This document shows positions 1-64,000 of a stretch of 64,000 nucleotides of DNA, in pieces. Each line of letters starts with the position of its first letter. Positions within the stretch are counted from its first letter, which is position 1. Source of the stretch: Candidatus Omnitrophota bacterium (lineage in GTDB: Bacteria > Omnitrophota > Gorgyraeia > Zapsychrales > JAHFFX01); the NCBI GenBank assembly GCA_023247725.1, contig JAHFFW010000003.1, positions 704 through 64,703 on the forward strand. The letters are read 5' to 3'. The position numbers and the translations under genes were made by a program. The notes below the pieces were generated by a model that was not told the DNA's origin, ran no database searches, and saw nothing but the letters and a program-made list of their open reading frames with translations.

Positions 1-3000
1 CTTAGTCGAAACCATTTTTGATACCTTAAATGCCAAGGCCGCATTTTTCGCGATTGAAAAGTTATTCGATGACCGCAAGCTCCGACTTCCGGTCATGGCC
101 TCGGTCACCTTCATTCAACCGGGAAATAACCGCGGGGTCACCGGCCAGACCGTTGAGGCCTTCTGGAATTCCATTTCGCATGTTCCTTTATTGAGCGTCG
201 GAATCAATTGTTCATTGGGTCCGAAAGAAATGCGGCCGCTCATCGAGGAGCTTTCCAATCGGGTGCCGGTCTATGTCAGCTGTTATCCGAATGCCGGTTT
301 GCCTAACCCGCTTTTGCCGACGGGATTTCCGGAAACTCCGCAGACGTTGGCTCCCCAATTAAAGGAGTGGGCCCAAAACGGCTGGCTCAATCTGGTAGGC
401 GGCTGCTGCGGGACAACTCCCGAGCATATCCAGTTGCTGGCAAGAGCGGTCGAGGGCATCAAGCCTCGGATTGTTCCCAAAACCGAAAAGTATTTGCGTT
501 TGAGTGGGCTCGATGCCTTAACGATCGGACCACAGACCAATTTCGTCAACATCGGCGAACGCACCAACGTTACGGGTTCACCGAAATTTTCTAAATTGAT
601 TTTGAACAATCAATACGAAGAAGCGCTAACGGTTGCCCGGCAACAGGTCGAAGGCGGTGCCCAGATCATTGACGTCAACATGGACGAGGCCATGCTCGAC
701 GGGGTAAAGGCCATGACCACCTTCTTAAATCTTATTGCGGTCGAATCAGACATCGCCCGCGTCCCTGTCATGATCGACAGCTCCAAATGGGAAGTCCTCG
801 AGGCCGGACTGCAATGCGTTCAAGGCAAGCCTGTGGTCAATTCGATCAGCTTAAAAGAAGGGGAAGCCAAATTCATCGAACAGGCCAAACTGATCCGGCG
901 TTATGGGGCGGCGGTCGTCGTCATGGCCTTTGATGAAAAAGGACAGGCGGACACAACCGAGCGCAAGATCGAAGTCTGTTCCCGCTCCTACAAGATTTTG
1001 ACCGAAAAAGTTGGCTTTCCGCCGGAGGACGTGATTTTCGATCCGAACATCCTGACGATTGCGACCGGTATCGAGGAACATAACAATTACGCGGTGAATT
1101 TTATCGAAGCGACTCGTTGGATCAAAACAAATCTTCCCTTTTGCAAGGTCTCCGGCGGGGTGAGCAATCTTTCTTTTTCATTTCGCGGCAATAACATCGT
1201 GCGCGAGGCTATGCACAGCGCCTTTCTCTATGACGCGATTAAGGCCGGCCTTGATATGGGCATCGTCAACACCGGACAACTGGCTGTTTATGAAGAAATC
1301 CCAAAGGATCTCCTCAAATTGGTGGAAGATGTGATCTTTAACCGGCATGCGGAGGCGACCAGCCGCCTGGTAGAATTTGCCGAAAACGTCCGACAGAAGG
1401 ATAAGACCAAAATAGAGACCGAGCTCTGGCGCACGACATCGGTTGAGGAACGATTAAAAGAGTCTCTCATTCGCGGCATCACGGACTTTATTGATCATGA
1501 TGTGGAAGAAGCCAGGGCCAAATACGGACATCCGCTCAAGGTGATTGAAGGACCGTTGATGGACGGAATGAATGTCGTCGGAGATTTATTTGGTTCCGGC
1601 AAGATGTTTCTGCCGCAGGTCGTCAAAAGCGCCCGGGTCATGAAAAAGGCGGTCGCGTATTTGTTGCCATTCATGGAACAAGAAAAGCTTTCGGCCAACG
1701 ACCACCGGCCCGCCGGCATCATCCTCACGGCAACCGTCAAAGGCGATGTGCATGATATTGGAAAAAATATCGTCGGCGTTGTTTTAGGCTGCAACAATTA
1801 CAAGATCATTGATCTGGGGGTGATGGTGCCCTGCGCCAAGATTTTAGAGGAAGCCCGAAAGCACAAAGTCGATATCATCGGCCTGAGTGGCTTAATTACG
1901 CCTTCTCTGGATGAGATGGCGCACGTCGCCAAAGAAATGAAACGGGAAGGATTCAACCTGCCTTTACTCATCGGCGGAGCCACGACCTCGGAGGTCCACA
2001 CCGCGGTCAAAATCGCACCGGAATATGATCATGGAGTGATCCACGTGCTCGACGCGTCGCGGGCGGTGGGCGTCGCGGGAAAATTGATGGCGCAATCCAA
2101 GGATGCTTATGTGAAGGAAATTGGCGAGAAATATCAAAACCTGCGCGATGCCCACCGCCGGCAAAAAGGTCAGGGTCAGTGGTTGTCCATTGAAGAGGCC
2201 AGACGAAATAAATTTGGAATCAATTGGATCAAGGAGCAGCCGACCAAGCCATCATTCCTGGGGCTCAAGGTCTTAAAGGATTATCCTCTATCCGCCTTAA
2301 GTCCGTTCATTGACTGGACCCCGTTTTTCCAGACCTGGGAATTAAAAGGGAGTTACCCTAAAATTTTTGCCGATCCTCAGGTGGGCAAGGAGGCCAAAAA
2401 TCTTTTTGACGATGCCCAGCGCTTGCTCGATCGCATCGTCGCTGAAAAGCTTTTGACGGCGCATGCAGTCATTGGCTTTTTCCCGGCCAACAGCATCCTT
2501 GATGACATCGAAGTCTATTCGGACGATTCCCGACGGAAAGTCTTAGCGATATTTTCCATGTTACGGCAGCAATCCGCCAAGTCAGCCGGCCAGCCGAATC
2601 TGTGCCTGGCGGATTTTGTCGCTCCTAAAGACTCGCAGGTCAAGGATTTTATCGGCGCATTTGCCGTGACTGCCGGGATTGGCATTGAAAGGCTTGTCGA
2701 ATCATTTGAAAAACATCATGACGATTATAACAGTATCCTGACAAAGGCGCTGGCAGATCGTCTGGCAGAAGCCTTTGCCGAACATTTGCATGCGCGGGTG
2801 CGTAAAGAATTCTGGGGTTACGCGCCCCAAGAGAACTTGAGCAACCAAGAACTCATCAAAGAAAAATATAAGGGGATTCGTCCGGCGCCCGGTTACCCCG
2901 CATGTCCGGATCACACCCACAAGAAAATCCTGTTCGAACTTTTACAGGCTGAAAAAAGTACGGGAATTGAATTGACCGAAAATTTTGCCATGTACCCGGC

Positions 3001-3169
3001 GGCATCTGTATGTGGTTTTTATTTTGCCCAGCCGCAGTCAAAATATTTTGGGGTCGGTAAAATTCAACGCGATCAGATCGAAGATTATGCCCGACGTGGG
3101 GGCGTGGATGTGAGCGCGGTCGAACGCCGGCTTTCCTTTCATCTGGCTTATGATCCTGCCCGCCTTTAG
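1..3169 (+). CDS. metH: Cobalamin-dependent methionine synthase MetH, 5'-truncated by window start. The reading frame is open from nt 1; the first in-window ATG is at 95.
   Basis: Upstream codons read [16 protein letters not shown], so the gene runs off the window start. The in-window part has the GGCCGTTP Hcy-domain motif, a pterin-binding region, the [11 protein letters not shown]12-binding motif and a C-terminal AdoMet-activation domain. Confidence 0.9.
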
Positions 3170-3220
3170 CGACCTCCTTCTTGCCTAAAATCCATTTCTC
3201 CATTATAATTTCACACCAAA

Positions 3221-3245
3221 GGAAGGATTGAATTTTAATCCTTCC
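3221..3245 (+). terminator. Hairpin after metH: ggaaggatt-gaatttt-aatccttcc. No U-run follows.
   Basis: 9-bp perfect inverted repeat 50 nt after the metH stop. Confidence 0.3.
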
Positions 3246-3279
3246 TCAGATATATTAAAGACGAAGGAAGGGAAAAGGC

Positions 3280-4311
3280 ATGCTGACCGCCGAAAAAATG
3301 ACCGCCTCCCACTTGTACGACATCCTTAAGCACATTAAGGTCGGGGGAAGCGTGTGTCATTATTCGCTTAAAAAATGTGAAGAGTTTGTGCCATTGATCA
3401 ATGAGATCAACGAACTCAAAGAAGAGAAAAAGGCCGTCATCCTGGCTCATTCCTACGTCAGCCCTGAGATCATCTACGGAGTGAGTGACTTTGTCGGGGA
3501 TTCCTACCAGCTCAGCAAAGACGCGATGTCAACCAACGTCAAAACGATCGTCTTTGCCGCGGTGCGGTTTATGGGCGAAACCGCGCAAATTCTAAACCCG
3601 GAGAAAGAGGTTCTCATTCCAGCCAGCGATGACGGCTGCACCTTGGCGGATTCGATCACAAACGAAAAAGTGCGGGAATTGCGTCTTCAGTTTCCGGATT
3701 ACACCTTTGTCTGCTACATCAATACGAGCGCCGCCGTCAAGGCCGAGTGCGATGTTTGCGTGACCTCCGCCAACGCTTATAAGGTCGTAGAACTCATTCC
3801 CAATGACAAAATCTATTTTCTGCCCGACCAAATGATGGGCATGAATATTCAGAATGCTTTTAAAGAAAAGGGAAGCAAAAAGGATATTCAATATTATTCT
3901 GGAACCTGTTACGTCCACGTCGAATACGGGGCTCAAGAGATTTTCAAAATCCGCACCGAGTATCCGGAGGTCAAGGTGATCAGCCATCCCGAATGCAGCC
4001 CGGCCGTCATCGCGAATTCTGATTTTGTCGGCAGCACGAATCAGATGCTGGATTATATGTTAAAGTCTTCAGACAAAGACTTCTTGATGCTGACCGAATG
4101 CGGTCTATCATCCCGACTGCAAGTGGAAATGCCTCACAAACGTTTAGTCGGATCTTGTACCTTATGCAAATTTATGAAGTCGAATGCCCTCGAGAATATC
4201 CTCCGGGTCCTCAAAAATCCCACCCGGAGAGACCGCGTGGAGATTCCCAAAGAAATCCAAGCCCGCGCCTTGAAATGTGTCGAGGCCATGTTCCGGTACA
4301 CGGAAGGCTAG
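3280..4311 (+). CDS. nadA: Quinolinate synthase NadA
   Basis: 343 aa with the NadA fold signature (ILAHSYV, conserved Cys spacing) and an upstream GGAAGGGAAAAGG RBS. Confidence 0.85.
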   Translation: MLTAEKMTASHLYDILKHIKVGGSVCHYSLKKCEEFVPLINEINELKEEKKAVILAHSYVSPEIIYGVSDFVGDSYQLSKDAMSTNVKTIVFAAVRFMGETAQILNPEKEVLIPASDDGCTLADSITNEKVRELRLQFPDYTFVCYINTSAAVKAECDVCVTSANAYKVVELIPNDKIYFLPDQMMGMNIQNAFKEKGSKKDIQYYSGTCYVHVEYGAQEIFKIRTEYPEVKVISHPECSPAVIANSDFVGSTNQMLDYMLKSSDKDFLMLTECGLSSRLQVEMPHKRLVGSCTLCKFMKSNALENILRVLKNPTRRDRVEIPKEIQARALKCVEAMFRYTEG

Positions 4312-4357
4312 GACTATATCCTCCCAAGATTTCCTCTCTCAACGAACGCTGCGAAAA

Positions 4358-4387
4358 TTGACAGTCGCACACGGCGTATGCTATGAT
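4358..4387 (+). promoter_or_regulatory. Candidate sigma70 promoter TTGACA-N18-TATGAT upstream of metXW
   Basis: Consensus -35 hexamer and near-consensus -10, about 30 nt before the metX start. Confidence 0.35.
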
Positions 4388-4413
4388 CTCCGGTATTCTT
4401 TAACCGGAAAAAA

Positions 4414-5601
4414 ATGATGAACACCTCCTCGAGTCCTTCCGTGGATCTGCCCAGCGTCGGTACCGTTGAAGCGCAGTATTTTACCTGCTGCGAGCCAGCG
4501 AACGAATTGGTTCTCAAAAGCGGTTTAAAATTAGGACCGATCACCCTCGCGTACGAAACCTACGGACAGCTCAACGAAGACAAATCAAACGCCATTCTCA
4601 TCTGTCATACGCTGACGAGCGATGCTCACGCCGCCGGGTTTCATCCCGGTGACAAAAAACCCGGATGGTGGGAGGGAATGATTGGTCCCGGCAAGGCCTT
4701 TGATACCAACAAATATTTTGTTCTCTCCTCCAACGTGCTGGGAAGCTGCAAGGGGAGTACCGGTCCCGCCTCGATTAACCCGTCGACGAATAAACCTTAC
4801 GGATTGAGTCTGCCCTTTATCACGATTGAGGATATGGTCGCGGCGCAAAAAAAACTGGCCGATCATTTAGGGATTCGGAAATTTTTCTCAATCGCCGGGG
4901 GATCGATGGGGGGATTGCAGGCCCTCATTTGGGCGGTTCACTATCCCGAGGCAATTCATTCCGCCATTCTTATTGCCACGAACTACCGCCATACCGCCCA
5001 ACAAATCGCTTTGCATGAGGTGGGACGTCAAGCCATTATGTCGGATTCGGATTGGCAAAATGGGGATTATTATGGAAAAACAATTCCCGCAAAAGGATTG
5101 GCCTTGGCCCGCATGATTGGCCATATCACGTACATGAGCGACAAGTCCATGGATGAAAAATTCGGCCGTAAACTCATCGGTAAAGAAAAACTCGGCTATG
5201 ACTTTTCTCACGATTTTGAAGTGGAAAACTATCTGAAATACCGGGCGAGCAATTTTGTGCAGCGCTTCGATGCGAATTCCTATCTTTACATATCCAAGGC
5301 GTTGGATTATTTTGATCTCGCTGAAGATGGAGAATTGACTGACAAATTTAAAAAAACCCTGGCGCATTTTCTGGTCATTTCGTTCACCTCGGATTGGCTT
5401 TATCCGTCGTACCAATCCAAGGAACTCGTCCGCGCGCTTAAGGCCAACGATCTGGACGTGTCCGATTGCGAAATCAATTCCACTTACGGCCATGATGCGT
5501 TTCTGGTGGAAATCGAAAGCCAATCTAAACTCGTCAAACATTTTTTGAATCGTCTGCAAAAAGAGAAGTCCCATGGACCCAGCCCTAACCCCTCGATTTG
5601 A
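4414..5601 (+). CDS. metX: Homoserine O-acetyltransferase MetX
   Basis: 395 aa alpha/beta hydrolase with the GGSMGG nucleophile elbow and MetX-like termini. Confidence 0.9.
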
Positions 5602-6178
5602 TCATCAGATCATTGCTGGCCTCATTGAACCAAATTCCCGGGTCCTTGACCTGGGCTGTGGCAATGGGGAATTGTTGGCACTCTTGACCAAGGAAAAATC
5701 CATCAAGGGCACGGGGATCGAAATCAATGAGAAGGCCATCTACCATTGCATGGAAAAAGGGCTAACGGTTTCTCATGCCGACATTGATTCCGGCCTCGTC
5801 GATTATTCCAACAAACGTTTTGATTATGTGATCTTAAATGAAAGTTTGCAGGAAGTCTTAAATCCTGACAAGGTGATCATCGAGGCTTTGCGGGTTGGAA
5901 AAGAAGTTATCGTCGGAATTCCGAATTTTTGCCATATCCGAGCCCGCTGGCAAATTTTTTTACAAGGCCGGGTGCCGGTGACCAAGGAATTGCCTTACCA
6001 ATGGTACAACACGCCCAATTTGCGTTTTTTGAGCCTTAAGGATTTTCATCATTTTTGCCAAATAAAGGGCATCACCATTGAAAAAAAAATTGCCCTTTCC
6101 AACCATCACCGCATCATCCATTTTAAGCCCAACCTTTTTGCGCATACGGGAATTTATCTTTTAAGCAAGAATGTTTAA
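5573..6178 (+). CDS. metW: Methionine biosynthesis protein MetW
   Basis: 201 aa; [15 protein letters not shown]-MTase-like motif typical of MetW. Overlaps the metX end. Confidence 0.85.
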
Positions 6179-6181
6179 AGC

Positions 6182-7378
6182 ATGAAACAGAAGTATGATT
6201 TTCTTATTATAGGCTCGGGAATCATAGGCCTGACGATCGCGCATGCCATCAAACGCAAAGAGCCGATGGCTTCTATCTTGATTATAGAGAAAGAGAAGGA
6301 CGTGGCATGCCACGCCTCCGGACGCAATAGCGGTGTCTTGCATGCGGGATTTTATTACACCGCCGATAGCCTCAAAGCCAAATTTACCATCGCCGGTAAC
6401 CGCCTCATGAAAGAATACTGCCGGGCGAAGAAACTTCCTATCAATGAATGCGGAAAACTGGTCGTCGCCTCCAATGCCAACGAACTCACGAGCCTTTTTG
6501 AACTGGAAAAACGCGGCAAGGCCAATGGTTCGAATATCTGCATCATCTCAGAAAAAGAGGCCATGACCAAGGAGCCCAATGTCCGAACCCATCAATACGC
6601 CTTGTTCTCGCCAGAAACGGCGAGTATTGATCCCGTCGCTGTATGCCAGAGCTTAAAAAGTGATTTGAAAGAATCCGGCGTGGAATTCCGGTTCCAGACT
6701 TCCTATCTTGCTCACGATCATAACGTCGTCAAAACAAACCAAGGCGAACTATCGGCGACCAAAATCATCAATTGTGCCGGACTCTATGCTGACAAACTCG
6801 CCAAGGATTTTGGTTATGGACACCAGTATACGATGATCCCCTTTAAAGGACTTTACCTCAAATATACAAAAAATAAAACCGATGTAAAAATGCACATTTA
6901 TCCAGTGCCTAATCTCAAAAATCCCTTTCTCGGCGTCCATTTTACCATCACGGTCCGACAAGAAATCAAAATTGGGCCTACCGCCATTCCGGCCTTGTGG
7001 CGAGAAAATTACAACGGATTCGACAATTTTCAAATCACAGAATTAATCCATATCTTAAATCATGAGACCAGACTTTATCTGACCAATGCATTTGGATTCC
7101 GGGAGCTCGCTCACACAGAGATAAAAAAATATAATAAAAGTTATTTTATCAACCTCGCCTTGCAGATGGTTCAAAAGATTGACCCGAACGGATTCACCGA
7201 GTTCACTTCTCCCGGCATTCGGGCCCAATTATTGGACACCCGGGAAAATCGACTTGTTCAGGACTTTATTGTGGAAGGTGATCGAGACAGTGTGCATGTT
7301 CTGAACGCGGTGTCGCCGGCTTTCACCTGTGCGTTTCCATTTACTGAGTTTGTTGTCAACAAGTATATCCTTATATAA
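6182..7378 (+). CDS. lhgO: FAD-dependent L-2-hydroxyglutarate oxidase family protein (LhgO-like)
   Basis: N-terminal DFLIIGSGIIGL dinucleotide fold; CHASGRNSGVLHAGFYY and AKFTIAGNRLM closely resemble LhgO. Confidence 0.75.
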   Translation: MKQKYDFLIIGSGIIGLTIAHAIKRKEPMASILIIEKEKDVACHASGRNSGVLHAGFYYTADSLKAKFTIAGNRLMKEYCRAKKLPINECGKLVVASNANELTSLFELEKRGKANGSNICIISEKEAMTKEPNVRTHQYALFSPETASIDPVAVCQSLKSDLKESGVEFRFQTSYLAHDHNVVKTNQGELSATKIINCAGLYADKLAKDFGYGHQYTMIPFKGLYLKYTKNKTDVKMHIYPVPNLKNPFLGVHFTITVRQEIKIGPTAIPALWRENYNGFDNFQITELIHILNHETRLYLTNAFGFRELAHTEIKKYNKSYFINLALQMVQKIDPNGFTEFTSPGIRAQLLDTRENRLVQDFIVEGDRDSVHVLNAVSPAFTCAFPFTEFVVNKYILI

Positions 7379-7386
7379 GCACATGA

Positions 7387-7535
7387 TGTGCGGATATTTT
7401 TCAAAAAACAGATTTAACGCGGATAATGCAGATTGCACGCAGATGGTCGCGGATTCAATCAGCGAAAATCTGCGCCCGCCTGCCGGCAGGCAGGTTTGAT
7501 CCGCGTGAATCTGCGTTAAATAAAAAACCCGCACA
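7387..7535. repeat. About 150-bp imperfect palindrome built from direct and inverted CGC(R)GAT heptamers around a perfect CCTGCCGGCAGG core
   Basis: Inverted pairs: tgtgcgg/ccgcaca, atttaacgc/gcgttaaat, cgcggat/atccgcg and cgcagat/atctgcg (several copies). Lies in the 280-bp lhgO-nfu gap. Confidence 0.45.
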
Positions 7536-7608
7536 CAGCGTATAAGCTCAATATTTATAGCTATTTAAAGCCTATTGCCAAAATAAGTTATATTTTGAAG
7601 TATTTTGC

Positions 7609-7642
7609 TTGACACTTAAGGCTTTTGATTTAAAATTAAAGC
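7609..7642 (+). promoter_or_regulatory. Candidate promoter TTGACA-N16/17-TAAAAT for the nfu-PCD-rrf2-suf cluster
   Basis: Consensus -35 hexamer and an AT-rich -10 about 35 nt upstream of the nfu ATG. Confidence 0.35.
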
Positions 7643-7674
7643 GGAACTAACGTCATTTCTTGAAAGGGAATACG

Positions 7675-8238
7675 ATGGAAGCCAGTGATATCCGCATGCA
7701 AGTCCAAAGCACCCCAAATCCGAATGCCTTAAAATTTGTCTTAAGCGTTCCGGTCAAAGCCGAAGGCAAGATCACCTATAAAAGCGCTGAGGAATGTCAT
7801 ACCAATCCGTTGGCGCGGCAACTTTTTAGCATTCCCCATGTGACCGAAGTTTTTTTCTTTGAAAACTATATCACCGTCACTCAAGATGGCAACGGCGATT
7901 GGGATGTTTTGGAAGAACAAGTTCGATCGAAGATCATGGATAATATCAAAACGCACGATCCGCATTTTAAAACGGAAGAGGCCAAGAAACCCGCCAGCCT
8001 CGCGGCCAGCCCAGAGCTGGCGAGGATCGAACAAATTCTGGATGATACAGTGCGACCAGCGCTACAAGCAGATGGTGGAGATTTGCAAATTTTGGGACTA
8101 GAGGGAAACACGCTCATGATCAATTATCAAGGAGCTTGCGGTTCATGTCCCAGCGCAACGATGGGAACTCTAAAAGCCATTGAAAATCTTCTAAGAGAAG
8201 AATATAACCCGAATATTGTTGTGCAAATGACGCAATAG
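7675..8238 (+). CDS. Nfu/NifU-type Fe-S cluster carrier. The ORF track opens at TTG 7660; the ATG at 7675 is preferred.
   Basis: Nfu N-terminal domain plus a C-terminal NifU-like CxxC motif (GACGSCPSATMGTLK). RBS AAGGGA 7 nt upstream of 7675. Confidence 0.8.
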   Translation: MEASDIRMQVQSTPNPNALKFVLSVPVKAEGKITYKSAEECHTNPLARQLFSIPHVTEVFFFENYITVTQDGNGDWDVLEEQVRSKIMDNIKTHDPHFKTEEAKKPASLAASPELARIEQILDDTVRPALQADGGDLQILGLEGNTLMINYQGACGSCPSATMGTLKAIENLLREEYNPNIVVQMTQ

Positions 8239-8265
8239 TTATGAGGAAGGAAAGGGAGGTGCCAT

Positions 8266-8628
8266 ATGGTAGCGGAGTCCCAAGAGCTCATTTACAAAAG
8301 ATGCCGTCCCTGTGAAGGGATGGGACAACCTTTGAACGCTGAACAGGCACAAGAATATCTAAAAGATTTACCGCAGTGGAAACTCAACGCCAATTCCCGC
8401 ACGATTTGCCGTGAATATGTGATGAAAAATTTTATGGCCACCATCCGCCTGATCAATTCCATTGCCAAGATCGCAGAAGAAGAAAATCATCACCCGGATT
8501 TGCATTTGACCGGCTATCGCCGATTGAAAGTGGAACTCAGCACGCACGCCATCGGCGGGTTATCCGAAAATGATTTCATTGAAGCGGCAAAAATAAATCT
8601 GCTTCCTGCCGAAACCAAGGAATCATGA
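8266..8628 (+). CDS. phhB: Pterin-4a-carbinolamine dehydratase (PCD/DCoH)
   Basis: 120 aa with the EENHHPDL signature; strong AAGGGAGG RBS. Confidence 0.8.
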   Translation: MVAESQELIYKRCRPCEGMGQPLNAEQAQEYLKDLPQWKLNANSRTICREYVMKNFMATIRLINSIAKIAEEENHHPDLHLTGYRRLKVELSTHAIGGLSENDFIEAAKINLLPAETKES

Positions 8629-8698
8629 TTTGGATGGAAAAACTTTTAAAAGTCTTGAACCCATCCACCTCAAGATTTGATTCAACCGGAAATTGTGT

Positions 8699-9187
8699 AT
8701 GTTTAAAATCAATCGCAAAATAGAATACGCCCTCATCTCGCTTAAACATATGACGGCAAAAAAACCGGGGCAGTTGACCAGCGCTAAAGAAATTTGTGAT
8801 CTTTACCGTACGCCTTTCGATCCCACGTCTCGGGTGCTTCAACTCATGGCTCAGCAAGGCATTATCAAGGCGGAACACGGTGCCCATGGAGGGTATCTCA
8901 TTACCAAAGATCTTTCTCGCGTCACCTTTAGTGAATTGGTCAATATGATTACCGGACCTATCCAATTGGCTAACTGTTTTCATGGCAACTATTCGCATTG
9001 CGATTTAACGAGCAATTGCAATGTCATATCGCCGATGCTCAATTTGAATGAACGCATGAGCCAACTCTTTAAAAATATCACCATCGCCGAATTGATCGCG
9101 GCTCGCCATATAGCGGAAGGTAAGATCAAATTAAAACCTTTTGCCAAAACCATAAACGCCGAGGTTGGCGCAACCAACGAAGCTTAA
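8699..9187 (+). CDS. Rrf2-family transcriptional regulator (IscR/SufR-like) preceding the suf genes
   Basis: N-terminal wHTH typical of Rrf2 ([15 protein letters not shown]...); C-terminal Cys and His residues. The ATG at 8699 is preferred over the TTG at 8693. Confidence 0.8.
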
Positions 9188-9197
9188 AAATCCTAAA

Positions 9198-10643
9198 ATG
9201 ACAAAAACCACTCAACAAGACGAACTGACCCAGCGGGAATACAAATACGGGTTTGTCACGGATATCGAAACCGAACAATTTCCCAAGGGTCTCAACGAAG
9301 AGATTATTCGTTTGCTTTCCGAAAGAAAGAAAGAGCCAGCCTGGATGTTGGAATGGAGGCTCAAGGCCTACCGCCATTGGACGACCATGAAAGAACCGCA
9401 CTGGGCCAATATCCATTATGATCCGATCGATTATCAAGCCGTGACCTATTACTCTGCGCCCAAAAAAGGCAAAGATAAAGCCCAAAGTTTAGAGGAAGTG
9501 GATCAAGAACTCTTAAAAACCTTTGAGCGGCTCGGGATCCCTTTGTCGGAACAAAAACGGCTGACCGGTGTTGCCGTCGATGCTGTCTTTGACAGCGTGT
9601 CGGTTGCAACCACCCATCAATCCGAATTAGCCAAATTGGGCATCATTTTCTGCTCCATGTCGGAAGCCATCTCCCATCACCCCGAATTAGTAAAAAAGTA
9701 CATGGGCTCTGTTGTGCCTTATTCGGATAATTTTTTTGCGACGCTCAACTCAGCGGTGTTTAGCGACGGTTCTTTCTGCTACATCCCAAAGAGCGTGCGC
9801 TGTCCCTTGGAATTATCCACGTATTTCCGGATCAATGCGGCCGATTCCGGTCAATTCGAAAGAACCTTAATCGTTGCCGAAGATGATAGCTATGTGAGTT
9901 ATCTGGAAGGCTGCACCGCTCCTATGCGCGAACGCAACCAGTTGCACGCGGCCGTCGTCGAATTGATTGCACTCAATAACGCGGAGATCAAGTATTCCAC
10001 CGTACAGAACTGGTATTCCGGGGATAAAGAGGGACGGGGAGGGATTTATAACTTCGTCACCAAGCGCGGCAAGTGCGTTGGAGTCAATTCAAAAATTTCT
10101 TGGACTCAGGTGGAAGCAGGAGCGGCGATTACCTGGAAATATCCCAGTGTCATTTTGCAGGGAGATCATTCGGTTGGTAAATTCTATTCGGTCGCCTTGA
10201 CCAACAATCGCATGCAGGCCGATACCGGCACCAAAATGATCCATATCGGAAAGAACACGAAAAGCACAATTATTTCTAAAGGAATTTCCACCGACCACTC
10301 CAACAATAATTATCGCGGTCTGGTCAAGATTCTTCCATCGGCTGATGGTGCGCGCAATTTCTCTCAGTGCGACTCGATGCTCGTGGGCAACAATTGCAGC
10401 GCTAATACATTTCCTTATATTGAAGTCCGAAATACAACCGCCGTGATGGAGCATGAGGCCTCGACCTCGAAGATCAGTGCGGAACAGCTGTTTTATCTGC
10501 GTTCCCGCGGACTCGATCTGGAAGGAGCCGTGTCACTCATCATCAACGGCTTTTGTAAGGAAGTCTTTAAGGAATTGCCCCTGGAATTTTCCGTTGAAGC
10601 AGTTCGGCTTTTGGAAATGAAACTCGAAGGCAGTGTCGGCTAA
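9198..10643 (+). CDS. sufB: Fe-S cluster assembly protein SufB
   Basis: Conserved [20 protein letters not shown] and C-terminal SufB/D beta-helix. The track start (9165) is a TTG inside rrf2; the ATG at 9198 is preferred. Confidence 0.9.
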
Positions 10644-10675
10644 TTCTTACCAAATAAAATAAAAAGGTGCCCGCA

Positions 10676-11422
10676 ATGTTAGAAATCAAGGATCTGCATG
10701 TGCAGGTCAATGGCGTTCCCATTTTGAATGGTCTTCATCTAACCGTTAATCCCGGCGAGGTGCATGCCATCATGGGGCCCAACGGTTCTGGAAAAAGTAC
10801 GCTGGCAAAGGTCATTGCTGGCCATCCGGAATACGAAGTGACCAAAGGAACAATCGAATATGAGGTCAACTTCAAAAAGATCAACCTGCTCGAAATGGAA
10901 CCCGATGAACGAGCCAAGGAAGGTGTTTTCCTCGCTTTTCAATATCCAGTGGAAATTCCCGGCGTCAATACGGCGGTTTTCTTGAGAGCCGCGTTCAATG
11001 AATTGTGCCGGCATCAGGGAGCGGAGGAGATGGACCCGATTGAATTTGACGAATTCCTTCGATCAAAGCTAACCCTCTTGAACATGGAAGAGAAGGTCAT
11101 CAATCGCCCGGTGAATGTGGATTTTTCGGGAGGCGAAAAAAAACGAAATGAAATTTTACAAATGGCCGTCTTGAATCCGCGTTTAGCGGTTTTGGATGAA
11201 ACCGATTCCGGACTCGACATTGACGCGCTGCGCATCGTGGCCGAGGGCGTTAACAAACTCAAACGCAAGGACAATGCTGTTATCCTCATTACGCATTACC
11301 AAAGAATCTTGAATTATATTGTCCCGGACTTTGTACACATCCTCTCCAATGGCCGGATCGTCCGCTCTTCCGGCAAAGAATTGGCTTTGGAAGTGGAAGA
11401 ACGCGGATATGATTGGCTTTAG
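10676..11422 (+). CDS. sufC: Fe-S cluster assembly ATPase SufC
   Basis: MLEIKDLHV start, Walker A GPNGSGKST, ABC signature FSGGEKKR. Confidence 0.9.
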   Translation: MLEIKDLHVQVNGVPILNGLHLTVNPGEVHAIMGPNGSGKSTLAKVIAGHPEYEVTKGTIEYEVNFKKINLLEMEPDERAKEGVFLAFQYPVEIPGVNTAVFLRAAFNELCRHQGAEEMDPIEFDEFLRSKLTLLNMEEKVINRPVNVDFSGGEKKRNEILQMAVLNPRLAVLDETDSGLDIDALRIVAEGVNKLKRKDNAVILITHYQRILNYIVPDFVHILSNGRIVRSSGKELALEVEERGYDWL

Positions 11423-11449
11423 TTAATCTCCTAAGAAATAATCTTAACC

Positions 11450-12760
11450 ATGTCAGCGACCAACGGAAAATCTATAACTTTATCCTCCAAACTGCAAGAT
11501 ATCGACTTCGGCACCAAAGCGAGCGTCCCAGGATGGTTGCGCCAGCTGCGCTGCGAAGGACGAGAACGATTTAACCAGATGGGGATCCCCAGCGTCAAGG
11601 ATGAGGAGTGGAAATATACGAATGTAACGCCCTTAGCCGAGCGCCAATTCCATTTTCCCATGGAGTTCGCACTCAAAGAAAAGGCACTGCTCAAGCATTA
11701 CCTCAATCCTCAAGAAACCAATATTGTTCTGGTCAATGGCGTTTACTCGGAAGAATTCTCCAATGTGAAGAATCTGGTGAAGGGATTAACCGTAACCAAT
11801 CTCACCGTTCAGGCTGACAATGCTCAGTTGAAAAAACTCATTAATCTTTTTCCTTCCACCTATCCGGATGTCTTTGCTGCTTTAAACAATGCTTTACTTC
11901 AGGAAGGGATCTTTATTCAAATTGATGATGCTACGGTCGTCCAAAAGGTTATTCACGTGGTGCATGTGGCAAACCCAACCAATCATGACACCATCATTGT
12001 GCCGCGGACATTGATCTCCATCGGCAAATCGGCACAGGTTGACATTCTGGAAAGCCATGTAGGTTTTTCATCGGGAGCTTATTTCGCCAATGCCCTCACC
12101 GACATTTTGATTAAAGAAAACGCAGCGGCTCATTATTGCAAGGCCCAGGCCGAAAGCAAAGGCGCCTATCATATTGGGTCGACCCGGATTTGGCAGAAGC
12201 GCGATAGCAATTTAGAAACTTTTTCTTTAACGGTCGGTGGAACTTTGACGAGAAATAATTTGAATATTATTTTGGAAGAACCCGGAACAACCACATTTCT
12301 CCATGGACTTTACACCATGAAGGAGGAGCAGCATGTGGACAACCATACCTGTGTGGAGCACCGTGCCCCGAACTGCACCAGCAACCAGCTTTATAAAGGA
12401 ATCTTGGACCAGCACTCGCGGGCGGTCTTTAACGGCAAGATTATTGTCAGCCGGGAAGCGCAACAAACCAATTCCTATCAACTGAATAAAAATCTCATGT
12501 TGGGCTCTGATTGCCGGATTGATACGAAACCCCAGCTCGAGATTTTTGCCGATGATGTCAAATGCACGCACGGCGCCACGATCGGACAGCTCAACGAGGA
12601 TGAAATCTTCTATTTGAAATCCCGAAATATTCCCCAAGATCTAGCGGTAAGAATACTGGCTCGGGGATTCGTCGATGATATCCTCAACCGTCTTCCCAAT
12701 CAATCCATTTGCGAAAAGCTCAATCAATTGCTGTCCTCGGCCATTGACGTTTTAAAGTAA
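11450..12760 (+). CDS. sufD: Fe-S cluster assembly protein SufD
   Basis: 436 aa SufB/D-family beta-helix protein sitting between sufC and sufS. Confidence 0.85.
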   Translation: MSATNGKSITLSSKLQDIDFGTKASVPGWLRQLRCEGRERFNQMGIPSVKDEEWKYTNVTPLAERQFHFPMEFALKEKALLKHYLNPQETNIVLVNGVYSEEFSNVKNLVKGLTVTNLTVQADNAQLKKLINLFPSTYPDVFAALNNALLQEGIFIQIDDATVVQKVIHVVHVANPTNHDTIIVPRTLISIGKSAQVDILESHVGFSSGAYFANALTDILIKENAAAHYCKAQAESKGAYHIGSTRIWQKRDSNLETFSLTVGGTLTRNNLNIILEEPGTTTFLHGLYTMKEEQHVDNHTCVEHRAPNCTSNQLYKGILDQHSRAVFNGKIIVSREAQQTNSYQLNKNLMLGSDCRIDTKPQLEIFADDVKCTHGATIGQLNEDEIFYLKSRNIPQDLAVRILARGFVDDILNRLPNQSICEKLNQLLSSAIDVLK

Positions 12761-12777
12761 TCGGTCCTCCTCAAACG

Positions 12778-14010
12778 ATGAAGACCCGCACCGCATTTCC
12801 CATTGATGTGATCCGCAAGGATTTTCCGAATCTGTCGGTAACAATTCACGGCAAGCCTCTCGTGTATTTGGACAATGCGGCGACAACGATGAAACCGCGA
12901 ACGGTTCTGAACGCCTTGAAACGTTTCTATGAAAACGAGAATTCCAACATCCATCGGGGGGTCCATCATTTGAGCCAGGTGGCCACGGAGGATTATGAGG
13001 CGACCCGCGATAAGATTCGCGACTTTACCAATGCCCGCCATCGCCAGGAAATCATTTTTACCAAAGGCGCCACCGAGGCCATTAATCTGGTTGCCCAAAG
13101 TTACGGCCGGACTTTTTTAAACAAAGGCGATGAGATCATTATCTCCCACATGGAACATCATTCCAATATTGTTCCCTGGCAGATGCTCTGTCAGGAAAAG
13201 AGATGTGTTCTCAAGGTGGCACCCATCAATGATCAGGGCGAGCTCATCTTTGCCGAATATGAAAAGCTTTTATCAGAGCGCACGAAAATTGTGTCTATGG
13301 TTCATATATCGAATTCCTTGGGGACCATCAATCCGGCTAAGGATATCATCGCTGCGGCGCATCAATACAAAGCCAAGGTTCTCATTGACGGCGCGCAATC
13401 GATCAATCATAAAAAAATCGATGTCCAAGATCTGGACTGTGATTTCTTTGTTTTCTCCGGACATAAATTATTTGCTCCCACGGGAACCGGTGTTCTTTAT
13501 GGCAAGTTGGAAATACTGGACGCCATGCCGCCGTGGCAGGGGGGAGGAGACATGATCGCCTCCGTCACCTTTGAAAAAACGACCTACAATACTTTACCCA
13601 ATCGCCTCGAAGCCGGAACTCCACATATTGCTGGGGTAATTGGTCTGGGTGCGGCGATTGATTACGTCCATTCCATCGGGATCGATGCCATAGAGGAATA
13701 TGAACACGAGCTTCTCCAATACGGGACAAAGGCCCTGACTGCGATTCCGAGGTTGCGCCTCATTGGAACGGCAAGAGACAAAGCCGCCATTTTGTCTTTT
13801 GTCTTGCCCAATGTGCACCCCCATGACGTCGGAACGTTGGTCGACCAGGACGGGATTGCTATTCGAACGGGTCACCATTGCACCATGCCCTTGATGAAAC
13901 GGTTCAATGTTCCGGCGACATCTCGGGCTTCCTTGAGTTTTTATAACACAAAACAAGAACTGGACAAGCTTGTGGCTTCTATCCGACGAGTTAAGGAAAT
14001 CTTTCCATGA
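12778..14010 (+). CDS. sufS: Cysteine desulfurase SufS
   Basis: Class V aminotransferase fold; PLP lysine region SFSGHKLF.PTGTGVLYGK; conserved active-site Cys near the C terminus (GHHC). Confidence 0.9.
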   Translation: MKTRTAFPIDVIRKDFPNLSVTIHGKPLVYLDNAATTMKPRTVLNALKRFYENENSNIHRGVHHLSQVATEDYEATRDKIRDFTNARHRQEIIFTKGATEAINLVAQSYGRTFLNKGDEIIISHMEHHSNIVPWQMLCQEKRCVLKVAPINDQGELIFAEYEKLLSERTKIVSMVHISNSLGTINPAKDIIAAAHQYKAKVLIDGAQSINHKKIDVQDLDCDFFVFSGHKLFAPTGTGVLYGKLEILDAMPPWQGGGDMIASVTFEKTTYNTLPNRLEAGTPHIAGVIGLGAAIDYVHSIGIDAIEEYEHELLQYGTKALTAIPRLRLIGTARDKAAILSFVLPNVHPHDVGTLVDQDGIAIRTGHHCTMPLMKRFNVPATSRASLSFYNTKQELDKLVASIRRVKEIFP

Positions 14011-14474
14011 CCGAACCCATCGACATCCGCGCCGACCTTTATCAGGAAATCATCCTCGAGCACAACAAAAAGCCGCGCAATTTTAAGGTCATGGATCACC
14101 CAACGCATTTCGCTGAAGGCTATAATCCCTTATGCGGGGATCATTTGACTGTTTATTTGAAAGTGGATCCAGAAGGAACCATCGAAGATGTTTCATTTCA
14201 GGGTTCGGGCTGCGCGATTTCGCAGGCATCCGCATCCTTGATGACAACCTCCATCAAAGGCAAGAAGGTCAAGGAAGCGGAAATTCTTTTTGATCAATTC
14301 CATCGGTTGGTCACCTGCGCGCTTGATCCAAAGAAAGATCCTCATCAACTGGGCAAATTGACCATCTTCACCAACATCTGGCATTATCCGGCCCGCGTCA
14401 AATGTGCGAGCTTATCCTGGCATGCGATGCACGGGGCTTTGAATAAAGTTCAGAAAGTTTCGACCGAAGAATAA
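14007..14474 (+). CDS. sufU: SufU/IscU-type Fe-S scaffold (sulfur acceptor for SufS)
   Basis: 155 aa with the GYNPLCGD and GSGCAISQAS motifs. ATGA overlap with sufS. Confidence 0.85.
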   Translation: MTEPIDIRADLYQEIILEHNKKPRNFKVMDHPTHFAEGYNPLCGDHLTVYLKVDPEGTIEDVSFQGSGCAISQASASLMTTSIKGKKVKEAEILFDQFHRLVTCALDPKKDPHQLGKLTIFTNIWHYPARVKCASLSWHAMHGALNKVQKVSTEE

Positions 14475-14477
14475 TTG

Positions 14478-14510
14478 GTGACTCGTCGTCCGTGACCTGT
14501 GGCGCGTCAA
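14478..14510. repeat. GC-rich intergenic repeat, family B (half element)
   Basis: gtgactcgtcgtccgtgacctgtggcg shares gtgactcgtcgYccgtg with 41707-41762 and gtgacctgtggcg with 44388-44488. Confidence 0.4.
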
Positions 14511-14517
14511 ATTAGAA

Positions 14518-15567
14518 GTGATCAATCATTTTATGAATTGTCCAAACTTAATCAACCCCATCAGAGACACGTTCGGCCGTCCGCTTCACGATCTGCGCAT
14601 CTCGGTCATTGATCGCTGCAATCTGCGCTGCAACTATTGCATGCCTGCCGAAGACTCCCATAAGTCTTACAATTTTCTGAAAAAACCCGAGTGGCTCACA
14701 TTCGCGGAAATTACTCGCCTGGCCAAAATTTTTATTTCTTTAGGAGTCGTCAAACTTCGCCTCACCGGTGGAGAACCTTTGCTGCGTCCAGGTCTTCCGG
14801 ATTTGGTTCGGCAATTGAGTGCTTTATCCGGCGTCGAAGATTTGGCTTTAACGACCAATGGAATTCTTTTAAGTGAACTCGCCAGCGAACTACAAAGAGC
14901 CGGCCTCAAGCGCCTGACCGTGAGCTTAGATTCCCTGGATGATGAAATCTTTCGTCGAATGAATGGAAACAAAGGCCATGCTTCCGAGGTCCTCGCTGGA
15001 ATTGAAGCGGCGCAGAAAGCCGGCTTTACTCCGATCAAGATCAATTGCGTTGTCCAGAAAGGTGTGAACGATCACACGATCATCCATCTCGTTCGGTATT
15101 GTAAAAAGGCGGGCCATATCTTGCGGCTCATCGAATATATGGATGTCGGCAATCAAAATGGCTGGAGGTTAGAGAACGTGGTTCCGTCGCGGGAATTGGC
15201 GGAGGTGATCGGCCGGAAAATTTCCCTTGTTCGCTTAAACGCCCATTATCGGGGAGAAGTGGCCCTGCGCTATGGATTTGCCGATGGATCAGGCGAGATC
15301 GGATTTATCTCGTCGGTCACTCAACCATTCTGTTCTACCTGCAATCGGGCCCGGATTTCGACGGATGGAAAACTGTATACCTGTTTATTCGGATGGAAAG
15401 GAACTGACTTGCGCAAACTTCTCAGAGAAGGAGCCTCCGATATAGAACTAAGAGATATCATTGCGCAGACTTGGCAAAAGCGAGAGGACCGCTATTCGGA
15501 ATTAAGATCGAAGCTCATCCAAAATCCTCATCCGCCTAAAATTGAAATGTTTCAAATTGGCGGATAA
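14518..15567 (+). CDS. moaA: GTP 3',8-cyclase MoaA (radical SAM)
   Basis: CNLRCNYC radical-SAM motif and a second C-terminal Cys cluster. GTG start at 14518 from the track; an ATG 15 nt downstream is also possible. Confidence 0.9.
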   Translation: MINHFMNCPNLINPIRDTFGRPLHDLRISVIDRCNLRCNYCMPAEDSHKSYNFLKKPEWLTFAEITRLAKIFISLGVVKLRLTGGEPLLRPGLPDLVRQLSALSGVEDLALTTNGILLSELASELQRAGLKRLTVSLDSLDDEIFRRMNGNKGHASEVLAGIEAAQKAGFTPIKINCVVQKGVNDHTIIHLVRYCKKAGHILRLIEYMDVGNQNGWRLENVVPSRELAEVIGRKISLVRLNAHYRGEVALRYGFADGSGEIGFISSVTQPFCSTCNRARISTDGKLYTCLFGWKGTDLRKLLREGASDIELRDIIAQTWQKREDRYSELRSKLIQNPHPPKIEMFQIGG

Positions 15568-15570
15568 GGT

Positions 15571-16530
15571 CTACCAAATCGCTGACTGCTCCTCCTGAGG
15601 CTTGCCCAGAAAATCCCCCACAAATCTTACCTCCCGCACCAAATCCAAATCGAATTTTTCTTTCACAAGACGCTTCATCTGCAAATGCAAATCAAAGACA
15701 TCCTGCGCGCGGCAGCCCTTGCCCTTGACGATGATGTTCGCATGTTTAGGAAAAATATAAGCACCCCCGACGGATAAATCCTTGCCGCCGGCCTGGTCTA
15801 AAAACCATCCGGCGGCCTGGCGTTTGCCGGCGCTGGAGGTGGGTTCAATATTACGAAAGAACGATCCGGCACAAGGATATTCTTTAAGATCAGGGTGCTT
15901 TTCTTTCCGAGTGGCCAGGATCTCCTGACGTTCGTGCATCATTTGAAAAGAATGCCCCTGCTTTAATCCGAAAACCGTCTCGACCACAATATCACCGGTT
16001 TCTTTTAATCTCGAATGGCGGTAACTGAAACCACATTCACCCGGACCATATTTTTTCTCCTGCCCTTGCCGCGTGATCACGGTCACTTCTTTCATCATAT
16101 CGCCGACCTGTTTGCCAAAGGCGCCCGCATTGCCAACGATGGCGCCGCCAACAGTCCCGGGAATTCCCGAGGTATAGGTCAAGCCTTCGAGCCCTTCATT
16201 GATCGCAAAAAGGGCCAGGCTATCAAGAGACGTGGAACCGCTGACGAGAAGATCATAGCCTTGCCGCTCAATCAAAGGAGTCGGAGAACAGTAACGCACG
16301 ACGATACAATCAAGGCCTCGGTCGGAAATGACCAGATTGGAACCGCCGCCGATCAAAATAAACGGGAGTTTTTCCTCCAGCAATTGCCTGACGACGGACC
16401 GTAATTGTGCCGGGGCTTGACAGAGAATGAGCCTCGGGCAAGGACCGCCCAATTGGAAGGTTGTATAATCACTGAGTTTCGCTTGGGGAAGGATGCCGAC
16501 CTGAAGATCACCAAAACCCTTGGCCGTCAT
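15571..16530 (-). CDS. murB: UDP-N-acetylenolpyruvoylglucosamine reductase MurB
   Basis: FAD-binding fold with GGGSNLV and a MurB C-terminal domain, 319 aa. Confidence 0.9.
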   Translation of the reverse strand: MTAKGFGDLQVGILPQAKLSDYTTFQLGGPCPRLILCQAPAQLRSVVRQLLEEKLPFILIGGGSNLVISDRGLDCIVVRYCSPTPLIERQGYDLLVSGSTSLDSLALFAINEGLEGLTYTSGIPGTVGGAIVGNAGAFGKQVGDMMKEVTVITRQGQEKKYGPGECGFSYRHSRLKETGDIVVETVFGLKQGHSFQMMHERQEILATRKEKHPDLKEYPCAGSFFRNIEPTSSAGKRQAAGWFLDQAGGKDLSVGGAYIFPKHANIIVKGKGCRAQDVFDLHLQMKRLVKEKFDLDLVREVRFVGDFLGKPQEEQSAIW

Positions 16531-16739
16531 GCCGTATCTTTCACGTATAAAGGTTGGCCTTCTTCAAATCGGGCGAGTAAATACAAAAAATCCGATAAAC
16601 GATTGAACCAAACGATCAGTTGAGGAATGGGCGTTTTCGCTGCGAGACGGGATGAATTTTGGGGAACCGCTTCGCCGGAAAAAAGCTGGGAGGATCCCTG
16701 ATCCCTGGTTTGCGTTGTAATGGGTTTGACCTTTGACAT
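16527..16739 (-). CDS. Hypothetical 70-aa protein between moaE and murB
   Basis: Starts 12 nt after the moaE stop and overlaps the murB start by 4 nt (coupling geometry). I recognise no motif. Confidence 0.4.
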   Translation of the reverse strand: MSKVKPITTQTRDQGSSQLFSGEAVPQNSSRLAAKTPIPQLIVWFNRLSDFLYLLARFEEGQPLYVKDTA

Positions 16740-16751
16740 GCTGGCCTTTCC

Positions 16752-17270
16752 TTATTTCTTCAAAACCGCAGGGGAATTTCGCTTTTGACGAGGAGTGTGC
16801 CCGATTCGTCTGCGGACAATGGTGTGGGAATGCGTATGATCATTTCTTGATCCAGAACACTCCGTGCAAATAACCCACGCCGATTGCCGGTTGAGGTAAT
16901 ACTCTTTTTTCCAAATGGGGAGCCGCATTTTGATGTTATCAATGATATAACGGCAGGCCGCAAAGGCATCTTGCCGGTGCGCCGAGGTGACCCCAACCCA
17001 CACCGCCATGTCTCCTACCGCTAACTTTCCGACGCGATGAACGCATTTGGCCTTGAGGATGGGAAACTTTTTTTTCACTTCCTGAAAAATCGCTTCGGCT
17101 TCCTTGGCACACAATTCCGGGAAAGCCTCGTATAGAAGTCCGGATACGCGCTTGCCTTCATTGTGATCGCGCACCCAGCCTTCGAAGATGGCTAATGCGC
17201 CAGCCCGAGGAGAACGCAAGGATTCTTTAAGTTTGGCTCCCTCTAAAGGTTGAGGAGAAAGGGAAAACAT
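16752..17270 (-). CDS. moaE: Molybdopterin synthase catalytic subunit MoaE
   Basis: 172 aa; MoaE-like core (GAL.IFEGWVRDHNEGK, MAVWVGVTSAHRQDAF, IWKKEYY). Confidence 0.85.
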   Translation of the reverse strand: MFSLSPQPLEGAKLKESLRSPRAGALAIFEGWVRDHNEGKRVSGLLYEAFPELCAKEAEAIFQEVKKKFPILKAKCVHRVGKLAVGDMAVWVGVTSAHRQDAFAACRYIIDNIKMRLPIWKKEYYLNRQSAWVICTECSGSRNDHTHSHTIVRRRIGHTPRQKRNSPAVLKK

Positions 17271-17277
17271 GGGAATG

Positions 17278-17320
17278 ATAAAAGTGTTAAGTGTTACTTG
17301 TCACTTGAAACTCTACACTC
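17278..17320. repeat. Family A repeat copy (AAGTGTTAAGTG core) in the 48-bp moaE-fdx spacer
   Basis: aaaagtgttaagtgtta... matches the cores at 17580-17610 and 31377-31446. Confidence 0.4.
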
Positions 17321-17573
17321 AAAAACTCGCCTTCACCACGCCGCCCACAATCACGCACTGACAACCCAGGCGGTGGGTTCGATCCATCGCCAAATCCTTT
17401 TCTTCCTGGTTCAATTCTCCCAGATTGTCTTGGCCTTCCAAGATATTGATCTGGCAGGTGCCGCAAACACCTGAGTTGCAGGAGAAGGGAACGCCGGCCT
17501 TTTCGCAAATCACGTCCAGTCTTGTTCCCTCCGGGATTTCGTATTCGATGTTGTCGATGATGAATTTGGCCAT
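17319..17573 (-). CDS. 2Fe-2S ferredoxin
   Basis: 84 aa with a CNSGVCGTCQ...GCQC Cys pattern (C-x4-C-x2-C ... C) of plant-type [2Fe-2S] ferredoxins. Confidence 0.85.
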   Translation of the reverse strand: MAKFIIDNIEYEIPEGTRLDVICEKAGVPFSCNSGVCGTCQINILEGQDNLGELNQEEKDLAMDRTHRLGCQCVIVGGVVKASF

Positions 17574-17579
17574 TGGATT

Positions 17580-17862
17580 CAGTGTAAAGTGTTAAGTGAA
17601 AAGTGTTAAGAGGAAACCCTTAATGATCGAGGCACTTGCCTAAACTAAAAACCATTTTGCATACTTCAACACATCAATGTTACGGTAAAGATTTCGTTCG
17701 TGAAGTCGAGGGTTTTTTGATAAACCTTTAATTTTTCAAAATCAAATTCAAAATCGTTTTGAGTCATGCTTCCTCCTTTGACTGATTGTCTGTCCAGTTG
17801 AAATGGGAAAACCGAACACTCAAAACACTTTTAACACTTAACACTTGGCACTTTACACTAAA
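17580..17862. mobile_element. MITE/IVS-like element of about 285 bp. Imperfect terminal inverted repeats built on AGTGTAAAGTG...AAGTGTTAAG enclose a truncated four-helix-bundle ORF.
   Basis: Left arm 17580-17610 (cagtgtaaagtgttaagtgaaaagtgttaag). Right arm 17816-17862 is its reverse complement (cttaacacttttaacacttaacacttggcactttacact) and overlaps the ispH stop. Confidence 0.45.
17666..17767 (-). pseudogene. Truncated four-helix-bundle protein (23S rRNA intervening-sequence protein / DGR Avd family), 33 codons
   Basis: MTQNDFEFDFEKLKVYQKTLDFTNEIFTVTLMC* matches helix 1 of the family (FE.L.VYQ.a..l..EIy..T). Perfect AGGAGGA RBS 5 nt upstream. No continuation in any frame. Confidence 0.45.
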
Positions 17863-18778
17863 CCATCGGCATCGGAAAGACGATATTTTTCTCCGGGTCA
17901 TCGAACTCATGCACAATCGCGTCCGGAGAAAACTCTTTGATCCTTTCAATCAATCGATCCACAATGACGCGAGGCACGGAAGCCCCGGAGGAGATGCCAA
18001 TGGTTTGTTTTCCCCTTAACCAGTCAAAATCCAATTCCTCCGCCGCGTCGATGATATGGCTCGGCACACCTTCTTGCTCACCGGTTTCTCGAAGGCGGTT
18101 GCTGTTGGATGAATTCGGAGATCCGCAGATGATGATGCAATCGCAAAATTTGGCCAGTTCCTTAACGGCATCCTGGCGGTTCTGAGTGGCATAGCAGATA
18201 TCTTCGCGAGGGGGAGCAACCAGATGAGGAAAACGTTTTTGCAATTTTTCAATTAACCCTTTGGTTTCGGTCACCGAGAGGGTGGTCTGGGTTAGGTAGC
18301 CAACGGATTTTTGCGGATCAATGGTAAGGGCGAGAATATCGTCTTCGTCCTCGACAATATGCAAAAGCTCCGGCGTCACGTACCCGGCTGTTCCAATCAG
18401 TTCCTGATGGCCTTTATGACCGATAAGAACAATTTCATAACCATTCTTGGAGAATTGAATCGCCTCGCGATGAACCTTATTCACCAGAGGACAAGTGGCA
18501 TCGATGTATTTGAGATTCTTGCGTTTGGCCTTCTCGATAACCTCCGGAGCCACGCCATGGGCACTAAAGATGACCCTTTCACCATCCGGAATCTGCGAAA
18601 GATCATCCACAAAAACAACCCCGCGCTTTTTAAAATCATTCACCACATAGGTATTATGAACGATCTCATGAAAAACGTAGAGGGGAGCCCCATATTTTTG
18701 CAGGACCGCTTCGACAATCTCGACCGCACTGGCAACGCCGGCGCAAAACCCCTGTGTCCTGGCCAAATAAATTTCCAC
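17858..18778 (-). CDS. ispH: 4-hydroxy-3-methylbut-2-enyl diphosphate reductase IspH
   Basis: MEIYLARTQGFCAGV start with the three conserved Cys of LytB; 306 aa. Confidence 0.9.
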   Translation of the reverse strand: MEIYLARTQGFCAGVASAVEIVEAVLQKYGAPLYVFHEIVHNTYVVNDFKKRGVVFVDDLSQIPDGERVIFSAHGVAPEVIEKAKRKNLKYIDATCPLVNKVHREAIQFSKNGYEIVLIGHKGHQELIGTAGYVTPELLHIVEDEDDILALTIDPQKSVGYLTQTTLSVTETKGLIEKLQKRFPHLVAPPREDICYATQNRQDAVKELAKFCDCIIICGSPNSSNSNRLRETGEQEGVPSHIIDAAEELDFDWLRGKQTIGISSGASVPRVIVDRLIERIKEFSPDAIVHEFDDPEKNIVFPMPMV

Positions 18779-18919
18779 TTCTAACTCCTTTTAAAATGAA
18801 GAAAAAGCCTCGAGGCATTGGCTGAATAACCATTGAATTCCCTCGAGAATTTCTCTATAATTTTCGTAAATTATAACATTTTACCTTCTCATTTTGAATA
18901 CTATTTTAGACTAAGATCC

Positions 18920-20158
18920 ATGTCGAAATCACCCAGCCAGCTGCCACCACGTCGCAAAACTCCGAGTGTTCCCATAGGGCCTGTTCAATTGGGAAGTCAG
19001 CATCCGGTTGCCATCCAATCGATGACCGATACTCCGACCTCTGAGGTCGTCAAAACCCTTGAACAAACCGTTGAATTAATTGAAGCCGGCTCTGAGCTGG
19101 TTCGCTGGACGGTCAATGATGACGACGCGGCCAAGGCCGTTCCTCATATCATCCAGCGCCTGAGAGATCGCGGATTGAAGACTCCGATTATTGGTGATTT
19201 CCATTTTAATGGCCACACCCTTTTGGCCAAGTATCCGCAAACAGCTAAGACCTTGGATAAATACCGGATTAACCCCGGCAATGTGGGCCGCCGGGAAAGG
19301 CACGATGAGAATTTTGCCGAGATCATTCGTATCGCGATCGCCAACGGCAAGGCTGTGCGCATCGGCGTCAACTGGGGGTCGCTCGATCAAGAATTATTGA
19401 CAGAACTGATGAATAAAAATGCCCGACTAAGAAACCCCCAACCAGCCCGCGAGGTGACGATCGAGGCCATGATGCAATCCGGGTTACGAAGCGCCCAGTA
19501 CGCGCAAAAGCTTGGGCTTCCCAAAAACAAAATTGTCCTCAGCTGCAAAATGTCGGTTTTACAAGACATGGTCGAAGTTTATACAAAAATTGCCAGGCAA
19601 TGTGATTATGCGTTACACTTAGGTTTAACCGAAGCCGGCGGTGATATTCAAGGAATCGCGGCAAGTTCTGCCGCCCTCGCGATTTTATTGCAGCAGGGAA
19701 TCGGTGATACGATTCGGGTTTCTCTAACACCCCAGCCCAAGGTCAAACGCTCCCGAGAAGTGGAGGTCGCCAAGGCGATTCTCCAGGCCATGGGTTTGCG
19801 GTACTTCAAACCGAGCGTCACCAGCTGTCCTGGTTGTGGTCGCACCTCCAGCACTTACTTTCAAGACCTCGCTCAAGATATCAATGCCCACATCGGAGTC
19901 AAGATGTCGCAATGGCGACAACTATATCCAGGCGTAGAAAAGCTCAAAATCGCGGTGATGGGCTGTGTCGTCAATGGTCCCGGAGAATCCCGTCATGCGG
20001 ATATCGGCATCAGTTTACCAGGCATGAGTGAAAATCCAGTAGCCCCCGTTTATGTTGACGGGAAGGAATTTGTGGTTTTGCGCGGAGAACGGATCAAAGA
20101 TGAATTCATCAGTATTCTAGAAAAACACATTCAGAAAAAATTTGGGAATAATTTTTAA
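18920..20158 (+). CDS. ispG: HMBPP synthase IspG/GcpE. The ATG at 18920 is preferred over the upstream ATG at 18833 given by the ORF track.
   Basis: GcpE TIM-barrel plus a C-terminal 4Fe-4S domain (CPGCGRTS...GCVVNGPGE), with an insert domain between them. Confidence 0.9.
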   Translation: MSKSPSQLPPRRKTPSVPIGPVQLGSQHPVAIQSMTDTPTSEVVKTLEQTVELIEAGSELVRWTVNDDDAAKAVPHIIQRLRDRGLKTPIIGDFHFNGHTLLAKYPQTAKTLDKYRINPGNVGRRERHDENFAEIIRIAIANGKAVRIGVNWGSLDQELLTELMNKNARLRNPQPAREVTIEAMMQSGLRSAQYAQKLGLPKNKIVLSCKMSVLQDMVEVYTKIARQCDYALHLGLTEAGGDIQGIAASSAALAILLQQGIGDTIRVSLTPQPKVKRSREVEVAKAILQAMGLRYFKPSVTSCPGCGRTSSTYFQDLAQDINAHIGVKMSQWRQLYPGVEKLKIAVMGCVVNGPGESRHADIGISLPGMSENPVAPVYVDGKEFVVLRGERIKDEFISILEKHIQKKFGNNF

Positions 20159-20164
20159 AACACT

Positions 20165-20662
20165 ATGGTCTTAGCTAATAACTTTCAAGAGATTAATGAA
20201 TGGGACAAAAAGGCCTTTCGCTTAATGGCCTCAGATGTGGTTTTAGCCTCGTTGATGTTCATGGCGGCCTTGTCCGTCTGGTTATTCCAGGATCGTGCCA
20301 TCGATCACCTCTTTAAAATTTTTTTCTACATTGGTTTGGGAACCGCCCTCCTTTATGGCGGGAATCGCGCCAAAATCTATTTGATATATTTTGCTCTCGG
20401 AAATTTCTTCTACGATCTTTGGGATGCGATTCCTTATGCGGATTCCATCTCTATCCTCCAATCGATTGTCATCAATGGGATCATTGTTGCTTTTTGTCTG
20501 AAATCTTTCACAAAACAGCAGATGTTTCCTTTCGTGATCGTGTATACGTTAGCTCTCTATTTGCTGCCGGCCGTTGGGCTTCCTTTCATCAATCGCCCAT
20601 ACAAAGATGTCAAAAATCCTATACCGAAAAGGAAATCCAATTTATTCAAAGCCGTGGACTAA
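20165..20662 (+). CDS. Hypothetical integral membrane protein (about 4 TM)
   Basis: 165 aa with four hydrophobic segments. First gene of a tightly packed eight-gene + strand operon after ispG. Confidence 0.5.
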   Translation: MVLANNFQEINEWDKKAFRLMASDVVLASLMFMAALSVWLFQDRAIDHLFKIFFYIGLGTALLYGGNRAKIYLIYFALGNFFYDLWDAIPYADSISILQSIVINGIIVAFCLKSFTKQQMFPFVIVYTLALYLLPAVGLPFINRPYKDVKNPIPKRKSNLFKAVD

Positions 20663-20694
20663 AACAAATTTCTACCCATGAGGGAGAACTTTTG

Positions 20695-21147
20695 ATGAAG
20701 GCTCCCGCCGGATGGAGATTCCTTGACTCCGATGATATGAAAACTTTAGATTCTCATTTTGAAGACGATTTTGCCTTATTGCACGAGGACTATCCCCGGA
20801 TGATTTATGTGACCGGCGCGCTTTTAAAAAGTGATTTACAAAGCAAGGAGAACGACCTTCACCAAATGGTTTCAAACGCTCCCAAAGATTTTAGAGTTGT
20901 TAAAGATACCCGTGCCGCGATTGGTTCTTTTGATATTTACGACCTGTGGTGGGAAAATTCGGTTGGAAAAGAAAATTTTTTCGAAGGCGTAATGCTCGTT
21001 TATTTTCCACGTGACGGGATCACACTCTACGTCAATCAAATCCCCAGAGATGACTACGAATATGTTCATAAATCGATTGAGGAGGCGATTTTATCGATTG
21101 ATTTTAATAACTACCCATCCCGAAGCAACATGGAGGGACCGGATTGA
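20695..21147 (+). CDS. Hypothetical soluble protein, 150 aa. The track's 20419 start overlaps the previous gene in another frame and was trimmed.
   Basis: GGGAG RBS 8 nt before the ATG at 20695. No recognisable motif. Confidence 0.45.
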   Translation: MKAPAGWRFLDSDDMKTLDSHFEDDFALLHEDYPRMIYVTGALLKSDLQSKENDLHQMVSNAPKDFRVVKDTRAAIGSFDIYDLWWENSVGKENFFEGVMLVYFPRDGITLYVNQIPRDDYEYVHKSIEEAILSIDFNNYPSRSNMEGPD

Positions 21148-21149
21148 CA

Positions 21150-21713
21150 ATGACAAGATTACAAAAAAATCTTCACCGATATTCTCGGATTCTTAATGTG
21201 TTTATCACGATCGGGCTATACGCCGCTATCTTTGGCTGCAGTTCGAATCCCCTCAAGGTCAACAAGAAGACCCTTGCGCGTTATGAAAAAATCCAACCTT
21301 ACAAAACCGATTTGGAATTGGCCGCGGCTTTAAGTTTATTTCATCAGAGCAAAGGCTATTGGTCACAAAATCCCGGAGAATATGCCGCCTTTTTAAATCC
21401 TGGCAATCAGGTAAAAAGCACCGGCGTCGGCTTCCTCGCGCATTATGAAATCATCGATGACCGGGTCCTCTTAGTGACCTATGAATTGCCTCCTCCGGTC
21501 AATAAAAAATTCCGGCACCATGCTTTTAAACTGGTACCTGTTCCGGATAAAAAGAATGCTTACCTTTTTTCTCCAATGGAGCCGGTTCTGGAACCTCTCG
21601 TCATGGAACCTTATGAAATTGAGTGGAAGGACGGCCAGGCATTTTACCTGCGGACAACCGAGGTGTCCGCCCAGGAAAACCCTGAATTGAAACCCGCGAT
21701 TCCGTCTCCTTAA
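21150..21713 (+). CDS. Hypothetical lipoprotein
   Basis: Signal-like N terminus with an AIFGC lipobox; RBS GGAGGGA. Confidence 0.5.
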   Translation: MTRLQKNLHRYSRILNVFITIGLYAAIFGCSSNPLKVNKKTLARYEKIQPYKTDLELAAALSLFHQSKGYWSQNPGEYAAFLNPGNQVKSTGVGFLAHYEIIDDRVLLVTYELPPPVNKKFRHHAFKLVPVPDKKNAYLFSPMEPVLEPLVMEPYEIEWKDGQAFYLRTTEVSAQENPELKPAIPSP

Positions 21714-21733
21714 TTCTATAGGGAAAGGATTTC

Positions 21734-22378
21734 ATGCCAACCTGGGATCTTAAACAAAAAATTCCAGAACAAGTCAAGACCATTGTCGGCGCCAGCGGTT
21801 TTCGTGAGCATGCCGATCGATTCGTCCGTCATCGAGAAGAATTGGAACAGATCATTCAATTGATTTTTATTGAAACGGAGGAGGGCCAATCAAAAACTCT
21901 GGTGAATTTTACCGTCAATCTAGGAATCTATTACCGGTTTATTCCGCTATTATCCATGCCGTCGTCTCCCCAAGAGGCGGGCAAGCCCGTTGCCCAAGAT
22001 TTTATTCCCAACGAATGGGAATGCCATCTGCGGACGTGCCTTTTGAGAAAAAAATTGAATTGGGTTGACAACCTTGGACTTTTTTTTCGATATCAGCGCG
22101 ACGATCCGCACAAAGCTCTGTGGCAAATCTCGGATGAAAAAACATTGGAAATGGCTGTGCAGGAATTTCAAAACCAGTTTCAAAGACAAGCGCTTACCTG
22201 GTTCGAAGAATTTTCTGACCTGGGGAGAGCCTATGCATTTATTCAAAATACGCCGGAAACGAGCCCATATCAAGGAGGGACCTTTGGCTGCGGGATGTCC
22301 CGCTCTCCGGTCCGGAAACATTTTCAACATTATTTTGCCCAAAGATTAAACCATAAAAACCCATTACTCTCGGACTAA
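21734..22378 (+). CDS. Hypothetical protein, 214 aa
   Basis: W/F-rich soluble protein, loosely reminiscent of DUF4304-type proteins (unverified). Confidence 0.45.
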   Translation: MPTWDLKQKIPEQVKTIVGASGFREHADRFVRHREELEQIIQLIFIETEEGQSKTLVNFTVNLGIYYRFIPLLSMPSSPQEAGKPVAQDFIPNEWECHLRTCLLRKKLNWVDNLGLFFRYQRDDPHKALWQISDEKTLEMAVQEFQNQFQRQALTWFEEFSDLGRAYAFIQNTPETSPYQGGTFGCGMSRSPVRKHFQHYFAQRLNHKNPLLSD

Positions 22379-22386
22379 CGATCTTC

Positions 22387-22851
22387 ATGCAATCGATGCT
22401 GAAAAATCCCATCATTATCCTCATTGTGATCTTAGCTGCCGGGGTCCTTATTCATCAATATCTCATCTTCCGGCGAATGCAAAAACTGCAAAAAAATTGG
22501 CAGCGAGTCGCGAGCTACAGCTCTGCAACCCTTAGCCGTGTTCACTGTGGCATAGACTGGGGATGGTGGTATGGATTTTGCATGTTCCGGACGGAACCAA
22601 GTGAAATGGAAAAGATTCAAAATTCTTTCAGCCTCATCCAATGTGAATCCTACCGGGATGGAGAGATGAATCCGGACAATCCCCACGAATGCTTCGCTTA
22701 TAAACCCTCACACTATTGTTCGCCTTTATCGCAAACTGGCTCCAGCTTCTTCTACGTGACTCAGAATTTCGACCGGGAGCACAAAAAACAGTGGGACGGC
22801 CTCATTTATAATCAAACCACGAAACAGGGCTGTGTGGATGTGTGGCCGTAA
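22387..22851 (+). CDS. Hypothetical membrane-anchored Cys-rich protein (7 Cys)
   Basis: N-terminal TM helix, then CGIDWGWWYGFC ... QCESY ... HECF ... YCSP ... GCVDVWP. Confidence 0.45.
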   Translation: MQSMLKNPIIILIVILAAGVLIHQYLIFRRMQKLQKNWQRVASYSSATLSRVHCGIDWGWWYGFCMFRTEPSEMEKIQNSFSLIQCESYRDGEMNPDNPHECFAYKPSHYCSPLSQTGSSFFYVTQNFDREHKKQWDGLIYNQTTKQGCVDVWP

Positions 22852-22951
22852 AGGAAAACCATTGCCTTTTATCCTCGCGAGATTTCGCTGACCCTGGCGC
22901 GGTCAAAAACCGCCGGAGCGGCCATTATTCCGCCGGGATGTTTAACTTTTT

Positions 22952-23236
22952 TTGACCGTGATCAGTTTTATCTTCTTCATTTATGGAATCATCTCAGGAA
23001 GGATTCTCAATGTCTGGGATTTCATTCACCATCCTATAAACTTAAAAGCGATTCCGCCGGATGCCATTGCCATCTCGCCCGGAGCGCAAAAAATCTATAC
23101 GCTCCTTTATTGGGTTAACCTGGCGATCTTTTTGGGAATGGGTTTGGCTTTTTTGTATTTGACCCTCACGTACTCAGAGCCGGGTTCAACCTTTGAACCG
23201 AAAGACTCTTCCGAAGAAGGAAAGCCCCATGAATGA
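22952..23236 (+). CDS. Hypothetical small membrane protein (2 TM); start uncertain (TTG/GTG)
   Basis: 94 aa with two hydrophobic segments. Confidence 0.35.
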   Translation: MTVISFIFFIYGIISGRILNVWDFIHHPINLKAIPPDAIAISPGAQKIYTLLYWVNLAIFLGMGLAFLYLTLTYSEPGSTFEPKDSSEEGKPHE

Positions 23237-23768
23237 TTCCAACACAACGATGACTTGGTTTGTCATTGCCTTCCTTTTTGTCTGGCTTGCCTGGCCCAAC
23301 TCAAAGGCATCCGCCGAAGTCTTCGTTCTCAAATCCGGGAAGACCATCACGGGCGAGGTGATCGACGACAAAGATGGCCTCATCAAGGTGAAGGAAAAAG
23401 ACCGGATCGTTTCGTTCAAAAAGAATCTCCTCGAGACTGATCCATCCGCCGCTGCCAAACGCAAAATCCGCCAGGAAGGCATCATGATTATCCGTGGACA
23501 AGCATCATCCTCTTTAACGCCGTATTCGCCCCGCGAGTCCCGAATGTGGGTGGAAATCTTTATTACCTCCTGGTGCCCGTATTGCCGAAAACTGGAACAA
23601 TTCTTGAAGGCAGAGCACATCCCTTATCGACGTTACGACATCGAAGCGAATCCGCAGGCGAAACGGGTCTATGATCAATTCGGCATTCCCGGAGTGCCGG
23701 TTATTCGAATCGGCTCAAAACTTATTAGCGGGTTTGATCAAACGGCCATTCTCAATGCGTTGAAATAA
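23229..23768 (+). CDS. Secreted glutaredoxin/NrdH-like thioredoxin-fold protein
   Basis: Signal peptide (WFVIAFLFVWLAWPNSKASA) and a C-terminal Grx domain with WCPYC. AAGGAAAG RBS. Confidence 0.6.
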   Translation: MNDSNTTMTWFVIAFLFVWLAWPNSKASAEVFVLKSGKTITGEVIDDKDGLIKVKEKDRIVSFKKNLLETDPSAAAKRKIRQEGIMIIRGQASSSLTPYSPRESRMWVEIFITSWCPYCRKLEQFLKAEHIPYRRYDIEANPQAKRVYDQFGIPGVPVIRIGSKLISGFDQTAILNALK

Positions 23769-23797
23769 GTTCCCGTTCTGACTTTTCGAATGAATCC

Positions 23798-24184
23798 ATG
23801 AGGACCCGCATCCAGATAAAATTTGTAGCGATTTTTCTGGGATTACTGCAAGCTGCAGGAATTCAATCCGTATTAGCGTCTGGCCTTTTACCCAAAAAAA
23901 ACAAGGGACAGAAGGCCAATGCCGCCCTAGAACATCCCTTATCCAAACCGCCGGCGGATTATCCGCTCTTTGTACCGCAAAAAAATGTCCTGGCCGAGCA
24001 AACTCGGCAAAAAGCTGCCCGGAAAAGACAGAACCTCCAGACTGAAATTCAAAAGGCCCATCAGCAAGAAAAAAACGCCGAGCTCAAAGCCCGGCGAAAA
24101 GAGCAAAAAATAATGGACCGCCAGCAACAGCAGGCGATCGAGGAAATCAAAAGGGCCAGACAGAAACAACGCCACAAACTCTAG
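23798..24184 (+). CDS. Secreted K/Q/R-rich coiled-coil protein
   Basis: Signal peptide, then a low-complexity charged helix (QQEKNAELKARRKEQK...). Confidence 0.45.
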   Translation: MRTRIQIKFVAIFLGLLQAAGIQSVLASGLLPKKNKGQKANAALEHPLSKPPADYPLFVPQKNVLAEQTRQKAARKRQNLQTEIQKAHQQEKNAELKARRKEQKIMDRQQQQAIEEIKRARQKQRHKL

Positions 24185-24210
24185 TCCTCTGCGCCCTTGG
24201 GCAAAAAATT

Positions 24211-24695
24211 CTAATTGGTCGCGGCGAGCAGCTCGTTAAGGCAATCGAGGACCTCTTCATGATGAGTTTTCGGTCGGACCTTGGGGAAGATTTTGGCAAT
24301 CTTGCCATTTTTATCAATAATAAATGTCGTACGCTCAACTCCCATGTATTTGCGTCCCATGAACGTCTTTTGCTGCCAGACCCCATAATCCTGCAACATC
24401 TTTTTGTCGGGATCGCTCAATAAGAGAAAGGGGAGATTAAATTTTTGGATGAATCGTTCGTGGCTCTGAACACTATCCGGGCTAACTCCCAGAATTATGG
24501 AGTCCTTGCCAGTGATGGATTTGATCGCGTCCCGAAAATTGCAAGCCTCGACGGTACAACCGGGGTATCATCCTTAGGGTAAAAATACAGGACCACATTT
24601 TTATTACCGCGAAAATCTTTGAGCGAAACCTGACCTCCATGCGAGGCTCGCAGGGAAAATTCTGGCGCCAGATTGCCTTCCTTGAGTTTAGTCAT
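24211..24695 (-). pseudogene. bcp: Peroxiredoxin Bcp (AhpC/TSA family), disrupted by a 1-nt frameshift in a G4/C4 run at 24551-24554, exactly at the peroxidatic Cys codon
   Basis: The N-terminal ORF gives ...[18 protein letters not shown].... Shifting one nt restores [15 protein letters not shown]...DKKMLQDYGVWQQK... through to the C-terminal ORF 24211..24420. Confidence 0.75.
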
Positions 24696-24711
24696 TGGTT
24701 TGTCCTTTTTT

Positions 24712-24760
24712 GTGGCTCGTGGCCCGTGACCCGTCAACGGCCACGAGCCACAGGTCACGA
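24712..24760. repeat. GC-rich palindromic repeat, family B (pseudoknot-capable)
   Basis: gtggctcgtggcc-cgtgacccgtcaac-ggccacgagccac-aggtcacg: a perfect 13-bp stem, with loop segment cgtgacc complementary to the downstream ggtcacg. Confidence 0.45.
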
Positions 24761-25216
24761 TCAATATGGTTTCCAAATTTTTTGTTGGGGATTGTAGATC
24801 ACTTGCCGCGAATTGTCCATTCCGTCTTCCAGGGGCCACGCGGTCATTTCGAGTTTATTTCCATCGAGGTCATAAAAATACAGGGACCAGGATTTCGGCC
24901 TTTTCTTGGCAAACTCAATCCTGACGGCGTGCGATTCCAGGTGTTGGATCATGGCGTCGAAATCCTTGGCATGAATCCGAAAGGAAAAATGGTTGGCGCC
25001 CAAACCTTCGTTTTCAAAAGGATGAAGCTTATGCAATTCCTTGGCCTGGATGAGGCCGATGAGAGACCCTCCACAATCGAGGAAATATTCGATGCCTGGC
25101 TTGGAAGGTTCTCGAGTGGTCACCTTCAGTCCAATAACCTTGCGGTAAAATTCCACCGCCTTATCAATGTCCCGAACGTTGATGGCGACGTGGTCTATAC
25201 CTTGAACTTTGATCAT
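24761..25216 (-). CDS. VOC/glyoxalase-family protein (lactoylglutathione lyase-like)
   Basis: 151 aa; [19 protein letters not shown] glyoxalase-fold N terminus. Confidence 0.7.
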
Positions 25217-25229
25217 ATTTTCCCTATAT

Positions 25230-25260
25230 ACCCACTCTCACCCCCGGGGTGAGAGTGGGT
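25230..25260. terminator. Near-perfect 31-bp palindrome ACCCACTCTCACCCC/GGGGTGAGAGTGGGT between hisK and the glyoxalase gene
   Basis: 15-bp arms. On the + strand a T6 run follows after 14 nt. Terminator or protein-binding site. Confidence 0.3.
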
Positions 25261-25268
25261 TACCCCCG

Positions 25269-26072
25269 TTAAATTTTTTGTTCATCTTCGATTTTTCGGT
25301 TCTTAAACAAAATATATTTCTTATATCCGGCAGCTTGGGCTAAGGCCAAGGCCTCCTCAAAATCCCGACCGACATCTTTTGGGTCATGGGCATCGGAGCC
25401 AAATGTAAGAAGGACGCCGGCCTTGCGGTAAACCTTCAGCATCCACGGCGCGGGATACATCTCGCCCACGGGTTTGCGCAAACCTGCGGTGTTGATTTCG
25501 ATGGCCACCCCAGCATCGCGAAAAACCTCGGCGGTTTTTTGAACCTCGCCGCTCATATCCTCTTGCGGCCGATGTCCAAATTTTTTAACCAGATCCACAT
25601 GCCCCATAATGTCAAACAGTTCACTCTGCGCACTTTTTCGCAACAAATCGAAGTAATCGTGATAAACCTGATCGATATCTTTTCCGGTCCATCCCTGGCG
25701 CTGGGCAGGATCATCAAAACCCCAATCTTTGATGAAATGGACAGAACCAATGACATAGTCATAAGGATAGGAGGCCAGAAGGTTCCTGGTTTGTTCCTCG
25801 TAACCTTCCAGATAATCGGCCTCAATGCCGATGCGAACCCGCAGAATTGGATCGTGGTTTTTTTTCACATTCTCAATCATCTTATGGTAGAGGGGAAGCT
25901 GCGAACGATTCATGCTGATCTTGGGATCCTCATGCGATAACAGAGGCAGGTGATCGGAAAAGCCGATTTCCTTTAAATCCAATTTAATGGCTTGTGCCGC
26001 GTATTGTTCGGGTTCACCGACGGCATGGCCGCATAAGGGTGTGTGCATATGGTAATCACAAATGGGCTGCAT
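25269..26072 (-). CDS. PHP-family histidinol-phosphatase (HisK-like)
   Basis: MQPICDYHMHTPLCGHA start and PHP metal-binding His/Asp pattern; 267 aa. Confidence 0.7.
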   Translation of the reverse strand: MQPICDYHMHTPLCGHAVGEPEQYAAQAIKLDLKEIGFSDHLPLLSHEDPKISMNRSQLPLYHKMIENVKKNHDPILRVRIGIEADYLEGYEEQTRNLLASYPYDYVIGSVHFIKDWGFDDPAQRQGWTGKDIDQVYHDYFDLLRKSAQSELFDIMGHVDLVKKFGHRPQEDMSGEVQKTAEVFRDAGVAIEINTAGLRKPVGEMYPAPWMLKVYRKAGVLLTFGSDAHDPKDVGRDFEEALALAQAAGYKKYILFKNRKIEDEQKI

Positions 26073-26154
26073 GGTCCGTTTTCCTTTTCAAAATGCGCTA
26101 AAGAGCGCTTATTATAGCACGGCCAAAAAACTTACGCTAGCTTACCAAGGCGGT

Positions 26155-26183
26155 TTGACAACCCCTAACGGCTGTGCTATTAT
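26155..26183 (+). promoter_or_regulatory. Candidate promoter TTGACA-N17-TATTAT for folE-SDR-folB
   Basis: Consensus -35 and good -10 about 30 nt upstream of the folE ATG. Flanked by the atagcacggcc/ggctgtgctat inverted repeat. Confidence 0.4.
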
Positions 26184-26213
26184 TCCGTGGCTTGTCGAAT
26201 AAAAAGGATTGCA

Positions 26214-26759
26214 ATGGACGATATTTATAAAAAATTGCTTAAGGCCATCGGTGAAAACGTTCAAAGGGAGGGCCTGATCGATACGCCCAGACGCGCTGCC
26301 CGCGCGATGGAATTCATGACCAGCGGCTACAAGAAAGACATCAAGGCCATCATCAATAATGCCACTTTCACCTCTGATGATGATGAAATGATCATCGTCA
26401 AGGATATCGAACTCTATTCTCTATGCGAGCATCACCTCTTGCCGTTTTTTGGCAAATGCCACGTCGGCTATATTCCCAAAGGAAAAATCATCGGACTCTC
26501 GAAGATTGCCCGGATTGTGGATGTCTTCTCCCGTCGTTTGCAAGTTCAGGAAAATCTCACCAAACAAATCGCCGAAACCCTCATGAATTCTTTGCACGCC
26601 CAGGGGGTCGGTGTTGTCATCGAAGCCCAGCATCTGTGCATGATGATGCGCGGGGTTGAAAAACAAAATTCAATTATGAAAACATCCTATATGCTGGGCT
26701 CTTTCCGAAAAGAAATCTCCACCCGCTCGGAATTCTTAAGCCTTATCCGTTTGAGATGA
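26214..26759 (+). CDS. folE: GTP cyclohydrolase I FolE. The ATG at 26214 is preferred over the track's GTG at 26187.
   Basis: [18 protein letters not shown] active-site segment; RBS AAAAAGGA. Confidence 0.9.
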
Positions 26760-27484
26760 GACATCGGTCCCAAAAAGGAACCGCCCTGGTAACCGGCGGA
26801 GCGAAACGGATCGGGAAGGAAATATGCCTTGCTTTGGGACGCATGGGCTACAACGTCGCTGTGCACTACCATTCGTCGCGTCGACAAGCCGAAGAAACCG
26901 CCAAACAAATTCGGCACAACAAGGTAGAGTGTGAAATTTTTCCCTGTGATCTAAACCGGCAACAAAGGACGTTGTCCATCATCCAATCAGTTTACACCCG
27001 CTTTCCAGATCTGAATGTTCTGGTCAATAGCGCTTCCATCTTCAAGAAATCCCGTCTCGCCACGACCGATTTGCACCTTTTTCAGGAACACTTTGCCACC
27101 AACTTCCATGCCCCTTACATTCTCATTTGCGAATTTGCCCGTCTTTGCCGCCGCGGACACATCATCAACTTGCTGGATACCGATATCACCCGGAATAAAA
27201 CCGAATATTTTTCTTACCTTTTAATGAAGAAGGCCCTGGCCGATCTCACAAAAATGGCAGCCGTCGCCCTGTCCCCCCAGATCCGCGTTAACGGTATTTG
27301 CCCCGGACTTATTCTGCCTCCGCCAGGCCAGGGCGATGAGTACCTCCAGCGCCAAGCGAAAAATGTCCCTTTACAGAAAAAGGGAGAAGTGGATAATATC
27401 ACTCATTCTCTTCGCTTTCTTTTGGGAAATGATTACGTGACCGGGCAATTCATTTTTAATGATGGTGGAGAACATTTGGTTTAA
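26756..27484 (+). CDS. SDR-family oxidoreductase, pteridine-reductase-like (FolM-like) by context
   Basis: [11 protein letters not shown] Rossmann motif and SDR catalytic region. Sandwiched between folE and folB with ATGA overlaps. Confidence 0.55.
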
Positions 27485-27486
27485 CC

Positions 27487-27837
27487 ATGGCTAAAATCCG
27501 CATCACCGACTTATTGGTCCGGACAATCATTGGCACCAACGAATGGGAGCGGGATACCCGTCAAGATGTGGTGATCAATATCGAACTCGCTTTTGATTCC
27601 TCCCAGGCGAGCAAGACAGACGATCTTAAAGAAACGGTCGATTACAAAAGCCTCACCAAGCGCATCATCAAGGAAGTCGAGGCCAGTCAGTTCCTGCTTT
27701 TGGAAAAGTTAACCACCTTTATTTTGGATCTTGTCATGCAAGACAAAAAGGTGAAGGAAGCCACCGTTCGCGTGGATAAACCCCATGCGCTGCGTTATGC
27801 CAAATCGGTTTCGGTCGAGCTGACAGGAAAACGATGA
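27487..27837 (+). CDS. folB: Dihydroneopterin aldolase FolB
   Basis: 116 aa; IRITDLLVRTIIGTNEWERDTRQDVVINIEL is typical of FolB. Confidence 0.8.
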   Translation: MAKIRITDLLVRTIIGTNEWERDTRQDVVINIELAFDSSQASKTDDLKETVDYKSLTKRIIKEVEASQFLLLEKLTTFILDLVMQDKKVKEATVRVDKPHALRYAKSVSVELTGKR

Positions 27838-27919
27838 ATATCGATGTCAGGATGGTTGGCTCTGTATATTAGAGGAAGCTACCTCCACTGACTAAAGCGG
27901 TAAATGCAAGAGGCAGCCA

Positions 27920-28660
27920 ATGCATTTTCAGGATCAAGTGGTGATGGTGACGGGAGCGACCCGCGGCATCGGTAAACAGATCGCCAAGGCCTTTGCCCAA
28001 CAGGGAGCTACCGTTGTTGTGATCGGCCGGAACCTAGACCTGGTACAAGAAACCACACAAGAAATTCAACGGGAAGGCTATCGTGCGGAAGGATTTAGCT
28101 GTGACGTCACGAATCTTGCGCACGTCGAAGAAATCATCAATAAAATTCTTGACAAACATAAGTCGATTGATATATTAGTTAACAACGCTGGGGTCACCAA
28201 AGACAATTTGCTTCTTCGGATGAGTGAATCCGACTGGGATAGCGTGATCAGCGTCAATCTCAAGGGCATATTCAACTGTACTAAAATTGTTTCTAAGGCG
28301 ATGCTTAAAGCCCGTAAGGGAAAGATCATCAGCATCGCCTCAGTCATCGGCTTGACCGGAAATCCGGGCCAAGCCAATTACGCCGCAAGTAAGGCCGGGG
28401 TTATTGGTTTTAGCAAATCGGTGGCTCGGGAATTGGCCTCCCGCGGCATAACGGTCAATGTGGTTGCCCCGGGTTATATCCAAACCGACATGACCGCTCA
28501 ACTCAAAGAACAAATCCGGACAGAGATTTTGCAAATGATCCCTCAAGGAAGATTCGGTTCACCTCAAGATGTGGCTGGTGTGTGTCTGTTCCTCGCTTCG
28601 AAACAAGCGGATTACATAACCGGCCAAACCATTGTGGTGGACGGAGGAATGGCGATCTAA
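27920..28660 (+). CDS. fabG: 3-oxoacyl-ACP reductase FabG
   Basis: [12 protein letters not shown] motif, NNAG, YAASKAG catalytic motif; 246 aa. Confidence 0.85.
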
Positions 28661-28692
28661 CCTGGTCAACAGGGAAAAAAGGAGGAATATTC

Positions 28693-28932
28693 ATGGCAGT
28701 AGAAGAAAAAATCAAGTCCATCATCGCGGAGCAGCTTGGGGTAAAGCCCGAAGAAGTCACCCCGCAAGCATCTTTTATTGATGATCTGGGCGCCGATTCG
28801 CTCGATACCGTTGAACTCATCATGGCCTTGGAAGAAGAATTCAACGTGGAAATCCCGGATGAGGACGCTGAAAAGATGACCACCGTCGGCGATGCCGTCA
28901 AATACATCGAATCAAAGTCAGCCAATAAATAA
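28693..28932 (+). CDS. acpP: Acyl carrier protein
   Basis: [21 protein letters not shown] phosphopantetheine-attachment motif; RBS AAAAAGGAGGAA. The track start at 28582 was rejected. Confidence 0.9.
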
Positions 28933-29004
28933 CCTCCTTTAAATCAGCTTCATAAAAATCATTTGCCTCGATCCAACCGGTCGGGGCAAATTCCTGTATA
29001 CCCC

Positions 29005-30249
29005 ATGGACAAACGCAGAGTTGTCATCACCGGTCAAGGAATTCTATCTCCGGTCGGTACGACTGTAACCAAATTCTGGAACTCGATCATCAAGGGCCAA
29101 AGCGGTATCCGCCCCATCGTTCATTTTGATGCGAGCAAGTTTGATTGCCGCATCAATGGAGACGTGATCGATTACAACGCGCTCGATCATTTCTCAACGA
29201 AAGAGGCCCGCCACTTGTCGCGGTTTATTCAGTTTGCCATTGTCGCTACCAAAGAGGCCATGACTCAGGCAAAATTGAATATGAACCAAGAAGACCCGGA
29301 CCGGGTCGGTGTTCTCGTTGGTTCCGGGATTGGCAGTATGCGAACAATGGAAGAAGAGTACGATAAACTTTTAGTGAAGGGGCCGAGCAAGATCTCTCCT
29401 TTTTTCATTCCGCGGATCATCATTAACGAAGCCTCCGGCCAAGTTTCTATCCATACGGGCGCTAAAGGTCCCACAACCTGTGTGGCCACAGCTTGCGCTA
29501 CCGCCAATAATGCTATCGGAGATGCGTTTCGTTTTATTCAATATGGTGACGCTGACGTCATGATCTGCGGAGGGACCGAAAGTGCGACGACCATGTTAGG
29601 GATCGGCGGATTTTGTGCCCTCAAGGCACTTTCCGAGCGCAATGATGACCCCGCCAGGGCCAGCCGGCCGTTTGATCTTAACCGGGATGGATTTGTCATG
29701 GCCGAAGGCGCCGGTATTGTCATTCTCGAATCATTGGAACATGCCCAAAAGCGCGGAGCTCATATTCTGGCGGAAATGGGTGGGTATGGTCGGACCTCTG
29801 ATGCCTACCATATTACGGCGCCCGATGAGAAAGGGGAAGGCGCGACCAAGGCGATGGAGCTCGCCATTAAGGACGCAGGGCTCAAACCCGCGGATATTTC
29901 TTACATCAATGCGCATGGAACTTCGACCAAACTCAATGATAAAGTCGAAAGCCTCGCGATCAAAAAAGTCTTTAAAGAATTAGCCAAAAAAGTTCCGGTC
30001 AGTTCCACCAAATCCATGACCGGTCATTTGCTGGGTGCCGCCGGTGGAATCGAATTCATCGCCTGCGTGGAGTCCATTGGGCATAATCTGGTTCCCCCAA
30101 CGATCAACTATGAAACCCCTGATCCGGATTGCGATCTGGATTATGTCCCGAATGAAGCCCGCCGCGTAACCGTCAATGCCGCGCTATCGAACTCGCTCGG
30201 ATTTGGCGGCCATAATGCCACCCTGGTCGTCAAAAGATTCGTCGAATGA
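29005..30249 (+). CDS. fabF: 3-oxoacyl-ACP synthase II FabF
   Basis: KAS fold with active-site Cys (TTCVATACATAN) and the His/His pair (HGTST... and GHLLGAAG). Confidence 0.9.
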   Translation: MDKRRVVITGQGILSPVGTTVTKFWNSIIKGQSGIRPIVHFDASKFDCRINGDVIDYNALDHFSTKEARHLSRFIQFAIVATKEAMTQAKLNMNQEDPDRVGVLVGSGIGSMRTMEEEYDKLLVKGPSKISPFFIPRIIINEASGQVSIHTGAKGPTTCVATACATANNAIGDAFRFIQYGDADVMICGGTESATTMLGIGGFCALKALSERNDDPARASRPFDLNRDGFVMAEGAGIVILESLEHAQKRGAHILAEMGGYGRTSDAYHITAPDEKGEGATKAMELAIKDAGLKPADISYINAHGTSTKLNDKVESLAIKKVFKELAKKVPVSSTKSMTGHLLGAAGGIEFIACVESIGHNLVPPTINYETPDPDCDLDYVPNEARRVTVNAALSNSLGFGGHNATLVVKRFVE

Positions 30250-30321
30250 ATTTTCGAAACGTGATATACTTTTAACCATTTAATTTTCTAGAAATCTTTT
30301 TCCATCCCTGAAGAAAGAATC

Positions 30322-31374
30322 ATGGCATCGTATAAAATCGCGGTCATTCCCGGCGACGGGACTGGCCCGGAAGTCATTGCCGAAGGCCTGAAAGTTCTGC
30401 AGGCTGTGGCCGAAAAGTGCGGATTCAAATATTCCACGGTGCGTTATGATTTCGGGGGCGAACGCTACTTGCGGACCAAGGAAATTCTGCCTGCCTCGGT
30501 CATCAAGGAATTTAAAACCTTCCACGCGATTTATCTGGGCGCCATTGGTCACCCGCAGGTTAAGCCCGGCATCCTGGAAAAAGGCATCCTATTAAAATTG
30601 CGCTTTGATTTGGATCAATACATTAATCTTCGTCCGGTCAAATTGTACGACGAGCGCTTTTGTCCGATCAAAAACAAAACTCCCAAGGACATTGACTTTG
30701 TCGTCATAAGGGAAAATTCCGAAGGCCTTTATAAAGGAATGGGAGAATTCAAAAATAAAGGAACCAAGCGCGAGGTGGCCATTCAGATTTCCTATAATAC
30801 CCGCAAAGGGATTGAACGCTGTCTACGCTATGCCTTTGAATATGCCCGAAAGCGGCCGCGCCAGCAATTGACGCTCTGCGGAAAAACCAATGTCTTAACT
30901 TATGCCTTTGATCTTTGGGAACGGGCTTTTCAGGAACTCAAAAAAGAGTATGCGGATGTCAAAACCGATTATGCCCACGTCGATGCAACGACCATGTGGT
31001 TTGTCAAAAATCCGGAATGGTTCGATGTGATCGTGACGGATAATATGTTCGGCGACATCATCACGGATTTGGGGGCCATGATTCAGGGAGGGATGGGGAT
31101 TGCGGCTGGCGGCAATATCAATCCCAAGGGGGTTTCGATGTTTGAACCGATTGGGGGATCCGCTCCCAAGTACACCGGTAAAAATATGATCAATCCCTTG
31201 GCCGCTATTTGTGCTTTAGGCATGCTTCTGGAACAAGTCGGAGAAACCCAAGCCGGGCAAATGGTGGAGAAGGCCGTGCAAACAGTGGCGCGAAATCATC
31301 TCAAGGATCTCGCCGCCGGACAGATGGGTTATTCAACAAGCGAAGTCGGGGATTTGGTGATGAAATCGTTGTAG
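30322..31374 (+). CDS. Isopropylmalate/isocitrate dehydrogenase family protein (LeuB-like)
   Basis: [14 protein letters not shown] terminus and a C-terminal NMFGDIITD motif of beta-decarboxylating dehydrogenases. Confidence 0.6.
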
Positions 31375-31376
31375 CA

Positions 31377-31446
31377 CAGTGTAAAATGAAAAGTGTTAAG
31401 TGTCAGGTAATGGTATCAATTGACAACGAATGCCACTTAACACTTT
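31377..31446. repeat. Family A palindromic element: AAGTGTTAAGTG ... CACTTAACACTT, 12-bp perfect arms with a 31-nt spacer
   Basis: Left arm 31391-31402 and right arm 31434-31445, preceded by agtgtaaaatg as in the 17580 copy. Lies between the leuB-like gene and asd. Confidence 0.45.
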
Positions 31447-31458
31447 AAAAAAAACATT

Positions 31459-32472
31459 ATGAAAAAAATTAATAAAACCTACAACATCGCCGTCGTAGGA
31501 GTAGGGGCGGTCGGCGAAGCGATGCTGCGCGTGTTGCGCCAGCGGAAATTCCCGATTAATACACTGAGGATCTTTGCGCGCAGCGCCCGGACGATCAATG
31601 TCGATGGACAAGAATATTCCGTTGAGGAATTAACTCACGATTCGTTTCATGGGATCGATATCGCCCTTTTTGCTGGAACCGAAGGAGAAAAGGGGGCGGC
31701 GGTGACCTATGCGGCAAGTGCGATTAAGGCCGGGGCGGTCGTCATTGACAATGGCGCAGATTTTCGCATGAAAAAGGATGTTCCTCTCGTCGTACCGGAA
31801 GCAAATCCCGGCGATGTCAAAAACCATAAGGGCATCATTGCCAATCCCAACTGCTCGACGATCCAGATGGTCGTGGCGTTAGCCCCCATCAAAAAGAGAG
31901 CGGGACTCAAACGTGTTGTTGTTTCAACTTATCAGGCTGTTTCCGGTAGCGGCCGGGGAGGTATGGTTCAGATAGAAAAAGAATACCGCGCCTGGGCTGC
32001 CAATTCTTCCGAAAATATTCCCGTGGCCATGTCACAAACCATCCGGTTCAATATCTTCCCGCACATCGGAAGTTTTAATGCAGACGGTTCCACCACCGAA
32101 GAAATGAAAATGGTCCATGAAACCCGCAAAATCCTGCACGACAACAAAATCAAGATTTCTGCCACCACGGTGCGGGTCCCAGTTGTGAATGGCCATTCGG
32201 AAGCCGTTTACATCGAAACCACCAAGCCGATTTCTCCGGATTCGGTTCGATCCCTGCTCAAAAAATCTGCCGGGATCATTGTGATGGACGACCCTAAGAG
32301 CAATCTATACCCCATGCCCATCCACTGCGATGGCAAGGACGAAGTTTTTGTCGGGCGGATCCGGCGCGATGCATCAGTCAAAAACGGCTTATGGCTTTGG
32401 ATTGTCGCCGATAACTTGCGCAAAGGCGCCGCCACCAATGCCGTGCAGATTGCGGAATTGTTAATCAAATAG
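31459..32472 (+). CDS. asd: Aspartate-semialdehyde dehydrogenase
   Basis: NAD(P)-binding N terminus VVGVGAVG and the active-site NPNCSTI Cys motif. Confidence 0.9.
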   Translation: MKKINKTYNIAVVGVGAVGEAMLRVLRQRKFPINTLRIFARSARTINVDGQEYSVEELTHDSFHGIDIALFAGTEGEKGAAVTYAASAIKAGAVVIDNGADFRMKKDVPLVVPEANPGDVKNHKGIIANPNCSTIQMVVALAPIKKRAGLKRVVVSTYQAVSGSGRGGMVQIEKEYRAWAANSSENIPVAMSQTIRFNIFPHIGSFNADGSTTEEMKMVHETRKILHDNKIKISATTVRVPVVNGHSEAVYIETTKPISPDSVRSLLKKSAGIIVMDDPKSNLYPMPIHCDGKDEVFVGRIRRDASVKNGLWLWIVADNLRKGAATNAVQIAELLIK

Positions 32473-32563
32473 CGGATAGCGAATAGCGGACGAGACAATC
32501 TCAAAAACTTCTTGTCACAACTGACATCTCTGTCCGCTAACCGCTACACGCTGTCTCTTTGCA

Positions 32564-33325
32564 ATGCAAAATTTCAAATTCACCATCGAATACGACGGGA
32601 CTAATTTTAACGGCTGGCAGATTCAGGAAAAATCCCAACGCACCGTCCAAGGAGAAATCCAGAAGGTCCTGGAAAAAATTTTCAAGAAAAAAATTCATGT
32701 TCATGGCTCAGGAAGAACCGACAGGGGCGTTCATGCCTTGGGCCAGGTGGCCCATTGCCAGATTGAAACTAATAAATCCACCTCCGAAATCCTTTTTGCC
32801 GTCAACGCCAACCTTCCACCCGATATCAGCATTGTCAAAGTTGAAGCCGTTGCCCATTCTTTCAATGCCCAGTACTCGGCCCTGAGCAAAACCTATCGTT
32901 ATACGATTCTGAACCGGCGGGTTCGTCAGCCTTTGTCACGATTCTTTATGTACCAATATCCTTATCGTCTCGATATCGCTGGGATGAAAAAGGCAGGTCG
33001 ATATTTGAGAGGAAAAAACGATTTTAAGGCCTTCACGTCCTTGGAATCGGCCCGGATCCAGGAAGGAAAAGCCCGAAGGACGATTAGAACCGTTTCAAAA
33101 CTTAGGATCAAGAAGTCGGGCCCCATGATTATGATTGAAATTAAGGCGGATGGGTTCCTCTATAAAATGGTCCGTAATATCATTGGCGCGTTACTGGAGG
33201 TGGGCAGCGGTCGAATGAAGGCCAGCGAGATGAAAGAGATCCTCGAAAAAAAAGACCGGGCTCATGCCGGCAAAGCTGCTCCCCCGTGGGGTCTATGCTT
33301 ACTCAAAGTCGATTATCCAAAATAA
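32564..33325 (+). CDS. truA: tRNA pseudouridine(38-40) synthase TruA
   Basis: FKFTIEYDGTNFNGWQ and GSGRTDRGVHALGQVAH catalytic Asp motif. Confidence 0.85.
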   Translation: MQNFKFTIEYDGTNFNGWQIQEKSQRTVQGEIQKVLEKIFKKKIHVHGSGRTDRGVHALGQVAHCQIETNKSTSEILFAVNANLPPDISIVKVEAVAHSFNAQYSALSKTYRYTILNRRVRQPLSRFFMYQYPYRLDIAGMKKAGRYLRGKNDFKAFTSLESARIQEGKARRTIRTVSKLRIKKSGPMIMIEIKADGFLYKMVRNIIGALLEVGSGRMKASEMKEILEKKDRAHAGKAAPPWGLCLLKVDYPK

Positions 33326-33381
33326 AATCACTCTAATTTTTCTTCTATCCGTAAAACAGCCGTCGCAGCCGGGAATAAGTG

Positions 33382-33410
33382 TTGACAATTTTTTTAAAGA
33401 TGTTATATTT
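33382..33410 (+). promoter_or_regulatory. Candidate promoter TTGACA-N16/17-TATATT for rplM-rpsI
   Basis: Consensus -35 and a near-consensus -10 about 50 nt upstream of rplM. Confidence 0.4.
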
Positions 33411-33461
33411 TTCAAGTTCATTTTTCCGTTGTCATTCCTAAAACTTTAGGGCAAAAATTTC

Positions 33462-33893
33462 ATGCAAAAGACTTATCTCGCAAAGCCGCATGAGGTCACG
33501 CGTCATTTTTATCTCATTGATGCGAACAATAAAATCCTGGGCCGCGTCGCCAGCAAGGCCGCGGCGATTTTAAGGGGGAAACATAAAGCCATTTTCACGC
33601 CCCATATTGATTGCGGCGATACCGTGATCATTATTAACGCGGATAAAATTCGCGTCACTGCTAAAAAACTGACCGATAAGCTTTACCAACGATATACCGG
33701 TTACCCGAGTGGTCGAAAGCTCACCGCCCTGGGAGATCTTCTGGCCAAGAAACCCACACAGGTTATGCGCTTGGCCGTCACGCGCATGCTGCCTCGTGGG
33801 CCTTTGGGATTTAAAATTCGTAAAAAGCTGAAGATTTATACGGGTGACAAGCACCCGCACCAGGCGCAAAAGCCCGTGACCTTAGCCATTTAA
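33462..33893 (+). CDS. rplM: Ribosomal protein L13
   Basis: 143 aa; HFYLIDA, GRVAS, LTAKKLTDK and YTGYPSGRK L13 motifs. Confidence 0.9.
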   Translation: MQKTYLAKPHEVTRHFYLIDANNKILGRVASKAAAILRGKHKAIFTPHIDCGDTVIIINADKIRVTAKKLTDKLYQRYTGYPSGRKLTALGDLLAKKPTQVMRLAVTRMLPRGPLGFKIRKKLKIYTGDKHPHQAQKPVTLAI

Positions 33894-33917
33894 AATTATT
33901 TTTGAAGGATTATACCG

Positions 33918-34313
33918 ATGATAGAAATCGTTAAATATGGAGCGACGGGCCGCCGAAAAAGTTCGGTTGCCCGAGTCACCTTGATTCCCGGCGAAGGAAA
34001 AATTTCCGTCAATGACCGTTCTTTTGAAGAATATTTTAAGCGAGAAACTGATCGGATCACCATCATGGAACCCTTGCGCCTGACCAACACCATCAATAAA
34101 TTTGACATTTTTGTGAGCATTTTCGGTGGGGGCTCAACCGGACAGGCCGGGGCTATGCGTTTGGGACTCTCGCGCGCCTTGGCATTGTGCGATACGGCCA
34201 ATAAAAGCGTTCTAAAAAAGGCTGATTGCCTGAGCCGCGACCCCAGAATGAAGGAAAGAAAAAAACCTGGTCAGAAGGGAGCAAGGAAAAAATTCCAATG
34301 GGTTAAGCGCTAA
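33918..34313 (+). CDS. rpsI: Ribosomal protein S9
   Basis: 131 aa; GGGSTGQAGA and the basic C-terminal tail ending KR. Confidence 0.9.
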   Translation: MIEIVKYGATGRRKSSVARVTLIPGEGKISVNDRSFEEYFKRETDRITIMEPLRLTNTINKFDIFVSIFGGGSTGQAGAMRLGLSRALALCDTANKSVLKKADCLSRDPRMKERKKPGQKGARKKFQWVKR

Positions 34314-34365
34314 ATCAATCCAGTAGAAAATAACCATCGCAGGTCGGCCAAAAGGCCATTTCTAA

Positions 34366-34408
34366 CCTATCTCCCTCGACAAAAGAGTTGACGAGATAGG
34401 TTTTTTAT
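34366..34408 (+). terminator. Rho-independent terminator after rpsI
   Basis: cctatctc...gagatagg stem followed by TTTTTT; a small ggcc-aaaa-ggcc hairpin lies just upstream. Confidence 0.6.
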
Positions 34409-34593
34409 TTTAATATACGTTATTCTTTTTTAAATTTTCAGTCGAGAAAATGCCCGTGACAAAAATGTGAGCCTAAGATTACCCCGCACTTTGCTTGAGG
34501 TTTTTTGAATATTTCCACAAAGGCGGGGTTGTTCTATCTATTGTGTCGACCGCATTTCTGGCTTTTAAAAATTCCTTTTTTTAGGAGAAAATC

Positions 34594-35613
34594 ATGGTTC
34601 GGGTAGGAATTGTCGGGGTGAGCGGTTATTCCGGTGCCTTGCTGCTGGAGTTATTGCTGCATCATCCTCGGGTTCGGGTTACTTATGCCAGTGCACTCAA
34701 TACCACCGGCAAACTGGCGGATCTCTGGCCGCGAGTCGCCGGCCAGACGGAACTGCGCTGCGATATTTTTCAAGCAAAGCGAGCCATCGAACTGTGCGAT
34801 CTGATTTTGTTGGCGGTTCCGCACACGAACTCTTTGTCCATTACTCCGAAACTCCTTAAAGGAAATGTTCGGGTGATTGATTTGAGCGCAGATTATCGAC
34901 TAAAAAATAAATCCGATTACAAAACCTGGTATAACCTTGAGCATTCGGATCCGGCCAATTTGGCAAAAGCGGTTTATGGGCTTCCAGAATTGCATCGAGC
35001 CGATATCAAAAAATCCCGATTGGTCGCTAATCCGGGGTGTTACCCCACTGCGGCCATTCTGGGATTAGCTCCTTTGGTTTCCACTCAAGCGGAGGCAATC
35101 GATTCGATCACGATTGACGCCAAATCGGGTGTTTCCGGCGCAGGCAAAAAGATTGCCCCTGAGTTGATGTTTGTGGAGGTTAACGAAAACTTTAAGGCCT
35201 ATAAAGTCCTGCAGCATCAGCATACGCCGGAAATCGAGCGGCAGATCTCAAAACTTTGCGGATATGCGGTTACGGTGGCCTTCGTGCCGCATCTTTTGCC
35301 CATCAATAACGGAATTCTTTCGACCATCTATGTGCGTCTAAAAAAATCCGTTAGTTTGGAAAGTATCTACAATCTTTATAAAAAATTTTACAAAACCGAA
35401 CCCTTTGTACGGTTGCATCCATTGGGTCATCAACCGGAACTCAAACATGTGGGGGGAACCAATTATTGCGACGTGGGATTGGCGCAATCTTCTGACCAAA
35501 ACTTGTTGGTCGTGACCACGGTCATCGATAACCTGATGAAGGGTGCCAGCGGTCAAGCGATTCAGAATCTGAATATTATGTGCGGATTTAAAGAAGCAGA
35601 GGGTCTAAAATGA
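34594..35613 (+). CDS. argC: N-acetyl-gamma-glutamyl-phosphate reductase ArgC
   Basis: VGVSGYSG N terminus and the NPGCYPTA active-site Cys. Confidence 0.9.
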   Translation: MVRVGIVGVSGYSGALLLELLLHHPRVRVTYASALNTTGKLADLWPRVAGQTELRCDIFQAKRAIELCDLILLAVPHTNSLSITPKLLKGNVRVIDLSADYRLKNKSDYKTWYNLEHSDPANLAKAVYGLPELHRADIKKSRLVANPGCYPTAAILGLAPLVSTQAEAIDSITIDAKSGVSGAGKKIAPELMFVEVNENFKAYKVLQHQHTPEIERQISKLCGYAVTVAFVPHLLPINNGILSTIYVRLKKSVSLESIYNLYKKFYKTEPFVRLHPLGHQPELKHVGGTNYCDVGLAQSSDQNLLVVTTVIDNLMKGASGQAIQNLNIMCGFKEAEGLK

Positions 35614-36749
35614 AACTGATTGAAGGGGGCGTCACCGCGGCAACAGGGTTTAAAGCCAACGGGCTTTCCTCAGGCATCAAGCGTTCGGGAAAATTGGATC
35701 TGGCCTTGATTGCCTGCGATCAACCGGCGGTATGCGCTGGTGTGTTTACTAAAAATTCCATTAAGGCCGCGCCCGTCGTGGTGAGCCAGCAAAAATTGCA
35801 CCGGCATCAGGCTCAGGCCATCCTGGTGAATAGCGGCAATGCCAACTGTTTTACCGGAAATTTTGGTTTATTGTATGCGCAAAAATCCACCGAATTGATC
35901 GCGGGTTTGCTCAACATCAGCGCGGACCATGTCTTGGTCGCTTCGACCGGCATCATCGGAAAGCCTTTACCTTACAAAAAGATTGAAAAGGCAGCGTCGC
36001 GTTTGGTTCAAGGATTGAGCAAACGAGGCGGGGCCCTGGCTGCACAAGCGATTTTGACCACGGATAAAAAAGTTAAGGAGATCGCGCTCCAAACAAAGAT
36101 CGGAGGAAGGACCGTCACGATCGGTGCCTGCGCCAAAGGCTCCGGGATGATTCAACCCAATATGGCGACCATGCTCGCCTTTATCACAACCGATGCCATG
36201 ATTCAACCTCAAGCCCTGGATCTGGCGCTTCATCGCGCCGTGGAAAAAACTTTTAATTGTATCAGCGTTGATGGGTGCATGAGCACCAATGACATGGTGA
36301 GTGTCCTGGCCAATGGTTTTGTCGGTCACACGCCCATCGCCGAGCCAAGCAAAGATTATGAAATCTTTTGTGCAGCCCTGGATTTCATTTGCTTGGATTT
36401 GGCCCACAAAATCGTTAAGGACGCAGAAGGCGCGACCAAATTTATTGAAATCACGATCGAAGGAGCAAAGGATGACGAGCAGGCCAAGGCGGTGGGGCTC
36501 GCCATTGCCAATTCCAATCTCGTTAAATGCGCCGCCTTTGGCAGTGATCCGAATTGGGGCCGGGTGGCCGCGGCGGTTGGATCTTTGGGACTCCATGTGT
36601 CGGAAAAGAGCCTTAAGATCGCATTCAGTTCCTTTAAAAAGCCCCATATCGATATCAAGGTTGATTTGAATCTCGGACGCCATCGGGCTGTCATTTACAC
36701 GGCGGATTTGTCAACGGAGTATGTAAAAATCAATGGACGATATAATTAA
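35610..36749 (+). CDS. argJ: Bifunctional ornithine acetyltransferase / N-acetylglutamate synthase ArgJ
   Basis: ATMLAFITTDA self-cleavage site and the ArgJ fold. Confidence 0.9.
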   Translation: MKLIEGGVTAATGFKANGLSSGIKRSGKLDLALIACDQPAVCAGVFTKNSIKAAPVVVSQQKLHRHQAQAILVNSGNANCFTGNFGLLYAQKSTELIAGLLNISADHVLVASTGIIGKPLPYKKIEKAASRLVQGLSKRGGALAAQAILTTDKKVKEIALQTKIGGRTVTIGACAKGSGMIQPNMATMLAFITTDAMIQPQALDLALHRAVEKTFNCISVDGCMSTNDMVSVLANGFVGHTPIAEPSKDYEIFCAALDFICLDLAHKIVKDAEGATKFIEITIEGAKDDEQAKAVGLAIANSNLVKCAAFGSDPNWGRVAAAVGSLGLHVSEKSLKIAFSSFKKPHIDIKVDLNLGRHRAVIYTADLSTEYVKINGRYN

Positions 36750-37587
36750 AAAGGCTGGCATTCTGGTTGAAGCCATTCCCTATATCCACGCCTTCCGGCG
36801 CAAGGTGTTTGTGATCAAGTACGGAGGCAGCATCCTGGATAATGCGGCCATCCGGAAAAATGTCCTGGAAGATATTGTCTTTTTTAGTTATGTCGGAATT
36901 CGAACCATCCTGGTCCATGGGGGTGGGCCGCAGATCAGCCGCCGCCTCAAAGAAAGCGGGCGAAAATCGGAATTTCACGAGGGCATTAGGGTGACCGACG
37001 AGCATACCCTGCAGGTGGTGAGCGAAGAATTGGATAAACTCAATAAGCAAATTGTCTCAGAGATCAAGGCCCTCAAGGGCGATGTGACTGGTCTCAAAGG
37101 GGATGAAAATCTCATTTATGTCGAAAAAAAACAAGCCGTGAAAGATCTGGGGTTCGTAGGGACAATCACCCGTATCCATCTGGATGTGATTGAGTCGCAT
37201 TTAAAACGAGGGCATATTACGGTCGTTTCTCCCATGGGTATCAGTAAGGACAAACAGCCCCACAACGTCAATGCCGACGAGGTCGCGAGCGCGATTGCCT
37301 GTTCCATGCAGGCGGAAAAATTTGTCTTATTAACCAATGTGACCGGGGTTTTAAGTAATCCGAATGATCCGGAATCCTTAATCTCGAGCCTGACCGTGGA
37401 GGAAGTCAACAACCTCATCAAAAAAAATGTCATCCAGTCGGGGATGATCCCGAAGGTCAATTCCTGCGTCGAGGCCCTGAATGGCGGTGTCCATAAAACT
37501 CACATCATTGATGCCCGCCTGAGCCACGCCCTACTTTTGGAAATTTTTACCGACCAGGGCGTGGGAACCCAGATCATCAAAGAATGA
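36733..37587 (+). CDS. argB: Acetylglutamate kinase ArgB
   Basis: VIKYGGS amino-acid-kinase motif; 284 aa. Confidence 0.9.
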   Translation: MDDIIKKAGILVEAIPYIHAFRRKVFVIKYGGSILDNAAIRKNVLEDIVFFSYVGIRTILVHGGGPQISRRLKESGRKSEFHEGIRVTDEHTLQVVSEELDKLNKQIVSEIKALKGDVTGLKGDENLIYVEKKQAVKDLGFVGTITRIHLDVIESHLKRGHITVVSPMGISKDKQPHNVNADEVASAIACSMQAEKFVLLTNVTGVLSNPNDPESLISSLTVEEVNNLIKKNVIQSGMIPKVNSCVEALNGGVHKTHIIDARLSHALLLEIFTDQGVGTQIIKE

Positions 37588-38765
37588 AAAAACCAGAAAT
37601 CTTGGAAGCCTACGATGAGTTTATCCTTCCCATTTATTCCCGGATGCCGGGAATCTTTGTCAAGGGCAAGGGCATGGCCCTTTATGATATTGACGGAAAA
37701 AAATATTTGGACTTTTTTCCGGGATGGGGCGTCAATAACGTCGGGCATTGTCATCCGAAAGTCATGGCCGGCGTCCGCAATCAAATCGGGAAGCTCATTT
37801 TTATTCCGAATAATCTTTATCACCCGTTCGCACCAAAATTGGCCAAAGAGATCGTACGCTGGTCGTTTCCGGCCAAGGTTTTCTTCTGTAATAGTGGGAC
37901 AGAAGCCTGCGAAGCGGCCATCAAGTTCTCCCGGGTCTATGGCAAAGGTGAACGTTTTGAAATCATTTCGATGCACAATTCATTTCATGGCCGAACCCTC
38001 GGTGCGGTTTCTGCGACGGGACAAAAAAAATATCAGGATCCTTTTCATCCGCTGTTGCCAGGGTTTAAAACCATCGAATTCAATAACCTCGGGGCTCTTA
38101 AGAACGCCTTGACTGAGAAAACGATTGCCGTACTCCTGGAATTGGTGCAAGGAGAAGGTGGGGTTCATGTGGCTTCAAAAGAATACATTCAAGAAGTCCG
38201 CCGGATTTGCGATGAAAAAAATCTCCTTTTTATCTTGGATGAAGTTCAGACGGGCATGGGACGCACCGGTGAGATGTTTGCCTTCAAACATTTCGGGATC
38301 ACTCCCGATCTTATGATTCTGGCGAAATCTCTCGGCGGAGGATTGCCCATTGGGGCGCTGGTCGTTAAAAAAGAATTAAGCGATGTGCTAAAGCCAGGCA
38401 TGCACGCCTCGACCTTTGGCGGAAGCCCGTTGATTTGCCAGGCAAGCCTGGGGGCCTTTAAGGCCATTGTGACGGGTAAAATGTTGCAAAATGTGAAGGT
38501 GATGGGTCCTTATCTCATGAAGAAGGCGCAAATTCTCCAACAAAAATATCCTTTCATGGCCGCGGTTCGAGGGCTGGGATTGATGGTCGGAATTCAGCTC
38601 TCTATTGAGGGAAAGTCCATCGTCGAGGATTGTTTTGCCAGTGGGCTTATCATCAACTGTACTCAAGGCAATATCCTTCGGTTGATGCCGGCCCTGAACG
38701 TAACCCAGAAAGAGGTCAATAAGGCCATGGCCATTCTTGACCTGGCTTGTTCCAGAATAAAGTGA
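37584..38765 (+). CDS. argD: Acetylornithine aminotransferase ArgD
   Basis: Class III PLP aminotransferase (DEVQTGMGRTG, PLP Lys in ILAKSLGGG). Confidence 0.85.
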   Translation: MKKPEILEAYDEFILPIYSRMPGIFVKGKGMALYDIDGKKYLDFFPGWGVNNVGHCHPKVMAGVRNQIGKLIFIPNNLYHPFAPKLAKEIVRWSFPAKVFFCNSGTEACEAAIKFSRVYGKGERFEIISMHNSFHGRTLGAVSATGQKKYQDPFHPLLPGFKTIEFNNLGALKNALTEKTIAVLLELVQGEGGVHVASKEYIQEVRRICDEKNLLFILDEVQTGMGRTGEMFAFKHFGITPDLMILAKSLGGGLPIGALVVKKELSDVLKPGMHASTFGGSPLICQASLGAFKAIVTGKMLQNVKVMGPYLMKKAQILQQKYPFMAAVRGLGLMVGIQLSIEGKSIVEDCFASGLIINCTQGNILRLMPALNVTQKEVNKAMAILDLACSRIK

Positions 38766-38769
38766 GACG

Positions 38770-39684
38770 ATGAAACGCAATTTTGTCAATATTGAGGATT
38801 TTTCCGGTGAAGAGATTTTGCAACTTTTGGAATTGGCCAAAAAACTCAAGGCAAACCGGAAACTGCATTCGCAAGCCCTGGAGGGAAAAACCTTCGCCTT
38901 GTTGTTTACCAAGCCGTCGAATCGAACCCGGGTCTCTTTTGAAGTGGGCATCCACCAGTTGGGAGGAAACTGCATTTATTTAAGTCCTCGCGAGATCCAG
39001 TTAGGGGAGCGGGAATCTGTTTCTGATGTGGCAGGCACGTTGTCTCGCTTTGTCGACGGCATTGTGGCGCGGACCGACACCCACAAGGATGTCGAAGACC
39101 TGGCGCGTTTTTCCAGTGTCCCGGTCATTAATGGCCTGAGCGACGAACAGCATCCCTGTCAGGCCTTGGCGGATCTATTTTCCATTAAAGAAAAGCTTGG
39201 CAAATTGAAAGGGATCACGTTGGCCTTTGTCGGTGACGGCAATAACGTTTGCCATTCACTCATGCTGGGCTCTGCTCTGGTCGGTTTACAGATGAGGATC
39301 GCGACGCCCAAGGCGTACGCGCCGGATCCGAGCATTCTCAAAAAGTGCCAACAACTGGGGCAACGCTCGGGAGCGGAAATCGCTTGGATGGAATCGCCGG
39401 CTGAGGCCGTGAAGGACGCCCACGTGATTTATGCCGATACCTTCGTGAGCATGGGCCAAGAAGCAGAAATGAAAAAGCGGCTCAAAGACTTTAAGAAATT
39501 CCAAATTAACTCTGGGTTAGCCAAACTGGCAGACAAGAACTTTATTTTTATGCATTGTTTGCCGGCCCACCGCGGACAGGAAGTGACCGAAAAAATTATT
39601 GACGGGAAACATTCGATCATTTTTGATCAAGCGGAAAATCGGCTGCATGTGCAGAAGGCCATCCTGATTCGACTAATGCAATGA
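38770..39684 (+). CDS. argF: Ornithine carbamoyltransferase ArgF
   Basis: STRTR carbamoyl-phosphate motif and HCLPAHRGQEV. Confidence 0.9.
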   Translation: MKRNFVNIEDFSGEEILQLLELAKKLKANRKLHSQALEGKTFALLFTKPSNRTRVSFEVGIHQLGGNCIYLSPREIQLGERESVSDVAGTLSRFVDGIVARTDTHKDVEDLARFSSVPVINGLSDEQHPCQALADLFSIKEKLGKLKGITLAFVGDGNNVCHSLMLGSALVGLQMRIATPKAYAPDPSILKKCQQLGQRSGAEIAWMESPAEAVKDAHVIYADTFVSMGQEAEMKKRLKDFKKFQINSGLAKLADKNFIFMHCLPAHRGQEVTEKIIDGKHSIIFDQAENRLHVQKAILIRLMQ

Positions 39685-40094
39685 GCAAACCCCGCAAAAA
39701 TGAATTTTCCAAGGTGATTGCAACGAGAAGATTAATCGCCCAAAATATCCGAGGTCGAAAATCGGAGATCATGGTTAGAATTTCTAAACCAGTCTCAGAG
39801 AAACATTATTACCGATGTTGCTATACACTCGAAGGCCTGTCTAAAGAAATCGAGTCGGCTTGTGGAGAAGACGCCGTGCAAGCCCTTGAACTGGGGTTAA
39901 AGAAGATCGGTCGTGACCTTGATCACCTTCAAAAAGCTAAAAAGCTGAAGATCACTTGGTTGGGGATGCACCACAGTTTCCCGGAAGTAAAGATATCAAC
40001 AATTTTCCCCTCGAAAAAATTAAATCAATATCTCAAAAAGGTTGACCATCTTACGAAGCTCATAAAAGCGAACCGGTCAATACCGAAAATCTAG
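39681..40094 (+). CDS. Hypothetical 137-aa protein embedded in the arg operon. Not ArgR-like.
   Basis: ATGA overlap with the argF stop. Basic protein with a YYRCCY segment; no recognisable family. Confidence 0.5.
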   Translation: MSKPRKNEFSKVIATRRLIAQNIRGRKSEIMVRISKPVSEKHYYRCCYTLEGLSKEIESACGEDAVQALELGLKKIGRDLDHLQKAKKLKITWLGMHHSFPEVKISTIFPSKKLNQYLKKVDHLTKLIKANRSIPKI

Positions 40095-40125
40095 AAACAC
40101 GATGACTTTTTAGGATTTAAAAGGT

Positions 40126-40533
40126 ATGATCCCGGATAATCCGAGAGTCCCATCGGTTGGAGTTCAGATTTTTGGAATCCTTCAAGTCCTGCTGGGGATT
40201 CTAGGTATTTTTTCGCTTCTTGGAATCAAGGAGCGTGACTTGTTCGATCTGTTCATCATGGGGACCCTGGCTTTCAATATTTTCTTGGGATTCAAAATGC
40301 TTCAACTTAAACCTTACGCCAGAATCGCAACTCTGCGGTTGGTGTATTTTTTATTAACAATTTATCTTTTGGCTGTCTGGGGATTGGGATATTCCTTAAC
40401 CAATCATGACGGTTTCATTTGTTTGCTATTCACAGCTATTGGGGTCGTAATCGCCTCTCCCGTTATATTTTTTCTCAGACACCCCAAAGTAAGGGAACAA
40501 TTTACCGTACCAATAGATACCCAAAGGATGTGA
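40126..40533 (+). CDS. Hypothetical 4-TM membrane protein embedded in the arg operon
   Basis: 135 aa with four hydrophobic helices; ends 8 nt before argG. Confidence 0.5.
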   Translation: MIPDNPRVPSVGVQIFGILQVLLGILGIFSLLGIKERDLFDLFIMGTLAFNIFLGFKMLQLKPYARIATLRLVYFLLTIYLLAVWGLGYSLTNHDGFICLLFTAIGVVIASPVIFFLRHPKVREQFTVPIDTQRM

Positions 40534-40540
40534 GGGACCA

Positions 40541-41704
40541 ATGAAAAAAGTTGTTCTGGCGTATTCCGGTGGACTTGACACCTCCTGCGCCATTCCGTGG
40601 CTCAAGGACAAAGGCTATGCGGTCATCGCCATGATCGCGGATGTTGGCCAAAAAGAAGACTTTGCTCAAATCAAGACCCGGGCGCTTAAAACCGGCGCCG
40701 CCAAAGTGCACGTGCTTGATTTGAAAAAGGAATTTGTTGAGAACTATGTATTCGCTGCCTTAAAGGCCGGCGCGGTTTACGAACGCAAATATTTTATGGC
40801 GACGTCCTTATCCCGCCCGATCATCGCTAAATATCAGGTCGAGGTGGCGCATCAAGAGAAGGCGACGGCCATTGCGCACGGCTGTACTGGAAAAGGAAAC
40901 GATCAAGTGCGTTTTGAAGTGACGGCCAAAATCCTTGATCCGAAACTAGAGACGATTGCGCCGGTGAGAATTTGGGAATTCAAAACCCGCGAGGAGGAAA
41001 TCGATTATTTGTACTCGAAAGGCGTGACGCTTGAAATCACCAAGAAGAAACCGTATTCCATCGACAAAAACATTTATGGGATGAGCATTGAGGCGGGCGT
41101 CCTGGAAGATCCATGGACCGAGCCGCCGGAAGATATTTACCAGATGACGACCTCACCGGAAAAGGCCCCATCGAAACCGATTTATTGTGAAATCGATTTC
41201 GGAAAAGGAATTCCCAAAAAACTGAACGGCAAATCCTATCATGGCGTCGTCTTATTAGAGAAGCTCAATCATATAGGGGGGACGCAGGGAATTGGCCGCG
41301 TGGATATGGTGGAAAATCGCTTGGTGGGGATTAAGTCCCGGGAAATCTATGAATGTCCCGGCGGTACGATCTTATTGACGGCCCATCAGGAACTCGAGGC
41401 CATGGTTTTGGATCGGGAAACGATGCGTTACAAACAGGGCGTTTCCCTCAAATACGCCGATCTGATTTACTACGGACTCTGGGAAACGCCCCTCAAAAAA
41501 CAACTGGATCAATACATCGAAGAAACTCAACGCCATGTGACGGGCACGATCCGATTGAAATTGTATAAAGGCAATTGCACGGTCGTCGGCCGTAAGTCGC
41601 CGTACTCCCGTTATAAAAAGGAACTGGCCACCTATGGCCACGGAGATCAGTTTGATCAGAAATTATCAGAAGGGTTTATTAAAATTTGGGGAATGCCGTA
41701 TTGA
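40541..41704 (+). CDS. argG: Argininosuccinate synthase ArgG
   Basis: AYSGGLDTS PP-loop; 387 aa. Confidence 0.9.
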   Translation: MKKVVLAYSGGLDTSCAIPWLKDKGYAVIAMIADVGQKEDFAQIKTRALKTGAAKVHVLDLKKEFVENYVFAALKAGAVYERKYFMATSLSRPIIAKYQVEVAHQEKATAIAHGCTGKGNDQVRFEVTAKILDPKLETIAPVRIWEFKTREEEIDYLYSKGVTLEITKKKPYSIDKNIYGMSIEAGVLEDPWTEPPEDIYQMTTSPEKAPSKPIYCEIDFGKGIPKKLNGKSYHGVVLLEKLNHIGGTQGIGRVDMVENRLVGIKSREIYECPGGTILLTAHQELEAMVLDRETMRYKQGVSLKYADLIYYGLWETPLKKQLDQYIEETQRHVTGTIRLKLYKGNCTVVGRKSPYSRYKKELATYGHGDQFDQKLSEGFIKIWGMPY

Positions 41705-41706
41705 TT

Positions 41707-41762
41707 CGTGACTCGTCGCCCGTGGCTCGTCTCGGGACACGAGTCACGGGTCCCGAGCCACT
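41707..41762. repeat. GC-rich repeat, family B, with interleaved (pseudoknot-type) complementarities
   Basis: gtgactcgt ... gtggctcg ... acgagtcac ... cgagccac in A-B-A'-B' order in the 73-bp argG-argH spacer. Confidence 0.45.
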
Positions 41763-41777
41763 AAAAAGGAAATCACC

Positions 41778-43121
41778 ATGACCAAACTCTGGGGAGGACG
41801 ATTTAGCAAAAAGACTGATCCAAGGGTGGAGGAGTTCACCCGGTCGATTCACTTTGACCGGAAACTCGCGGCCTACGATTGCATCGGCTCCTTGACGCAC
41901 ATCGATATCCTGAAGAAGGCGAATCTCATTTCTTCGAAAGAACATAAACACCTGCAAAGCGGTTTGGAGGAAATCCTTCAGTCCATTCGTCAAAGTCGAT
42001 TTCCGATTGATGAAACGGCGGAAGATATCCATACGGCGATCCAGCAGGCCTTAGAAAAAAAAGTGGGGAAGGTGGCGCTTAAACTCCACACCTGTCGCTC
42101 GCGCAACGATCAAGTTGTCTTTGCCACAAAACTCTTCTGCATGGAAGAGATCAAAAATATCCAAAAGCTTCTGGAAGGTCTTCGCCAAACCCTTTTTGAT
42201 GTGGCCTTAGAGAACTCAGACATTTACCTGCCGGGATATACTCATCTGCAGCATGCGATGCCCGTTCGGCTGGTCGATGTTCTTTTGGCTTATGAAGAAA
42301 TGTTCACGGCCGACCAAAAACGTCTGCAGAATGTCTATGAAGGCATTCACCTCAATATGGGCTCGGGAGCGCTCGCCGGGACTTTTATTGATGCCAAAAA
42401 CTATAATCAGGCGGTTCATTCGGTTCTTCCGGAACGATTGCAGGTGAAGTCGACGACCAATTCGATTTATACCGTGAGCGACCGTGATTTTGTCGTGGAT
42501 CTCTTGAATGCCTTGTCCATCACTGGCATGCATGCCTCGCGTTTGGCGGAGGATTTTATTCTGTGGGCCACCCAGGAATTCGATTTTATCGATATTGACG
42601 AATCGTTTTGCACGGGGAGTTCGCTCATGCCGCAGAAAAAAAATCCCGATGTCCTGGAACTCATCCGCGGCTACAGCGGGAGGCTTTATGGGAATCTTGT
42701 CAATGTATTGGTCGTTCTCAAAGGGCTGCCGTTGTCCTACAATCGCGATTTGCAGCACGACAAGGAACCCCTGTTTGATTCACTGCGGATCGTGAACGGC
42801 GAGTTGTCCATCTTGACGGCGTTATTGAAAAAGATTTCATTCAAAAAAACCAGCATCGAACGACAATTAGACGATGAATTGCTTTATGCGACGGATTTAG
42901 CTGATCATTTAGTCAAAAGCGGAGTTCCCTTCAAAGAGGCCCACTCCACGATTGGAAAGTTGGTCAGTTACAAACTTGCCCAAGGCAAGGACCTCATCCG
43001 CATGAGCGCGGAAGAATTAAAGGTATTTTCTCCCTTTTTGACCCCGGCGGTCATTCGCCATACCATCAATCCGAAACATTCGGTGCAGGCCAAAAAATCC
43101 GTCACCAAGCGGATCAAATAA
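41778..43121 (+). CDS. argH: Argininosuccinate lyase ArgH
   Basis: Fumarate-lyase family, GSSLMPQKKNPD signature. Confidence 0.9.
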   Translation: MTKLWGGRFSKKTDPRVEEFTRSIHFDRKLAAYDCIGSLTHIDILKKANLISSKEHKHLQSGLEEILQSIRQSRFPIDETAEDIHTAIQQALEKKVGKVALKLHTCRSRNDQVVFATKLFCMEEIKNIQKLLEGLRQTLFDVALENSDIYLPGYTHLQHAMPVRLVDVLLAYEEMFTADQKRLQNVYEGIHLNMGSGALAGTFIDAKNYNQAVHSVLPERLQVKSTTNSIYTVSDRDFVVDLLNALSITGMHASRLAEDFILWATQEFDFIDIDESFCTGSSLMPQKKNPDVLELIRGYSGRLYGNLVNVLVVLKGLPLSYNRDLQHDKEPLFDSLRIVNGELSILTALLKKISFKKTSIERQLDDELLYATDLADHLVKSGVPFKEAHSTIGKLVSYKLAQGKDLIRMSAEELKVFSPFLTPAVIRHTINPKHSVQAKKSVTKRIK

Positions 43122-43122
43122 C

Positions 43123-44379
43123 ATGCATGATTTTATTTTCAAAAATAATGAACTGCACTGCGAAGCTGTGAAAGTGAGCGATGTGGCCGAACAGATTGGC
43201 ACGCCATTTTATTTGTATAGTCATCATAGCCTGGTCGATCACTTCACCAAGATCAAAAAGGCCTTTGCGCCGGTAGATCCCATCATCTGCTTTGCGATGA
43301 AAGCCAATGGAAACATGGCCGTCGTCAAAACCCTTTTGAATGAGGGAGCGGGCCTGGACATTGTCTCTAAAGGGGAATTGGAAAAGGCCTTAACGCTGGG
43401 GGCCGATCCCAAAAAAATTGTCTTTGCCTCCGTTGGAAAAACAGCGGAGGAAATCAGTCAAGCCATCCGCGCCGGGATTCTTTTTTTAAACGTGGAGTCG
43501 GTTCCGGAATTGGAGGAGATCAACCGCATCTCCCAAAAACTGAATCAAAAAGCCCGCGTGGCCTTGCGCATCAATCCGGATGTGGAGGCTCCGACCCACA
43601 GCTTCATCAAGACCGGTACCCTCGAGAAAAAATTTGGCATTGATCTGCGCTCGGCGCGGCGCCTTTTTAAGTCGCGCAGTCGCTTTCCCTTTGTGACCAT
43701 CAACGGCCTGCATATCCATATCGGTTCGCAAATCACCGAAAGCCAACCCTTCATCAGGGCCATGAAAAAAGTCATTGAATTTTTGCAAGCCTTGCGCAAG
43801 GATAATATCCGCTTGGAATACCTGGATATGGGCGGAGGCATGGGGATCATCTACAAAGATGAAAAACCGCAAACGGCTCAAGAATTTGCCAACCGCATCT
43901 TGCCTTATCTCGAGCAAACGCAGTTAAAAATTGTGATGGAGCCCGGCCGCTTCATTGTCGGCAATGCCGGAATTTTTGTGACCAAGGTTTTGTATATCAA
44001 GGATAATGGTTTTAAAAAATTTGTGATTGTCGACGGCGGCATGAATGACCTCATCCGGCCGTCGTTGTATCATGCCTATCATGAAATCGTGCCCGTCAAA
44101 AAAACCAAGTCTCCATCAATGAAAGCCGATATCGTTGGCCCGGTTTGCGAAAGCGGCGATTTTTTTGCCAAGGATCGGCGGATTCCGAGGGTAAAAAAAG
44201 ATGACCTCTTGGCGGTCATGAGCGCCGGGGCCTATGGATACGTCATGGCCAGCAATTACAACATGCGGCCGCGGGTGCCTGAGGTCCTGGTCAAAGGCGA
44301 TCGATTCGAAGTCGTCAAGGAACGCGAAACGTTTGCGGATTTGATTCGGGGGGAACGCATTCCCGAATTTTTGAAATAA
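43123..44379 (+). CDS. lysA: Diaminopimelate decarboxylase LysA
   Basis: PLP-dependent Orn/DAP decarboxylase fold (FAMKAN ... GGGMGI ... CESGD). Confidence 0.9.
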   Translation: MHDFIFKNNELHCEAVKVSDVAEQIGTPFYLYSHHSLVDHFTKIKKAFAPVDPIICFAMKANGNMAVVKTLLNEGAGLDIVSKGELEKALTLGADPKKIVFASVGKTAEEISQAIRAGILFLNVESVPELEEINRISQKLNQKARVALRINPDVEAPTHSFIKTGTLEKKFGIDLRSARRLFKSRSRFPFVTINGLHIHIGSQITESQPFIRAMKKVIEFLQALRKDNIRLEYLDMGGGMGIIYKDEKPQTAQEFANRILPYLEQTQLKIVMEPGRFIVGNAGIFVTKVLYIKDNGFKKFVIVDGGMNDLIRPSLYHAYHEIVPVKKTKSPSMKADIVGPVCESGDFFAKDRRIPRVKKDDLLAVMSAGAYGYVMASNYNMRPRVPEVLVKGDRFEVVKERETFADLIRGERIPEFLK

Positions 44380-44387
44380 GTTGAAAG

Positions 44388-44488
44388 GGTCACACCTCAC
44401 AAGGTCACCAGTCACAAGTGATATTGACCGTTCAAAATTCTTGAACAGTCCAACACCTGTGACGTTGTGACCTGTGGCGTTGTGACTT
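44388..44488. repeat. About 100-bp nested palindrome, family B (GTGAC/GTGGC-rich arms around a gttcaa-aattc-ttgaac core)
   Basis: Left arm ggtcacacctcacaaggtcaccagtcacaagtg is the approximate reverse complement of right arm cacctgtgacgttgtgacctgtggcgttgtgac. Confidence 0.45.
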
Positions 44489-44496
44489 TGCTAATG

Positions 44497-45327
44497 GCAC
44501 ATCAAAACCAGCGAATTCTGTTTACAAAAATGGTCGGAGCCGGGAATGATTTTCTGGTGATCGAAAATCTTTCTAAAACCGATCCCCAAAAGCTCGCGGT
44601 AGCCATGTGTGCGCGCCAAACCGGCGTGGGCGCCGACGGTCTTCTTCTCTTGGGGACGTCCAAGAAAGCCGATTACCAAATGCGCATCATCAATTCCGAC
44701 GGTTCCGAAGCGGAGATGTGCGGAAATGGCGTCCGCTGCCTGGCCGTTTATATTACCCATTTTAAAAAACCGAAAAAGAAACTCTTCACGATCGAGACCT
44801 TGGCCGGCATGGTGGAGGGCCAAGCCAACCGCGAAACGGCCCGGGTTCATTTGAGCGACCCGAAAGATTACCGTCCGGATCTCCCTTTAGAAATCAACGG
44901 CCGTTCCTTAAAAGCGAATTCCATCGATACGGGGGTGCCGCACCTCATCATTTTCGTGGACGGACTCGACAACATCGCCGTCAACGAATTGGGCCGCCAA
45001 TTGCGGCATCATGCAGCCTTTGAACCCCGCGGGACAAACGTCAACTTTGTTGAACAAAAAAATGAAACGCTGGTTGCGGTCAGAACCTATGAACGCGGCG
45101 TCGAAGCCGAAACCAATGCCTGCGGCACAGGAGCGGTCGCCTCCGGTATCGTTGGATTTTTGCTGGCGCATCCTCAAATTCAAACAACCAAGAAAGCAGT
45201 CATGAACGTCTTAACCAAAAGTAGAGAAATCTTAGAGATTTCTTTTCAAATAAACAACGGCCGGATTTTTGATGTTTGGCTCAAAGGCAGTGGAAAGATC
45301 ATTGCCCAAGGGGAGTACTATGTTTAA
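44497..45327 (+). CDS. dapF: Diaminopimelate epimerase DapF. The ATG at 44497 is preferred; the track start at 44467 lies inside the repeat.
   Basis: FTKMVGAGNDF and the two catalytic Cys (CGNGVRC, ACGTGAV). Confidence 0.85.
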   Translation, partial: AHQNQRILFTKMVGAGNDFLVIENLSKTDPQKLAVAMCARQTGVGADGLLLLGTSKKADYQMRIINSDGSEAEMCGNGVRCLAVYITHFKKPKKKLFTIETLAGMVEGQANRETARVHLSDPKDYRPDLPLEINGRSLKANSIDTGVPHLIIFVDGLDNIAVNELGRQLRHHAAFEPRGTNVNFVEQKNETLVAVRTYERGVEAETNACGTGAVASGIVGFLLAHPQIQTTKKAVMNVLTKSREILEISFQINNGRIFDVWLKGSGKIIAQGEYYV

Positions 45328-46210
45328 GGGTTCCATTGTCGCGATTCTCACTCCATTTCAAAACGGCAGGGTCGATGAAACGGCGCTCTCGAAGCTGATT
45401 GAATTCCAGATCAAAAATGGAACAACCGGGATTGTTCCCTGCGGAACGACCGGCGAATCGCCTACGTTGTCGACGGCAGAGCATGAGAGGGTGATTGAAC
45501 TTTGCCTCAAATTCACGGCCAAGCGAATTCCGGTGATTGCGGGCACGGGCTCTAATTCAACCGAAGAAGCGATTTCGCTGACGCGGCATGCGGCGCAGGC
45601 TGGAGCCGACGCGGCTCTGATTGTTTCTCCTTACTACAATCGTCCGACGCAAAAAGGCCTTTATTTGCATTTTAAAGCGATTGCCGACGCTGTGGATGTC
45701 CCCATTATCTTGTACAACATCGCCGGCAGGACGGGAGTGAATATTGAACCGGCGATCATTCAAAAACTGGCGAATGATTGCAAAAATATCATCGGGGTTA
45801 AGGAAGCCTCCGGATCTTTGGATCAGATGGCGAACATTCGGCACCTATGCGGTGAAAAATTTATTTTGTTATCCGGTGACGATGCCTTGACCCTGCCGCT
45901 TTTATCCATCGGGGGGGCGGGTGTCATTTCTGTCGTCGCGAATATTGTCCCCAAGGACGTGAGCGACATGGTCCATGCCTTTGAAAAGGGCGACCCACAA
46001 AAAGCCCAAAGGCTTCACGAAAAGCTTTACCCCTTGATCAAGGCCATGTTTCTCGAAACGAATCCCATTCCCGTCAAAACCGCCGCTGGCCTGATGGGGC
46101 TTTGCCAGCCGGATTTACGCTTACCGTTGTGCGAAATGGGAGAAGAAAACCTCGCCAAGCTCAAAAAAGCCCTCAAGGATTATGGGCTGATGAAAACGAA
46201 GTCGTCGTAA
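45317..46210 (+). CDS. dapA: 4-hydroxy-tetrahydrodipicolinate synthase DapA
   Basis: MFKGSIVAILTPF start (RBS AAGGGGA); GTTGES and Schiff-base Lys region. Confidence 0.9.
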   Translation, partial: TMFKGSIVAILTPFQNGRVDETALSKLIEFQIKNGTTGIVPCGTTGESPTLSTAEHERVIELCLKFTAKRIPVIAGTGSNSTEEAISLTRHAAQAGADAALIVSPYYNRPTQKGLYLHFKAIADAVDVPIILYNIAGRTGVNIEPAIIQKLANDCKNIIGVKEASGSLDQMANIRHLCGEKFILLSGDDALTLPLLSIGGAGVISVVANIVPKDVSDMVHAFEKGDPQKAQRLHEKLYPLIKAMFLETNPIPVKTAAGLMGLCQPDLRLPLCEMGEENLAKLKKALKDYGLMKTKSS

Positions 46211-46269
46211 TCACCGAATCTCAAGAAACAATCACCAAAAAAATAATCAAATTCCAATAATCAAAATTT

Positions 46270-46476
46270 ATGGGATCAAGGGAGATATCGATGGGGCTCA
46301 TCCATGCCAATATCGTGCTGAAGAATCCTCAGCGGAGTAAACTTGCGCCGGTCAAAACAACCGCCTCGGTTGATTCGGGAGCGGTGCATTTATGTATTCC
46401 CGAGCACATTCAATTGCAATTAAAACTGAAATCCATCGACCAGAAAGAATTTTCCTTGGCCGAGGTTTCATTCTAA
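46270..46476 (+). CDS. Truncated retropepsin-like aspartic protease fragment, 68 aa
   Basis: TASVDSGAVHLCIPEHIQLQLKL resembles the D(S/T)GA active-site segment of clan AA proteases. The ORF stops exactly where the dapB 5' remnant begins. Confidence 0.3.
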   Translation: MGSREISMGLIHANIVLKNPQRSKLAPVKTTASVDSGAVHLCIPEHIQLQLKLKSIDQKEFSLAEVSF

Positions 46477-46477
46477 G

Positions 46478-46537
46478 ATGATCAAACTCGCCATCAGCGG
46501 CTATCGGGGAGCGATGGAAAGAAATTATAGTTATTGA
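46478..46537 (+). pseudogene. Decayed duplicate of the dapB 5' end (19 codons, then stop)
   Basis: atgatcaaactcgccatcagcgg is identical over 23 nt to the dapB start at 47217; the next codons give GYRGAMER versus GARGRMGQ in dapB. Confidence 0.5.
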
Positions 46538-46544
46538 AGAAACA

Positions 46545-46883
46545 GTGAGGTGGGATATGGTCAAAGTTAATTTTCTTCCCAAGCCCCTTAGAAAAAAGGG
46601 TATTGAGCAAAAATTGCAAAACGCCTGCGAAGAGAATGACATCGTGTTTCTAGCCATGTTCGGTTCGTTTGCCCAAGCTAAACAAACAAAAAAAAGTGAC
46701 ATCGACTTCATTGTACGCTTTGATAAATCGCAAACCAAAAGCCTCTTGGATTTGATTCATACAGAAAATGATCTAAAAAAAATATTCAAACGAAAAATAG
46801 ATCTGCTGACCGAAGACAGCCTTAGCCCCTATCTCAAAGACGACGTTTTAAAGTCAATGCGGGTTGTCTATGAAAAACGATAA
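46545..46883 (+). CDS. mntA: Minimal nucleotidyltransferase antitoxin (MntA-type)
   Basis: FGSFAQAKQTKKSDIDFIV contains the GS-x(9-10)-DxD pol-beta NTase motif; 112 aa. Confidence 0.7.
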   Translation: MRWDMVKVNFLPKPLRKKGIEQKLQNACEENDIVFLAMFGSFAQAKQTKKSDIDFIVRFDKSQTKSLLDLIHTENDLKKIFKRKIDLLTEDSLSPYLKDDVLKSMRVVYEKR

Positions 46884-47199
46884 GGTTTATCTGAAGCATA
46901 TTTTTAAAGCCATTGATCTTATTGAAGAATTTACACGGGATATGACCCAAGAAGATTTTCTGCACGATAGTCTTGTTAGCAGCGCCGTTATAAGGCAATT
47001 AGAAATCATAGGAGAAGCGGTCAAGAATTTAACTCCGGATTACAAAAGAAAACGTCGAGATATCCCCTGGAAAGATATCGCCGGATTAAGAGATAAGTTG
47101 ATCCATCAGTATTTTGGTGTGGATTTGGCCTTGGTCTGGGCGATATGCTTAAAAGAGATTCCGCCATTAAAGCACAGAATTTCTCTGTCTTTCGAATAA
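46864..47199 (+). CDS. hepT: HEPN-domain toxin (HepT/DUF86)
   Basis: LRDKLIHQYFGVD carries the Rx4HxY HEPN motif. 20-nt overlap with the upstream NTase gene. Confidence 0.75.
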   Translation: MSMKNDKVYLKHIFKAIDLIEEFTRDMTQEDFLHDSLVSSAVIRQLEIIGEAVKNLTPDYKRKRRDIPWKDIAGLRDKLIHQYFGVDLALVWAICLKEIPPLKHRISLSFE

Positions 47200-47216
47200 C
47201 CTTAAGGAATACAACC

Positions 47217-47948
47217 ATGATCAAACTCGCCATCAGCGGTGCCCGCGGCAGGATGGGGCAACGGATCACAGCGCTCGCCGCTGAAGACAAGGCCTTTAAG
47301 ATTGTGGCCTTATTAGAAAATCCCCAGCACCCCGATGCCAATTCTCAGAAGAACGGCCTGACGATCAGCCCGGATCCATCCGTGATGAAAAAGTCCAATG
47401 TCCTCATCGAGTTCACATCGCCAGTGGCCACGATGGAACATCTGGATGCGGCCCAAAAATTTCGCATCAAAATGGTGATCGGCACAACCGGTCTCAACGA
47501 AATACAGATCGAACAGATTAAGGCCGCCAGCAAAAGGATTCCCATTGTCTTTTCCTCCAATATGTCGGTCGGGGTGAACATTCTGTTTGCCACTGCCCGG
47601 GATTTGGCTCGCCGCTGTGCCGGCCGATACCAGATGCGTATTGTCGAGGCTCATCACATCCATAAAAAAGACGCCCCATCGGGAACCGCCAAAACTTTAA
47701 CCCAGATTATTGAACAAGCGGCGAAAGACAAGGTGGTCGACATCCAGTCCATTCGCGAGGGAGAAACCATCGGCGATCACGAAATCATTTTCGAAAGCCC
47801 GGTCGATACCATCAAAATTAGCCATCACGCGAAGACGCGCGACATCTTTGCCGCCGGGGCGCTCGTCGCCGCCAAGTTTCTCGCTAAAAAATCCAAAGGT
47901 CTTTTCACCATGGAAGATGTCCTTGGAATAAAAAATAAGGAGATATAG
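47217..47948 (+). CDS. dapB: 4-hydroxy-tetrahydrodipicolinate reductase DapB. The ATG at 47217 is preferred over the track's 47145.
   Basis: MIKLAISGARGRMGQ NAD(P) motif and EAHHIHKKDAPSGTA; intact, 243 aa. Confidence 0.9.
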   Translation: MIKLAISGARGRMGQRITALAAEDKAFKIVALLENPQHPDANSQKNGLTISPDPSVMKKSNVLIEFTSPVATMEHLDAAQKFRIKMVIGTTGLNEIQIEQIKAASKRIPIVFSSNMSVGVNILFATARDLARRCAGRYQMRIVEAHHIHKKDAPSGTAKTLTQIIEQAAKDKVVDIQSIREGETIGDHEIIFESPVDTIKISHHAKTRDIFAAGALVAAKFLAKKSKGLFTMEDVLGIKNKEI

Positions 47949-47950
47949 AA

Positions 47951-48172
47951 ATGACTAAAGCCTTAGAAGAAATTGTTTTTATCGTAGAAGAATCCCCGGA
48001 GGGGGGCTATGTCGCCAGGGCATTGGGAGTCAGCATTTTTACCCAGGCGGAGGATTTGAAAAGTTTGCGCACAGAGGTAATCGACGCCGTCCGTTGCCAT
48101 TTTCACGATCATCCGCAGCCACCGAAGATCATTCGCCTTCACATGGTCAAAGATGAAGTCCTGGCTGTATGA
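47951..48172 (+). CDS. hicB: HicB-like antitoxin
   Basis: 73 aa; EESPEGGYVARALGVSIFTQAEDLKSLRTEVIDAV matches the HicB N-terminal (UPF0150) pattern. Confidence 0.6.
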   Translation: MTKALEEIVFIVEESPEGGYVARALGVSIFTQAEDLKSLRTEVIDAVRCHFHDHPQPPKIIRLHMVKDEVLAV

Positions 48173-48411
48173 AGATCCCTCGTGATATTACCGGCCTTGA
48201 TTTAGCCAAAGCCTTAAAACGTTATGGTTGCGAGATTGGACGGCAAACCGGAAGTCATCTGCGTTTGATGACTCAATTGAACGGTGAGCATCATATCACT
48301 ATTCCGCGTCACAATCCGCTTAAGATCGGAACATTGTCCGCTATTCTAAGCGACGTTGCAATTCATCTTGAAAAAGAACGAGGTAAATTCATTGAGGAGC
48401 TGTGGGGATAA
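48169..48411 (+). CDS. hicA: HicA mRNA-interferase toxin
   Basis: MKIPRDITGLDLAKALKRYGCEIGRQTGSHLRL...HITIP: the YcfA/HicA signature including the catalytic His. Confidence 0.75.
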   Translation: MKIPRDITGLDLAKALKRYGCEIGRQTGSHLRLMTQLNGEHHITIPRHNPLKIGTLSAILSDVAIHLEKERGKFIEELWG

Positions 48412-48414
48412 TGG

Positions 48415-48525
48415 GATTCGAAAATACCCGCGACATCTTCGCCGCCGGAGCGCTGGCGGCTGCAAAATTCTTAGCCAAGAAAAAACGGCCTCTTTAGCCT
48501 GGAAAAAGTCCTTAGTGAAAATTAA
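48415..48525 (+). pseudogene. Decayed duplicate of the dapB 3' end (about 75% nt identity, frameshifted)
   Basis: Reads ENTRDIFAAGALAAAKFLAKKKRPL*, versus the dapB C terminus TRDIFAAGALVAAKFLAKKSKGLFTMEDVLG. Confidence 0.55.
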
Positions 48526-48673
48526 TCCAAATAAAATCGAGGGAATATCGTTAAACCAGTCGAAGAAATACTTTTTATGGTATGGGGGAGTTTCCAATCC
48601 CCATTAGACAGTTGAATAAATTTTCGTCTGCCCCAATTCCATCCATCAAAAAAAAGAGGCCATTCACCGATAC

Positions 48674-49084
48674 GTGGTCTCGGGCTTTTATACGGTCTGC
48701 ATCTTGGGAGGGTTCTATTTCACTGCAATGGTGGTCGCCTTTGGGTTGCAGACGACTCAATGGCAAGAATGCCCAGGAGAAATCCAAGGGGTCGAATACA
48801 TTCAGAGCGTCCCCACTTCCCTTTTTCCTCCCTACTATGAAGTGCTATACCGATACAACGTAGATGGAAAAAGTTACGATGGCAGCGAAGGTGAAAGTGT
48901 CTTTCACATGAAGTCACATTATTCTCCCGGACAAACTGTAAAAGTTTATTACAATCCGAAGGAATATTTTATGTCGGTATTGACTCCGGGCATTGATGTG
49001 GGGCTCGCTTTGCTGGGAATATTCTTTTCCTTTATTGCCTATCTTGTTTTTATGATGAAACGAAAGAAATTTCGTTATCCATAA
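48674..49084 (+). CDS. DUF3592-like small membrane protein
   Basis: Two terminal TM helices around a YRYNVDGKSYDGSEG...VKVYYNPKEY core. Confidence 0.5.
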   Translation: MVSGFYTVCILGGFYFTAMVVAFGLQTTQWQECPGEIQGVEYIQSVPTSLFPPYYEVLYRYNVDGKSYDGSEGESVFHMKSHYSPGQTVKVYYNPKEYFMSVLTPGIDVGLALLGIFFSFIAYLVFMMKRKKFRYP

Positions 49085-49107
49085 ATACTCATTAGAAAGG
49101 GCCTTGT

Positions 49108-50274
49108 ATGCCGAGCCATATTGATTTTTCTGATCGACTAAAGCAATTGCCGCCGTATCTTTTTGTGGAAATCGACAAGGCGAAAAGGGCGGCCCGTGCC
49201 GCTGGCCGGGATATCATTGACTTGGGAATCGGCGACCCGGACACTGGCACGGCGCAACCCATCATCGACGCCCTCAAAGAGGCCGCTCAGAACCCGGCGA
49301 ATCATCATTACGCACTTGATGCCGGAATGCCAGCGCTGCGTCAGGCCATCTCGTTTTGGTTCTCCAAACGCTTTTCTGTTAACCTTGATCCTGACACAGA
49401 AATTTATCCCCTCATCGGCTCGAAAGAAGGGCTTTCGCATTTGCCCTTAGGCGTCATCAATCCCAAAGATAAAGTCATTGTCCCTGATCCGTGCTATCCA
49501 GGGTATTTGGGTGCTGTGATCTTTGCCGGCGGAAGGCTGGTCCGGCTTCCTTTAAAAGAACGCAGCGGTTTTTTGCCGGATCTGGATAAAATCAAAGACC
49601 TCAAAGACATCAAGCTCATGTACCTCAATTATCCGAATAACCCGACGGCAGCGGTCGCGCCCAAGAATTACTTGGAACAATTGGTGCAGATCGCCCGTGA
49701 TCGCGGAATTATTCTGGTTTCGGATCTGGCTTATTCTGAAATCTATTTCGATAATGAAAAACCTTCGAGTGTTCTGGAAGTGGAGGGGGCCAAAGAAATC
49801 GCCATTGAGTTTCATTCCTTTTCGAAAACTTTTTCGATGACCGGCTGGCGCATCGGATGGGCCTGCGGAAATCCCGAACTCGTGAAGGCTCTGGCCAAAG
49901 TCAAATCGAATATCGACTCTGGAATCTTCCAGGCGATTCAGATTGCCGGAATCACGGCCCTGCAAATGCCCGAAGAAAAAATCGAACGCCTGCGGGCCAT
50001 GTACCAGGAACGTCGCGACTACCTCATTCATGGTCTGCGCAGCCTCGACTGGAAAATCCCGCCTCCGAAGGCAACGTTCTATGTTTGGGGAAAAATCCCC
50101 AAAAAGTTTCCGGATTCCATGACCGCGGCCAAATTTTTTTTGGAAGAAGCCAACATCGTTGCCACGCCGGGTGTCGGTTTCGGAGAACAGGGAGAAGGCT
50201 ACATCCGGATGACGATCACGGTGCCCAAAGAGCGCATCAACGAAGCCGTTGAACGCCTGCGAAAGGTCCTCTAA
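49108..50274 (+). CDS. dapL: LL-diaminopimelate aminotransferase DapL
   Basis: LPPYLF, IDLGIGDPD and GMPALRQAI motifs of DapL in a class I aminotransferase; sits inside the dap cluster. Confidence 0.8.
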   Translation: MPSHIDFSDRLKQLPPYLFVEIDKAKRAARAAGRDIIDLGIGDPDTGTAQPIIDALKEAAQNPANHHYALDAGMPALRQAISFWFSKRFSVNLDPDTEIYPLIGSKEGLSHLPLGVINPKDKVIVPDPCYPGYLGAVIFAGGRLVRLPLKERSGFLPDLDKIKDLKDIKLMYLNYPNNPTAAVAPKNYLEQLVQIARDRGIILVSDLAYSEIYFDNEKPSSVLEVEGAKEIAIEFHSFSKTFSMTGWRIGWACGNPELVKALAKVKSNIDSGIFQAIQIAGITALQMPEEKIERLRAMYQERRDYLIHGLRSLDWKIPPPKATFYVWGKIPKKFPDSMTAAKFFLEEANIVATPGVGFGEQGEGYIRMTITVPKERINEAVERLRKVL

Positions 50275-50712
50275 TTGGCCATCGTTTATCTCGGTTTGGG
50301 ATCCAACCTCGGGAACCGAAAAGAATTTATTTCTCGCGCCCTTCAAGAATTAAGCGCCTCCGGCATACAGATCGAAAAGGTTTCGCGGACAATCGAAACC
50401 AAACCCGAGGGTGGATTCCAACAACGCGATTATTTCAATGCCGTCCTGCAGGCGCACACCATCCTTTCTCCAACCGAATTATTCCGACGAATCAAAGACA
50501 TCGAAAGAAAACTTGGACGCAAGAGGACCTTCGTCAATGCACCCAGGCCCATTGATATCGATATCCTTTTGTATGATCGAATTCACTGGCGCAGTCCGCA
50601 AATGACGATCCCTCATCCCCGAATGTGGACTCGCGATTTTGTGATGATCCCTCTCAAGGAAATTGCCCCAGATTTTGTCCGGGAATTACAGGATGAAAAT
50701 CATTCGTCATAG
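50275..50712 (+). CDS. folK: 6-hydroxymethyl-7,8-dihydropterin pyrophosphokinase FolK (TTG start)
   Basis: AIVYLGLGSNLGNR and RPIDIDILLYD HPPK motifs. Confidence 0.85.
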   Translation: MAIVYLGLGSNLGNRKEFISRALQELSASGIQIEKVSRTIETKPEGGFQQRDYFNAVLQAHTILSPTELFRRIKDIERKLGRKRTFVNAPRPIDIDILLYDRIHWRSPQMTIPHPRMWTRDFVMIPLKEIAPDFVRELQDENHSS

Positions 50713-51538
50713 CCAACACATGCAGTCCGCGATCTCGGCGCTCAAGTTCAAAGGAAAATCGATCGGCTTTGTTCCAACGATGGGCTGCCTTCATGCCGGA
50801 CATGCATCGCTTTTAAAAAAATGCCGCAAGGAGAATGATGTCTCGGTCCTCAGTATCTTTGTCAATCCCAGACAGTTCAGTCCGCAGGAGGATTTTAAGC
50901 GTTACCCGCGCACCTTCAAAAAAGATGAAAACTTTGCAAAAAAAGAAAAAGTTGATATAATCTTTCATCCGTCGGTCGACGATATGTATCCATTGGGTTT
51001 TCTGACCTCCGTAGAGATTCGGAATCTATCGGAACAGCTTTGCGGACGTTTTCGCCCGGGACATTTTCAAGGAGTGACGACCGTCGTCGCCAAATTGCTC
51101 AACATCGTTTCTCCCCATGTGCTGTACCTGGGCCAAAAAGATGCGCAGCAGGCGATGGTGATTCAAACGATGGTGAAGGATCTGAATTTTCCAACTCACG
51201 TGAAAGTATTACCCACCATCCGGGAACACGACGGATTGGCTTTAAGTTCTCGAAATATTTATTTGAGTCCGGAGGAAAGGGTCGCCGCTCGGGTTCTTTA
51301 TCAGGCCCTGCTTGCGGCTAAAAACCAAATCCGCAATGGCGAATACAAGCCCCACAGAATTATCCAAAAGATGCGATCCATGATTTTGGCAAAAACATCG
51401 GGACCGGTGGATTATATTGAGTTAGTCGATGCTTCCACCCTGAAGAAACTCAAAACACTGCAAGGAAATGTTTTGATCGCTCTAGCGGTTTGGTTCGGTC
51501 GAGCCCGGCTCATTGATAATATCACGATCCGCATCTGA
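50693..51538 (+). CDS. panC: Pantoate--beta-alanine ligase PanC
   Basis: MKIIRHS...GKSIGFVPTMGCLHAGH HIGH-like motif. Confidence 0.9.
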   Translation: MKIIRHSQHMQSAISALKFKGKSIGFVPTMGCLHAGHASLLKKCRKENDVSVLSIFVNPRQFSPQEDFKRYPRTFKKDENFAKKEKVDIIFHPSVDDMYPLGFLTSVEIRNLSEQLCGRFRPGHFQGVTTVVAKLLNIVSPHVLYLGQKDAQQAMVIQTMVKDLNFPTHVKVLPTIREHDGLALSSRNIYLSPEERVAARVLYQALLAAKNQIRNGEYKPHRIIQKMRSMILAKTSGPVDYIELVDASTLKKLKTLQGNVLIALAVWFGRARLIDNITIRI

Positions 51539-51561
51539 TGCCTTCCCACCGAAAAAAAAGG

Positions 51562-52362
51562 ATGGGAATTATTGGTTGTGGAGCCATCGGATCAAGAATC
51601 GCGAAAACGATTAGTCAGGATCTGGCGAAAGATTGTTCCTTAACCGCGCTCTACGATATTGATCTGGCTAAGTCCCGGGCCTTGGCCAAACATCTGCGGA
51701 ATCTTGATCTGGTCAAGTCTTCTTTGAAAGAACTGCTGTGCGTCGCGGATTTCGTGGTCGAGGCCGTGGCCTCGAAGGAGACCGCCGCGATCATTCGAAC
51801 TGTCCTCGAAGCCAAAAAAGATATTTTAATCATGAGTGTAGGACAACTTCTGTTGGCGGAAGACCTTTTTCAACTGGCAGATCAAAACAAATGCAGTGTC
51901 TTGATTCCTTCGGGCGCCATTGCGGGTCTCGATGCGATCAAGGCCGCTGTTTGTGCAGGCATTGAAAAAATAACTCTAACCACGCGAAAACCTCCCTCGG
52001 GATTTTCCGATAACCCTTATGTCAAAAACCAGGGGATCAATCTTGACGATTTGCATGAAGAAACGACGCTCTTTGAAGGAACGGTGAAACAGGCGCTGCA
52101 CCATTTTCCTAAGAATATCAACGTTGCCGCAACCCTGGCTTTAGCGGGCGACTGCAGCGATTCTTTGCAAGTCCGGATTATCACATCGCCGCACGTTCGG
52201 ACCAATTCCCACGAAATTGAGGCGATCGGCGAATTTGGCCGGATCAGCACCAAGACGGATAACGCCGTCTGTCCGGATAATCCCAAAACCAGTTATCTGG
52301 CGGTTCTCTCAGCGATTGTCACGCTCAAAGAGTATCTTCGAGGAGTCAAGATCGGAACTTAA
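51562..52362 (+). CDS. nadX: L-aspartate dehydrogenase NadX
   Basis: MGIIGCGAIG start, then SGAIAGLDAIKAA ... NINVAATLALAG ... DNPKTSYLAVLS, which aligns with Thermotoga NadX. Confidence 0.8.
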   Translation: MGIIGCGAIGSRIAKTISQDLAKDCSLTALYDIDLAKSRALAKHLRNLDLVKSSLKELLCVADFVVEAVASKETAAIIRTVLEAKKDILIMSVGQLLLAEDLFQLADQNKCSVLIPSGAIAGLDAIKAAVCAGIEKITLTTRKPPSGFSDNPYVKNQGINLDDLHEETTLFEGTVKQALHHFPKNINVAATLALAGDCSDSLQVRIITSPHVRTNSHEIEAIGEFGRISTKTDNAVCPDNPKTSYLAVLSAIVTLKEYLRGVKIGT

Positions 52363-52390
52363 AATACCCAAGGGAGGGAGGTGAACAACG

Positions 52391-52642
52391 ATGGCCCAAA
52401 AAGTCGCTAAGGTTGGAGTCAAAAAGGAAAAGGGGTTCCTGTACTTTGTCGACCGGCAAGGGGACGTCTCCTGCGCAAAAATGGCGCGCGGCAACAAAAA
52501 AGGCGGCGCCCCCAAAAAAGTCGCTAAAGTCGGTGTCAAGAAACAAGACGGATATCTGTACTTTCTTGACAAACAGGGTGATATTTCCTGCGCAAAATTA
52601 ATCCGCGGAGGAAAGAAAAAGAAATCGGCAAAAAGAAAATAA
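52391..52642 (+). CDS. Small basic protein (83 aa) made of two tandem copies of a 36-aa repeat: KVAKVGVKK..G(F/Y)LYF(V/L)D(R/K)QGD(V/I)SCAK
   Basis: Strong RBS GGAGGGAGG. Two half-length repeats visible at nt and aa level; Lys-rich tail. Confidence 0.55.
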   Translation: MAQKVAKVGVKKEKGFLYFVDRQGDVSCAKMARGNKKGGAPKKVAKVGVKKQDGYLYFLDKQGDISCAKLIRGGKKKKSAKRK

Positions 52643-52812
52643 ACCTCCTGTCATCAGGAGAATAATCGGCATCATAACCTTTTGCACCTCCCGGCCTGTC
52701 CCATTGCCACAGGACGGGGGGTGTGATAGGCTTTGTATTCTTCGATTGTTCCTGCTTTCCTTCTGCCGTATTCCCCACCCTGAGCTCACCATTGAAATCA
52801 AAGGCTGCTCCC

Positions 52813-55653
52813 ATGCAAAATAATTTCATCACCATCCGTGGTGCCAAAGAACACAATTTAAAGAATATTGACCTCAAGATTCCCCGCAATCAGCTGGTCG
52901 TCGTGACCGGTTTGAGCGGTTCAGGAAAATCATCGTTGGCCTTCGATACCATTTACGCCGAAGGCCAGCGCCGGTATGTCGAAAGTCTTTCGGCCTATGC
53001 CCGGCAATTCCTGGAACAACTGCAGAAACCCGACGTGGAAGCAATTGAAGGGCTGTCTCCGACCATCTCCATTGAACAAAAAACCACCAGCCGCAATCCG
53101 CGTTCTACGGTCGCGACCCAAACAGAGATTTATGACTATTTGCGTTTGCTGTTCGCCCGTATTGGAACGCCTCACTGTTATCAATGCGGCAAGAAAATTG
53201 AACGCCAAACCGTTCCCGAGATTGCCGGACAAATTCTTAAACTAGAACCGGGAACCGCCATTAATATCCTTGCACCGTTGGTGCGCGGCCGCAAAGGCGA
53301 ATATCGGCAAATCCCCAAACAGGTCGCGCAGGCCGGCTTTGTCCGGATTCGGGTCGATGGAAAAATTCGCGATATCCAGCCGCCTTTGGTTTTGGATAAA
53401 TTCAAGATTCACCATATTGAAGTTGTGGTTGATCGCTTGACCGTTAGACCGGAAATCCGCAAGCGCCTGACGGATTCGATTGAAACGGCCTTGCAGACCG
53501 GCGATGGTTTGGTGATGGTCGATTTTAACGGACAGGCCCCCGATCGCATCTTCAGCGAAAAATATGCCTGCGTTGATTGCGGGATCAGCATCGTCGAGAT
53601 CGAACCGCGGATTTTTTCTTTCAATTCCCCTTATGGCGCGTGTCCGACGTGCAACGGGCTCGGAACCAAAATGGAGATTGATCCGGAACTCATTGTTCCG
53701 GATCCCGCAAAACCGTGGGTTCAGGCCGTTGTGCCCTGGCACAAAGGCGGACGCGGATTTATGTTTTATTATCGCGCGGTTTTTCGCGAGATTGCGCAAC
53801 GCTATGGCGTTCAATCGGACAGCCCTTATCAAAATTTAAACAAACGTTTTAAAAATATCATCCTTTATGGATCCCATGATGTCATTTGGGGCAGACAATT
53901 TGAAGGCGTCCTGGCTTACCTGGAACGTTTATTTAGAGAAACCGATAACGAATGGCTCAAAGATGAACTTGCCAGATTCATGTCGGTTTTGCCTTGTCCT
54001 GACTGTACGGGTCAGCGGTTAAAAAAAGAATCCCTGGCGGTCAAGATCGCGGATAAGGATATTGCGGAGGTGACCGCCCTTCCCATCAAAGAGGCCAAAC
54101 AATTTTTCCAGACACTGTCCTTGAGCCGTGATCAGCAAACCATTAGCGTTCCCATCTTAAAAGAGATTTGCCGACGTTTGGACTTCTGCATCAATGTCGG
54201 ATTGGAATATCTCACCTTAGACCGGCGCAGCGCCACCCTTTCCGGCGGGGAAGCCGAACGCATTCGCCTGGCAACGCAAGTGGGTTCCGGATTGGTGGGC
54301 GTCATTTATATCCTGGACGAACCCAGCATTGGTTTGCACCAAAAAGATAATGAACGGCTTTTGTCGACACTGCAGTCCTTACGGGATTTAGGGAACAGTC
54401 TCATTGTGGTCGAGCATGATGAGGCCACCATTCGGGCCGCGGATTTCATTATTGATCTAGGCCCCGGAGCCGGGGAATACGGCGGGGAAATCATTTATGC
54501 CGGGGACATCCCGGGGCTGTTACGATCGCCCGATTCTTTAACCGGCCAATATCTGCGCGGACAATTGCGGATTCCGATACCCGACAAAAGACGAGAAACC
54601 CTCAAAACCCCTCAGTTAAAAATCTGGGGAGCTAAAGAACATAATCTAAAAAACATTGATGTCATTCTGCCTTTAGGCGCCTTTATCGCCATCACCGGCG
54701 TTTCCGGGTCCGGAAAATCCACTCTGGTCGATGACATCCTTTATAAAGCCCTCGCGCAAAAAATCTATCGTTCAAAAGAAAAGCCCGGCGAATTCAAAAA
54801 AATCGAAGGAGTCGAACAGCTCGATAAGGTGATTGTCGTTGATCAATCGCCGATTGGCCGCACACCCCGTTCGAATCCGGCCACCTACACCGGTCTTTTT
54901 AGTCCCATCCGCGACTTATTCAGCCAATTGCCCGAAGCTAAACTGCGCGGCTATAAACCCGGCCGCTTTAGTTTCAATGTCAAGGGCGGCCGCTGCGAGG
55001 CCTGCTCCGGAGACGGGATTAAAAAAATCGAAATGCATTTTCTTCCCGATGTCTATGTCGAGTGCGAGGTCTGTCACGGTCAGCGCTTCACCGAACAAAC
55101 GCTCGATATCCAGTATAAGGGAAAGACGATCGCGCAAGTTCTCAATCTTGCCGTGGATGAGGCCATGACTGTTTTTGAAAATATCCCCCGCATCAAAAAT
55201 ATTTTGCAGACCTTGCACGACGTGGGACTAGGCTACATCAAGTTGGGTCAATCAGCGACGACCCTTTCCGGCGGAGAAGCCCAACGCGTCAAACTCGCGA
55301 GCGAACTGTGCAAAACCGCCACCGGCCGGACGCTTTATATCCTGGATGAACCCACGACGGGCCTGCATTTTGCCGATGTGGAAAAACTTCTGGGGGTTTT
55401 GCAGCGTTTGGTCGACCGGGGCAATACGGTGCTCGTCATTGAGCACAACTTGGAAGTCATTAAGAACGCGGATTATATTGTCGACTTGGGACCGGAGGGA
55501 GGGGACCGGGGAGGGCAGATCATCTTTGCCGGCACGCCGGAAGACATCATCAAAGAAAAGTCGTCTCACACCGGACGCTATCTCAAGGATATACTTTTAC
55601 CGCCGCAAAAAACGCGCGTGGGCCAAATCTCAAGCGTTGGAATTTCGTCGTGA
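52813..55653 (+). CDS. uvrA: Excinuclease ABC subunit A UvrA
   Basis: [16 protein letters not shown] start, two ABC modules with Walker [10 protein letters not shown] and GVSGSGKST and the zinc-finger Cys clusters. Confidence 0.95.
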
Positions 55654-58172
55654 GGCCTGTTATAATGACTCCCATGTTTTTACAATTGCTTTTACGAATG
55701 CGGCTGGTCGTCTTTTTGCTGACCGGATTGATCACTTTGAGCTATTTACCCAAAAAAGTTGCGGCTCAAGAAGACGAAAAGGAATTGTTTCTCATCGCCC
55801 AAAGGGCTTTCGACGACGGATTTTATGATGTCGCCATCCGCTATATCGAACAATTTTTACAAAAATATCCGCAAACTGAGAAACGCGTTCAGGCCAATCT
55901 CCTCTTAGGCCAATGCTATTTTTTTAAAAATCAGTATCTGAAGGCGTTCAATATCTTTCAATCGCTCGCTGGCAGTTCCGAGTTCAAAGATGCGATCCTG
56001 TTCTGGCTGGGCGAGACCTACCTTAAAGGATCCGATTACTCCCAGGCCGAAAAACAATACAAACAGGTCATTGAACTTTTCCCCAATTCTCCGTATGCTC
56101 CACAGGCTTTTTATTCGCTCGCCTGGACACATTTCGAACAAAAAGATTACAAAAGGGCGCAAGAGCACTTTAAACAGCTCACCAAAAAATTTCCTCTGCA
56201 CCAATTGACCGAAGACGGCTTTTTTAAATCGGGCGAATGCGAATACAATCTGCGGCAATATGAGAATGCCATTGAAGAGTTTCAAAATTACATCATCAAA
56301 TATCCCAAATCCAACCGGCGTGACCAGGCCTATTTTTATATTGCCGAGTCTTTTTACTATTTAAATGAATATTCTGATGCCATTGATTATTACGGCAAAA
56401 CCGTAGCGATATCGACGGATGCCAAATTAACCGTCATGGCGAACGTGAGCCTGGGCTGGAGCTATTTAAAACAGAAACAATTTGACGCTGCCCAAAAGGC
56501 TTTCTTGGCGGCGCAGCAGTTGGCGGATGAAAAAAATATCCTCTCCGATGACATCTTTCTAGGGGAAGCGAGCCTTTATACCGAAATGGGCGAACACGCC
56601 AAGGCGCTCGCGGCTTACAGTCGGTTGATCCAAGATTTTCCCAAAAGCCCGCGGCTTATTGAAGCATTCTTGGGAAAGGCCAATATCCAGTATCTGCTCA
56701 AGGATTATCCGGCTTCCATCGAAACCTATCAGAATCTGATCAACAAATATGCGGAATCCGCCGACAATAAAGAGATCATTGAAAAAGCCTACTTTGGTCT
56801 GGCCTGGGCCTTTTTGAAAAAGGGCGATATCGATGCGGCCATCAGCAATTTCGAACATATCAAATCGCAGACGGAAAATAAGACCGTCAAGATTAGCGCG
56901 CTCACTCAAATCGGCGATGCGTACCAGGATGCCGGCAAACTGGATAAGGCCCTGGATATTTATGATCAGATCCTGCGCGATTATCCCGACAGCCTCTACA
57001 GCGATTATGTGCAATACCGACAAGGAATCGCCCTGCTTAAGATGAACAAACTGGACGCTGCCGCACTTTCCTTACAGACGTTAGCAGCCAATTTTCCCAA
57101 AAGCAAGCTGATCACCGACAGCAAATACTATCTGGGTGTTGCCTATTTTAAAAAGAATGACTGGCCCCGGGCCAAAGAACTCATCGAAAATTTTTTGAAA
57201 GAGGCCCCGAAGAATTCCGATTTTCTGCCCGAAGCCAACTATATCCTGGCCTTGTCCTTTTTTAACCTCAACGACCCGGCCAATGCGATGAAAACCTTTG
57301 ATAAAATCCTGAAGCTCTATGCGGACGATGAGAATCTTGTGCATCAGTGTGAACTGGGGATGGCCAAATCCCTTTATCAACTCGGCGATGCCAAAGAGGC
57401 CATCAAAAAATTCAAACTCATCCTCTATAAATATCCGCAGACCGAGACCGCCCTCAATGCCATGATGTGGCTGGGGGATTACTATCTGGAAAATTCTGAA
57501 TTCGACAACGCCTTAGAATTTTACCAACAGATTCTGACCAATTTCCCCCACCATAAACAAATTCCGCTCCTCCATTATAAAATCGGCCAGGCGCATCAGG
57601 CCAAAGGAAATCTGGATAAGGCGATCAATGCCTACAAACTCATCGACGATCCTAAAGATAAAGAATTGTATGCCAAGGCCAAGCTCGCCATCGCGGAGAT
57701 TTTTTCCAAAGAAATGGACCTCGATACCGCCATCACCACGTATCGCAATATCGCCGCCAATTGTCCGGAAATGAAACGCGATGCATTGCTAAAAATTGCC
57801 GAAGCGAACAACCTCGAGCATAAATATGAGGAATCCTTGCAGACCCTCAATGAGGCCTTGAGGGCTGACCCGGGCTTGAGTGAATTGACGAATGCAGAAT
57901 TGCAATTTCGCATTGGCGACCTCGAAGAGCTCCTCAATAAACCCGACGCGGCCATTGAAAATTATTTGAAAGTTCCGTATCTGTATCCCAAGGAAACAAC
58001 CTGGGTCGTTAAATCTTATCTTCGTGTCGCCCGCCTTTTCGAAGACAAAGAAGATTGGGAAAATGCCAAAAGCATCTACCAAAAAATCATTGCCTCTGGC
58101 ACCGACGAGGTCAAGTTTGCCCAGGAACGCCTGGACTGGATCCAAGCGAATACCAACAAACCGCAACTTTAG
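55650..58172 (+). CDS. Large secreted tetratricopeptide-repeat protein (840 aa)
   Basis: N-terminal signal/TM segment followed by more than 15 TPR-like repeats (BamD/YbgF-like). Start overlaps the uvrA stop. Confidence 0.7.
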
Positions 58173-58180
58173 GAGGACGC

Positions 58181-58870
58181 ATGGGAACCGGACCACTGAC
58201 GGGCTGGGAAATCCTCGCACGCGGGGGCCCGCTCATGATTCCGCTGTTATTATGTTCGATTCTCACCGTGATGATCGTCGCAGAAAAATTGTGGTCTTTT
58301 GCGAAGGTGCCGCTTGATATCCATTCACTCAAAAAGGCCCTCTTCGATGATATTCGTACCAATCAGATCAAAAAAGCCATTGAACGCTGCGAAGAACACT
58401 CCTCTCCGACGGCAAAAATTCTCAAGGCCGGGATCTTGAATTTTGGAAGTGCGTTACCGCAAATCAAAGAGGCCATGGAGGCCGCCAGCCTCCAAGAAAT
58501 ACCGAAATTAGAAAAGAATCTTGGGGCGTTGCTCACCTTGGCTCATCTGGCTCCGCTTTTGGGATTCCTGGGAACGGTCACGGGCATGACGATGGTTTTT
58601 TATACGATCCAGCAGCGCGCCGAGGCCTTGAATCCATCTTCGCCCGGAGATCTGGCCGGAGGCATTTGGCAGGCCTTGCTGACGACCGTCACCGGTCTGG
58701 TTGTGGCAATCCCGGCATATCTGGCCTACAATTTTTGTGTCAGCCGTGTCCATGCGCTTGTTCTTCAAATGGAACAATCAGCGACGGAATTTGCCGCCTT
58801 TCTTTCCTCGGTGACCGAAAGCAAACAGCTCCCCAAAAGTGAAAAAGGAGATTATCCTCTTGAAATTTAA
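58181..58870 (+). CDS. exbB: MotA/TolQ/ExbB-family proton channel
   Basis: AGGAGG RBS 5 nt upstream; three TM segments with the family's conserved TM2/TM3 region (LGFLGTVTGM). Confidence 0.8.
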   Translation: MGTGPLTGWEILARGGPLMIPLLLCSILTVMIVAEKLWSFAKVPLDIHSLKKALFDDIRTNQIKKAIERCEEHSSPTAKILKAGILNFGSALPQIKEAMEAASLQEIPKLEKNLGALLTLAHLAPLLGFLGTVTGMTMVFYTIQQRAEALNPSSPGDLAGGIWQALLTTVTGLVVAIPAYLAYNFCVSRVHALVLQMEQSATEFAAFLSSVTESKQLPKSEKGDYPLEI

Positions 58871-59255
58871 ACGGCAATTCCTTCTGGAAAGGGGGATCCA
58901 ACCGATTCACCTCGTGCCGTTGGCTGACGTGCTCTTTGTTTTACTCATCTTTTTAATCTTGTCGCCCGCTTTCACCGTGCGGGAGGGAATCCCCATTGCG
59001 CTGCCGCGAACCCTCACCAGCGATGTCATTAAAGAAGAGCATAACGTCATTATGATCACCGGCGAGGACGTCGTGTATTTCAATGATCAGCCGGTTCGCC
59101 TCGAGGAATTACGCCAGCGCCTCGGCGAATCGGGGCACAAAAAGCAGCCGCTCATGATTAAAGCCGATCAACGCACCTCCATTGGACGTCTGGTAAAAAT
59201 CTGGAATCTCTGCCGCCAATTGGGGGTTGAACGGATCAAGATTGCGACGAATTAA
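58839..59255 (+). CDS. exbD: ExbD/TolR biopolymer transport protein. The TTG at 58860 with RBS AAAAAGGAG may be the true start.
   Basis: Single TM helix (LVPLADVLFVLLIFLIL) plus a periplasmic ExbD domain; 138 aa. Confidence 0.75.
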   Translation: MKKEIILLKFKRQFLLERGIQPIHLVPLADVLFVLLIFLILSPAFTVREGIPIALPRTLTSDVIKEEHNVIMITGEDVVYFNDQPVRLEELRQRLGESGHKKQPLMIKADQRTSIGRLVKIWNLCRQLGVERIKIATN

Positions 59256-59262
59256 TATCTTC

Positions 59263-59685
59263 ATGAAAGATTTTATCCATCGCCTTAACCACTGGCAACC
59301 GGCCTTCTTTTTTGCTTTAGCCTTCCATTTGGGCCTTACTCATCTTTTTGGTTTTCAGCTGAAACATACCGATTCTCGAGTCTTGCCCGAGCTCATTTTT
59401 CTTGGTTCAATTCTTCAGAGGCAGGATTTTTCCGTCGGGAAAAAGGCCGCAAAAGTCAAGGTGATGCCTTACGAACAGGAAACTATTGCGCTACCTGACG
59501 GCAGAGAAGATCGAATGATAGACTCGGGGACTCTAGAAAAGCCTCTCTCGGTCCCTGCGCCGCCAACCGCCAAAGTCTGCATCAAAACTTCGTTTGTGCA
59601 AACACCCCCCCAGATTCAGGAACCAAAAGTTTTAGGCATACCAGAGGCTGTTCCCTATTTGCCTTTGAGGCAACGCAAGCCATGA
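59263..59685 (+). CDS. TonB/TolA-like membrane-anchored Pro-rich protein, lacking a recognisable TonB C-terminal domain
   Basis: N-terminal TM helix and a Pro-rich stretch (PAPPTAKV...TPPQIQEP). The call rests on its position after exbBD. Confidence 0.4.
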   Translation: MKDFIHRLNHWQPAFFFALAFHLGLTHLFGFQLKHTDSRVLPELIFLGSILQRQDFSVGKKAAKVKVMPYEQETIALPDGREDRMIDSGTLEKPLSVPAPPTAKVCIKTSFVQTPPQIQEPKVLGIPEAVPYLPLRQRKP

Positions 59686-60251
59686 TCACCCTCAATTTAT
59701 CCTGGGCCATTGGCATTTATATTTCTTTTGTTCTCATCCTTGTTTTGTCCATGTGGATATTTTACAATTGTTCCAGAGAAGAGGAGCCATTCCAAAAATC
59801 AGAATTTCTTGTGCATTGTCCTTACTGCACGCATTTATTTTTTGAATATTTGGATTCAGATCATTTAATCTGCCCGCTGTGCCGAAGTTATTTGATAAAG
59901 GAAAAGGGAACAAATCGCATGGGACTGAAAAAATTAAGAAATGAACAAGGCGTCATCCTGGTCACGGTGCTCATGGTGACAACCCTCATGATGATCTTCG
60001 TGATTGGCATTATCAGCATCAATGTCGGACAGGTTCTAACCGGCCAAAAACAGATTGATCGGATCAAATCCGAGGCCATAGCCATGGCCGCCCAATTAAG
60101 GATGCTGGATAAACTCAACAACGCTGACGAAACACCCACCACGGTAACCCAATCGCTCGATGGCAAAAATTTTTCAGCGACCTCCACTCCCGCCGCCCTG
60201 AACTCAGGACTGGATGATACCCGCAGCTTAAGCACGGTCATTACTTATTGA
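59682..60251 (+). CDS. Composite ORF: membrane-anchored CxxC...CxxC zinc-ribbon region followed by a pseudopilin/GspK-like hydrophobic N-terminal segment
   Basis: HCPYC...CPLC in the first 80 aa; an internal MGLKKLRNEQGVILVTVLMVTTLMMIFVIGI resembles the N termini of minor pseudopilins. May be two genes. Confidence 0.35.
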   Translation: MITLNLSWAIGIYISFVLILVLSMWIFYNCSREEEPFQKSEFLVHCPYCTHLFFEYLDSDHLICPLCRSYLIKEKGTNRMGLKKLRNEQGVILVTVLMVTTLMMIFVIGIISINVGQVLTGQKQIDRIKSEAIAMAAQLRMLDKLNNADETPTTVTQSLDGKNFSATSTPAALNSGLDDTRSLSTVITY

Positions 60252-60453
60252 ATCCTCTGGAATTTTTTCAAAATTTTCTCTTCTCACCCGGAAATATTTG
60301 AAATCCCCGTTGACAAACATTACCCCGTATAGTGTAATTAACTTATAAAATTACTATTTATTAAAATGAACAGCAAACAGTCATGCGGCATTTGGCGCTT
60401 TCATCTACGCGAAGTCGACCAATGGCTTAAATCCCATTCCCAAAGAGCAAGCT

Positions 60454-62022
60454 ATGCCCGTCAATAGCCGTCTGGGGGTTTATTTAGGAACCTACTCCAT
60501 CACCCTCGTCGAAACGGAAAATCAATCCCCTGCCAAAGTTTTTTTTGTCCCCCATGAACCAACGGAAGCGGCTGATCCGACTCTACCTAAGGATACCTTG
60601 CCGGACACCAAAGCGGTCGCCACCCTCCAAAAGGCCCTGGCCGACGAGAAAATTACAACTACGGAAGTCGGCTTTTCGGTTCCCACCAAAGATATTGTTT
60701 TCCGTTCCTTTGTCATTCCCTGGGTGCATGCCAGCGAAATCAAGAATGTCATTGAATTTGAAGCGCGAAAGTATATTCCTTTCAAGCTTGAGGAAGTCAC
60801 GTACACCTTTCATTCCTCCGTATTCAATGATAAGGCTGTCCGCAAAATTCGGATTTTGCTCGTTGCTGTCCGTAATGACCGATTAAAAAAATACCGGCAA
60901 ATTTTTGAGCAGGCTGGGCTAAAAGTCAATTATATTGAGCCGGCGCCCATGAGTCTGCTGCGGGCCTTGATCTTTCGCGGCAAAATTCCTTTAGACCAAA
61001 AGATAGCGGTCGTCACCACAACGAGCAAGCAAGGCAAGATTGTTATCCTCGACCAGGGGGTTCCTCAATTTATCCGCGATTTTAAATTAGTGCCAGCGAA
61101 TCCAGCCCAAACGGATCATAATCCGGAGTTGTTTCATGCCCGCCTATTCAATGAAATCCGGATTTCACTGGATTATTATAGCCGCCAATACAACCAGGAA
61201 AAAATCTCCAGCATTCTGACCTTGAGTGAAAAGGCCTCCCCCGAACTCGCCCAAACGATCGGCAATGACCTGGGAATTCCCCTTACCTCGCTGAGCGCCA
61301 ATAGCATCCTCGGACTCAGTGAGGTTCATGATATTGATGTGGTCAACGCCTTTGGTATTGGCCTTAAAGATTCGGTCTCCATGCCGGTTAATTTTGATCT
61401 GACTCAAAAAGCGACGAAGGCGCAAAAAGCCGAATTTAAATTTCAACTGACTCAAGAAAATATTATCGAGATCGCCAAAGCAGGAGCGCTGTGTATAGGA
61501 ATCGTTGCTTTGGCCTTCGTCGGATCTTTCTTTGCGGTCATGAACTCGAAGAAAAAACTGGACACTCTTGCCGCTCAGCTGGGCGCAAGCAAAGATTTTG
61601 AGATCGAAACCCTGGAGGCCAAATCGAAGGATATACAAAACAAATTACAAGCCTACAAAGATATAAAGGCCACGAGCAATGTAGCCTTTTTCTTGACCAA
61701 GATTCCAACGCTTTTGCCAAAAGGGATTTGGTTGAAAGATATCGAAATCCGGTATGTAGAGACAACCCTCAAACCGGAATCCGCAACCAGCGGCTCAACC
61801 AAGGAGCCGGATCGAGTGGTCACAAAAGTGGAATTGTCGTTAAGCGGTTTTGTCTATGAAGTGTCAACAAACCAACAAATTCGTCTGGTTAACAATTTTC
61901 TGGTCACTTTGAAAAACAATAAACTAGTGACCGATATTTTTTCAAATATCAATTTGGATTCGGCCAATACTCAGCCGATGGGCCAACACAACGTGACCTT
62001 TTTTAAAATCGCCTTCAAATAA
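60454..62022 (+). CDS. pilM: Type IV pilus assembly PilM-PilN fusion protein
   Basis: Actin-like PilM N-terminal region (LGVYLGTYSITLVE, YIPFKLEEV), then a TM helix (AGALCIGIVALAFVGSFFAV) and a PilN-like coiled-coil/periplasmic domain. Confidence 0.75.
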   Translation: MPVNSRLGVYLGTYSITLVETENQSPAKVFFVPHEPTEAADPTLPKDTLPDTKAVATLQKALADEKITTTEVGFSVPTKDIVFRSFVIPWVHASEIKNVIEFEARKYIPFKLEEVTYTFHSSVFNDKAVRKIRILLVAVRNDRLKKYRQIFEQAGLKVNYIEPAPMSLLRALIFRGKIPLDQKIAVVTTTSKQGKIVILDQGVPQFIRDFKLVPANPAQTDHNPELFHARLFNEIRISLDYYSRQYNQEKISSILTLSEKASPELAQTIGNDLGIPLTSLSANSILGLSEVHDIDVVNAFGIGLKDSVSMPVNFDLTQKATKAQKAEFKFQLTQENIIEIAKAGALCIGIVALAFVGSFFAVMNSKKKLDTLAAQLGASKDFEIETLEAKSKDIQNKLQAYKDIKATSNVAFFLTKIPTLLPKGIWLKDIEIRYVETTLKPESATSGSTKEPDRVVTKVELSLSGFVYEVSTNQQIRLVNNFLVTLKNNKLVTDIFSNINLDSANTQPMGQHNVTFFKIAFK

Positions 62023-62634
62023 ATGATGAAACTTTCCGATTTGAATAAAATTGACATTAAAGATCTGCAAAAAATTGATTTTGCAAAAATCCAAGAAAAC
62101 CTTCTACAAAAACCACTTCTTTTAATTAAAACCTTGCTCATCGTTATTTCGCTTTTAGTGACCATCAAGGTAATGGCCAATAGCCTGGCCCAAGTCAGTC
62201 AGATAAAAAACAAGATTGCCGATGCTGAAAAAAAGCTCAGCTCCATTAAAGAGAAAGAGGATGCAACCAAAGAACTAAAGATCTTTCTTGATTCCAGGAA
62301 ACCCGGTCTGTCGGCGGATACGATCGTTGACAACATTGCTGATTTTGCCGCAGCCCGAAACATCCAAATTTTATCGTTCACGCCGGCAAAGGAAGTAAAC
62401 AAAACAGTATATACTTTAACTAGTTTGAATCTTAATGTTTCTGCGGTCGACTACAAAACGATGATTCAGTTTATCCACGATATCGAGTCCGCCCCTTATG
62501 CATTAAAGGTGGTTCATTGGACGGGATTAATGGGGGCCGACACAGCCTCATCCACTGCGGCAGAAAAATCGGACAATCAATCTCGACCGATCATAGCGCA
62601 AATTGAAATCAACTCCGTCAATTATATTAAATGA
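62023..62634 (+). CDS. pilO: PilO-like pilus assembly protein
   Basis: N-terminal TM helix, a coiled coil and a C-terminal ferredoxin-like domain; position after pilMN. Confidence 0.6.
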   Translation: MMKLSDLNKIDIKDLQKIDFAKIQENLLQKPLLLIKTLLIVISLLVTIKVMANSLAQVSQIKNKIADAEKKLSSIKEKEDATKELKIFLDSRKPGLSADTIVDNIADFAAARNIQILSFTPAKEVNKTVYTLTSLNLNVSAVDYKTMIQFIHDIESAPYALKVVHWTGLMGADTASSTAAEKSDNQSRPIIAQIEINSVNYIK

Positions 62635-62639
62635 ATCTT

Positions 62640-62900
62640 CTTTCATTCAGCCCTAAAATACTTTTTTTACGTAAATACAATGCTTGCCATAGCGCAGCGA
62701 AGCCGCAACCAAAAGGAATTTGGGTACGGTTATTGGTTACGAAACCCGTTTCGGGTTTCGGTTATGTCTATCGGCATTTTAAAACCGTTGCCGATGGACG
62801 AATACCGATACGGGCATCGTTACCGATCAACGACAAACGTAAAACTTTGCTAAAAAAACAAAATTTTACACATTTGCAATACAGTTCCCAATTCATCATT
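62640..62900 (+). promoter_or_regulatory. Structured 265-bp non-coding gap inside the pil cluster
   Basis: Palindromes tttacgtaaa and aaacccg-tttc-gggttt; three CCGAT / two TACCGAT direct repeats. Confidence 0.3.
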
Positions 62901-62903
62901 CCT

Positions 62904-63446
62904 TTGCGCGCTGGGCAAAAGATCCCGCATATCATTGCCGCATGGTTTTTCATCCATCTTTGCTGTCTTTGCCTGATCGAGTTGGTTTGGGCCCAGACGA
63001 CAACGCCTGCCGCAAATAGTGAATCAACCGGGAAGGCCAGTTCCGATTCAACCATCAGCAACCCGGAAGACTTCGTTCTCACTAATGAAGAAATTGAAGC
63101 GGTGCCCAATCCCTTTCTTGATCAATTACCGCCGGAGCCGGGAAAAGATGTGGTAACGAAAGGGCCGCCACCAACGCCCTTGCCTGAACTGACTAAAGAA
63201 AATCCCACGACCGTATCCAAACCGCCGCCGACCGTCTCCGCGGAGACTAAACCGATGGAAATGGTTGTTCCCAACTTTACCATCAACGGCTTGGTATGGG
63301 ATACAGACCGCCCTCAGGCGATTGTGAACAATAATGTGGTCGGGATAGGAGACGAGGTGGAACATTTTTTAATCACCAACATTACATCTGCAGGTATTGA
63401 TGTGATCTCCCAAGGCCGTCAATACCGGGTTCTGTACAAATACTGA
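62904..63446 (+). CDS. pilP: PilP-like secreted pilus assembly protein (TTG start inferred)
   Basis: Signal peptide RAGQKIPHIIAAWFFIHLCCLCLIELVWA, a Pro/Thr-rich linker and a C-terminal beta domain (FTINGLVWDTDRPQAIVNNNVVGIGDEV) like PilP. Confidence 0.5.
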   Translation: MRAGQKIPHIIAAWFFIHLCCLCLIELVWAQTTTPAANSESTGKASSDSTISNPEDFVLTNEEIEAVPNPFLDQLPPEPGKDVVTKGPPPTPLPELTKENPTTVSKPPPTVSAETKPMEMVVPNFTINGLVWDTDRPQAIVNNNVVGIGDEVEHFLITNITSAGIDVISQGRQYRVLYKY

Positions 63447-63473
63447 AACAATTGGTTTAACCAAGGGGATCCC

Positions 63474-64000
63474 ATGAAAAAAACCATAGGTTATGTCTTG
63501 GTAATCGGTATTTGGATTGGAGGATCAGGTGGGCTGGCGCAAGGTGCCAATGTGCCGGTTGCCTCTGATCCCGCCAGCCATTTTATCTATCCGGAGTATT
63601 CAAAAACAATCTCGATGGATTTCAAGGATGCGGCCCTCATCGATGTCTTGAAAATCCTTTCGCAACAGTCGGGATTAAATTTTGTCGGCTCTCAAGAAGT
63701 GGCCAATCGCCGGATCACGCTTTTTTTAAACAATGTTCCCGTTGAGGAAGCCTTAGAACGAATCCTATCGGCCAATGGACTCATGTATGAATTGGAATCA
63801 GGAAGCGGTATTTTTATTGTTAAACCGAATGATAAGCCCACCAAGAATACCATCACCCGAGTTTACCGTCTAAAACACGCTTCGGTATCTAATTCAAAAA
63901 TTAATAAAACCCTCAATATTTCCGGCAATAGCGGCAGTTCTTCTGGCAGCACCGCCGCAGGAGCTGGAGCAGGCAGCCCGTCGGGGGGACTCATATCCGC
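63474..64000 (+). CDS. pilQ: Type IV pilus secretin PilQ (GspD family), 3'-truncated by window end
   Basis: Signal peptide then a secretin N-domain motif DFKDAALIDVLKILSQQSGLNFV. Confidence 0.8.
   Translation, partial: MKKTIGYVLVIGIWIGGSGGLAQGANVPVASDPASHFIYPEYSKTISMDFKDAALIDVLKILSQQSGLNFVGSQEVANRRITLFLNNVPVEEALERILSANGLMYELESGSGIFIVKPNDKPTKNTITRVYRLKHASVSNSKINKTLNISGNSGSSSGSTAAGAGAGSPSGGLIS

Follow-up and report, generated by a model that had tools for sequence, protein, structure and literature searches.

Intervening sequences (IVSs) of rRNA genes and the S23p or four-helix-bundle (4HB) ORFs that they carry have been an open question of origin and function for approximately 30 years, and studies have covered only a handful of those borne by rRNA (PMC4990558). 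In Coxiella burnetii, the 23S IVS is closed by a 28-bp terminal stem and contains three tandem GACAGAT heptamers plus one degenerate copy ahead of the S23p start, with a repeat copy number that varies among strains and with RNase III cutting at the start of the first repeat (PMC4990558). The Coxiella S23p ORF lies in sense with the host transcript and shows reductive evolution, including a 176-bp deletion in strain AuQ01; S23p itself is a pentameric ring of four-helix bundles, and IVSs lacking an ORF are found in Salmonella or Yersinia (PMC4990558). Outside of rRNA, 18 genes labelled '23S_rRNA_IVP' were reported between cas genes, a position that was read there as a functional association (PMC3936711), and the 4HB family also includes Avd, the accessory protein of diversity-generating retroelements (DGRs) (PF22296; PMC10053308). 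In the literature searched, the coverage of which excluded most subscription journals, nothing was found on hairpin or heptamer arms flanking 4HB genes outside of rRNA. The searched literature treats the non-rRNA 4HB genes as genes, without hairpin cassettes, and an earlier description may exist elsewhere.

The window analyzed in this study, a 64-kb stretch of metagenomic DNA, contains a minus-strand operon in which ispH (18778..17858) is followed by a 2Fe-2S ferredoxin gene (fdx, 17573..17319), moaE (17270..16752) and then murB. The ispH–fdx spacer spans 284 nt (17574-17857) and is identical in sequence in two other assemblies, the three together representing one population; the fdx–moaE spacer spans 48 nt (17271-17318). 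Searching the window against Rfam at both gathering and permissive thresholds returned no rRNA and no other family. Taking the evidence below together, we consider it likely that positions 17578-17862 are a decayed IVS-type hairpin cassette located outside of rRNA, which inserted into the ispH–fdx spacer and later lost approximately 170 nt.

The imperfect inverted repeats of about 35 bp that the first-pass annotation placed at the ends of this spacer were recovered as two arms of 35 nt each, 83% complementary and 215 nt apart, and they form the longest inverted repeat with a spacing within 700 nt in the whole window. In operon orientation, the upstream (5') arm (17828..17862, minus strand) reads TTTAGTGTAAAGTGCCAAGTGTTAAGTGTTAAAAG and the downstream (3') arm (17578..17612) reads CTCTTAACACTTTTCACTTAACACTTTACACTGAA on the minus strand, each consisting of approximately five tandem AGTGTWA heptamers (TRF period 7), with further, more degenerate units extending inward from the 5' arm to ~17813. 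The heptamer arrays are tightly fitted to the neighboring genes: the upstream arm includes the TAG stop codon of ispH (17860-17858), as was previously noted for the right-hand repeat, and only 4 nt separate the end of the 3' arm from the fdx ATG (17573). Allowing at most one mismatch, AAGTGTTAAG occurs eight times in the window against 2.05 expected, a count that was reached in 0/100 shuffles. When the minus strand was folded from 17870 to 17570, a check that the earlier reading had proposed, the arms paired (-89.4 kcal/mol, z = -5.85, with 0/100 shuffles as good), giving a predicted stem of short helices and small internal loops located at the variable positions of the heptamers. No target-site duplication was detected at the element ends, where the flanks read ...GATGG / element / TCCAATGG..., and no recombinase for the element was found.

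Within the hairpin loop, a minus-strand ORF of 33 codons (ORF33, 17666..17767; MTQNDFEFDFEKLKVYQKTLDFTNEIFTVTLMC plus stop), residues 9-30 of which correspond to helix 1 of the 4HB fold, is preceded by a Shine-Dalgarno sequence, AGGAGG (17772..17777, minus strand), positioned 4 nt upstream of its ATG. The codon count and peptide sequence given in the first-pass annotation stand, whereas the N5 spacing that it assigned to the ribosome-binding site does not: the layout is AGGAGG, AAGC, ATG, that is, AGGAGG-N4-ATG (or AGGAGGA-N3-ATG). Strong Shine-Dalgarno sequences are seldom used by this host, with GGAGG or AGGAG found upstream of 3/53 long ORFs. In the minimum-free-energy fold, the Shine-Dalgarno sequence of ORF33 is paired with UUUCCUCUU (17616..17608).

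Direct searches for a family match of ORF33 gave no support: the Pfam PF05635 / TIGR02436 search that had been proposed for the peptide returned no match, as neither ORF33 nor a frameshift-extended form of it had an hmmscan hit in Pfam or NCBIfam; phmmer of the read-through peptide against PDB gave only a chance galectin match (E = 0.74), and a word-indexed protein search with the same read-through peptide retrieved only itself. With a custom 4HB HMM built from 120 PF05635 / PF22296 proteins, ORF33 ranked first among the 2355 six-frame fragments of the window (11.3 bits, E = 0.038), aligning to HMM positions 4-25 (helix 1 only) with the register correct from the initiating ATG onward; 5000 shuffled versions of the peptide all fell short of this score, the maximum being 9.9 bits. 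Additionally, when 1.84 billion representative proteins were scanned exhaustively with HMMER, P0122 was the sole match, with 68% identity across residues 2-29 (E = 4.9e-5). This truncated 4HB protein of 58 aa has matches below the gathering cut-offs to PF05635 (E = 1.8e-4) and to bAvd (E = 3.9e-5), and it shares 95-98% identity with P0123 and P0124, which are annotated as PF05635 or 'four helix bundle protein' and contain the NNIAEG motif. The identification of the peptide with helix 1 of the IVS / Avd-like 4HB proteins, as originally suggested, is thus upheld by the custom HMM and by P0122. Judged from these alignments, ORF33 is a true remnant, the N-terminal helix, of a PF05635 / Avd-like 4HB gene; the link is real but transitive, passing through P0122, P0123 and P0124.

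The gene encoding P0122 also provides a view of how such a remnant may arise. At the same locus, one sequence (L214) carries a 93-aa 4HB ORF, and four others (L210-L213) carry a 192-nt deletion between two 10-nt direct copies of TCGGCGGCAA that leaves the 58-aa P0122, which retains the C-terminal end as well as the N-terminus. Sequence comparison between L214 and L210 shows the closest relative cassette decaying in situ by microhomology deletion. In nucleotide alignment, the beginning of ORF33 clearly matches the L214 gene, and the similarity stops after codon ~27.

The remainder of the gene is missing from the window, in line with the earlier claim that the rest of the ORF is absent in all frames. 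Reading through the ORF33 stops did not extend the family match, no match was found in the other frames of the spacer, and neither the GxxRxxxSxxxNxxE / NIAEG motif nor a full-length 4HB gene is present in any of the six frames of the window. Continuation of the frame past two stops into helix 2, suggested by a resemblance of 'RQVPRS' to 'SQIRRA', was considered and dropped, as the HMM alignment stops short of it. The loop of the element measures 215 nt compared with 366-388 nt in full-length cassettes, indicating that approximately 170 nt (helices 2-4) are missing at the residual interior (17613..17665, minus strand), where coding content is no longer recognizable. ORF33 is a pseudogene remnant and not a functional member of the PF05635 family, whose four-helix proteins measure about 115-130 aa, and the 33-aa peptide is most likely non-functional.

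Comparison with the nearest genome in GTDB (L003, whose IspH is 76% identical) revealed a site without the element. The gene order ispH–fdx–moaE–murB is the same, and the ispH–fdx and fdx–moaE spacers measure 25 nt and ~5 nt, respectively; both the 284-nt element and a small AGTGTWA hairpin between fdx and moaE are missing. Among the genomes fetched, this gene order is common to L003 only, leaving no outgroup with which to separate insertion from loss, and the polarity is assigned because the content of the spacer is foreign. On this comparison of two genomes, the ispH–fdx element is taken to be an insertion. Therein lies the part of the earlier 'mobile element' reading that is borne out, insertion being supported by the element-free site, while mobility itself is inferred. 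Across 80 genome loci selected by IspH, the AGTGTTAAGTG motif was absent except for one chance match, and the custom 4HB HMM found no 4HB gene in the same loci (1.27 Mb).

The architecture of the full-length relatives was then established from three sets of sequences. When metagenomes were scanned for the arm pattern, most matches proved to be unrelated heptamer satellites, kilobases in length, from a single sample (Ga0126342), and only one of the 120 pattern-matching loci contained a 4HB gene. This single informative locus (L116) has a 119-aa PF05635 ORF (100.4 bits) located between inverted (AGTGTAA)5 arms of 38 nt with 95% complementarity, and the cassette lies between a carA-like gene and carB. 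Nine further 4HB loci were picked by protein identity alone and their genomic context was fetched; all nine (9/9) have flanking inverted arms, 14-38 nt in length and with a period of 7 in seven loci and 8 in two. Their neighbors are prs/hom, epimerase/epimerase (three loci), hemF/hemB, HIT/HD, moxR/DUF58 and TrbL-region/PrgI, and the flanking housekeeping genes are co-oriented in every case. Inverted-repeat scores were 13-33 at the nine 4HB loci, whereas those of 37 control genes drawn from the same 4HB loci and from the window averaged 7.4 and peaked at 12. Among viral contigs in IMG/VR, 29/43 distinct 4HB genes score above 12, with a period of 7 in 25 of the 29, 8 in three and 11 in one.

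These sequence surveys indicate that most genes of the PF05635 4HB family are located in hairpins whose arms are built from short tandem 7-base repeats. The heptamer varies by cassette (e.g., AGTGTAA, CGTGAWT, AGCTKTC, AGTKWAC, AGTCTGT, AGGCTGT), and the arms usually abut the neighboring genes, the upstream stop either falling within the arm or lying 0-14 nt away from it and the downstream start lying 0-23 nt away. No transposase domain was detected in the full-length cassettes, in which the 4HB protein is the only product. In the cellular loci, the 4HB gene is co-oriented with its neighbors in 10/10 cases, whereas in the viral contigs the orientation is mixed, as assessed by a crude ORF heuristic and three spot checks; dependence on transcription of a host operon is therefore not general. 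The association between gene and arms is general; either the cassettes may decay to solo hairpins or the 4HB genes may prefer hairpins as sites.

The arms can be described as arrays of 4-5 units at 7-8-nt spacing, in which a 4-5-nt core is conserved and 2-3 variable positions are often mismatched across the stem. Arm mismatches comprised 7 sense-strand G·U, 9 antisense and 31 other, with no sense-strand G·U bias of the kind that would point to an RNA stem under selection rather than to a hairpin in DNA or to repeated protein-binding motifs. The mismatches occur where the units vary and the 4-5-nt cores are conserved in both arms, a pattern to be expected no less if the units were protein-binding motifs or if the hairpin formed in DNA.

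Additionally, at least six further hairpins with tandem-heptamer arms and no ORF are located between co-oriented genes in the window. The first (17271-17318, minus strand; fold z -1.5) fills the fdx–moaE spacer from the fdx stop codon with degenerate AGTGTWA units, and a second AGTGTWA hairpin (31376-31446, plus strand; z -2.6) lies between an Iso_dh-family dehydrogenase gene and asd. The others have arms of ATAGCGN between asd and the next gene (32466-32550; z -7.1), CGTGRCY between a gene ending at 41704 and a gene starting at 41778 (41705-41762; z -4.4), GTGGCYC between glyoxalase and AhpC-like genes (24711-24752; z -5.7) and GTCACAN between lysA and dapF (44390-44483; z -6.1). Of the AGTGTWA type, the window has three sites in total, which have only the arm motif in common and not the body of the element, and the interior of the ispH–fdx element showed no similarity to the loops of the ORF-less hairpins, the arms alone matching. 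By analogy with the ORF-less IVSs of Salmonella or Yersinia, the ORF-less hairpins of the window may be the end state of cassette decay.

Combined, these observations can be accommodated by a single sequence of events. A cassette with a PF05635 / Avd-like 4HB gene in the loop of a long hairpin, its arms formed by 4-5 tandem 7-nt units, would have entered the short ispH–fdx spacer of the minus-strand operon in the orientation of the operon, and the later loss of ~170 nt (helices 2-4) would have left helix 1 behind its own Shine-Dalgarno sequence. Such a cassette presumably is, or was, mobile. The minus strand between ispH and moaE has no intrinsic terminator-like site (GC-rich hairpin plus T-run), the 3' arm being followed by GAATCCAATG, and for this reason the spacer is presumed to be co-transcribed with the operon. 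In the transcript, the arms would pair as a stem of ~35 bp and set the ispH stop and the fdx start side by side at the stem base, an arrangement that would allow a densely packed operon to tolerate the insertion. The stem is probably a substrate of RNase III, by analogy with the rRNA IVSs, and cutting would excise the loop and separate the ispH and fdx cistrons. In the present copy, only the RNA or DNA hairpin could still act.

Several other explanations for the element were weighed against this history. A host-specific family of intergenic repeats, REP/BIME-like or STRR-like and unrelated to 4HB genes, would be a natural source for the at least six ORF-less heptamer-arm hairpins of the window, which span three different heptamer families, and for the abundance in metagenomes of heptamer arrays without a 4HB gene (a 4HB gene being present at 1/120 pattern loci); a 4HB fragment would then have landed in one such repeat, or the similarity of the ORF would be fortuitous. 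Fortuity is countered by the HMM shuffles, by P0122 and by the DNA alignment with L214, and a chance landing is difficult to reconcile with the independently chosen 4HB genes that lie exactly between arms (9/9 and 29/43, against 0/37 controls) or with the tandem heptamers of the Coxiella IVS, such that we regard an unrelated repeat family as unlikely, though it is the alternative to which we give the most weight. A working regulatory device, in which ORF33 acts as a translated leader-like micro-ORF or as a helix-1 micropeptide that opens the stem and controls fdx–moaE, would give meaning to a strong Shine-Dalgarno sequence in a genome that rarely uses one, to a predicted fold that pairs this sequence and places the fdx start codon at the stem base, to the identity of the sequence across three assemblies, and to the retention of the same N-terminus in a second, independent truncated form (P0122). 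Set against this, the Shine-Dalgarno sequence is explained as the ribosome-binding site of the original 4HB gene, the identical assemblies are one population, and P0122, with its C-terminal end kept, arose from a simple repeat-mediated deletion that resembles decay and not design. Moreover, the close relative L003 runs the operon without the element, and a regulatory role for ORF33 and its hairpin is accordingly held to be quite improbable.

The 'MITE' label of the first-pass annotation implies that a DNA transposon gave rise by deletion to a non-autonomous element, which depends for its movement on a transposase supplied in trans from another locus. A classical MITE would be expected to be small, to end in inverted repeats, to have an internal deletion and to be missing from an orthologous site, as in L003, and tandem short-motif arms resemble the subterminal binding-site arrays of some transposons. 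The label was nevertheless not retained: the ends have no target-site duplication, no transposase-encoding parent is evident, the full-length form encodes the 4HB protein only and no transposase domain, and the three AGTGTWA sites of the window share the arm motif but not the body, so that a transposon origin is judged very improbable. The suggested connection to DGRs also found no footing in the surrounding DNA. That the 4HB family includes Avd (PF22296 matches) is the point in favor of a remnant of a retroelement comprising Avd, a reverse transcriptase (RT) and an adenine-mismatched TR/VR pair; however, the neighbors are ispH and fdx and not an RT or variable-protein gene, no TR/VR-like long direct repeat is near the element (direct repeats of at least 40 nt occur in the window only at 52.4 kb and 46-47 kb), and the arms and operon position match IVS-type cassettes, leaving a DGR origin with almost no credibility. 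The decayed IVS-type cassette is thus the reading carried forward here, and the corresponding part of the earlier annotation, a decayed IVS-type element in a protein-coding operon and not in rRNA, agrees with the layout of the relatives, the features shared with Coxiella and the empty site in L003.

A broader proposal, which we offer tentatively and rate as less likely than not, is that PF05635 4HB genes are the cargo of widespread, undescribed hairpin cassettes that colonize rRNA helices and, more often, operon spacers; the arms would bind the pentameric 4HB ring, which would mediate spread or maintenance, and the ORF-less hairpins would be non-autonomous or decayed derivatives. If the cassette is common in operon spacers, the rRNA IVSs, the scattered 4HB genes (including those at cas loci) and the intergenic heptamer hairpins would become one problem. 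That problem would be testable: hundreds of filled and empty sites could be compared, the protein could be assayed against a defined RNA or DNA motif, and decay could be followed in clear steps, from the full-length cassette through internal deletion to the solo hairpin. 4HB genes in operons or defence loci should not be taken as functional partners of their neighbors. The ispH–fdx copy is a relic, yet it reveals a general architecture that makes the IVS/S23p question testable.

Set beside other small elements, the ispH–fdx cassette has partial counterparts in several classes. With MITEs it has in common small size, terminal inverted repeats and the appearance of a deletion derivative of a longer element, and it departs from them in having no target-site duplication and no transposase-encoding parent. 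Cyanobacterial STRR and REP/BIME/REPIN elements are similar in their short tandem 7-nt units or palindromes and in forming hairpins in operon spacers, and one locus (L100) has STRR-like arrays beside AGTGTAA and AGTGACA units. REPs occur in many copies per genome and go together with RAYT transposases, of which no evidence was seen here, and to our knowledge STRR and REP elements do not enclose a gene. Avd of DGRs (Bordetella phage BPP-1 bAvd; PF22296) belongs to a homologous 4HB fold family, and S23p is likewise a pentamer, whereas the element has no RT, TR/VR pair or variable-protein target nearby; we know of no description of DGR Avd genes inside heptamer hairpins.

The free-standing 4HB genes (PF05635 / TIGR02436) are closer, belonging to the same protein family and likewise occupying sites inside unrelated operons (prs/hom, hemF/hemB, epimerase/epimerase, carA/carB and cmr3/cmr2), with the difference that the copy described here is a 33-codon remnant. 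The 23S rRNA IVSs of Coxiella burnetii and Leptospira are similar in their terminal inverted repeats, with a stem of ~28-35 bp, and in having a PF05635 ORF that occupies the loop in the same direction as the host transcript. The resemblance to the Coxiella IVS extends to tandem heptamers in the 5' region (GACAGAT x3-4 there, AGTGTWA x5 here) and to a large internal deletion of the ORF (176 bp in AuQ01, ~170 nt here). The setting is what differs: in contrast to the insertions in helices 9, 25 or 45 of a 23S or 16S rRNA gene, which are transcribed within the pre-rRNA and cut out by RNase III without re-ligation, the element lies between two protein-coding genes of an operon, its ORF is reduced to helix 1 and excision by RNase III is putative. 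Overall, unlike the known rRNA-borne kind, the IVS-type cassette at this locus is one that resides, in decayed form, within a protein-coding operon.

Besides the decayed hairpin cassette in the ispH–fdx spacer (17578-17862), the 64-kb window carries six hairpins without an ORF whose arms consist of tandem heptamers, located at 17271-17318 (between fdx and moaE), 24711-24752, 31376-31446, 32466-32550, 41705-41762 and 44390-44483; hairpin density in the window is approximately one per 9 kb. The repeat units of the window hairpins belong to AGTGTWA and three other families (ATAGCGN, CGTGRCY/GTGGCYC and GTCACAN). All six ORF-less hairpins, with fold z-scores down to -7.1, are located in spacers between co-oriented genes, and the upstream stop codon is often in contact with the hairpin, as in the first unit of the 32466-32550 hairpin, which contains the asd stop TAG (32470-32472). 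Additionally, a 97-nt direct repeat (52395-52491 and 52512-52608; 72% identity, spacing 117 nt) was noted far from the ispH–fdx element, directly upstream of a large ORF (52723-55653), and the tandem-repeat finder reported an 18-nt repeat, CAAAAAAGGCGCGCGCCAA, at 52476-52524.

Both arms of the element contain an outward-directed sigma-70-like match, TTAACA-N17-TACACT (9/12), at 17831-17859 on the plus strand and 17609-17581 on the minus strand. The small fdx–moaE hairpin contains another, GTGACA-N18-TATCAT (10/12; 17304-17275, minus strand), directed at moaE. These promoter-like matches may be a mere by-product of the 7-nt periodicity; alternatively, the arms may supply outward promoters.

The orthologous HIT-4HB-HD locus of related strains, where 4HB denotes the four-helix-bundle gene, directly exemplifies how a cassette decays via microhomology deletion. 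Comparing locus L214 with L210 (4001-4177) revealed a 192-nt deletion bounded by two copies of TCGGCGGCAA (L214 4122-4131 and 4314-4323), by which the 93-aa 4HB pseudogene of L214 becomes the 58-aa ORF of L210.

The 4HB gene was co-oriented with its neighbours in 10/10 cellular loci examined, whereas on IMG/VR viral contigs (L220-L270) it was often antisense or convergent relative to them (e.g., L233, L252, L242), and recognisable arms were missing around 14 of 43 viral-contig 4HB genes (approximately one third). Genes of the 23S_rRNA_IVP family have been reported to be enriched between cas genes, such as cmr3-IVP-cmr2 in Pleurocapsa, which was interpreted as a functional association with CRISPR-Cas (PMC3936711). 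A simpler account may be that hairpin cassettes were inserted into operon spacers.

Kilobase-long AGTGTAA-like heptamer arrays were also seen in many contigs of one metagenome (L083-L202, especially Ga0126342; e.g., L093 6912-9391). These arrays look like satellite DNA, possibly eukaryotic, and have no relation to the 4HB cassettes. In contig L100, approximately 400 nt separate AGTGTAA and AGTGACA units that are inverted relative to each other, and this interval holds no 4HB ORF. The intergenic region at 5980-6560 of this contig is dense with different heptamer arrays (AGTGACA, TGACCAA/CAATGAC and CGTTGAC), resembling the STRR repeats of cyanobacteria.

Follow-up and report, generated by a model that had tools for sequence, protein, structure and literature searches.

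The ispG–bcp interval of a Candidatus Omnitrophota genome: a probable mosaic of accessory genes that includes an exported glutaredoxin-like protein

The window analyzed here is a stretch of 64,000 nucleotides from a Candidatus Omnitrophota genome. Directly downstream of ispG (18920–20158, + strand; Pfam GcpE), the conserved upstream anchor of the region, eight open reading frames on the same strand, denoted O1 to O8, fill 96% of the span from 20165 to 24184. O1 starts 6 nt past the ispG stop codon, the following spacings are 32, 2, 20, 8, 100, −8 and 29 nt, and O8 ends 26 nt before the stop of the convergent bcp gene. In 1000 composition-preserving resamples, ORFs of at least 90 amino acids covered on average 17% and at most 54% of the + strand, as against 96% in the cluster. 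A codon model trained on the housekeeping genes of the window was used to score all six frames per codon; for each of O1 to O8 its own frame scored best, with values of 0.04–0.16 compared with 0.21 ± 0.05 for the housekeeping genes. The spacings, the coverage and the coding scores thus bear out an earlier note that had described eight packed + strand ORFs behind ispG, except that the cluster ends with O8 and not, as stated there, with the glutaredoxin (Grx)-like protein. Because O1 begins so close to the ispG stop and the remaining genes are tightly spaced, the cluster is probably transcribed by read-through from ispG.

Signal peptides were assigned by eye and from hydropathy, and by this measure O1, O3, O5, O6, O7 and O8 are predicted to be envelope-type products. 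The description of the cluster as encoding envelope proteins therefore applies to six of the eight and not to O2 and O4, which carry no export signal and are predicted to be cytoplasmic. O1 (20165–20662) is a 165-residue polytopic membrane protein; it has three to five hydrophobic segments, and its cytoplasmic N-terminus is conserved (MVLAxNxxEINxWxxKAFR). It matches no family in Pfam, NCBIfam, PADLOC or PHROGs and has a single relative, P0011 (47% identity), which lies inside the ispG–bcp interval of L005/L010, 5 kb from ispG and among unrelated neighbors. O2 (20695–21147) is an acidic soluble protein of 150 residues with a coding score of 0.089, the best of its six frames; it has no match in Pfam, NCBIfam, PADLOC, PHROGs or the PDB. 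O3 (21150–21713), a predicted lipoprotein of 187 residues with the lipobox AIFG|C at Cys30, has a coding score of 0.156. A phmmer search of 1.84 billion representative proteins returned only the self-match for either protein.

O4 (21734–22378) is a 214-residue alpha+beta protein resembling DUF4304 (PF14137; E=8e-5). It shares with that family its length and the motifs LGxYYxFIP, PxExxCHxR, DIW, WFxxFSDL and FGxG..SPxR, and it falls just under the gathering threshold, at 23.0 bits against 23.2 bits; the view that no product touches a nameable family accordingly needs correcting for O4. We collected about 23 relatives of O4 at 20–33% identity. DUF4304 is matched by 20 of the 24 aligned sequences (O4 included), and one also matches Imm74. 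The AF2 model of O4 has a pLDDT of 86 and found no PDB match below E=0.1 with Foldseek; for DUF4304 itself we found neither a known function nor a solved structure.

O5 (22387–22851) consists of 154 residues, with an N-terminal membrane anchor followed by an extracytoplasmic domain containing six cysteines; the anchor agrees with the earlier description of the protein, which had counted seven cysteines. Its one relative, P0013, is 32% identical, and all six cysteines are aligned. O6 (22952–23236) is a possible protein of 94 residues with a TTG start and an 8-nt overlap with the start of O7. The two hydrophobic segments previously noted in this small protein are present; whether it is a true gene is uncertain. 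O8 (23798–24184) comprises 128 residues; its N-terminus resembles a signal peptide, and its tail is rich in K, Q and R and probably helical. Its coding score is 0.147, and it yields only a self-match in sequence searches and no Pfam or NCBIfam family. For O2, O3, O6 and O8, searches of 1.84 billion or 5.8 billion sequences revealed no relatives.

This raises the question of whether O6, and possibly O2, O3 or O8, are decaying or chance ORFs that inflate the count of eight genes. Besides the missing homologs, the coding scores below those of the housekeeping genes point in this direction, as does a terminator-like hairpin of the minus strand within O8; O6, moreover, starts with TTG, is not called in public assemblies and finds not even itself in the protein library. 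We nevertheless regard such an inflated count as unlikely. In every ORF the remaining frames score negative (O6 scores 0.095 in its own frame against five negative ones), the ORF lengths and the coverage lie far above chance, and the lipoprotein or signal sequences of O3 and O8 are well formed. O1 to O8 are real genes, with the status of O6 uncertain.

The only cluster member with a recognizable catalytic domain is O7 (23229–23768), a predicted exported Grx-like protein of 179 residues (PF00462, E=1.9e-12). Its parts are a predicted signal peptide (residues ∼1–29), hydrophobic and terminating in ASA|EV, a four-strand beta domain (30–64), a disordered linker (77–105) and a minimal Grx/NrdH-like domain (106–179); translation from an alternative TTG codon at 23193 would supply a positively charged n-region. 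The catalytic domain carries the family motif V-E-I-(Y/F)-(V/I)-T-S-W-C-P-Y-C-R-K-L-E, a cis-proline (G-V-P) and a C-terminal I-(R/S)-G-F motif. It scores 63 bits against TIGR02196 and 30 bits against the NrdH model TIGR02194, under the respective cut-offs of 88.55 and 85.75 bits. In the AF2 model (pLDDT 83.6), the top Foldseek matches are cGrx1 (7c10; TM 0.93), 3ic4, BC3987 (3zij) and NrdH (1h75/4hs1). Sequence profile, model and structural matches together support the Grx/NrdH-like WCPYC protein with a signal peptide proposed before. Its supposed rarity is not borne out: among 117 profile matches to the O7 family, 110 contain WCPYC, and 100 are extended at the N-terminus by a stretch that includes a strongly hydrophobic segment. 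O7 belongs to a large, widespread and uncharacterized family composed of a signal peptide, a small N-domain, a linker and a WCPYC Grx domain; a literature search found no published function for any member.

Two groups of known proteins resemble parts of O7. N-terminally extended "glutaredoxin family proteins", annotated by homology only, have the same order of parts, namely a signal peptide, DUF4124 or another small beta domain, a linker and a WCPYC Grx domain. The N-domain of O7 differs in that it is not DUF4124 but weakly resembles NF047433 (Lepto_7_Nterm, E=1.9e-5), the N-terminal domain of LA_0442/LA_0875; O7-type N-domains are common to P0018 and P0040 only. The second group are short Grx/NrdH-type redoxins, such as Clostridium cGrx1, B. 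cereus BC3987, NrdH and the YruB family (TIGR02196). Like these, the O7 domain is a compact thioredoxin fold of ∼75 residues, in which the CxxC sits where helix 1 begins and an SGF motif as in NrdH lies close to the C-terminus, and its model superimposes on them with TM scores of 0.83–0.93 and rmsd values of 1.0–1.6 Å. The short redoxins are cytoplasmic and lack both the signal peptide and the N-domain that O7 possesses; furthermore, its active site is CPYC where NrdH has CVQC, and no nrdEF genes lie near O7.

E. coli Grx3 offers a mechanistic precedent for the possible activity of O7: when artificially exported to the periplasm, it forms disulfides independently of DsbB with glutathione disulfide, as cited in PMC12453122. 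In that account the CPYC Grx fold is active in the periplasm; the exported Grx3 is an engineered construct, whereas the predicted export of O7 is natural. By analogy, O7 is plausibly a periplasmic thiol-disulfide oxidoreductase, which would most likely act on exported cysteine-containing proteins; O5 could conceivably be among its clients.

Downstream, the cluster converges on bcp (24211–24695, − strand), a PrxQ-type peroxiredoxin gene and the conserved downstream anchor, beyond which lies a glyoxalase-family gene (24761–25216, − strand; PF00903) of the conserved backbone; both the convergent arrangement and the frameshift in bcp were correctly recognized earlier. The two bcp fragments match NF006960 and PF00578. 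Three-frame translation placed a 1-nt deletion at about 24560–24561, where a base is lost from the glycine codon immediately preceding the peroxidatic cysteine: the window reads CCGGTTGT, and all 11 relatives aligned at this site have CCN-GGN-TGY (for example CCGGGTTGT in L003). The frameshifted sequence is identical in contig L001 of Logan SRR14366766. Either bcp was inactivated very recently or the assembly is in error; in both cases the frameshift has nothing to do with the cluster.

To place the cluster among relatives, we compared loci anchored on IspG in 28 genomes, most of them Omnitrophota, a set that holds no close relative (>80% identity) of the window's genome. IspG is 60–76% identical to its homologs in these genomes, and the glyoxalase is 65–74% identical among relatives. 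The backbone IspH/IspG ... (Bcp)/(glyoxalase)/PHP is found in about 22 of the 28, with Fer2/IspH upstream and/or Bcp/Glyox/PHP/FolE downstream of ispG. The space between ispG and bcp, by contrast with these conserved flanks, varies from 0 bp (L016) and 25 bp (L019) through 0.2–2 kb in about 12 loci and 4.05 kb in the window to ∼12 kb (L003) and about 14 kb (genome of L005); some relatives have nothing there, and others carry as many as ∼20 unrelated genes. The intervals encode 110 proteins, of which 88 are confined to a single genome; only nine families are shared. Only two members of the cluster recur in the intervals of relatives: O7 in two other genomes (P0018 in L003/L006, 41–43% identity, and P0037 in L007) and O1 in one. 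The neighbors of these orthologs are dissimilar to those in the window (Smith-Waterman z<1), and while flanking proteins are 74–85% identical to those of relatives, the O7 and O1 orthologs reach only 41–47%. Fast evolution of the cluster is further suggested by its G+C content, which drops to 40–42% at 20.0–21.4 kb, against 48–53% in the flanks. In many relatives, a different gene starts right at the ispG stop or shortly behind it.

We therefore consider it probable that O1 to O8 make up a mosaic, specific to this lineage, of accessory genes that evolve fast and form no dedicated functional system. They occupy a hypervariable slot flanked by two convergent core genes, ispG and bcp. In bacterial pangenomes, an established concept is that of flexible genomic islands, or hotspots, which lie between core genes that are conserved. 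As in such hotspots, the core genes on either side are conserved and keep their synteny, and the fast-diverging, integrase-free content differs in almost every genome. The slot departs from them in being very small (0–14 kb), in being seen at family-level divergence and not within a species, and in the apparent coupling of new genes to the ispG 3' end.

The earlier note had suggested instead an envelope thiol-redox or stress module. On such a model, the cluster, or at least O5 to O8, would be dedicated to this role: O7 would oxidize or reduce the cysteines of O5 and of further partners in the envelope, or repair them, with a functional tie to the neighboring peroxiredoxin. The exported CPYC fold of O7, the six cysteines kept in the relative of O5, the tight packing on one strand and the occurrence of Grx-like genes in the same interval of three genomes are consistent with this. 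A six-cysteine exoprotein near an exported CPYC protein would fit a functional link, which sparse sampling could hide. However, the Grx-like genes of L003/L006 and L007 are accompanied by none of O5, O6 or O8 (in L003/L006 the neighbors are unrelated), the single complete gene adjoining the O5 relative on its 1.7-kb contig has no Pfam match, and the three genes examined from the wider O7 family all stand alone in unrelated contexts. Because bcp directly adjoins ispG in L016 and L019 and is absent from the retrieved sequence of L021, L022, L027, L028 and L033, its proximity to the cluster is positional, not functional. The order of O1 to O8 is conserved in none of the ∼22 relatives sharing the backbone, an outcome that the earlier note itself had named as refuting the module. 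A coherent module is thus an unlikely reading.

It is distinctly improbable that the cluster consists, at least in part, of orphan immunity-type genes of polymorphic-toxin conflict systems, with O4 as a DUF4304 immunity-like protein and its small fast-evolving neighbors as further immunity or effector-related genes. Imm74, matched by one O4-family member, is a Pfam immunity-protein family, the genes are small, fast-diverging singletons in a variable slot, and the L032 interval contains two ∼90-residue ORFs that resemble a toxin-antitoxin pair in size and arrangement. Against this, toxin, Rhs/YD, T6SS and T7SS genes and nuclease domains are absent near the cluster in the window, PADLOC gives no matches, DUF4304 has no demonstrated immunity role, and six of eight products are predicted to go to the envelope, whereas immunity arrays are typically cytoplasmic. 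Finally, it is very hard to credit that a prophage, integrative element or transposon inserted behind ispG and left the cluster as its remnant: the reduced G+C content at 20.0–21.4 kb and the lack of the cluster genes in relatives would fit it, but no mobile-element, defense or phage signals surround the cluster (no integrase, transposase, tRNA or flanking repeat, and PHROGs matches that are significant only for the generic thioredoxin-type domain in O7), and the unrelated slot content of nearly every relative is better explained by turnover through recombination than by one insertion.

Taken together, the locus is best described as an ordinary mosaic of accessory genes in a hotspot of gene turnover, one member of which, O7, is plausibly a periplasmic thiol-disulfide oxidoreductase.

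Eight + strand open reading frames, denoted O1 to O8, lie between the ispG stop at position 20158 and the stop of the convergent bcp gene at position 24211. O1 (20165–20662, 165 aa) contains three to five hydrophobic segments; O2 (20695–21147, 150 aa) is acidic and lacks an export signal; O3 (21150–21713, 187 aa) carries the lipobox AIFG|C; O4 (21734–22378, 214 aa) has no export signal; and O5 (22387–22851, 154 aa) has an N-terminal anchor and six cysteines, one fewer than the seven of the earlier note. O6 (22952–23236, 94 aa) begins with TTG and has two hydrophobic segments, O7 (23229–23768, 179 aa; alternative TTG start at 23193) has a hydrophobic N-terminus up to ASA|EV, and O8 (23798–24184, 128 aa) combines a signal-like N-terminus with a K/R/Q-rich tail. 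The gap between ispG and O1 is 6 nt, those from O1 through O8 are 32, 2, 20, 8, 100, −8 and 29 nt, and 26 nt separate O8 from the bcp stop; the −8 to 100 nt spacing is compatible with co-transcription of the ORFs as one unit. The 100-nt gap between O5 and O6 showed no significant fold (z=−0.7), and no Rfam match was obtained anywhere in the window. The G+C content dips to 40–42% at 20.0–21.4 kb compared with 48–53% in the flanks.

ORFs 90 aa or longer take up 96% of the + strand of the interval; in 1000 composition-preserving resamples, coverage averaged 17% and peaked at 54%. When 34 of the window's housekeeping genes served to train a codon model, each of O1 to O8 received its top score in its own frame (0.04–0.16 per codon, compared with 0.21 ± 0.05 for the housekeeping genes) and negative scores in the other frames. 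Because of this coverage and these own-frame scores, the eight ORFs are regarded as real, beyond chance. The weakest is O6, which is absent from the public gene calls for this contig. The original observation was essentially right apart from small corrections. Six of the eight products are of envelope type, as had been proposed for the whole set; the exceptions are O2 and O4, which have no export signal. The export signals of O7 and its family were called from hydropathy only, and the lipoprotein pattern of O3, MTRLQKNLHRYSRILNVFITIGLYAAIFG|C, was matched by eye to the criterion [LVI][ASTVIF][GAS]C behind a hydrophobic h-region and a positively charged n-region.

O1, O2, O3, O5, O6 and O8 had no match in Pfam, NCBIfam, PADLOC or PHROGs; O4 touches DUF4304 just below its threshold, and O7 contains a Glutaredoxin domain. 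A phmmer search of 1.84 billion representative proteins with a concatenated query, running from O1 through the N-terminal part of O7, returned the self-match only for O2 and O3. It returned a single relative each for O1 (P0011), O5 (P0013; 32% identity, six of six cysteines aligned) and the N-terminal part of O7 (P0018), and ∼23 weak relatives for O4; O6 is missing from this protein library and gave no self-match either. For O8, a word-indexed search found the self-match only. P0013 lies on a 1.7-kb contig whose sole complete neighbor gene has no Pfam match, and scanning metagenomes with O4 or the O5/P0013 alignment revealed no relatives and no further loci. O4 scored 23.0 bits against DUF4304 (PF14137), for which the gathering threshold is 23.2; 20 of the 24 sequences of its alignment, O4 included, match this family, and the motifs align. 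One of the 24 additionally matches Imm74, which points to immunity-type proteins as a lead and nothing more. The confident AlphaFold2 model of O4 (pLDDT 86) has an alpha+beta fold with no PDB match below E=0.1 in Foldseek, and PDB sequence searches with O2 and O4 gave nothing. Where the genomic context of O4 relatives was looked up, it amounted to short contigs only.

O7 passes the Glutaredoxin profile PF00462 (47.6 bits against a 22.9-bit cut-off, E=1.9e-12) over residues 120–178 of its 191-aa form, and its sequence contains a WCPYC site and a G-V-P cis-Pro loop. The export signal comprises the h-region WFVIAFLFVWLAW, followed by ASA|EV (hydropathy). In the AlphaFold2 model (pLDDT 83.6 for the whole chain), the signal peptide is helical (residues 6–21) and is followed by a beta domain of four strands (residues 30–64), a disordered linker (residues 77–105) and the Grx domain (residues 106–179, pLDDT ∼97). 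For the N-terminal part there is a weak match to NF047433 (LA_0442/LA_0875 N-terminal domain; E=1.9e-5). The best structural matches of the Grx domain found by Foldseek are short redoxins, namely Clostridium cGrx1 (7c10; TM 0.93), A. fulgidus Grx, B. cereus BC3987 and NrdH. However, O7 falls below the NCBIfam cut-offs of both YruB (TIGR02196; 63.2 vs 88.55 bits) and NrdH-redoxin (TIGR02194; 30 vs 85.75 bits), and its site is CPYC instead of the CVQC expected of an NrdH-redoxin. As to an NrdH-type context, no ribonucleotide reductase genes were present among the window genes surveyed. In O7, GVP and SGFD stand in for the classical glutathione-binding TVP and GGxdD motifs, a resemblance to NrdH-type redoxins, which are not known to use GSH.

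A family profile built from O7, P0018 and P0037 (the latter the Grx-like protein of locus L007) found 117 relatives. WCPYC is present in 110 of these; at least 35 residues precede the CxxC in 105, and 100 of the 105 contain a strongly hydrophobic 11-mer there. An architecture of signal peptide, N-domain and Grx domain, as judged from hydropathy, was thus assigned to 100/117 matches, to which O7 conforms including its TSWCPYC motif. The N-domain in many of these relatives is DUF4124. The set P0038–P0143 forms a large multi-phylum family with the order signal peptide, DUF4124, linker and WCPYC Grx domain. Given how widely WCPYC and the hydrophobic N-terminal extension recur, the predicted exported Grx-like protein appears to be common in metagenomes and across phyla under the sole annotation 'glutaredoxin family protein', which removes the suggestion that an exported glutaredoxin-like fold is unusual. 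O7 is a member of the exported WCPYC Grx-like family and, as such, an already known kind of protein. Literature searches on DUF4304, on DUF4124 plus glutaredoxin and on periplasmic or exported glutaredoxin retrieved no characterized member of an exported WCPYC Grx-like family. Three family members on long contigs are solitary genes, with a T2SS ATPase, an alpha-2-macroglobulin and a glutamate dehydrogenase gene as the respective neighbors; in these three examples, the family has no conserved partner gene. Grx3 artificially exported in E. coli can catalyze periplasmic disulfide formation (cited in PMC12453122). On the basis of this precedent, the exported Grx-like fold and the redoxin matches, O7 is predicted to be a periplasmic thiol-disulfide oxidoreductase.

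Via IspG, we retrieved 28 loci (60–76% identity), mostly from Candidatus Omnitrophota, a phylum of the PVC group, or from mislabelled MAGs of the same group. The window proteins are all singletons at 90% identity, and the remainder of the window is devoted to core biosynthesis (MetH, NadA, MetX/W, Suf, Moa, IspH/G, Fol, Fab, Arg and Lys genes). In ∼22 of the 28 relatives, ispG is preceded by Fer2 and IspH and/or followed by Bcp, glyoxalase, PHP and FolE. Within this backbone of the window, the public calls place a 33-aa ORF (17666–17767, − strand, G+C ∼41%) between Fer2 and ispH; for ispG, the mechanical ORF begins at TTG 18833 (441 aa), and the public calls and the relatives favor ATG 18920 (412 aa).

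The distance between ispG and bcp ranges from 0 bp in L016, where the genes overlap, and 25 bp in L019 through 0.2–2 kb in about 12 loci and 4.05 kb in the window to ∼12 kb in L003/L006 and ∼14 kb in the genome of L005/L010. Of 110 ORFs extracted from these intervals, 88 have no counterpart in other intervals, and only nine families are shared. An O7 ortholog (41–43% identity) lies inside the interval of L003/L006, that of L007 encodes a Grx that has a signal peptide and a CSYC site but lacks the beta domain, and L005/L010 contain an O1 ortholog (47% identity). Since the flanking housekeeping proteins of these genomes are 74–85% identical, the interval genes evolve much faster. In many relatives the first interval gene, different each time, begins at or just past the ispG stop, which suggests that read-through from ispG would drive the expression of genes landing in the slot. 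The slot's most conserved cassette, absent from the window, pairs a DUF5674 gene with a ∼100-aa gene behind it (L003 6201–6854, L005 6110–6768, L015 11221–11846). In L032, two overlapping ORFs of ∼90 aa (7035–7569) are toxin-antitoxin-like by size and arrangement.

We conclude that O1 to O8 are a genome-specific mosaic in a gene-turnover hotspot and that their closeness to bcp is positional; an accessory-gene hotspot is an already known kind of locus. The earlier note had read the cluster as an envelope thiol-redox or stress module and looked to gene-neighborhood conservation to check this. The genes are adjacent in the same order in none (0) of the ∼22 relatives with the same backbone; only O7 (two loci) and O1 (one locus) recur in other intervals, and there beside unrelated neighbors, which do not resemble O2, O3, O6 or O8 (Smith-Waterman z<1). 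The module is therefore unsupported; given how sparsely the lineage has been sampled, a client relationship of O5 to O7 is a residual possibility. We consider it quite improbable that the ispG 3′ end is a lineage-wide Omnitrophota landing pad, in which mostly envelope-targeted genes, some possibly de novo (O2, O3, O6, O8), are captured into the transcript of an essential gene and quickly turned over, and that O5 to O8 constitute a minimal periplasmic set for oxidative folding, centered on a naturally exported glutaredoxin and taking the place of DsbA in these ultra-small bacteria. A mobile element or genomic island was rejected, as the slot has no tRNA, integrase, transposase or flanking or boundary repeats, and so was a phage or defense origin, given no PADLOC matches and, as the sole significant PHROGs matches, the generic thioredoxin-type domain of O7.

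The bcp gene (24211–24695, − strand) is frameshifted, as originally noted. Its N-terminal half (MTKLKEGNL...YFYPKDDTP) and C-terminal half (GCTVEAC...LLAATN) sit in different frames, so that the window contains no intact Bcp/PrxQ frame (NF006960, PF00578) through the peroxidatic Cys. The break is a 1-nt deletion (GGG to GG) at ∼24560–24561, in the codon of the Gly immediately N-terminal to the peroxidatic Cys: the window reads CCG-G-TTGT-AC, compared with CCN-GGN-TGY-AC in 11 aligned relatives (L003: CCGGGTTGT). Apart from the frameshift the gene is undamaged. A selenoprotein was ruled out, the break being a frame change and not an in-frame TGA. Across the site, L001, a Logan assembly made from SRR14366766, matches at 100% identity; as it may derive from the same reads, it does not count as independent proof. 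The frameshift reflects either inactivation in the very recent past or an error of assembly. The bcp gene seems dispensable in this lineage, since L012 has it split and the sequence fetched for L021, L022, L027, L028 and L033 did not reveal it. Relevant to an assembly error, IspH (LytB) is in 95-aa and 190-aa pieces in L005 (2452–3379; the same in L010); this would be a frameshift in an essential gene and suggests that assembly errors occur in these MAGs. The O8 coding region contains a strong terminator-like hairpin (24076–24096, − strand; 9 bp with 7 G-C pairs, then a T-run), 115 nt past the bcp stop, which could terminate bcp transcription.

Taken together, these results remove a tempting but unsupported annotation as an 'envelope redox operon' and put on record a small hypervariable ispG–bcp slot in Omnitrophota. 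They also flag a large, phylogenetically broad family of exported WCPYC glutaredoxin-like proteins for which we found no published function; characterizing one member would tell whether bacteria use periplasmic Grx-type proteins beside or instead of Dsb proteins. The Omnitrophota have not been cultured, are for the most part ultra-small and show host-dependent traits (PMC10066038), and the turnover of secreted and membrane proteins in the slot may reflect interaction with hosts or surroundings.

Follow-up and report, generated by a model that had tools for sequence, protein, structure and literature searches.

Four intergenic sites in the 64-kb stretch of Candidatus Omnitrophota DNA analyzed here (hereafter the window) are copies of one dispersed extragenic family, built from the degenerate tandem heptamer GTGRCNN. 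They lie between sufU and moaA, between a VOC/glyoxalase gene and bcp, between argG and argH, and between lysA and dapF. We propose that they belong to a family of heptamer arrays like the STRR of cyanobacteria, which would turn over at the DNA level and give rise to tolerated intercistronic stem-loops and possibly to mRNA stabilizers. We assign a probability of about 0.55 to this reading as a whole; its part on the identity of the elements is much more secure than its part on their function.

A dispersed family built from heptamers

The kinship of the four sites, originally predicted from short words that they share, was borne out by searches of the whole window. The phased two-unit pattern GTGRCNNGTSRC matched eight times, always within the four sites, where 0.39 matches were expected, and none of 100 shuffles reached eight. 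Long exact words link the sites as well. The 17-nt GTGACTCGTCGYCCGTG occurs at 14478 and 41708, and the 12-nt GTGACCTGTGGC at 14492, at 44467 and, on the minus strand, at 24747, with 0 occurrences expected for each word. Four of the five occurrences of GTGGCTCG fall in the elements, as do two of the six of CCGTGACC, which makes the latter weak evidence taken alone. Aligned over 71 columns, the VOC-bcp copy matches the argG-argH copy at 70% identity, with the tail CCAC[A/T]AAAAAGGA among the shared parts. Phased-pattern searches that allowed mismatches found no additional copies of the family in the 64-kb window.

The shared words had thus been recognized correctly, but the 7-nt tandem period that organizes the elements had been missed. 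Sliding autocorrelation over the whole window showed that lag 7 is the sole enriched lag among lags 3 to 13; hits at lags 14 and 15 are explained by the double of lag 7 and by the mixed 7- and 8-nt units of the lysA-dapF copy. Tandem Repeats Finder reported period 7 at 24712 and 44389, period 14 at 41729, and period 8/15 in the right arm of the lysA-dapF copy (44455-44490). Chains of GTG or CAC recur at 7- to 8-nt steps in the elements. The core of the unit, GTG..C, is constant within and between arms, and its last two positions are variable. In the VOC-bcp, argG-argH and lysA-dapF copies, a GTG-type array is opposed by an inverted array of the CAC type, and the two form a long stable stem-loop in the transcript or in single-stranded DNA; the single array of the sufU-moaA copy does not fold.

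Other heptamer arrays were found in the window by the same scan, and the GTGRCNN family is thus the GC-rich member of a wider class of hairpins with inverted degenerate-heptamer arms. The unit is repeated head to tail at least three times, and the 64 kb hold four GTGRCNN, four AGTGTTA and one ATAGCGG locus, with all arrays in the spacers between ORFs (approximately 7% of the window). An AT-rich hairpin of AGTGTTA units is located at 17283..17312 on the minus strand, between a ferredoxin gene and moaE. On the same strand, between ispH and the ferredoxin gene, two inverted AGTGTTA-type arrays of 35 nt (17578-17612 and 17828-17862, spanning 17578..17862) are 83% complementary and enclose 215 nt with the remnant of a 33-codon ORF. 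This ORF may resemble the start of a four-helix-bundle protein of the 23S rRNA IVS type; a Pfam search with it gave no match. On the plus strand, an AGTGTTA-type hairpin (31390..31446; z of -3.8) lies between an isopropylmalate-dehydrogenase-like gene and asd, with an A-run and then an ATG downstream. It is followed by an ATAGCGG-heptamer hairpin (32469..32554, plus strand; z of -7.7) between asd and truA, whose first unit contains the asd stop codon, TAG. The ATAGCGG unit is also present at the asd-truA junction of a relative, L023.

Structure and placement of the four copies

The VOC-bcp copy (24711..24759, minus strand) separates the end of the VOC/glyoxalase gene (stop codon at 24763-24761) from the start of bcp (24695). 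As its flanking genes lie on the minus strand (VOC/glyoxalase at 25216-24761, bcp starting at 24695), the transcript is the reverse complement of the element as it was first drawn. In register, the forward strand reads GTGGCTC GTGGCCC GTGACCC GTCAACG / GCCACGA GCCACAG GTCACG, and the sense RNA reads CGUGACC UGUGGCU CGUGGCC GUUGACG GGUCACG GGCCACG AGCCACA. The 13-bp perfect stem that had been described is present and gains a closing U-A pair, so that 24711-24724 pair without mismatch with 24739-24752 over 14 bp, around a 14-nt loop (-34.3 kcal/mol; z of -4.6). One additional GTGACC unit lies outside the stem, at 24753-24759. From the hairpin base to the bcp ATG runs an unpaired, A-rich spacer with a Shine-Dalgarno-like AGGA (AAAAAGGACAAACCA; 24696..24710, minus strand), so that the sense layout is TGA-T-hairpin-AAAAAGGACAAACCA-ATG. 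A tail nearly equal to this spacer is found in the argG-argH copy and in the relative L020. The 24711..24759 copy is identical in L024, which together with L001 represents a second assembly of SRR14366766; this assembly, the sole other one of the organism, is identical at two elements.

The argG-argH hairpin (41708..41761, plus strand) lies between the argG stop codon (41702-41704) and the argH ATG (41778), with the sense layout TGA-TT-hairpin-TAAAAAGGAAATCACC-ATG. In register it reads GTGACTC GTCGCCC GTGGCTC GTCTCGG / GACACGA GTCACGG GTCCCGA GCCAC, and its nested fold reaches -33.7 kcal/mol (z of -3.0).

The lysA-dapF copy forms a nested hairpin of approximately 104 nt (44386..44489, plus strand) between the lysA stop codon (44377-44379) and the dapF ATG (44494), confirming the nested palindrome that had been noticed around GTTCAA-AATTC-TTGAAC. 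This center is preceded by a CAC-type array (GTCACAC CTCACAA GGTCACC AGTCACA) and followed by a GTG-type array with 7- and 8-nt units; the whole folds at -48 kcal/mol (z of -4.6). In four relatives, lysA and dapF overlap as ATGA, showing that the element is an insertion of approximately 112 nt in this lineage. The ribosome site of dapF would fall within the 3' arm of the hairpin. A start of dapF inside the right arm, which the original prediction had raised, is not supported, as GTG 44467 is simply the longest-ORF start. The public annotation uses ATG 44530. The N-terminus conserved in relatives, xxFTKMVGAGNDF, points instead to ATG 44494, 4 nt past the hairpin, as the probable start.

The sufU-moaA copy is a solo direct array (14478..14510, plus strand) between the sufU stop codon (14474) and moaA. 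Its units, GTGACTC GTCGTCC GTGACCT GTGGCGC GTCA, have no inverted partner, and folding against shuffles revealed no significant structure (z of +0.26). The description of the elements as palindromes thus holds for the other three copies (z of -3.0 to -4.6) but not for this one. Likewise, their description as GC-rich applies to three copies, with a G+C content of 64 to 70%, but not to the lysA-dapF copy, whose 48% equals that of the window (48%).

Across copies, the stem base is located 3 to 8 nt past a stop codon and 4 to 16 nt ahead of the next co-directional ATG. In the two clearest cases, VOC-bcp and argG-argH, the hairpin is followed by an A-rich AGGA ribosome site, which is unpaired, and then by the ATG 15 to 16 nt downstream. 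The sense-strand tails of the palindromic copies are AAAAAAGGA, UAAAAAGGA and GCUAAUG; no U-tract is present 3' of any copy, and a consensus terminator scan flagged none of the four. Nor do the elements mark the ends of transcription units, as gene order is conserved in relatives. The operon junctions originally proposed are therefore intercistronic spacers within co-directional gene runs rather than operon ends. A canonical U-tract terminator does occur in the window, after rpsI (34364-34410), and nearly the same sequence is found in the relatives L019 and L020. Comparison of the sense and antisense strands over 11 hairpins revealed no bias in folding energy or in G.U pairs (23 sense versus 25 antisense). 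Nothing in strand bias, then, shows RNA rather than DNA to be the constrained molecule.

Orthologous junctions in related genomes

The nearest genomes are Candidatus Omnitrophota MAGs, whose arg and dap regions have a conserved gene order. The best ArgH identity was 58% among GTDB representatives and 69% in a large protein collection; one ArgH scan each of GTDB genomes and of JGI metagenomes yielded none above 58%. In six of the nine genomes compared (the window, L019, L020, L025, L027 and L003), the spacer after argG contains a heptamer-array hairpin, and the unit is different in each. The window has a 73-nt spacer with GTGRCNN units. Its counterparts are a spacer of 78 nt with GTCACAA / TGTGACT in L019 (ArgH identity of 69%), of 74 nt with GTGTCAC / GTGTTAC in L020 (65%), and of 128 nt with CCCCAGT / ACTGGGG in L025 (63%). 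We take the CCCCAGT unit of L025 to be the STRR1 unit. In L027 (62%), a hairpin of NNNTCAG units immediately follows the argG stop codon, and a toxin-antitoxin pair lies between this hairpin and argH. In L003 (45%), the position is occupied by a 370-nt nested palindrome of CGTGAAT, ACCAGAT and TCGAAAT arrays with their inverses. The remaining genomes (L002, L004 and L026; 57 to 63%) have a short spacer or overlapping genes after argG and no heptamer array.

The hairpins of the five relatives tested (L019, L020, L023, L025 and L027, with L003 left out) had z-scores of -2.5 to -7.3. In L003, 20.7 kb of sequence contain 25 heptamer arrays built from no fewer than 14 units, with lag 7 alone enriched, and non-Omnitrophota control loci gave no lag-7 signal. 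At the VOC-bcp junction, L023 has a hairpin of TAGCGGA-type heptamers, and the spacer, 65 nt long in the window, is reduced to about none (1 nt) in L022. As L022 and L026 lack a spacer at the same junctions, the hairpins are dispensable.

Between species, the arrays differ in both unit and unit number. Even between the window and its closest relatives, at 65 to 69% ArgH identity, the spacers are unalignable, and the hairpin center is shifted by one unit between the window and L020. These comparisons show that the position of the hairpin and its heptad architecture have been retained over deep divergence and that its sequence has been exchanged.

Other identities were considered for individual sequences and rejected. 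The CGTGAAT units after argG in L003 are not ArgR boxes, as they lack the TGAAT-N4-ATTCA spacing and the family also occurs at non-arginine genes. Integron attC sites, suggested by small genes that have entered operons, were dismissed on inspection: RYYYAAC/GTTRRRY ends and an integrase are missing, and the genes on either side are syntenic core genes. A viral origin was also dismissed. Viral contigs contained 65 exact matches to GTGACCTGTGGCNCGT, of which the five with three phased units lie in high-GC coding sequence, as expected by chance.

Alternative readings and the proposed interpretation

The original prediction had pointed to pseudoknot-type complementarity, and a structured regulatory RNA with an H-type pseudoknot would indeed place two helices in crossing order. 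Such complementarity is present at two copies. In the VOC-bcp copy, the 7-nt loop CGTGACC is complementary, as had been stated, to the flanking GGTCACG that follows, and the argG-argH copy does show the A-B-A'-B' arrangement attributed to it. However, both connecting loops of the VOC-bcp copy would be 0 nt long across helices of 14 and 7 bp; as 0-nt connecting loops cannot span such helices in an H-type pseudoknot, this structure is sterically impossible. At argG-argH, the crossing helices score -13.4 and -12.9 singly and do no better than the nested hairpin (-33.7). Nor are both helices kept in related copies: the other copies and the orthologues form simple or nested hairpins. Crossing complementarity is in fact expected between two arms that are arrays of near-identical units. 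The left arm of the VOC-bcp copy carries B, B', A, and the reverse complement of its right arm A, B, B', which leaves one GTGACC unit over on each side; at argG-argH, units A (GTGACTCG) and B (GTGGCTCG) are one transition apart, so that A-B' and B-A' pair almost like exact partners. The comparison with Rfam that had been suggested found no family at gathering score in the whole window, and the elements themselves, searched at E≤10, gave only generic miRNA-like hairpin matches of 9 to 21 bits against thresholds of 40 to 221. A pseudoknotted RNA motif is thus hardly credible.

The suggestion of a terminator or attenuator fared little better. Hairpins that share with intrinsic terminators a GC-rich stem-loop past the stop codon might act as partial, U-tract-less (I-shaped) terminators or attenuators and so reduce expression of the following cistron. 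The strong GC-rich stems are consistent with this possibility, as are GC-rich hairpins without a U-tract at some gene ends of relatives (18615-18767 in L019 and 18603-18676 in L020). We nevertheless consider it very unlikely, given the missing U-tract and the negative consensus scan. The copies are moreover located within biosynthetic operons that are conserved; the next ribosome site is only 4 to 16 nt away, the next cistron comes directly after it, and a canonical terminator is in use after rpsI. Equivalent positions are also taken by AT-rich versions whose stems are weak (-8 to -17 kcal/mol), and one copy has no hairpin at all.

Two further explanations were considered. According to one, which we rate as unlikely, the elements belong to the mobile miniature elements, of either the REP/RAYT or the MITE kind: a transposase encoded elsewhere would copy the hairpin to intergenic sites, and the heptamer texture would be secondary. 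Long exact words common to unlinked loci, the lineage-specific insertion of the lysA-dapF copy into a formerly overlapping ATGA junction and the VOC-bcp spacers of 1 nt in L022 versus 65 nt in the window all suit such mobility. So do arms that start with GTGA or GTGG, recalling the head of REP sequences, which is GT[AG]G. Against it, there is no full-length consensus unit, the number and order of units vary among copies, and neither a target-site duplication nor distinct terminal repeats are visible. Orthologous junctions retain a hairpin with a changed unit, which looks like turnover in place rather than repeated insertion, and viral contigs gave chance matches only. Within the 64-kb window, part of a 132.9-kb metagenome contig (ENA ERZ27297570), no transposase was detected either among the proteins that were scanned or in the contig's public annotation. 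According to the other explanation, quite unlikely in our view, the arrays would be bound by a protein that recognizes 7-nt units in either DNA or RNA, such as a single-strand binder of the cold-shock-domain type or a nucleoid or regulatory protein, and that coordinates the flanking genes. The contrast between a constant GTG..C core and two variable final positions, seen both within and between arms, would fit a reader protein, as would GTG/CAC-core heptamers at the argG-argH junction in four genomes. A precedent is provided by CspB, which binds with one protein per heptamer, and binding partners have been speculated for the Nostoc heptamers (PMC4679880; bioRxiv 10.1101/2022.06.06.494920). The occurrence of unrelated units (CCCCAGT, NNNTCAG) at the same junction in other relatives argues against such a protein, and the 14 or more units of L003 are too many for one reader. 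In addition, the genes beside the arrays serve unrelated functions (Fe-S assembly, peroxiredoxin, arginine and lysine synthesis), and a 7-bp period does not put the sites on one face of B-DNA.

The elements are, then, neither intrinsic terminators nor H-type pseudoknots nor members of an Rfam family, and they resemble REP sequences only in part. Of the three identities first suggested, REP-like element is nonetheless the closest. Like the REP/BIME sequences of enterobacteria and pseudomonads, which are dispersed imperfect extragenic palindromes without U-tracts often found between co-transcribed genes, the elements are dispersed, extragenic and mostly palindromic, and they share long exact words across unlinked loci. 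In contrast to REP/BIME, they have no single conserved palindromic unit of 20 to 40 nt in many copies (the best identity between copies being 70%), their arms are internally repetitive at 7 nt, one copy is non-palindromic, and no RAYT transposase was seen within the 64-kb window.

As arrays of a 7-nt tandem unit with an intergenic location at multiple loci, the elements are classed with the known intergenic heptamer repeats. Heptamers form an odd, over-represented class of bacterial simple repeats (PMC4692102, PMC4679880). Among them are the cyanobacterial STRR, the GGGGAYT repeats of Nostoc and the GGGAATC repeats of Xanthomonas, all intergenic and some in inverted pairs (PMC4692102), as well as GGGACCG elements of four units each, which occupy 49 sites in Geobacter metallireducens (PMC2700814). 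In Beggiatoaceae, cyanobacteria and some Bacteroidetes, TAACTGA repeats immediately precede start codons (PMC4679880); in Nostoc, according to a preprint, heptamer repeats ahead of recF and recO have regulatory effects (bioRxiv 10.1101/2022.06.06.494920). The elements share with these repeats a 7-nt unit in degenerate tandem arrays of approximately 3 to 5 units (PMC4692102, PMC2700814, PMC4679880). They also share a strictly intergenic location, often beside start codons, many loci with related units, and some inverted pairs able to form stem-loops. They differ from STRR in their host phylum, Omnitrophota, for which our literature search found no report of heptamer repeats, and in their unit, GTGRCNN. 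In addition, the inverted-pair hairpin form, an exception in STRR, dominates in the window, and the arrays occupy intercistronic spacers of conserved operons, at positions conserved across genomes while the unit changes. What is new relative to the known heptamer repeats is thus the dominance of hairpins and the conservation of position with turnover of the unit.

In the reading that we favor, that of an STRR-like family, arrays would grow, shrink and be replaced in DNA by slippage and by copying between loci, which would explain why the unit turns over while position and architecture stay constant. The shared long words imply such inter-locus copying, yet neither a transposase nor a terminal repeat nor a target duplication was detected within the window. 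Because it folds on itself, an insert would leave only a few nucleotides, at the foot of its helix, between the upstream stop codon and the downstream ribosome site or start codon. Expression would thereby remain coupled, which may be why the arrays persist in tight operon junctions. On the mRNA, if they act at all, the hairpins might behave as REP-like stem-loops, delaying decay in the 3'-to-5' direction or determining where processing occurs, and would probably be neither terminators nor pseudoknotted switches. REP/BIME sequences stabilize upstream mRNA segments, as between malE and malF, and both the malEFG REP and the hairpins of the puf operon either shield the RNA upstream of them against 3' exonucleases or mark processing sites.

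There is also an outside chance that Omnitrophota, like heterocystous cyanobacteria, have a dedicated process that builds and maintains heptad stem-loops at particular junctions, and that the hairpins are selected regulators. Were this the case, the process would require a factor able to read or write units of 7 nt, the hairpins would regulate segmental mRNA stability or translational coupling, and the architecture kept at 45 to 69% ArgH identity despite unit replacement would reflect function rather than neutral slippage. 

Under the favored STRR-like reading, Omnitrophota represent a new phylum for intergenic heptamer repeats. For the annotation of MAGs, the elements should be masked or modeled, since they produce spurious long ORFs and misplaced starts, as for dapF. 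The same junctions keep a heptamer hairpin across diverged genomes while its unit is replaced, and one element was inserted into an overlapping stop/start, which amounts to a natural experiment. These loci are thus well suited to testing whether such hairpins are selected mRNA structures or tolerated genomic weeds.

Heptamer units at gene junctions

The argG-argH spacer of L003, a locus from an Omnitrophota MAG (JACPQZ010000065), is a 370-nt nested palindrome (9027-9400) made of consecutive arrays of differing heptamers (CGTGAAT, ACCAGAT, TCGAAAT, and others) together with their inverses. Across its 20.7 kb, the locus as a whole carries 25 heptamer arrays, which use 14 or more different units. 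In two other relatives, hairpins located 3′ of argG are built from CCCCAGT/ACTGGGG units (locus L025, 8712-8800) and from NNNTCAG units (locus L027, 9144-9225). The CCCCAGT heptamer is also the unit of STRR1, one of the short tandemly repeated repetitive heptamers of cyanobacteria.

A third heptamer family, with ATAGCGG as its unit, forms a strong hairpin between asd and truA in the window (32469-32554; z -7.7), the first unit of which contains the stop codon TAG. ATAGCGG hairpins are also found in the relative's locus L023 (2218-2289 and 10454-10542), which has the same unit as the window at the asd-truA junction, with an ArgH identity of only 65%. The VOC-bcp junction harbors the ATAGCGG unit in L023 and the GTGGC copy (24711-24759, minus strand) in the window.

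Three additional junctions of the window carry hairpins of AT-rich AGTGTTA heptamer arrays (17283-17312; 17578-17612 with 17828-17862; and 31390-31446), which probably correspond to "family A" of the original prediction. The inverted pair at 17578-17612 and 17828-17862 encloses 215 nt that include a 33-codon ORF remnant (17767-17666, minus strand). The latter resembled the beginning of a four-helix-bundle protein, but a Pfam search with it gave no match.

Genes next to the hairpins

The bcp gene, coding for an AhpC/TSA peroxiredoxin (24211-24695, minus strand), is interrupted by one frameshift, which falls in the codon preceding that of the catalytic Cys (..DDTP|GCT..). The break, near 24561-24585, reads GATACCCCGGTTGTACC in place of the expected CCGGGT, and the N- and C-terminal parts match the Pfam profile in different frames. 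Because a second assembly has the same frameshifted sequence, bcp is either a real pseudogene or the product of a read error common to both assemblies.

Between lysA, whose stop codon is at 44377-44379, and dapF lies the nested hairpin of about 104 nt (44386-44489), the 3′ arm of which contains the dapF ribosome-site region. The dapF start is most likely the ATG at 44494 (MAHQNQRILFTKMVGAGNDF) rather than the GTG at 44467, located in the hairpin arm, or the publicly annotated ATG at 44530. The lysA and dapF reading frames of four relatives overlap as ATGA.

Other junction features and a canonical terminator

Insertions of small genes and toxin-antitoxin modules have a hot spot at the argF-argG junction and, in L027, also at the argG-argH junction. 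The insertions at arg junctions (window, 39681-40533; relatives' loci L020, 8245-8728, L026, 6975-8822, and L027, 5613-7986 and 9268-9986) comprise DUF6968, BrnT, AbiEii, and NTP_transf_2/HEPN and vary among otherwise syntenic genomes. Upstream of uvrA, an imperfect tandem repeat (52476-52524; 2.6 copies of an 18-19-nt unit, CAAAAAAGGCGCGCGCCAA) falls within an apparent small lysine-rich ORF.

The rpsI gene is followed by a canonical intrinsic terminator, complete with U-tract (34364-34410), which is found in near-identical sequence in L019, another relative's locus (3505-3645), and in L020 (2822-3137). The heptamer hairpins can usefully be contrasted with this U-tract terminator.

Follow-up and report, generated by a model that had tools for sequence, protein, structure and literature searches.

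Remnants of a putative earlier dapB allele outside two toxin–antitoxin pairs in an Omnitrophota lysine operon

Within conserved operons, the displacement of a gene in situ (xenologous or homeologous) is a concept reportedly set out by Omelchenko et al. 2003; a phrase for such displacement is in use in the operon literature. There are integrative elements that enter a housekeeping or tRNA gene at its 5′ or 3′ end and make the gene whole again by supplying this end themselves. For the effector–immunity loci of the Rhs, CDI and T6SS systems, homology-facilitated illegitimate recombination is proposed to underlie the arrays of orphan modules and the displacement of C-termini (Kirchberger et al. 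2017, PMC5361080; Jackson et al. 2009, via its citation in PMC5361080).

In this study, we are discussing the dapB locus of an uncultured groundwater bacterium of the Omnitrophota, contained in a stretch of 64,000 nucleotides (64 kb), hereafter “the window”. The intact dapB, an essential gene of the lysine pathway, is located between the toxin–antitoxin (TA) pairs mntA-hepT and hicB-hicA, with remnants of dapB ends lying outside both pairs (Table 1); every element of this arrangement, as described in an original prediction made from the nucleotide sequence, is present, and both TA pairs appear intact. The species is known from one sample only, and an independent biological replicate is thus absent. 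The independent Logan assembly of run SRR14366766 covers the entire structure with 100% identity over 6956 nt, which speaks against the mis-assembly that the prediction had considered. Other gene-end remnants beyond the dapB pieces were not found in the 64-kb window, nor were known RNA families between 45.5 and 49.5 kb, and a promoter/terminator scan gave a number of sites not above that in shuffled sequence.

Table 1. Features of the dapB locus, in positions of the window
Feature	Position	Strand	Basis or remark
dapA (dihydrodipicolinate synthase)	45272..46210	+	PF00701, E 5e-103; upstream operon neighbour
Truncated aspartic protease gene of clan AA (retropepsin-like), ORF68	46270..46476	+	N-terminal half only; TIGR03698
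5′ remnant, putatively of an earlier dapB allele	46478..46519	+	codons 1 to ~14
mntA, predicted minimal nucleotidyltransferase antitoxin (type VII TA)	46557..46883	+	PF18765, PF01909
hepT, predicted HEPN RNase toxin	46870..47199	+	PF01934
Intact dapB (4-hydroxy-tetrahydrodipicolinate reductase), 243 aa	47217..47948	+	PF01113 (DapB_N), PF05173 (DapB_C)
hicB-like small HicA partner, putative antitoxin	47951..48172	+	pairing with hicA; without family match
hicA toxin	48169..48411	+	PF07927
3′ remnant, putatively of an earlier dapB allele	48423..48525	+	codons ~206 to stop, single-base frameshift in an A-run
Old dapB-hicB spacer and probable start remnant of an earlier hicB	48526..48582	+	colinear with the 3′ remnant
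DUF3592 membrane protein gene	48674..49084	+	PF12158; start 48674 (GTG) or 48728 (ATG)
Class I/II aminotransferase gene, probably dapL (LL-diaminopimelate aminotransferase)	49108..50274	+	PF00155; downstream operon neighbour

Compared with the Rhs, CDI and T6SS loci, the arrangement is similar in that an incoming part of a conserved gene together with a toxin/antidote pair would occupy the functional position, and the former 3′ end, together with the beginning of its earlier partner gene, would be left as a scar downstream in the same orientation. At those loci, however, the conserved gene carries the toxin and the immunity genes that are kept are useful, whereas here a housekeeping enzyme is concerned and the displaced hicB would be destroyed; moreover, the dapB locus also has a mirror-image 5′ scar and one displaced layer only. 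With classical in situ displacement it would share the replacement of a biosynthetic-operon gene at the same position, the operon order being retained. The classical cases, in contrast, were inferred from phylogeny and have no physical trace, whereas here the displaced termini would survive and a phylogenetic signal of foreignness is missing, because donor and recipient would belong to the same clade. As with end-restoring integrative elements, the inserted DNA would supply a new gene end and the displaced end would form a partial repeat, which is perfect over 23 nt on the 5′ side. Unlike these elements, the inserts measure ~0.6–0.7 kb and contain a TA pair only, the 3′ side shows no identical core but a repeat of ~160 nt with ~75% identity, and a Pfam search of the genes called within 10 kb on either side revealed no integrase or recombinase families. 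Terminal inverted repeats or attC-like arms flanking either TA block were likewise not found. An integron gene cassette is not supported (no suitable inverted repeat at either TA pair, no integrase nearby). Finally, the two pairs resemble chromosomal HepT/MntA (type VII) and HicAB (type II) modules, regarded as mobile, selfish passengers, in their family domains, motifs, overlapping two-gene layout and a GC3 below that of the host genes, but differ in lying inside an essential biosynthetic operon, in operon orientation, and in abutting both ends of one gene.

On the left side, the exact copy of the dapB start that had been predicted ~740 bp upstream of the gene was recovered, with 46478–46500 matching 47217–47239 at 23/23 positions and a spacing of 739 nt (local alignment score 46; shuffled sequences: mean 16.7, sd 2.3, maximum 26). 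Similarity runs on to ~46519, where the remnant encodes G-Y-R-G-A-M-E and the intact gene G-A-R-G-R-M-G; past the perfect repeat, the left copy matches the intact gene at only 9/19 nt. Codons 8, 10 and 11 of the remnant (GGC, CGG, GGA) are synonymous to those of the intact dapB and the same as those of L002, one of the three nearest relatives (L002, L005, L008), while R12 and G14, invariant in the family, are replaced. The truncated retropepsin-like reading frame (ORF68) ends, as had been claimed, at this remnant, its stop being located 1 nt before the remnant ATG. ORF68 covers positions 1–53 of the 107-position TIGR03698 model (E 2e-6, 28 bits, below the model cut-off), and its residues 8–66 correspond to the N-terminal 59 residues in homologues as long as ~190 aa, with homology beginning at Met8 (46291) and the DSGA motif visible; the gene has therefore been cut in half. 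Positions 46519–46541, past the 5′ remnant and ahead of mntA, resemble hicB but were dropped as a hicB remnant, the score being reached by 23–96 of 1000 shuffles, with no HMM match.

On the right side, 48423–48525 aligns to dapB nt 616–722 with a score of 58 (shuffles: mean 18.2, maximum 27), so that both remnants stand clearly above shuffled sequence, as the prediction requires. The ungapped part is identical at 45/60 nt (~75%), with one single-base indel in an A-run; thus, the frameshift and the identity of the predicted 3′ copy at 48415–48525 were confirmed, whereas homology begins at 48423 only. Among the first 20 codons, 12/15 differences are synonymous, with a pS of 0.69–0.8 and a pN of 0.07–0.15. 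Compared with L002 and L008, the remnant matches at 49/60 nt each, and at 44–49/60 nt with the dapB of other species overall. High pS together with low pN indicates that most of the divergence arose under purifying selection in two functional genes, and the combination of saturated synonymous changes, few replacements and a distance as found between species argues for a different allele instead of a decayed local duplicate. Hence, on these sequence grounds, the remnants derive from a dapB allele that is distinct from the intact gene and diverged while functional. That they are dead copies follows from the replacement of invariant residues (R12, G14 and K206, the latter being N in the 3′ remnant) and the frameshift.

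Similarity extends beyond the old stop codon: 48423–48582 is colinear with 47832–47986 in the same orientation at ~75% identity over ~160 nt, and the terminal part, 48526–48582, scores 27, a value reached by 3/1000 shuffles. From ~48547, a probable remnant of an older hicB comprises the first ~12 codons, the start codon now being ATC; its peptide EEILFMV aligns to the N-terminal consensus of the family, kEiiFlve, which is too short for HMM significance. A search downstream of it for a hicA remnant found none. The 3′ remnant probably continues, therefore, into the start of an earlier hicB, which would mean that hicBA adjoined dapB before the event; this conflicts with the predicted simple arrival of the TA genes together with a cassette.

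According to domains, motifs and gene layout, mntA-hepT is assigned to the HepT/MntA type VII TA pairs, with HepT as the predicted toxin and MntA as the predicted AMPylating antitoxin. The mntA product (58 bits to PF18765, 54 bits to PF01909; GC3 42%) contains the GSX10DXD motif (GSFAQAKQTKKSDID) and scores 55.7 bits against NF047752 (MntA_antitoxin), just below the cut-off of 60. Directly downstream and with a 14-nt overlap (46870 vs 46883) follows hepT (95 bits to PF01934; GC3 40%), which has the Rx4H motif RDKLIH (family definition Rx4-6H), is 64% identical to its best HepT homologue, and ends 17 nt before the dapB start. In the second pair, hicA reaches 45 bits to PF07927 (cut-off 27), contains the GSH motif, has a GC3 of 39.5% and best homologues at 67% identity, and ends 11 nt before the 3′ remnant. 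Its partner hicB starts 2 nt past the dapB stop and overlaps hicA by 4 nt (ATGA). HicB proteins have a partial RNase H-like N-domain, usually together with a DNA-binding domain; the 73 aa encoded here are too few to include the latter as a separate domain. This hicB has no match among Pfam, NCBIfam and PDB sequences. A single-sequence fold model gives a β3-α-β arrangement (pLDDT 78), for which a fold search returned nothing significant, the weak matches (best Foldseek E-value 0.08) including RNase H-like domains and 2yzt. Homologues with 48–66% identity abut or overlap hicA from upstream in ~80 metagenome loci, and it is from this pairing that the hicB-like partner is regarded as a putative antitoxin. 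Many hicBA homologues are found in arrays of small genes with ~60-nt repeats between the genes, and the homologues of both TA types are distributed patchily over many phyla.

The order dapF-dapA-dapB-dapL-folK is kept in nearly all of 80 Omnitrophota species loci in which the genes were detected. Clean synteny in relatives without TA genes is seen in the three nearest ones, which possess a compact dapA-dapB-dapL arrangement, dapA abutting or overlapping dapB and dapL following directly. About 20 of the 80 species have other small inserts at the two dapB junctions (>200 nt at dapA-dapB in 7 species and at dapB-dapL in 14), among them MntA-like and DUF6036 nucleotidyltransferases; TA and other small genes have thus entered the lysine operon of the Omnitrophota repeatedly at the dapB junctions. 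A search of the insertion gaps across the 80 species loci yielded no copies of dapB, dapA or dapL ends. The truncated protease gene and the DUF3592 gene (GC3 44%), the latter missing between dapB and dapL in L002, L005 and L008, are traces of further insertion events. As a mobile unit, [mntA-hepT-dapB-hicBA] is not supported: the TA genes have a GC3 of 40–53% vs 63% for dapB, none of 80 hicBA homologue loci (0/80) contains dapB, dapA or dapL, and the layout is present in none of the 80 species loci.

Judged by its sequence, the intact dapB is without detectable foreign origin. It is 68–70% identical to its nearest relatives and to none more closely than 70%; among those relatives, identities are 70.6–74.2%, a difference within noise. 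It shares the same three nearest relatives with dapA and dapL, and its GC3 equals that of the operon neighbours. Along the gene, GC3 is uneven (50–73% in 30-codon windows), and a mosaic test on GC3 and on identity to the relatives gave no usable boundary signal. The C-terminal tail (NKEI) is unusual, and the AAGGAG ribosome-binding site of hicB lies within it. The key expectation of the prediction, lineage-typical remnants beside a foreign intact copy, thus does not tell the two alleles apart: both contain the clade-specific FAAG signature and are equally distant from L002, L005 and L008. Exact-protein look-ups of dapB, dapA and dapL returned the source contig and one Logan contig of the same run only; neither a donor, a sister strain nor a second copy of the block was found in the databases searched, and querying with a reconstruction of the C-terminus of the old allele produced three matches that were uninformative, one of them in a frameshift-ridden assembly.

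As a tentative reading, which we would place somewhat below the probable, DNA of a related lineage, joined by illegitimate recombination, displaced the resident dapB in place, the remnants being its ends. A stretch from a related Omnitrophota lineage, comprising a working dapB with mntA-hepT to the left and hicBA to the right, would have entered the resident dapB, each of its two ends being joined by illegitimate recombination. The resident gene would thereby have lost codons 15 to ~205, with codons 1–14 left upstream and 206 to the end left downstream, while its function would have been taken over by the incoming dapB—the sole way in which an insertion into this essential gene would survive. 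Behind codons 206 to the end, the beginning of an older hicB that belonged to the resident would have stayed, and the remainder of this older hicBA would have been deleted later. We infer here which allele was the resident one, that there was a single event, that the joining was illegitimate, and any stabilising (addiction) role the TA pairs may have. From the predicted in situ replacement by a TA cassette, the different allele and the complementary, ordered ends (codons 1–14 and 206 to the end) are retained, but not a cassette moving as a unit.

The displacement is supported by the high significance and colinearity of the remnants, the compact operon of the relatives, the recovery of the same structure in a second assembly, and the recurrence of small inserts at dapB junctions in other species. 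Since the remnants are complementary, in the right order and bracket the inserted block, one insertion-plus-deletion explains both, and one event is favoured over two. Against it stand the intact dapB, which is not demonstrably foreign by nearest relatives, GC3 or identity; the older hicB remnant, which demands a second event, a deletion; the rarity of double illegitimate joining in experimental systems; and databases without a donor, sister strain or second block copy. Furthermore, the first 23 nt are identical between alleles that otherwise differ by ~25%, for which the chance is roughly 0.05–0.1, the stretch being conserved (22/23 vs L005).

Two separate end-displacement events, leaving the intact dapB as a mosaic with a perhaps resident middle, would be a rather unlikely alternative. 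On the 3′ side, a [dapB 3′ part + hicBA] module would have recombined within dapB at its left and joined illegitimately at its right, pushing the old 3′ end and hicB downstream, in the manner of the C-terminal displacement at Rhs, CDI and T6SS loci; as the mirror image, a [mntA-hepT + dapB 5′ part] module would have moved the old 5′ end upstream. The 3′ scar is indeed laid out like a displaced orphan module, with part of the conserved gene and the beginning of the former cargo following the new module on its downstream side; this scenario also accounts directly for the older hicB remnant, and the middle of dapB looks native. Several independent events are evident at the locus (protease, DUF3592; inserts in ~20 species), and in the systems studied, one-sided homology-anchored illegitimate recombination is far commoner than double illegitimate joining (PMC3240628, PMC5361080). 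On the other hand, four rare junctions instead of two are required, the homologous anchor would be poor at ~25% nucleotide divergence, and no mosaic boundary is visible in dapB, despite its uneven GC3. As none of the other ~20 insertions has a scar, two independent scars on one gene would be a coincidence.

In a further scenario, which we regard as unlikely, the resident gene would be the intact dapB, and the remnants would have come in on small circular or att-bearing TA elements, each carrying a short foreign dapB-end piece. After a single crossover in this short homology, either a Campbell-type one or one catalysed by a trans-acting integrase, the gene would be regenerated and the dapB piece of the element would remain as the remnant. 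The perfect 23-nt direct repeat around mntA-hepT, followed by a match of 9/19 nt, is the signature of a crossover in a short identical core, and the native appearance of the intact dapB fits as well. In a groundwater community with Omnitrophota among the dominant participants, chromosomes and circular elements have cargo in common that includes TA pairs, MntA among them (bioRxiv 10.64898/2026.05.20.726742), and the small-gene arrays with ~60-nt repeats in which many hicBA homologues occur point in the same direction. However, an integrase within 10 kb on either side and terminal inverted repeats or attC-like arms at either block are missing, dapB sequence occurs in none of the TA homologue loci checked, and the 3′ repeat is only ~75% identical and hence no att core; on this side, the resident start of hicB would still be needed beforehand.

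Local tandem duplication of the dapB ends with neutral decay, or an assembly chimera of two co-occurring Omnitrophota strains, is highly improbable—the occurrence of a related organism (L008/L009, dapB 68% identical) in the same sample and the restriction of the species to that sample notwithstanding—and both were dropped as main explanations, given that neutral decay would hit all codon positions, contrary to the mostly synonymous differences of the 3′ remnant, that the remnants differ from the co-occurring relative (49/60 and 31/42 nt, the latter on the 5′ side) and are short, bordered left and right by unique TA or protease sequence, with no switch from genome to genome, and that two assemblers give the same sequence.

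The locus is thus a genuine recombination scar, though of a fairly ordinary sort, at a site of repeated small-gene insertion, and not a new genetic system. It is a speculative and decidedly unlikely extension that TA modules might spread by means of short essential-gene-end homology handles, each displacing its predecessor and rebuilding the gene, in an Rhs-like manner but at the gene of a housekeeping enzyme; compatible with it are the start of an older hicB that follows the displaced 3′ end of dapB and the MntA-type inserts that recur at both junctions elsewhere. If this were true, there would be mutual protection against loss between the essential gene and the addiction modules. The dapB locus is a well-documented evolutionary scar; in the displacement reading that we tentatively prefer, it records a process, in-place gene replacement within a conserved operon, which is usually known from trees only; here, the ends of the displaced copy would survive, and the locus would represent a physical snapshot of an essential gene that was swapped without ever being lost.

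The organism behind the window is uncultured and belongs to the phylum Omnitrophota, whose metagenome-assembled genomes (MAGs) provide the best matches to the window's dapB. The gene is enclosed by two toxin-antitoxin (TA) pairs and, further outward, by two dapB-like fragments.

Features of the dapB locus (window coordinates)
Feature	Position	Strand	Remarks
dapF, then dapA	to 46210	+	
AT-rich spacer	46211-46290		80 nt, GC 31%
ORF68, N-terminal half of a clan AA aspartic protease	46270-46476	+	TIGR03698 match
5' remnant, dapB-like fragment	46478-46519	+	
mntA	46557-46883	+	GSX10DXD
hepT	46870-47199	+	Rx4H
intact dapB	47217-47948	+	
hicB-like gene	47951-48172	+	no family match
hicA	48169-48411	+	Pfam domain
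3' remnant, second dapB-like fragment	48423-48525	+	
DUF3592 gene	to 49084	+	
aminotransferase, dapL-type	49108-50274	+	followed by folK

ORF68 covers positions 1-53 of the 107 of TIGR03698, its homologues run well past its end, and its stop lies 1 nt upstream of the 5' remnant. This remnant is still open as a 19-codon ORF (MIKLAISGYRGAMERNYSY and a stop, 46478-46537), with 19 nt between its end and the mntA start, and could be a putative leader linking translation of the operon to the TA pair. The C-terminal tail of the intact dapB, …GIKNKEI (47926-47953), is unusual, relatives ending in …VLGLK. The last dapB codons (AAT AAG GAG ATA TAG) supply hicB with its AAGGAG ribosome-binding site, and hicB starts 2 nt past the dapB stop, so that the two genes are physically interlocked.

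As originally observed, the dapB start is copied upstream exactly over 23 nt (46478-46500 equals 47217-47239, score 46) and a frameshifted copy of the 3' end lies downstream (48423-48525 versus dapB nt 616-722, score 58), both scores far exceeding the shuffle maximum of 27. When the whole window was compared with itself, few significant repeats emerged, and the two matches are among them. At the assembly level, a Logan assembly of run SRR14366766 agrees with the window at every position of a 6956-nt stretch spanning the entire structure. The same sample contains a related organism, L008/L009, from which the remnants were not copied (49/60 and 31/42 nt identical), and unique sequence flanks each of them on either side, so that the structure does not look like a strain chimera.

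For codon comparison, the frame of the 3' remnant was restored by inserting one A in the A-run. Over 31 codons, 15.5 synonymous and 10.5 non-synonymous changes separate it from the intact 3' end (pS 0.69, pN 0.15; first 20 codons, pS 0.80, pN 0.07), a pattern which rules out neutral decay of a local duplicate and indicates that both sequences diverged while functional genes. At 60 ungapped nt, 45 match between remnant and intact dapB, compared with 44-49 for dapB of the three nearest species, and against 62 species loci each of the two averages ~40-41 matches over the 60-nt stretch. Both belong to the same clade, as they share the motif RDIFAAG, found otherwise only in the nearest-relative loci L002, L005 and L008. 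The 3' remnant carries a frameshift, K206N and V217A (K206 is invariant family-wide, V217 nearly so), changes that show relaxed constraint since the event. In the 5' remnant, codons 8, 10 and 11 read GGC, CGG and GGA as in L002, synonymous with GGT, CGC and GGC in the intact gene, and codons 9, 12 and 14 are damaged; its perfect 23-nt identity is less striking because the dapB start is conserved between species (window versus L005, 22/23).

The 3' alignment passes the old dapB stop and continues, with small gaps, through the spacer into 48547-48582, which aligns with the first 12 hicB codons (IVKPVEEILFMV versus MTKALEEIVFIV). This hicB-like part alone scores 27, reached by 3 of 1000 shuffles, and sits exactly at the colinear position; its peptide agrees with the family N-terminal consensus kEiiFlve, although so short a stretch cannot attain HMM significance. 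The displaced unit thus probably comprised the dapB 3' end, the spacer and the hicB start, which would place hicBA 3' of dapB already in the older arrangement. A search downstream of the old hicB start found no hicA remnant. Directly after the 5' remnant, 46519-46541 resembles the hicB start in the mntA frame (18/23 nt; KEIIVIEE, consensus KEIIFLVEE). Between 23 and 96 of 1000 shuffles score at least as high and the HMM misses the stretch, so this likeness is not significant; were it real, a deletion would have left a dapB-5'/hicB fusion as the upstream scar.

From their sequences, both TA pairs look intact, with the motifs and domain tabulated for MntA, HepT and HicA and normal gene overlaps within each pair. 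The 73-aa HicA partner adjoins HicA in ~80 metagenome loci; family searches gave no match, nor did a structure search with its predicted beta3-alpha-beta fold give a significant one. The closest database sequences to the TA genes are 64-67% identical, none being nearer. Homologues of hicBA occur in many metagenome loci (L162:134-3754; L159, L139, L153, L155, L119) within arrays in which conserved ~60-nt repeats separate small genes—in L162, a 63-nt unit present five times at 84-100% identity with GGGACA/TGTCCC arms inside each—and which look like cassette arrays.

In the nearest relatives (L002, L005, L008), dapB is 68-70% identical and dapF-dapA-dapB-dapL is compact, TA genes being absent and the gaps 3-21 nt long. 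Among 80 species-representative Omnitrophota genomes, the order dapF-dapA-dapB-dapL-folK is conserved in nearly all loci in which these genes were detected, with >200 nt inserted between dapA and dapB in 7 and between dapB and dapL in 14. At the former junction, the comparison locus L025 (5506-6000) holds an MntA-like gene, then a HepT gene truncated after ~40 codons, and a long perfect hairpin (GAGCCAATTCAGCAGAATTCTGCTGAATTGGCTC) directly upstream of dapB; at only 41% identity to the window MntA, this is an independent insertion. L067 carries an MntA-like gene after dapB, and further inserts encode DUF6036-type nucleotidyltransferases (L025, L054), DUF5674 (L017), a Bro-N protein (L050) and membrane proteins, so that the dapB junctions are a recurrent landing site. 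Copies of dapB, dapA or dapL ends were sought in this inserted DNA and none was found; among the 80 species loci, dapB end scars are special to the window genome. In L171 (ERZ25039590 contig_18903), also Omnitrophota, dapA, dapB, panC and uvrA are each broken into several short ORFs; a 59-aa "DapB_C" protein there was rejected as a remnant, such splitting being typical of uncorrected long-read frameshifts.

Elsewhere in the same gene cluster, the argF-argG junction (39681-40533) is also variable: it holds a DUF6968 gene and a 135-aa ORF in the window, a BrnT toxin gene and a 72-aa ORF immediately 5' of argG in L002, and is empty in L005. A GC-rich palindromic element (GTGGCTCGTGGCC…GGCCACGAGCCAC), in appearance a REP-like or terminator-like repeat, occurs twice (24676-24760 and 41705-41797, ~75% identity), one copy lying between argG and argH. 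Window self-comparison also showed that the TPR-rich genes lying downstream of uvrA contain internal protein repeats, tandem or paralogous (52361-52711, 54091-55605, 55788-57638).

Most likely, the remnants are what is left of an earlier, now dead allele, and a related lineage supplied the functional gene or at least the ends of it. We tentatively favour, as possible if short of probable, a single displacement: a fragment [mntA-hepT-dapB-hicBA] would have entered the resident dapB by illegitimate joining, with codons 14 and 206 as the bounds, and the old hicBA downstream would later have eroded. Survival would have required a working dapB within the incoming fragment, which would explain why a whole dapB is enclosed. 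The remnants are complementary and in correct order, just two rare junctions are required, and each remnant shows synonymous differences from the intact gene. The originally proposed in-situ replacement leaving old termini is thus a reasonable reading. The three closest relatives of the intact dapB are those of dapA and dapL; its identity to them (68-70%, versus 70.6-74.2% among themselves) falls only slightly short, and dapF shows a comparable though larger deficit; no database sequence is nearer than 70%, and the organism was found in one sample only. GC3 is 63% in dapB, in line with 58-59% in dapF, dapA and dapL, against 53% in hicB and 40-44% in mntA, hepT, hicA and the DUF3592 gene. On these data no foreign origin of the intact dapB is detectable, and the originally proposed test, which expected lineage-typical remnants and a different intact copy, does not discriminate. 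The further proposal of a mobile "TA-flanked gene-replacement cassette" found no support: no second instance was found, the TA genes differ from dapB in composition, hicBA probably predates the event, and unrelated small genes occupy the same junctions in other species.

Two mirror-image end displacements, each anchored in dapB with an illegitimate joint on the outer side, would resemble the C-terminal displacement of Rhs, CDI and T6SS loci, in which 3' pieces accumulate downstream as orphans (PMC5361080; PMC3240628). The older hicB start suits this layout well and several separate events plainly occurred at the locus; however, a dapB anchor would be inefficient at ~25% divergence and a pair of independent scars on a single gene would be a coincidence. 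This history is doubtful. We regard it as unlikely that the remnants were imported as short foreign dapB ends on small TA elements integrating by single crossover: the intact dapB looks native and the 23-nt repeat is perfect, which would fit, as would TA pairs, including MntA, reported in cargo common to chromosomes and circular elements of an Omnitrophota-rich groundwater community (preprint, bioRxiv 10.64898/2026.05.20.726742), but no integrase lies within 10 kb, no terminal repeats were found and the repeat on the 3' side does not form an identical core. It is quite unlikely that TA modules displace one another serially with the ends of essential genes as their homology handles, and a local duplication or artefact is highly improbable.

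HepT/MntA and HicAB are known components, illegitimate and homology-facilitated illegitimate recombination and gene displacement in situ are known processes, and the scar layout of a displaced 3' piece with an orphaned partner is likewise known. The dapB locus offers a clean natural case in which the gene concerned is essential and biosynthetic, and it records a hot spot for insertions in a phylum that has been little studied.
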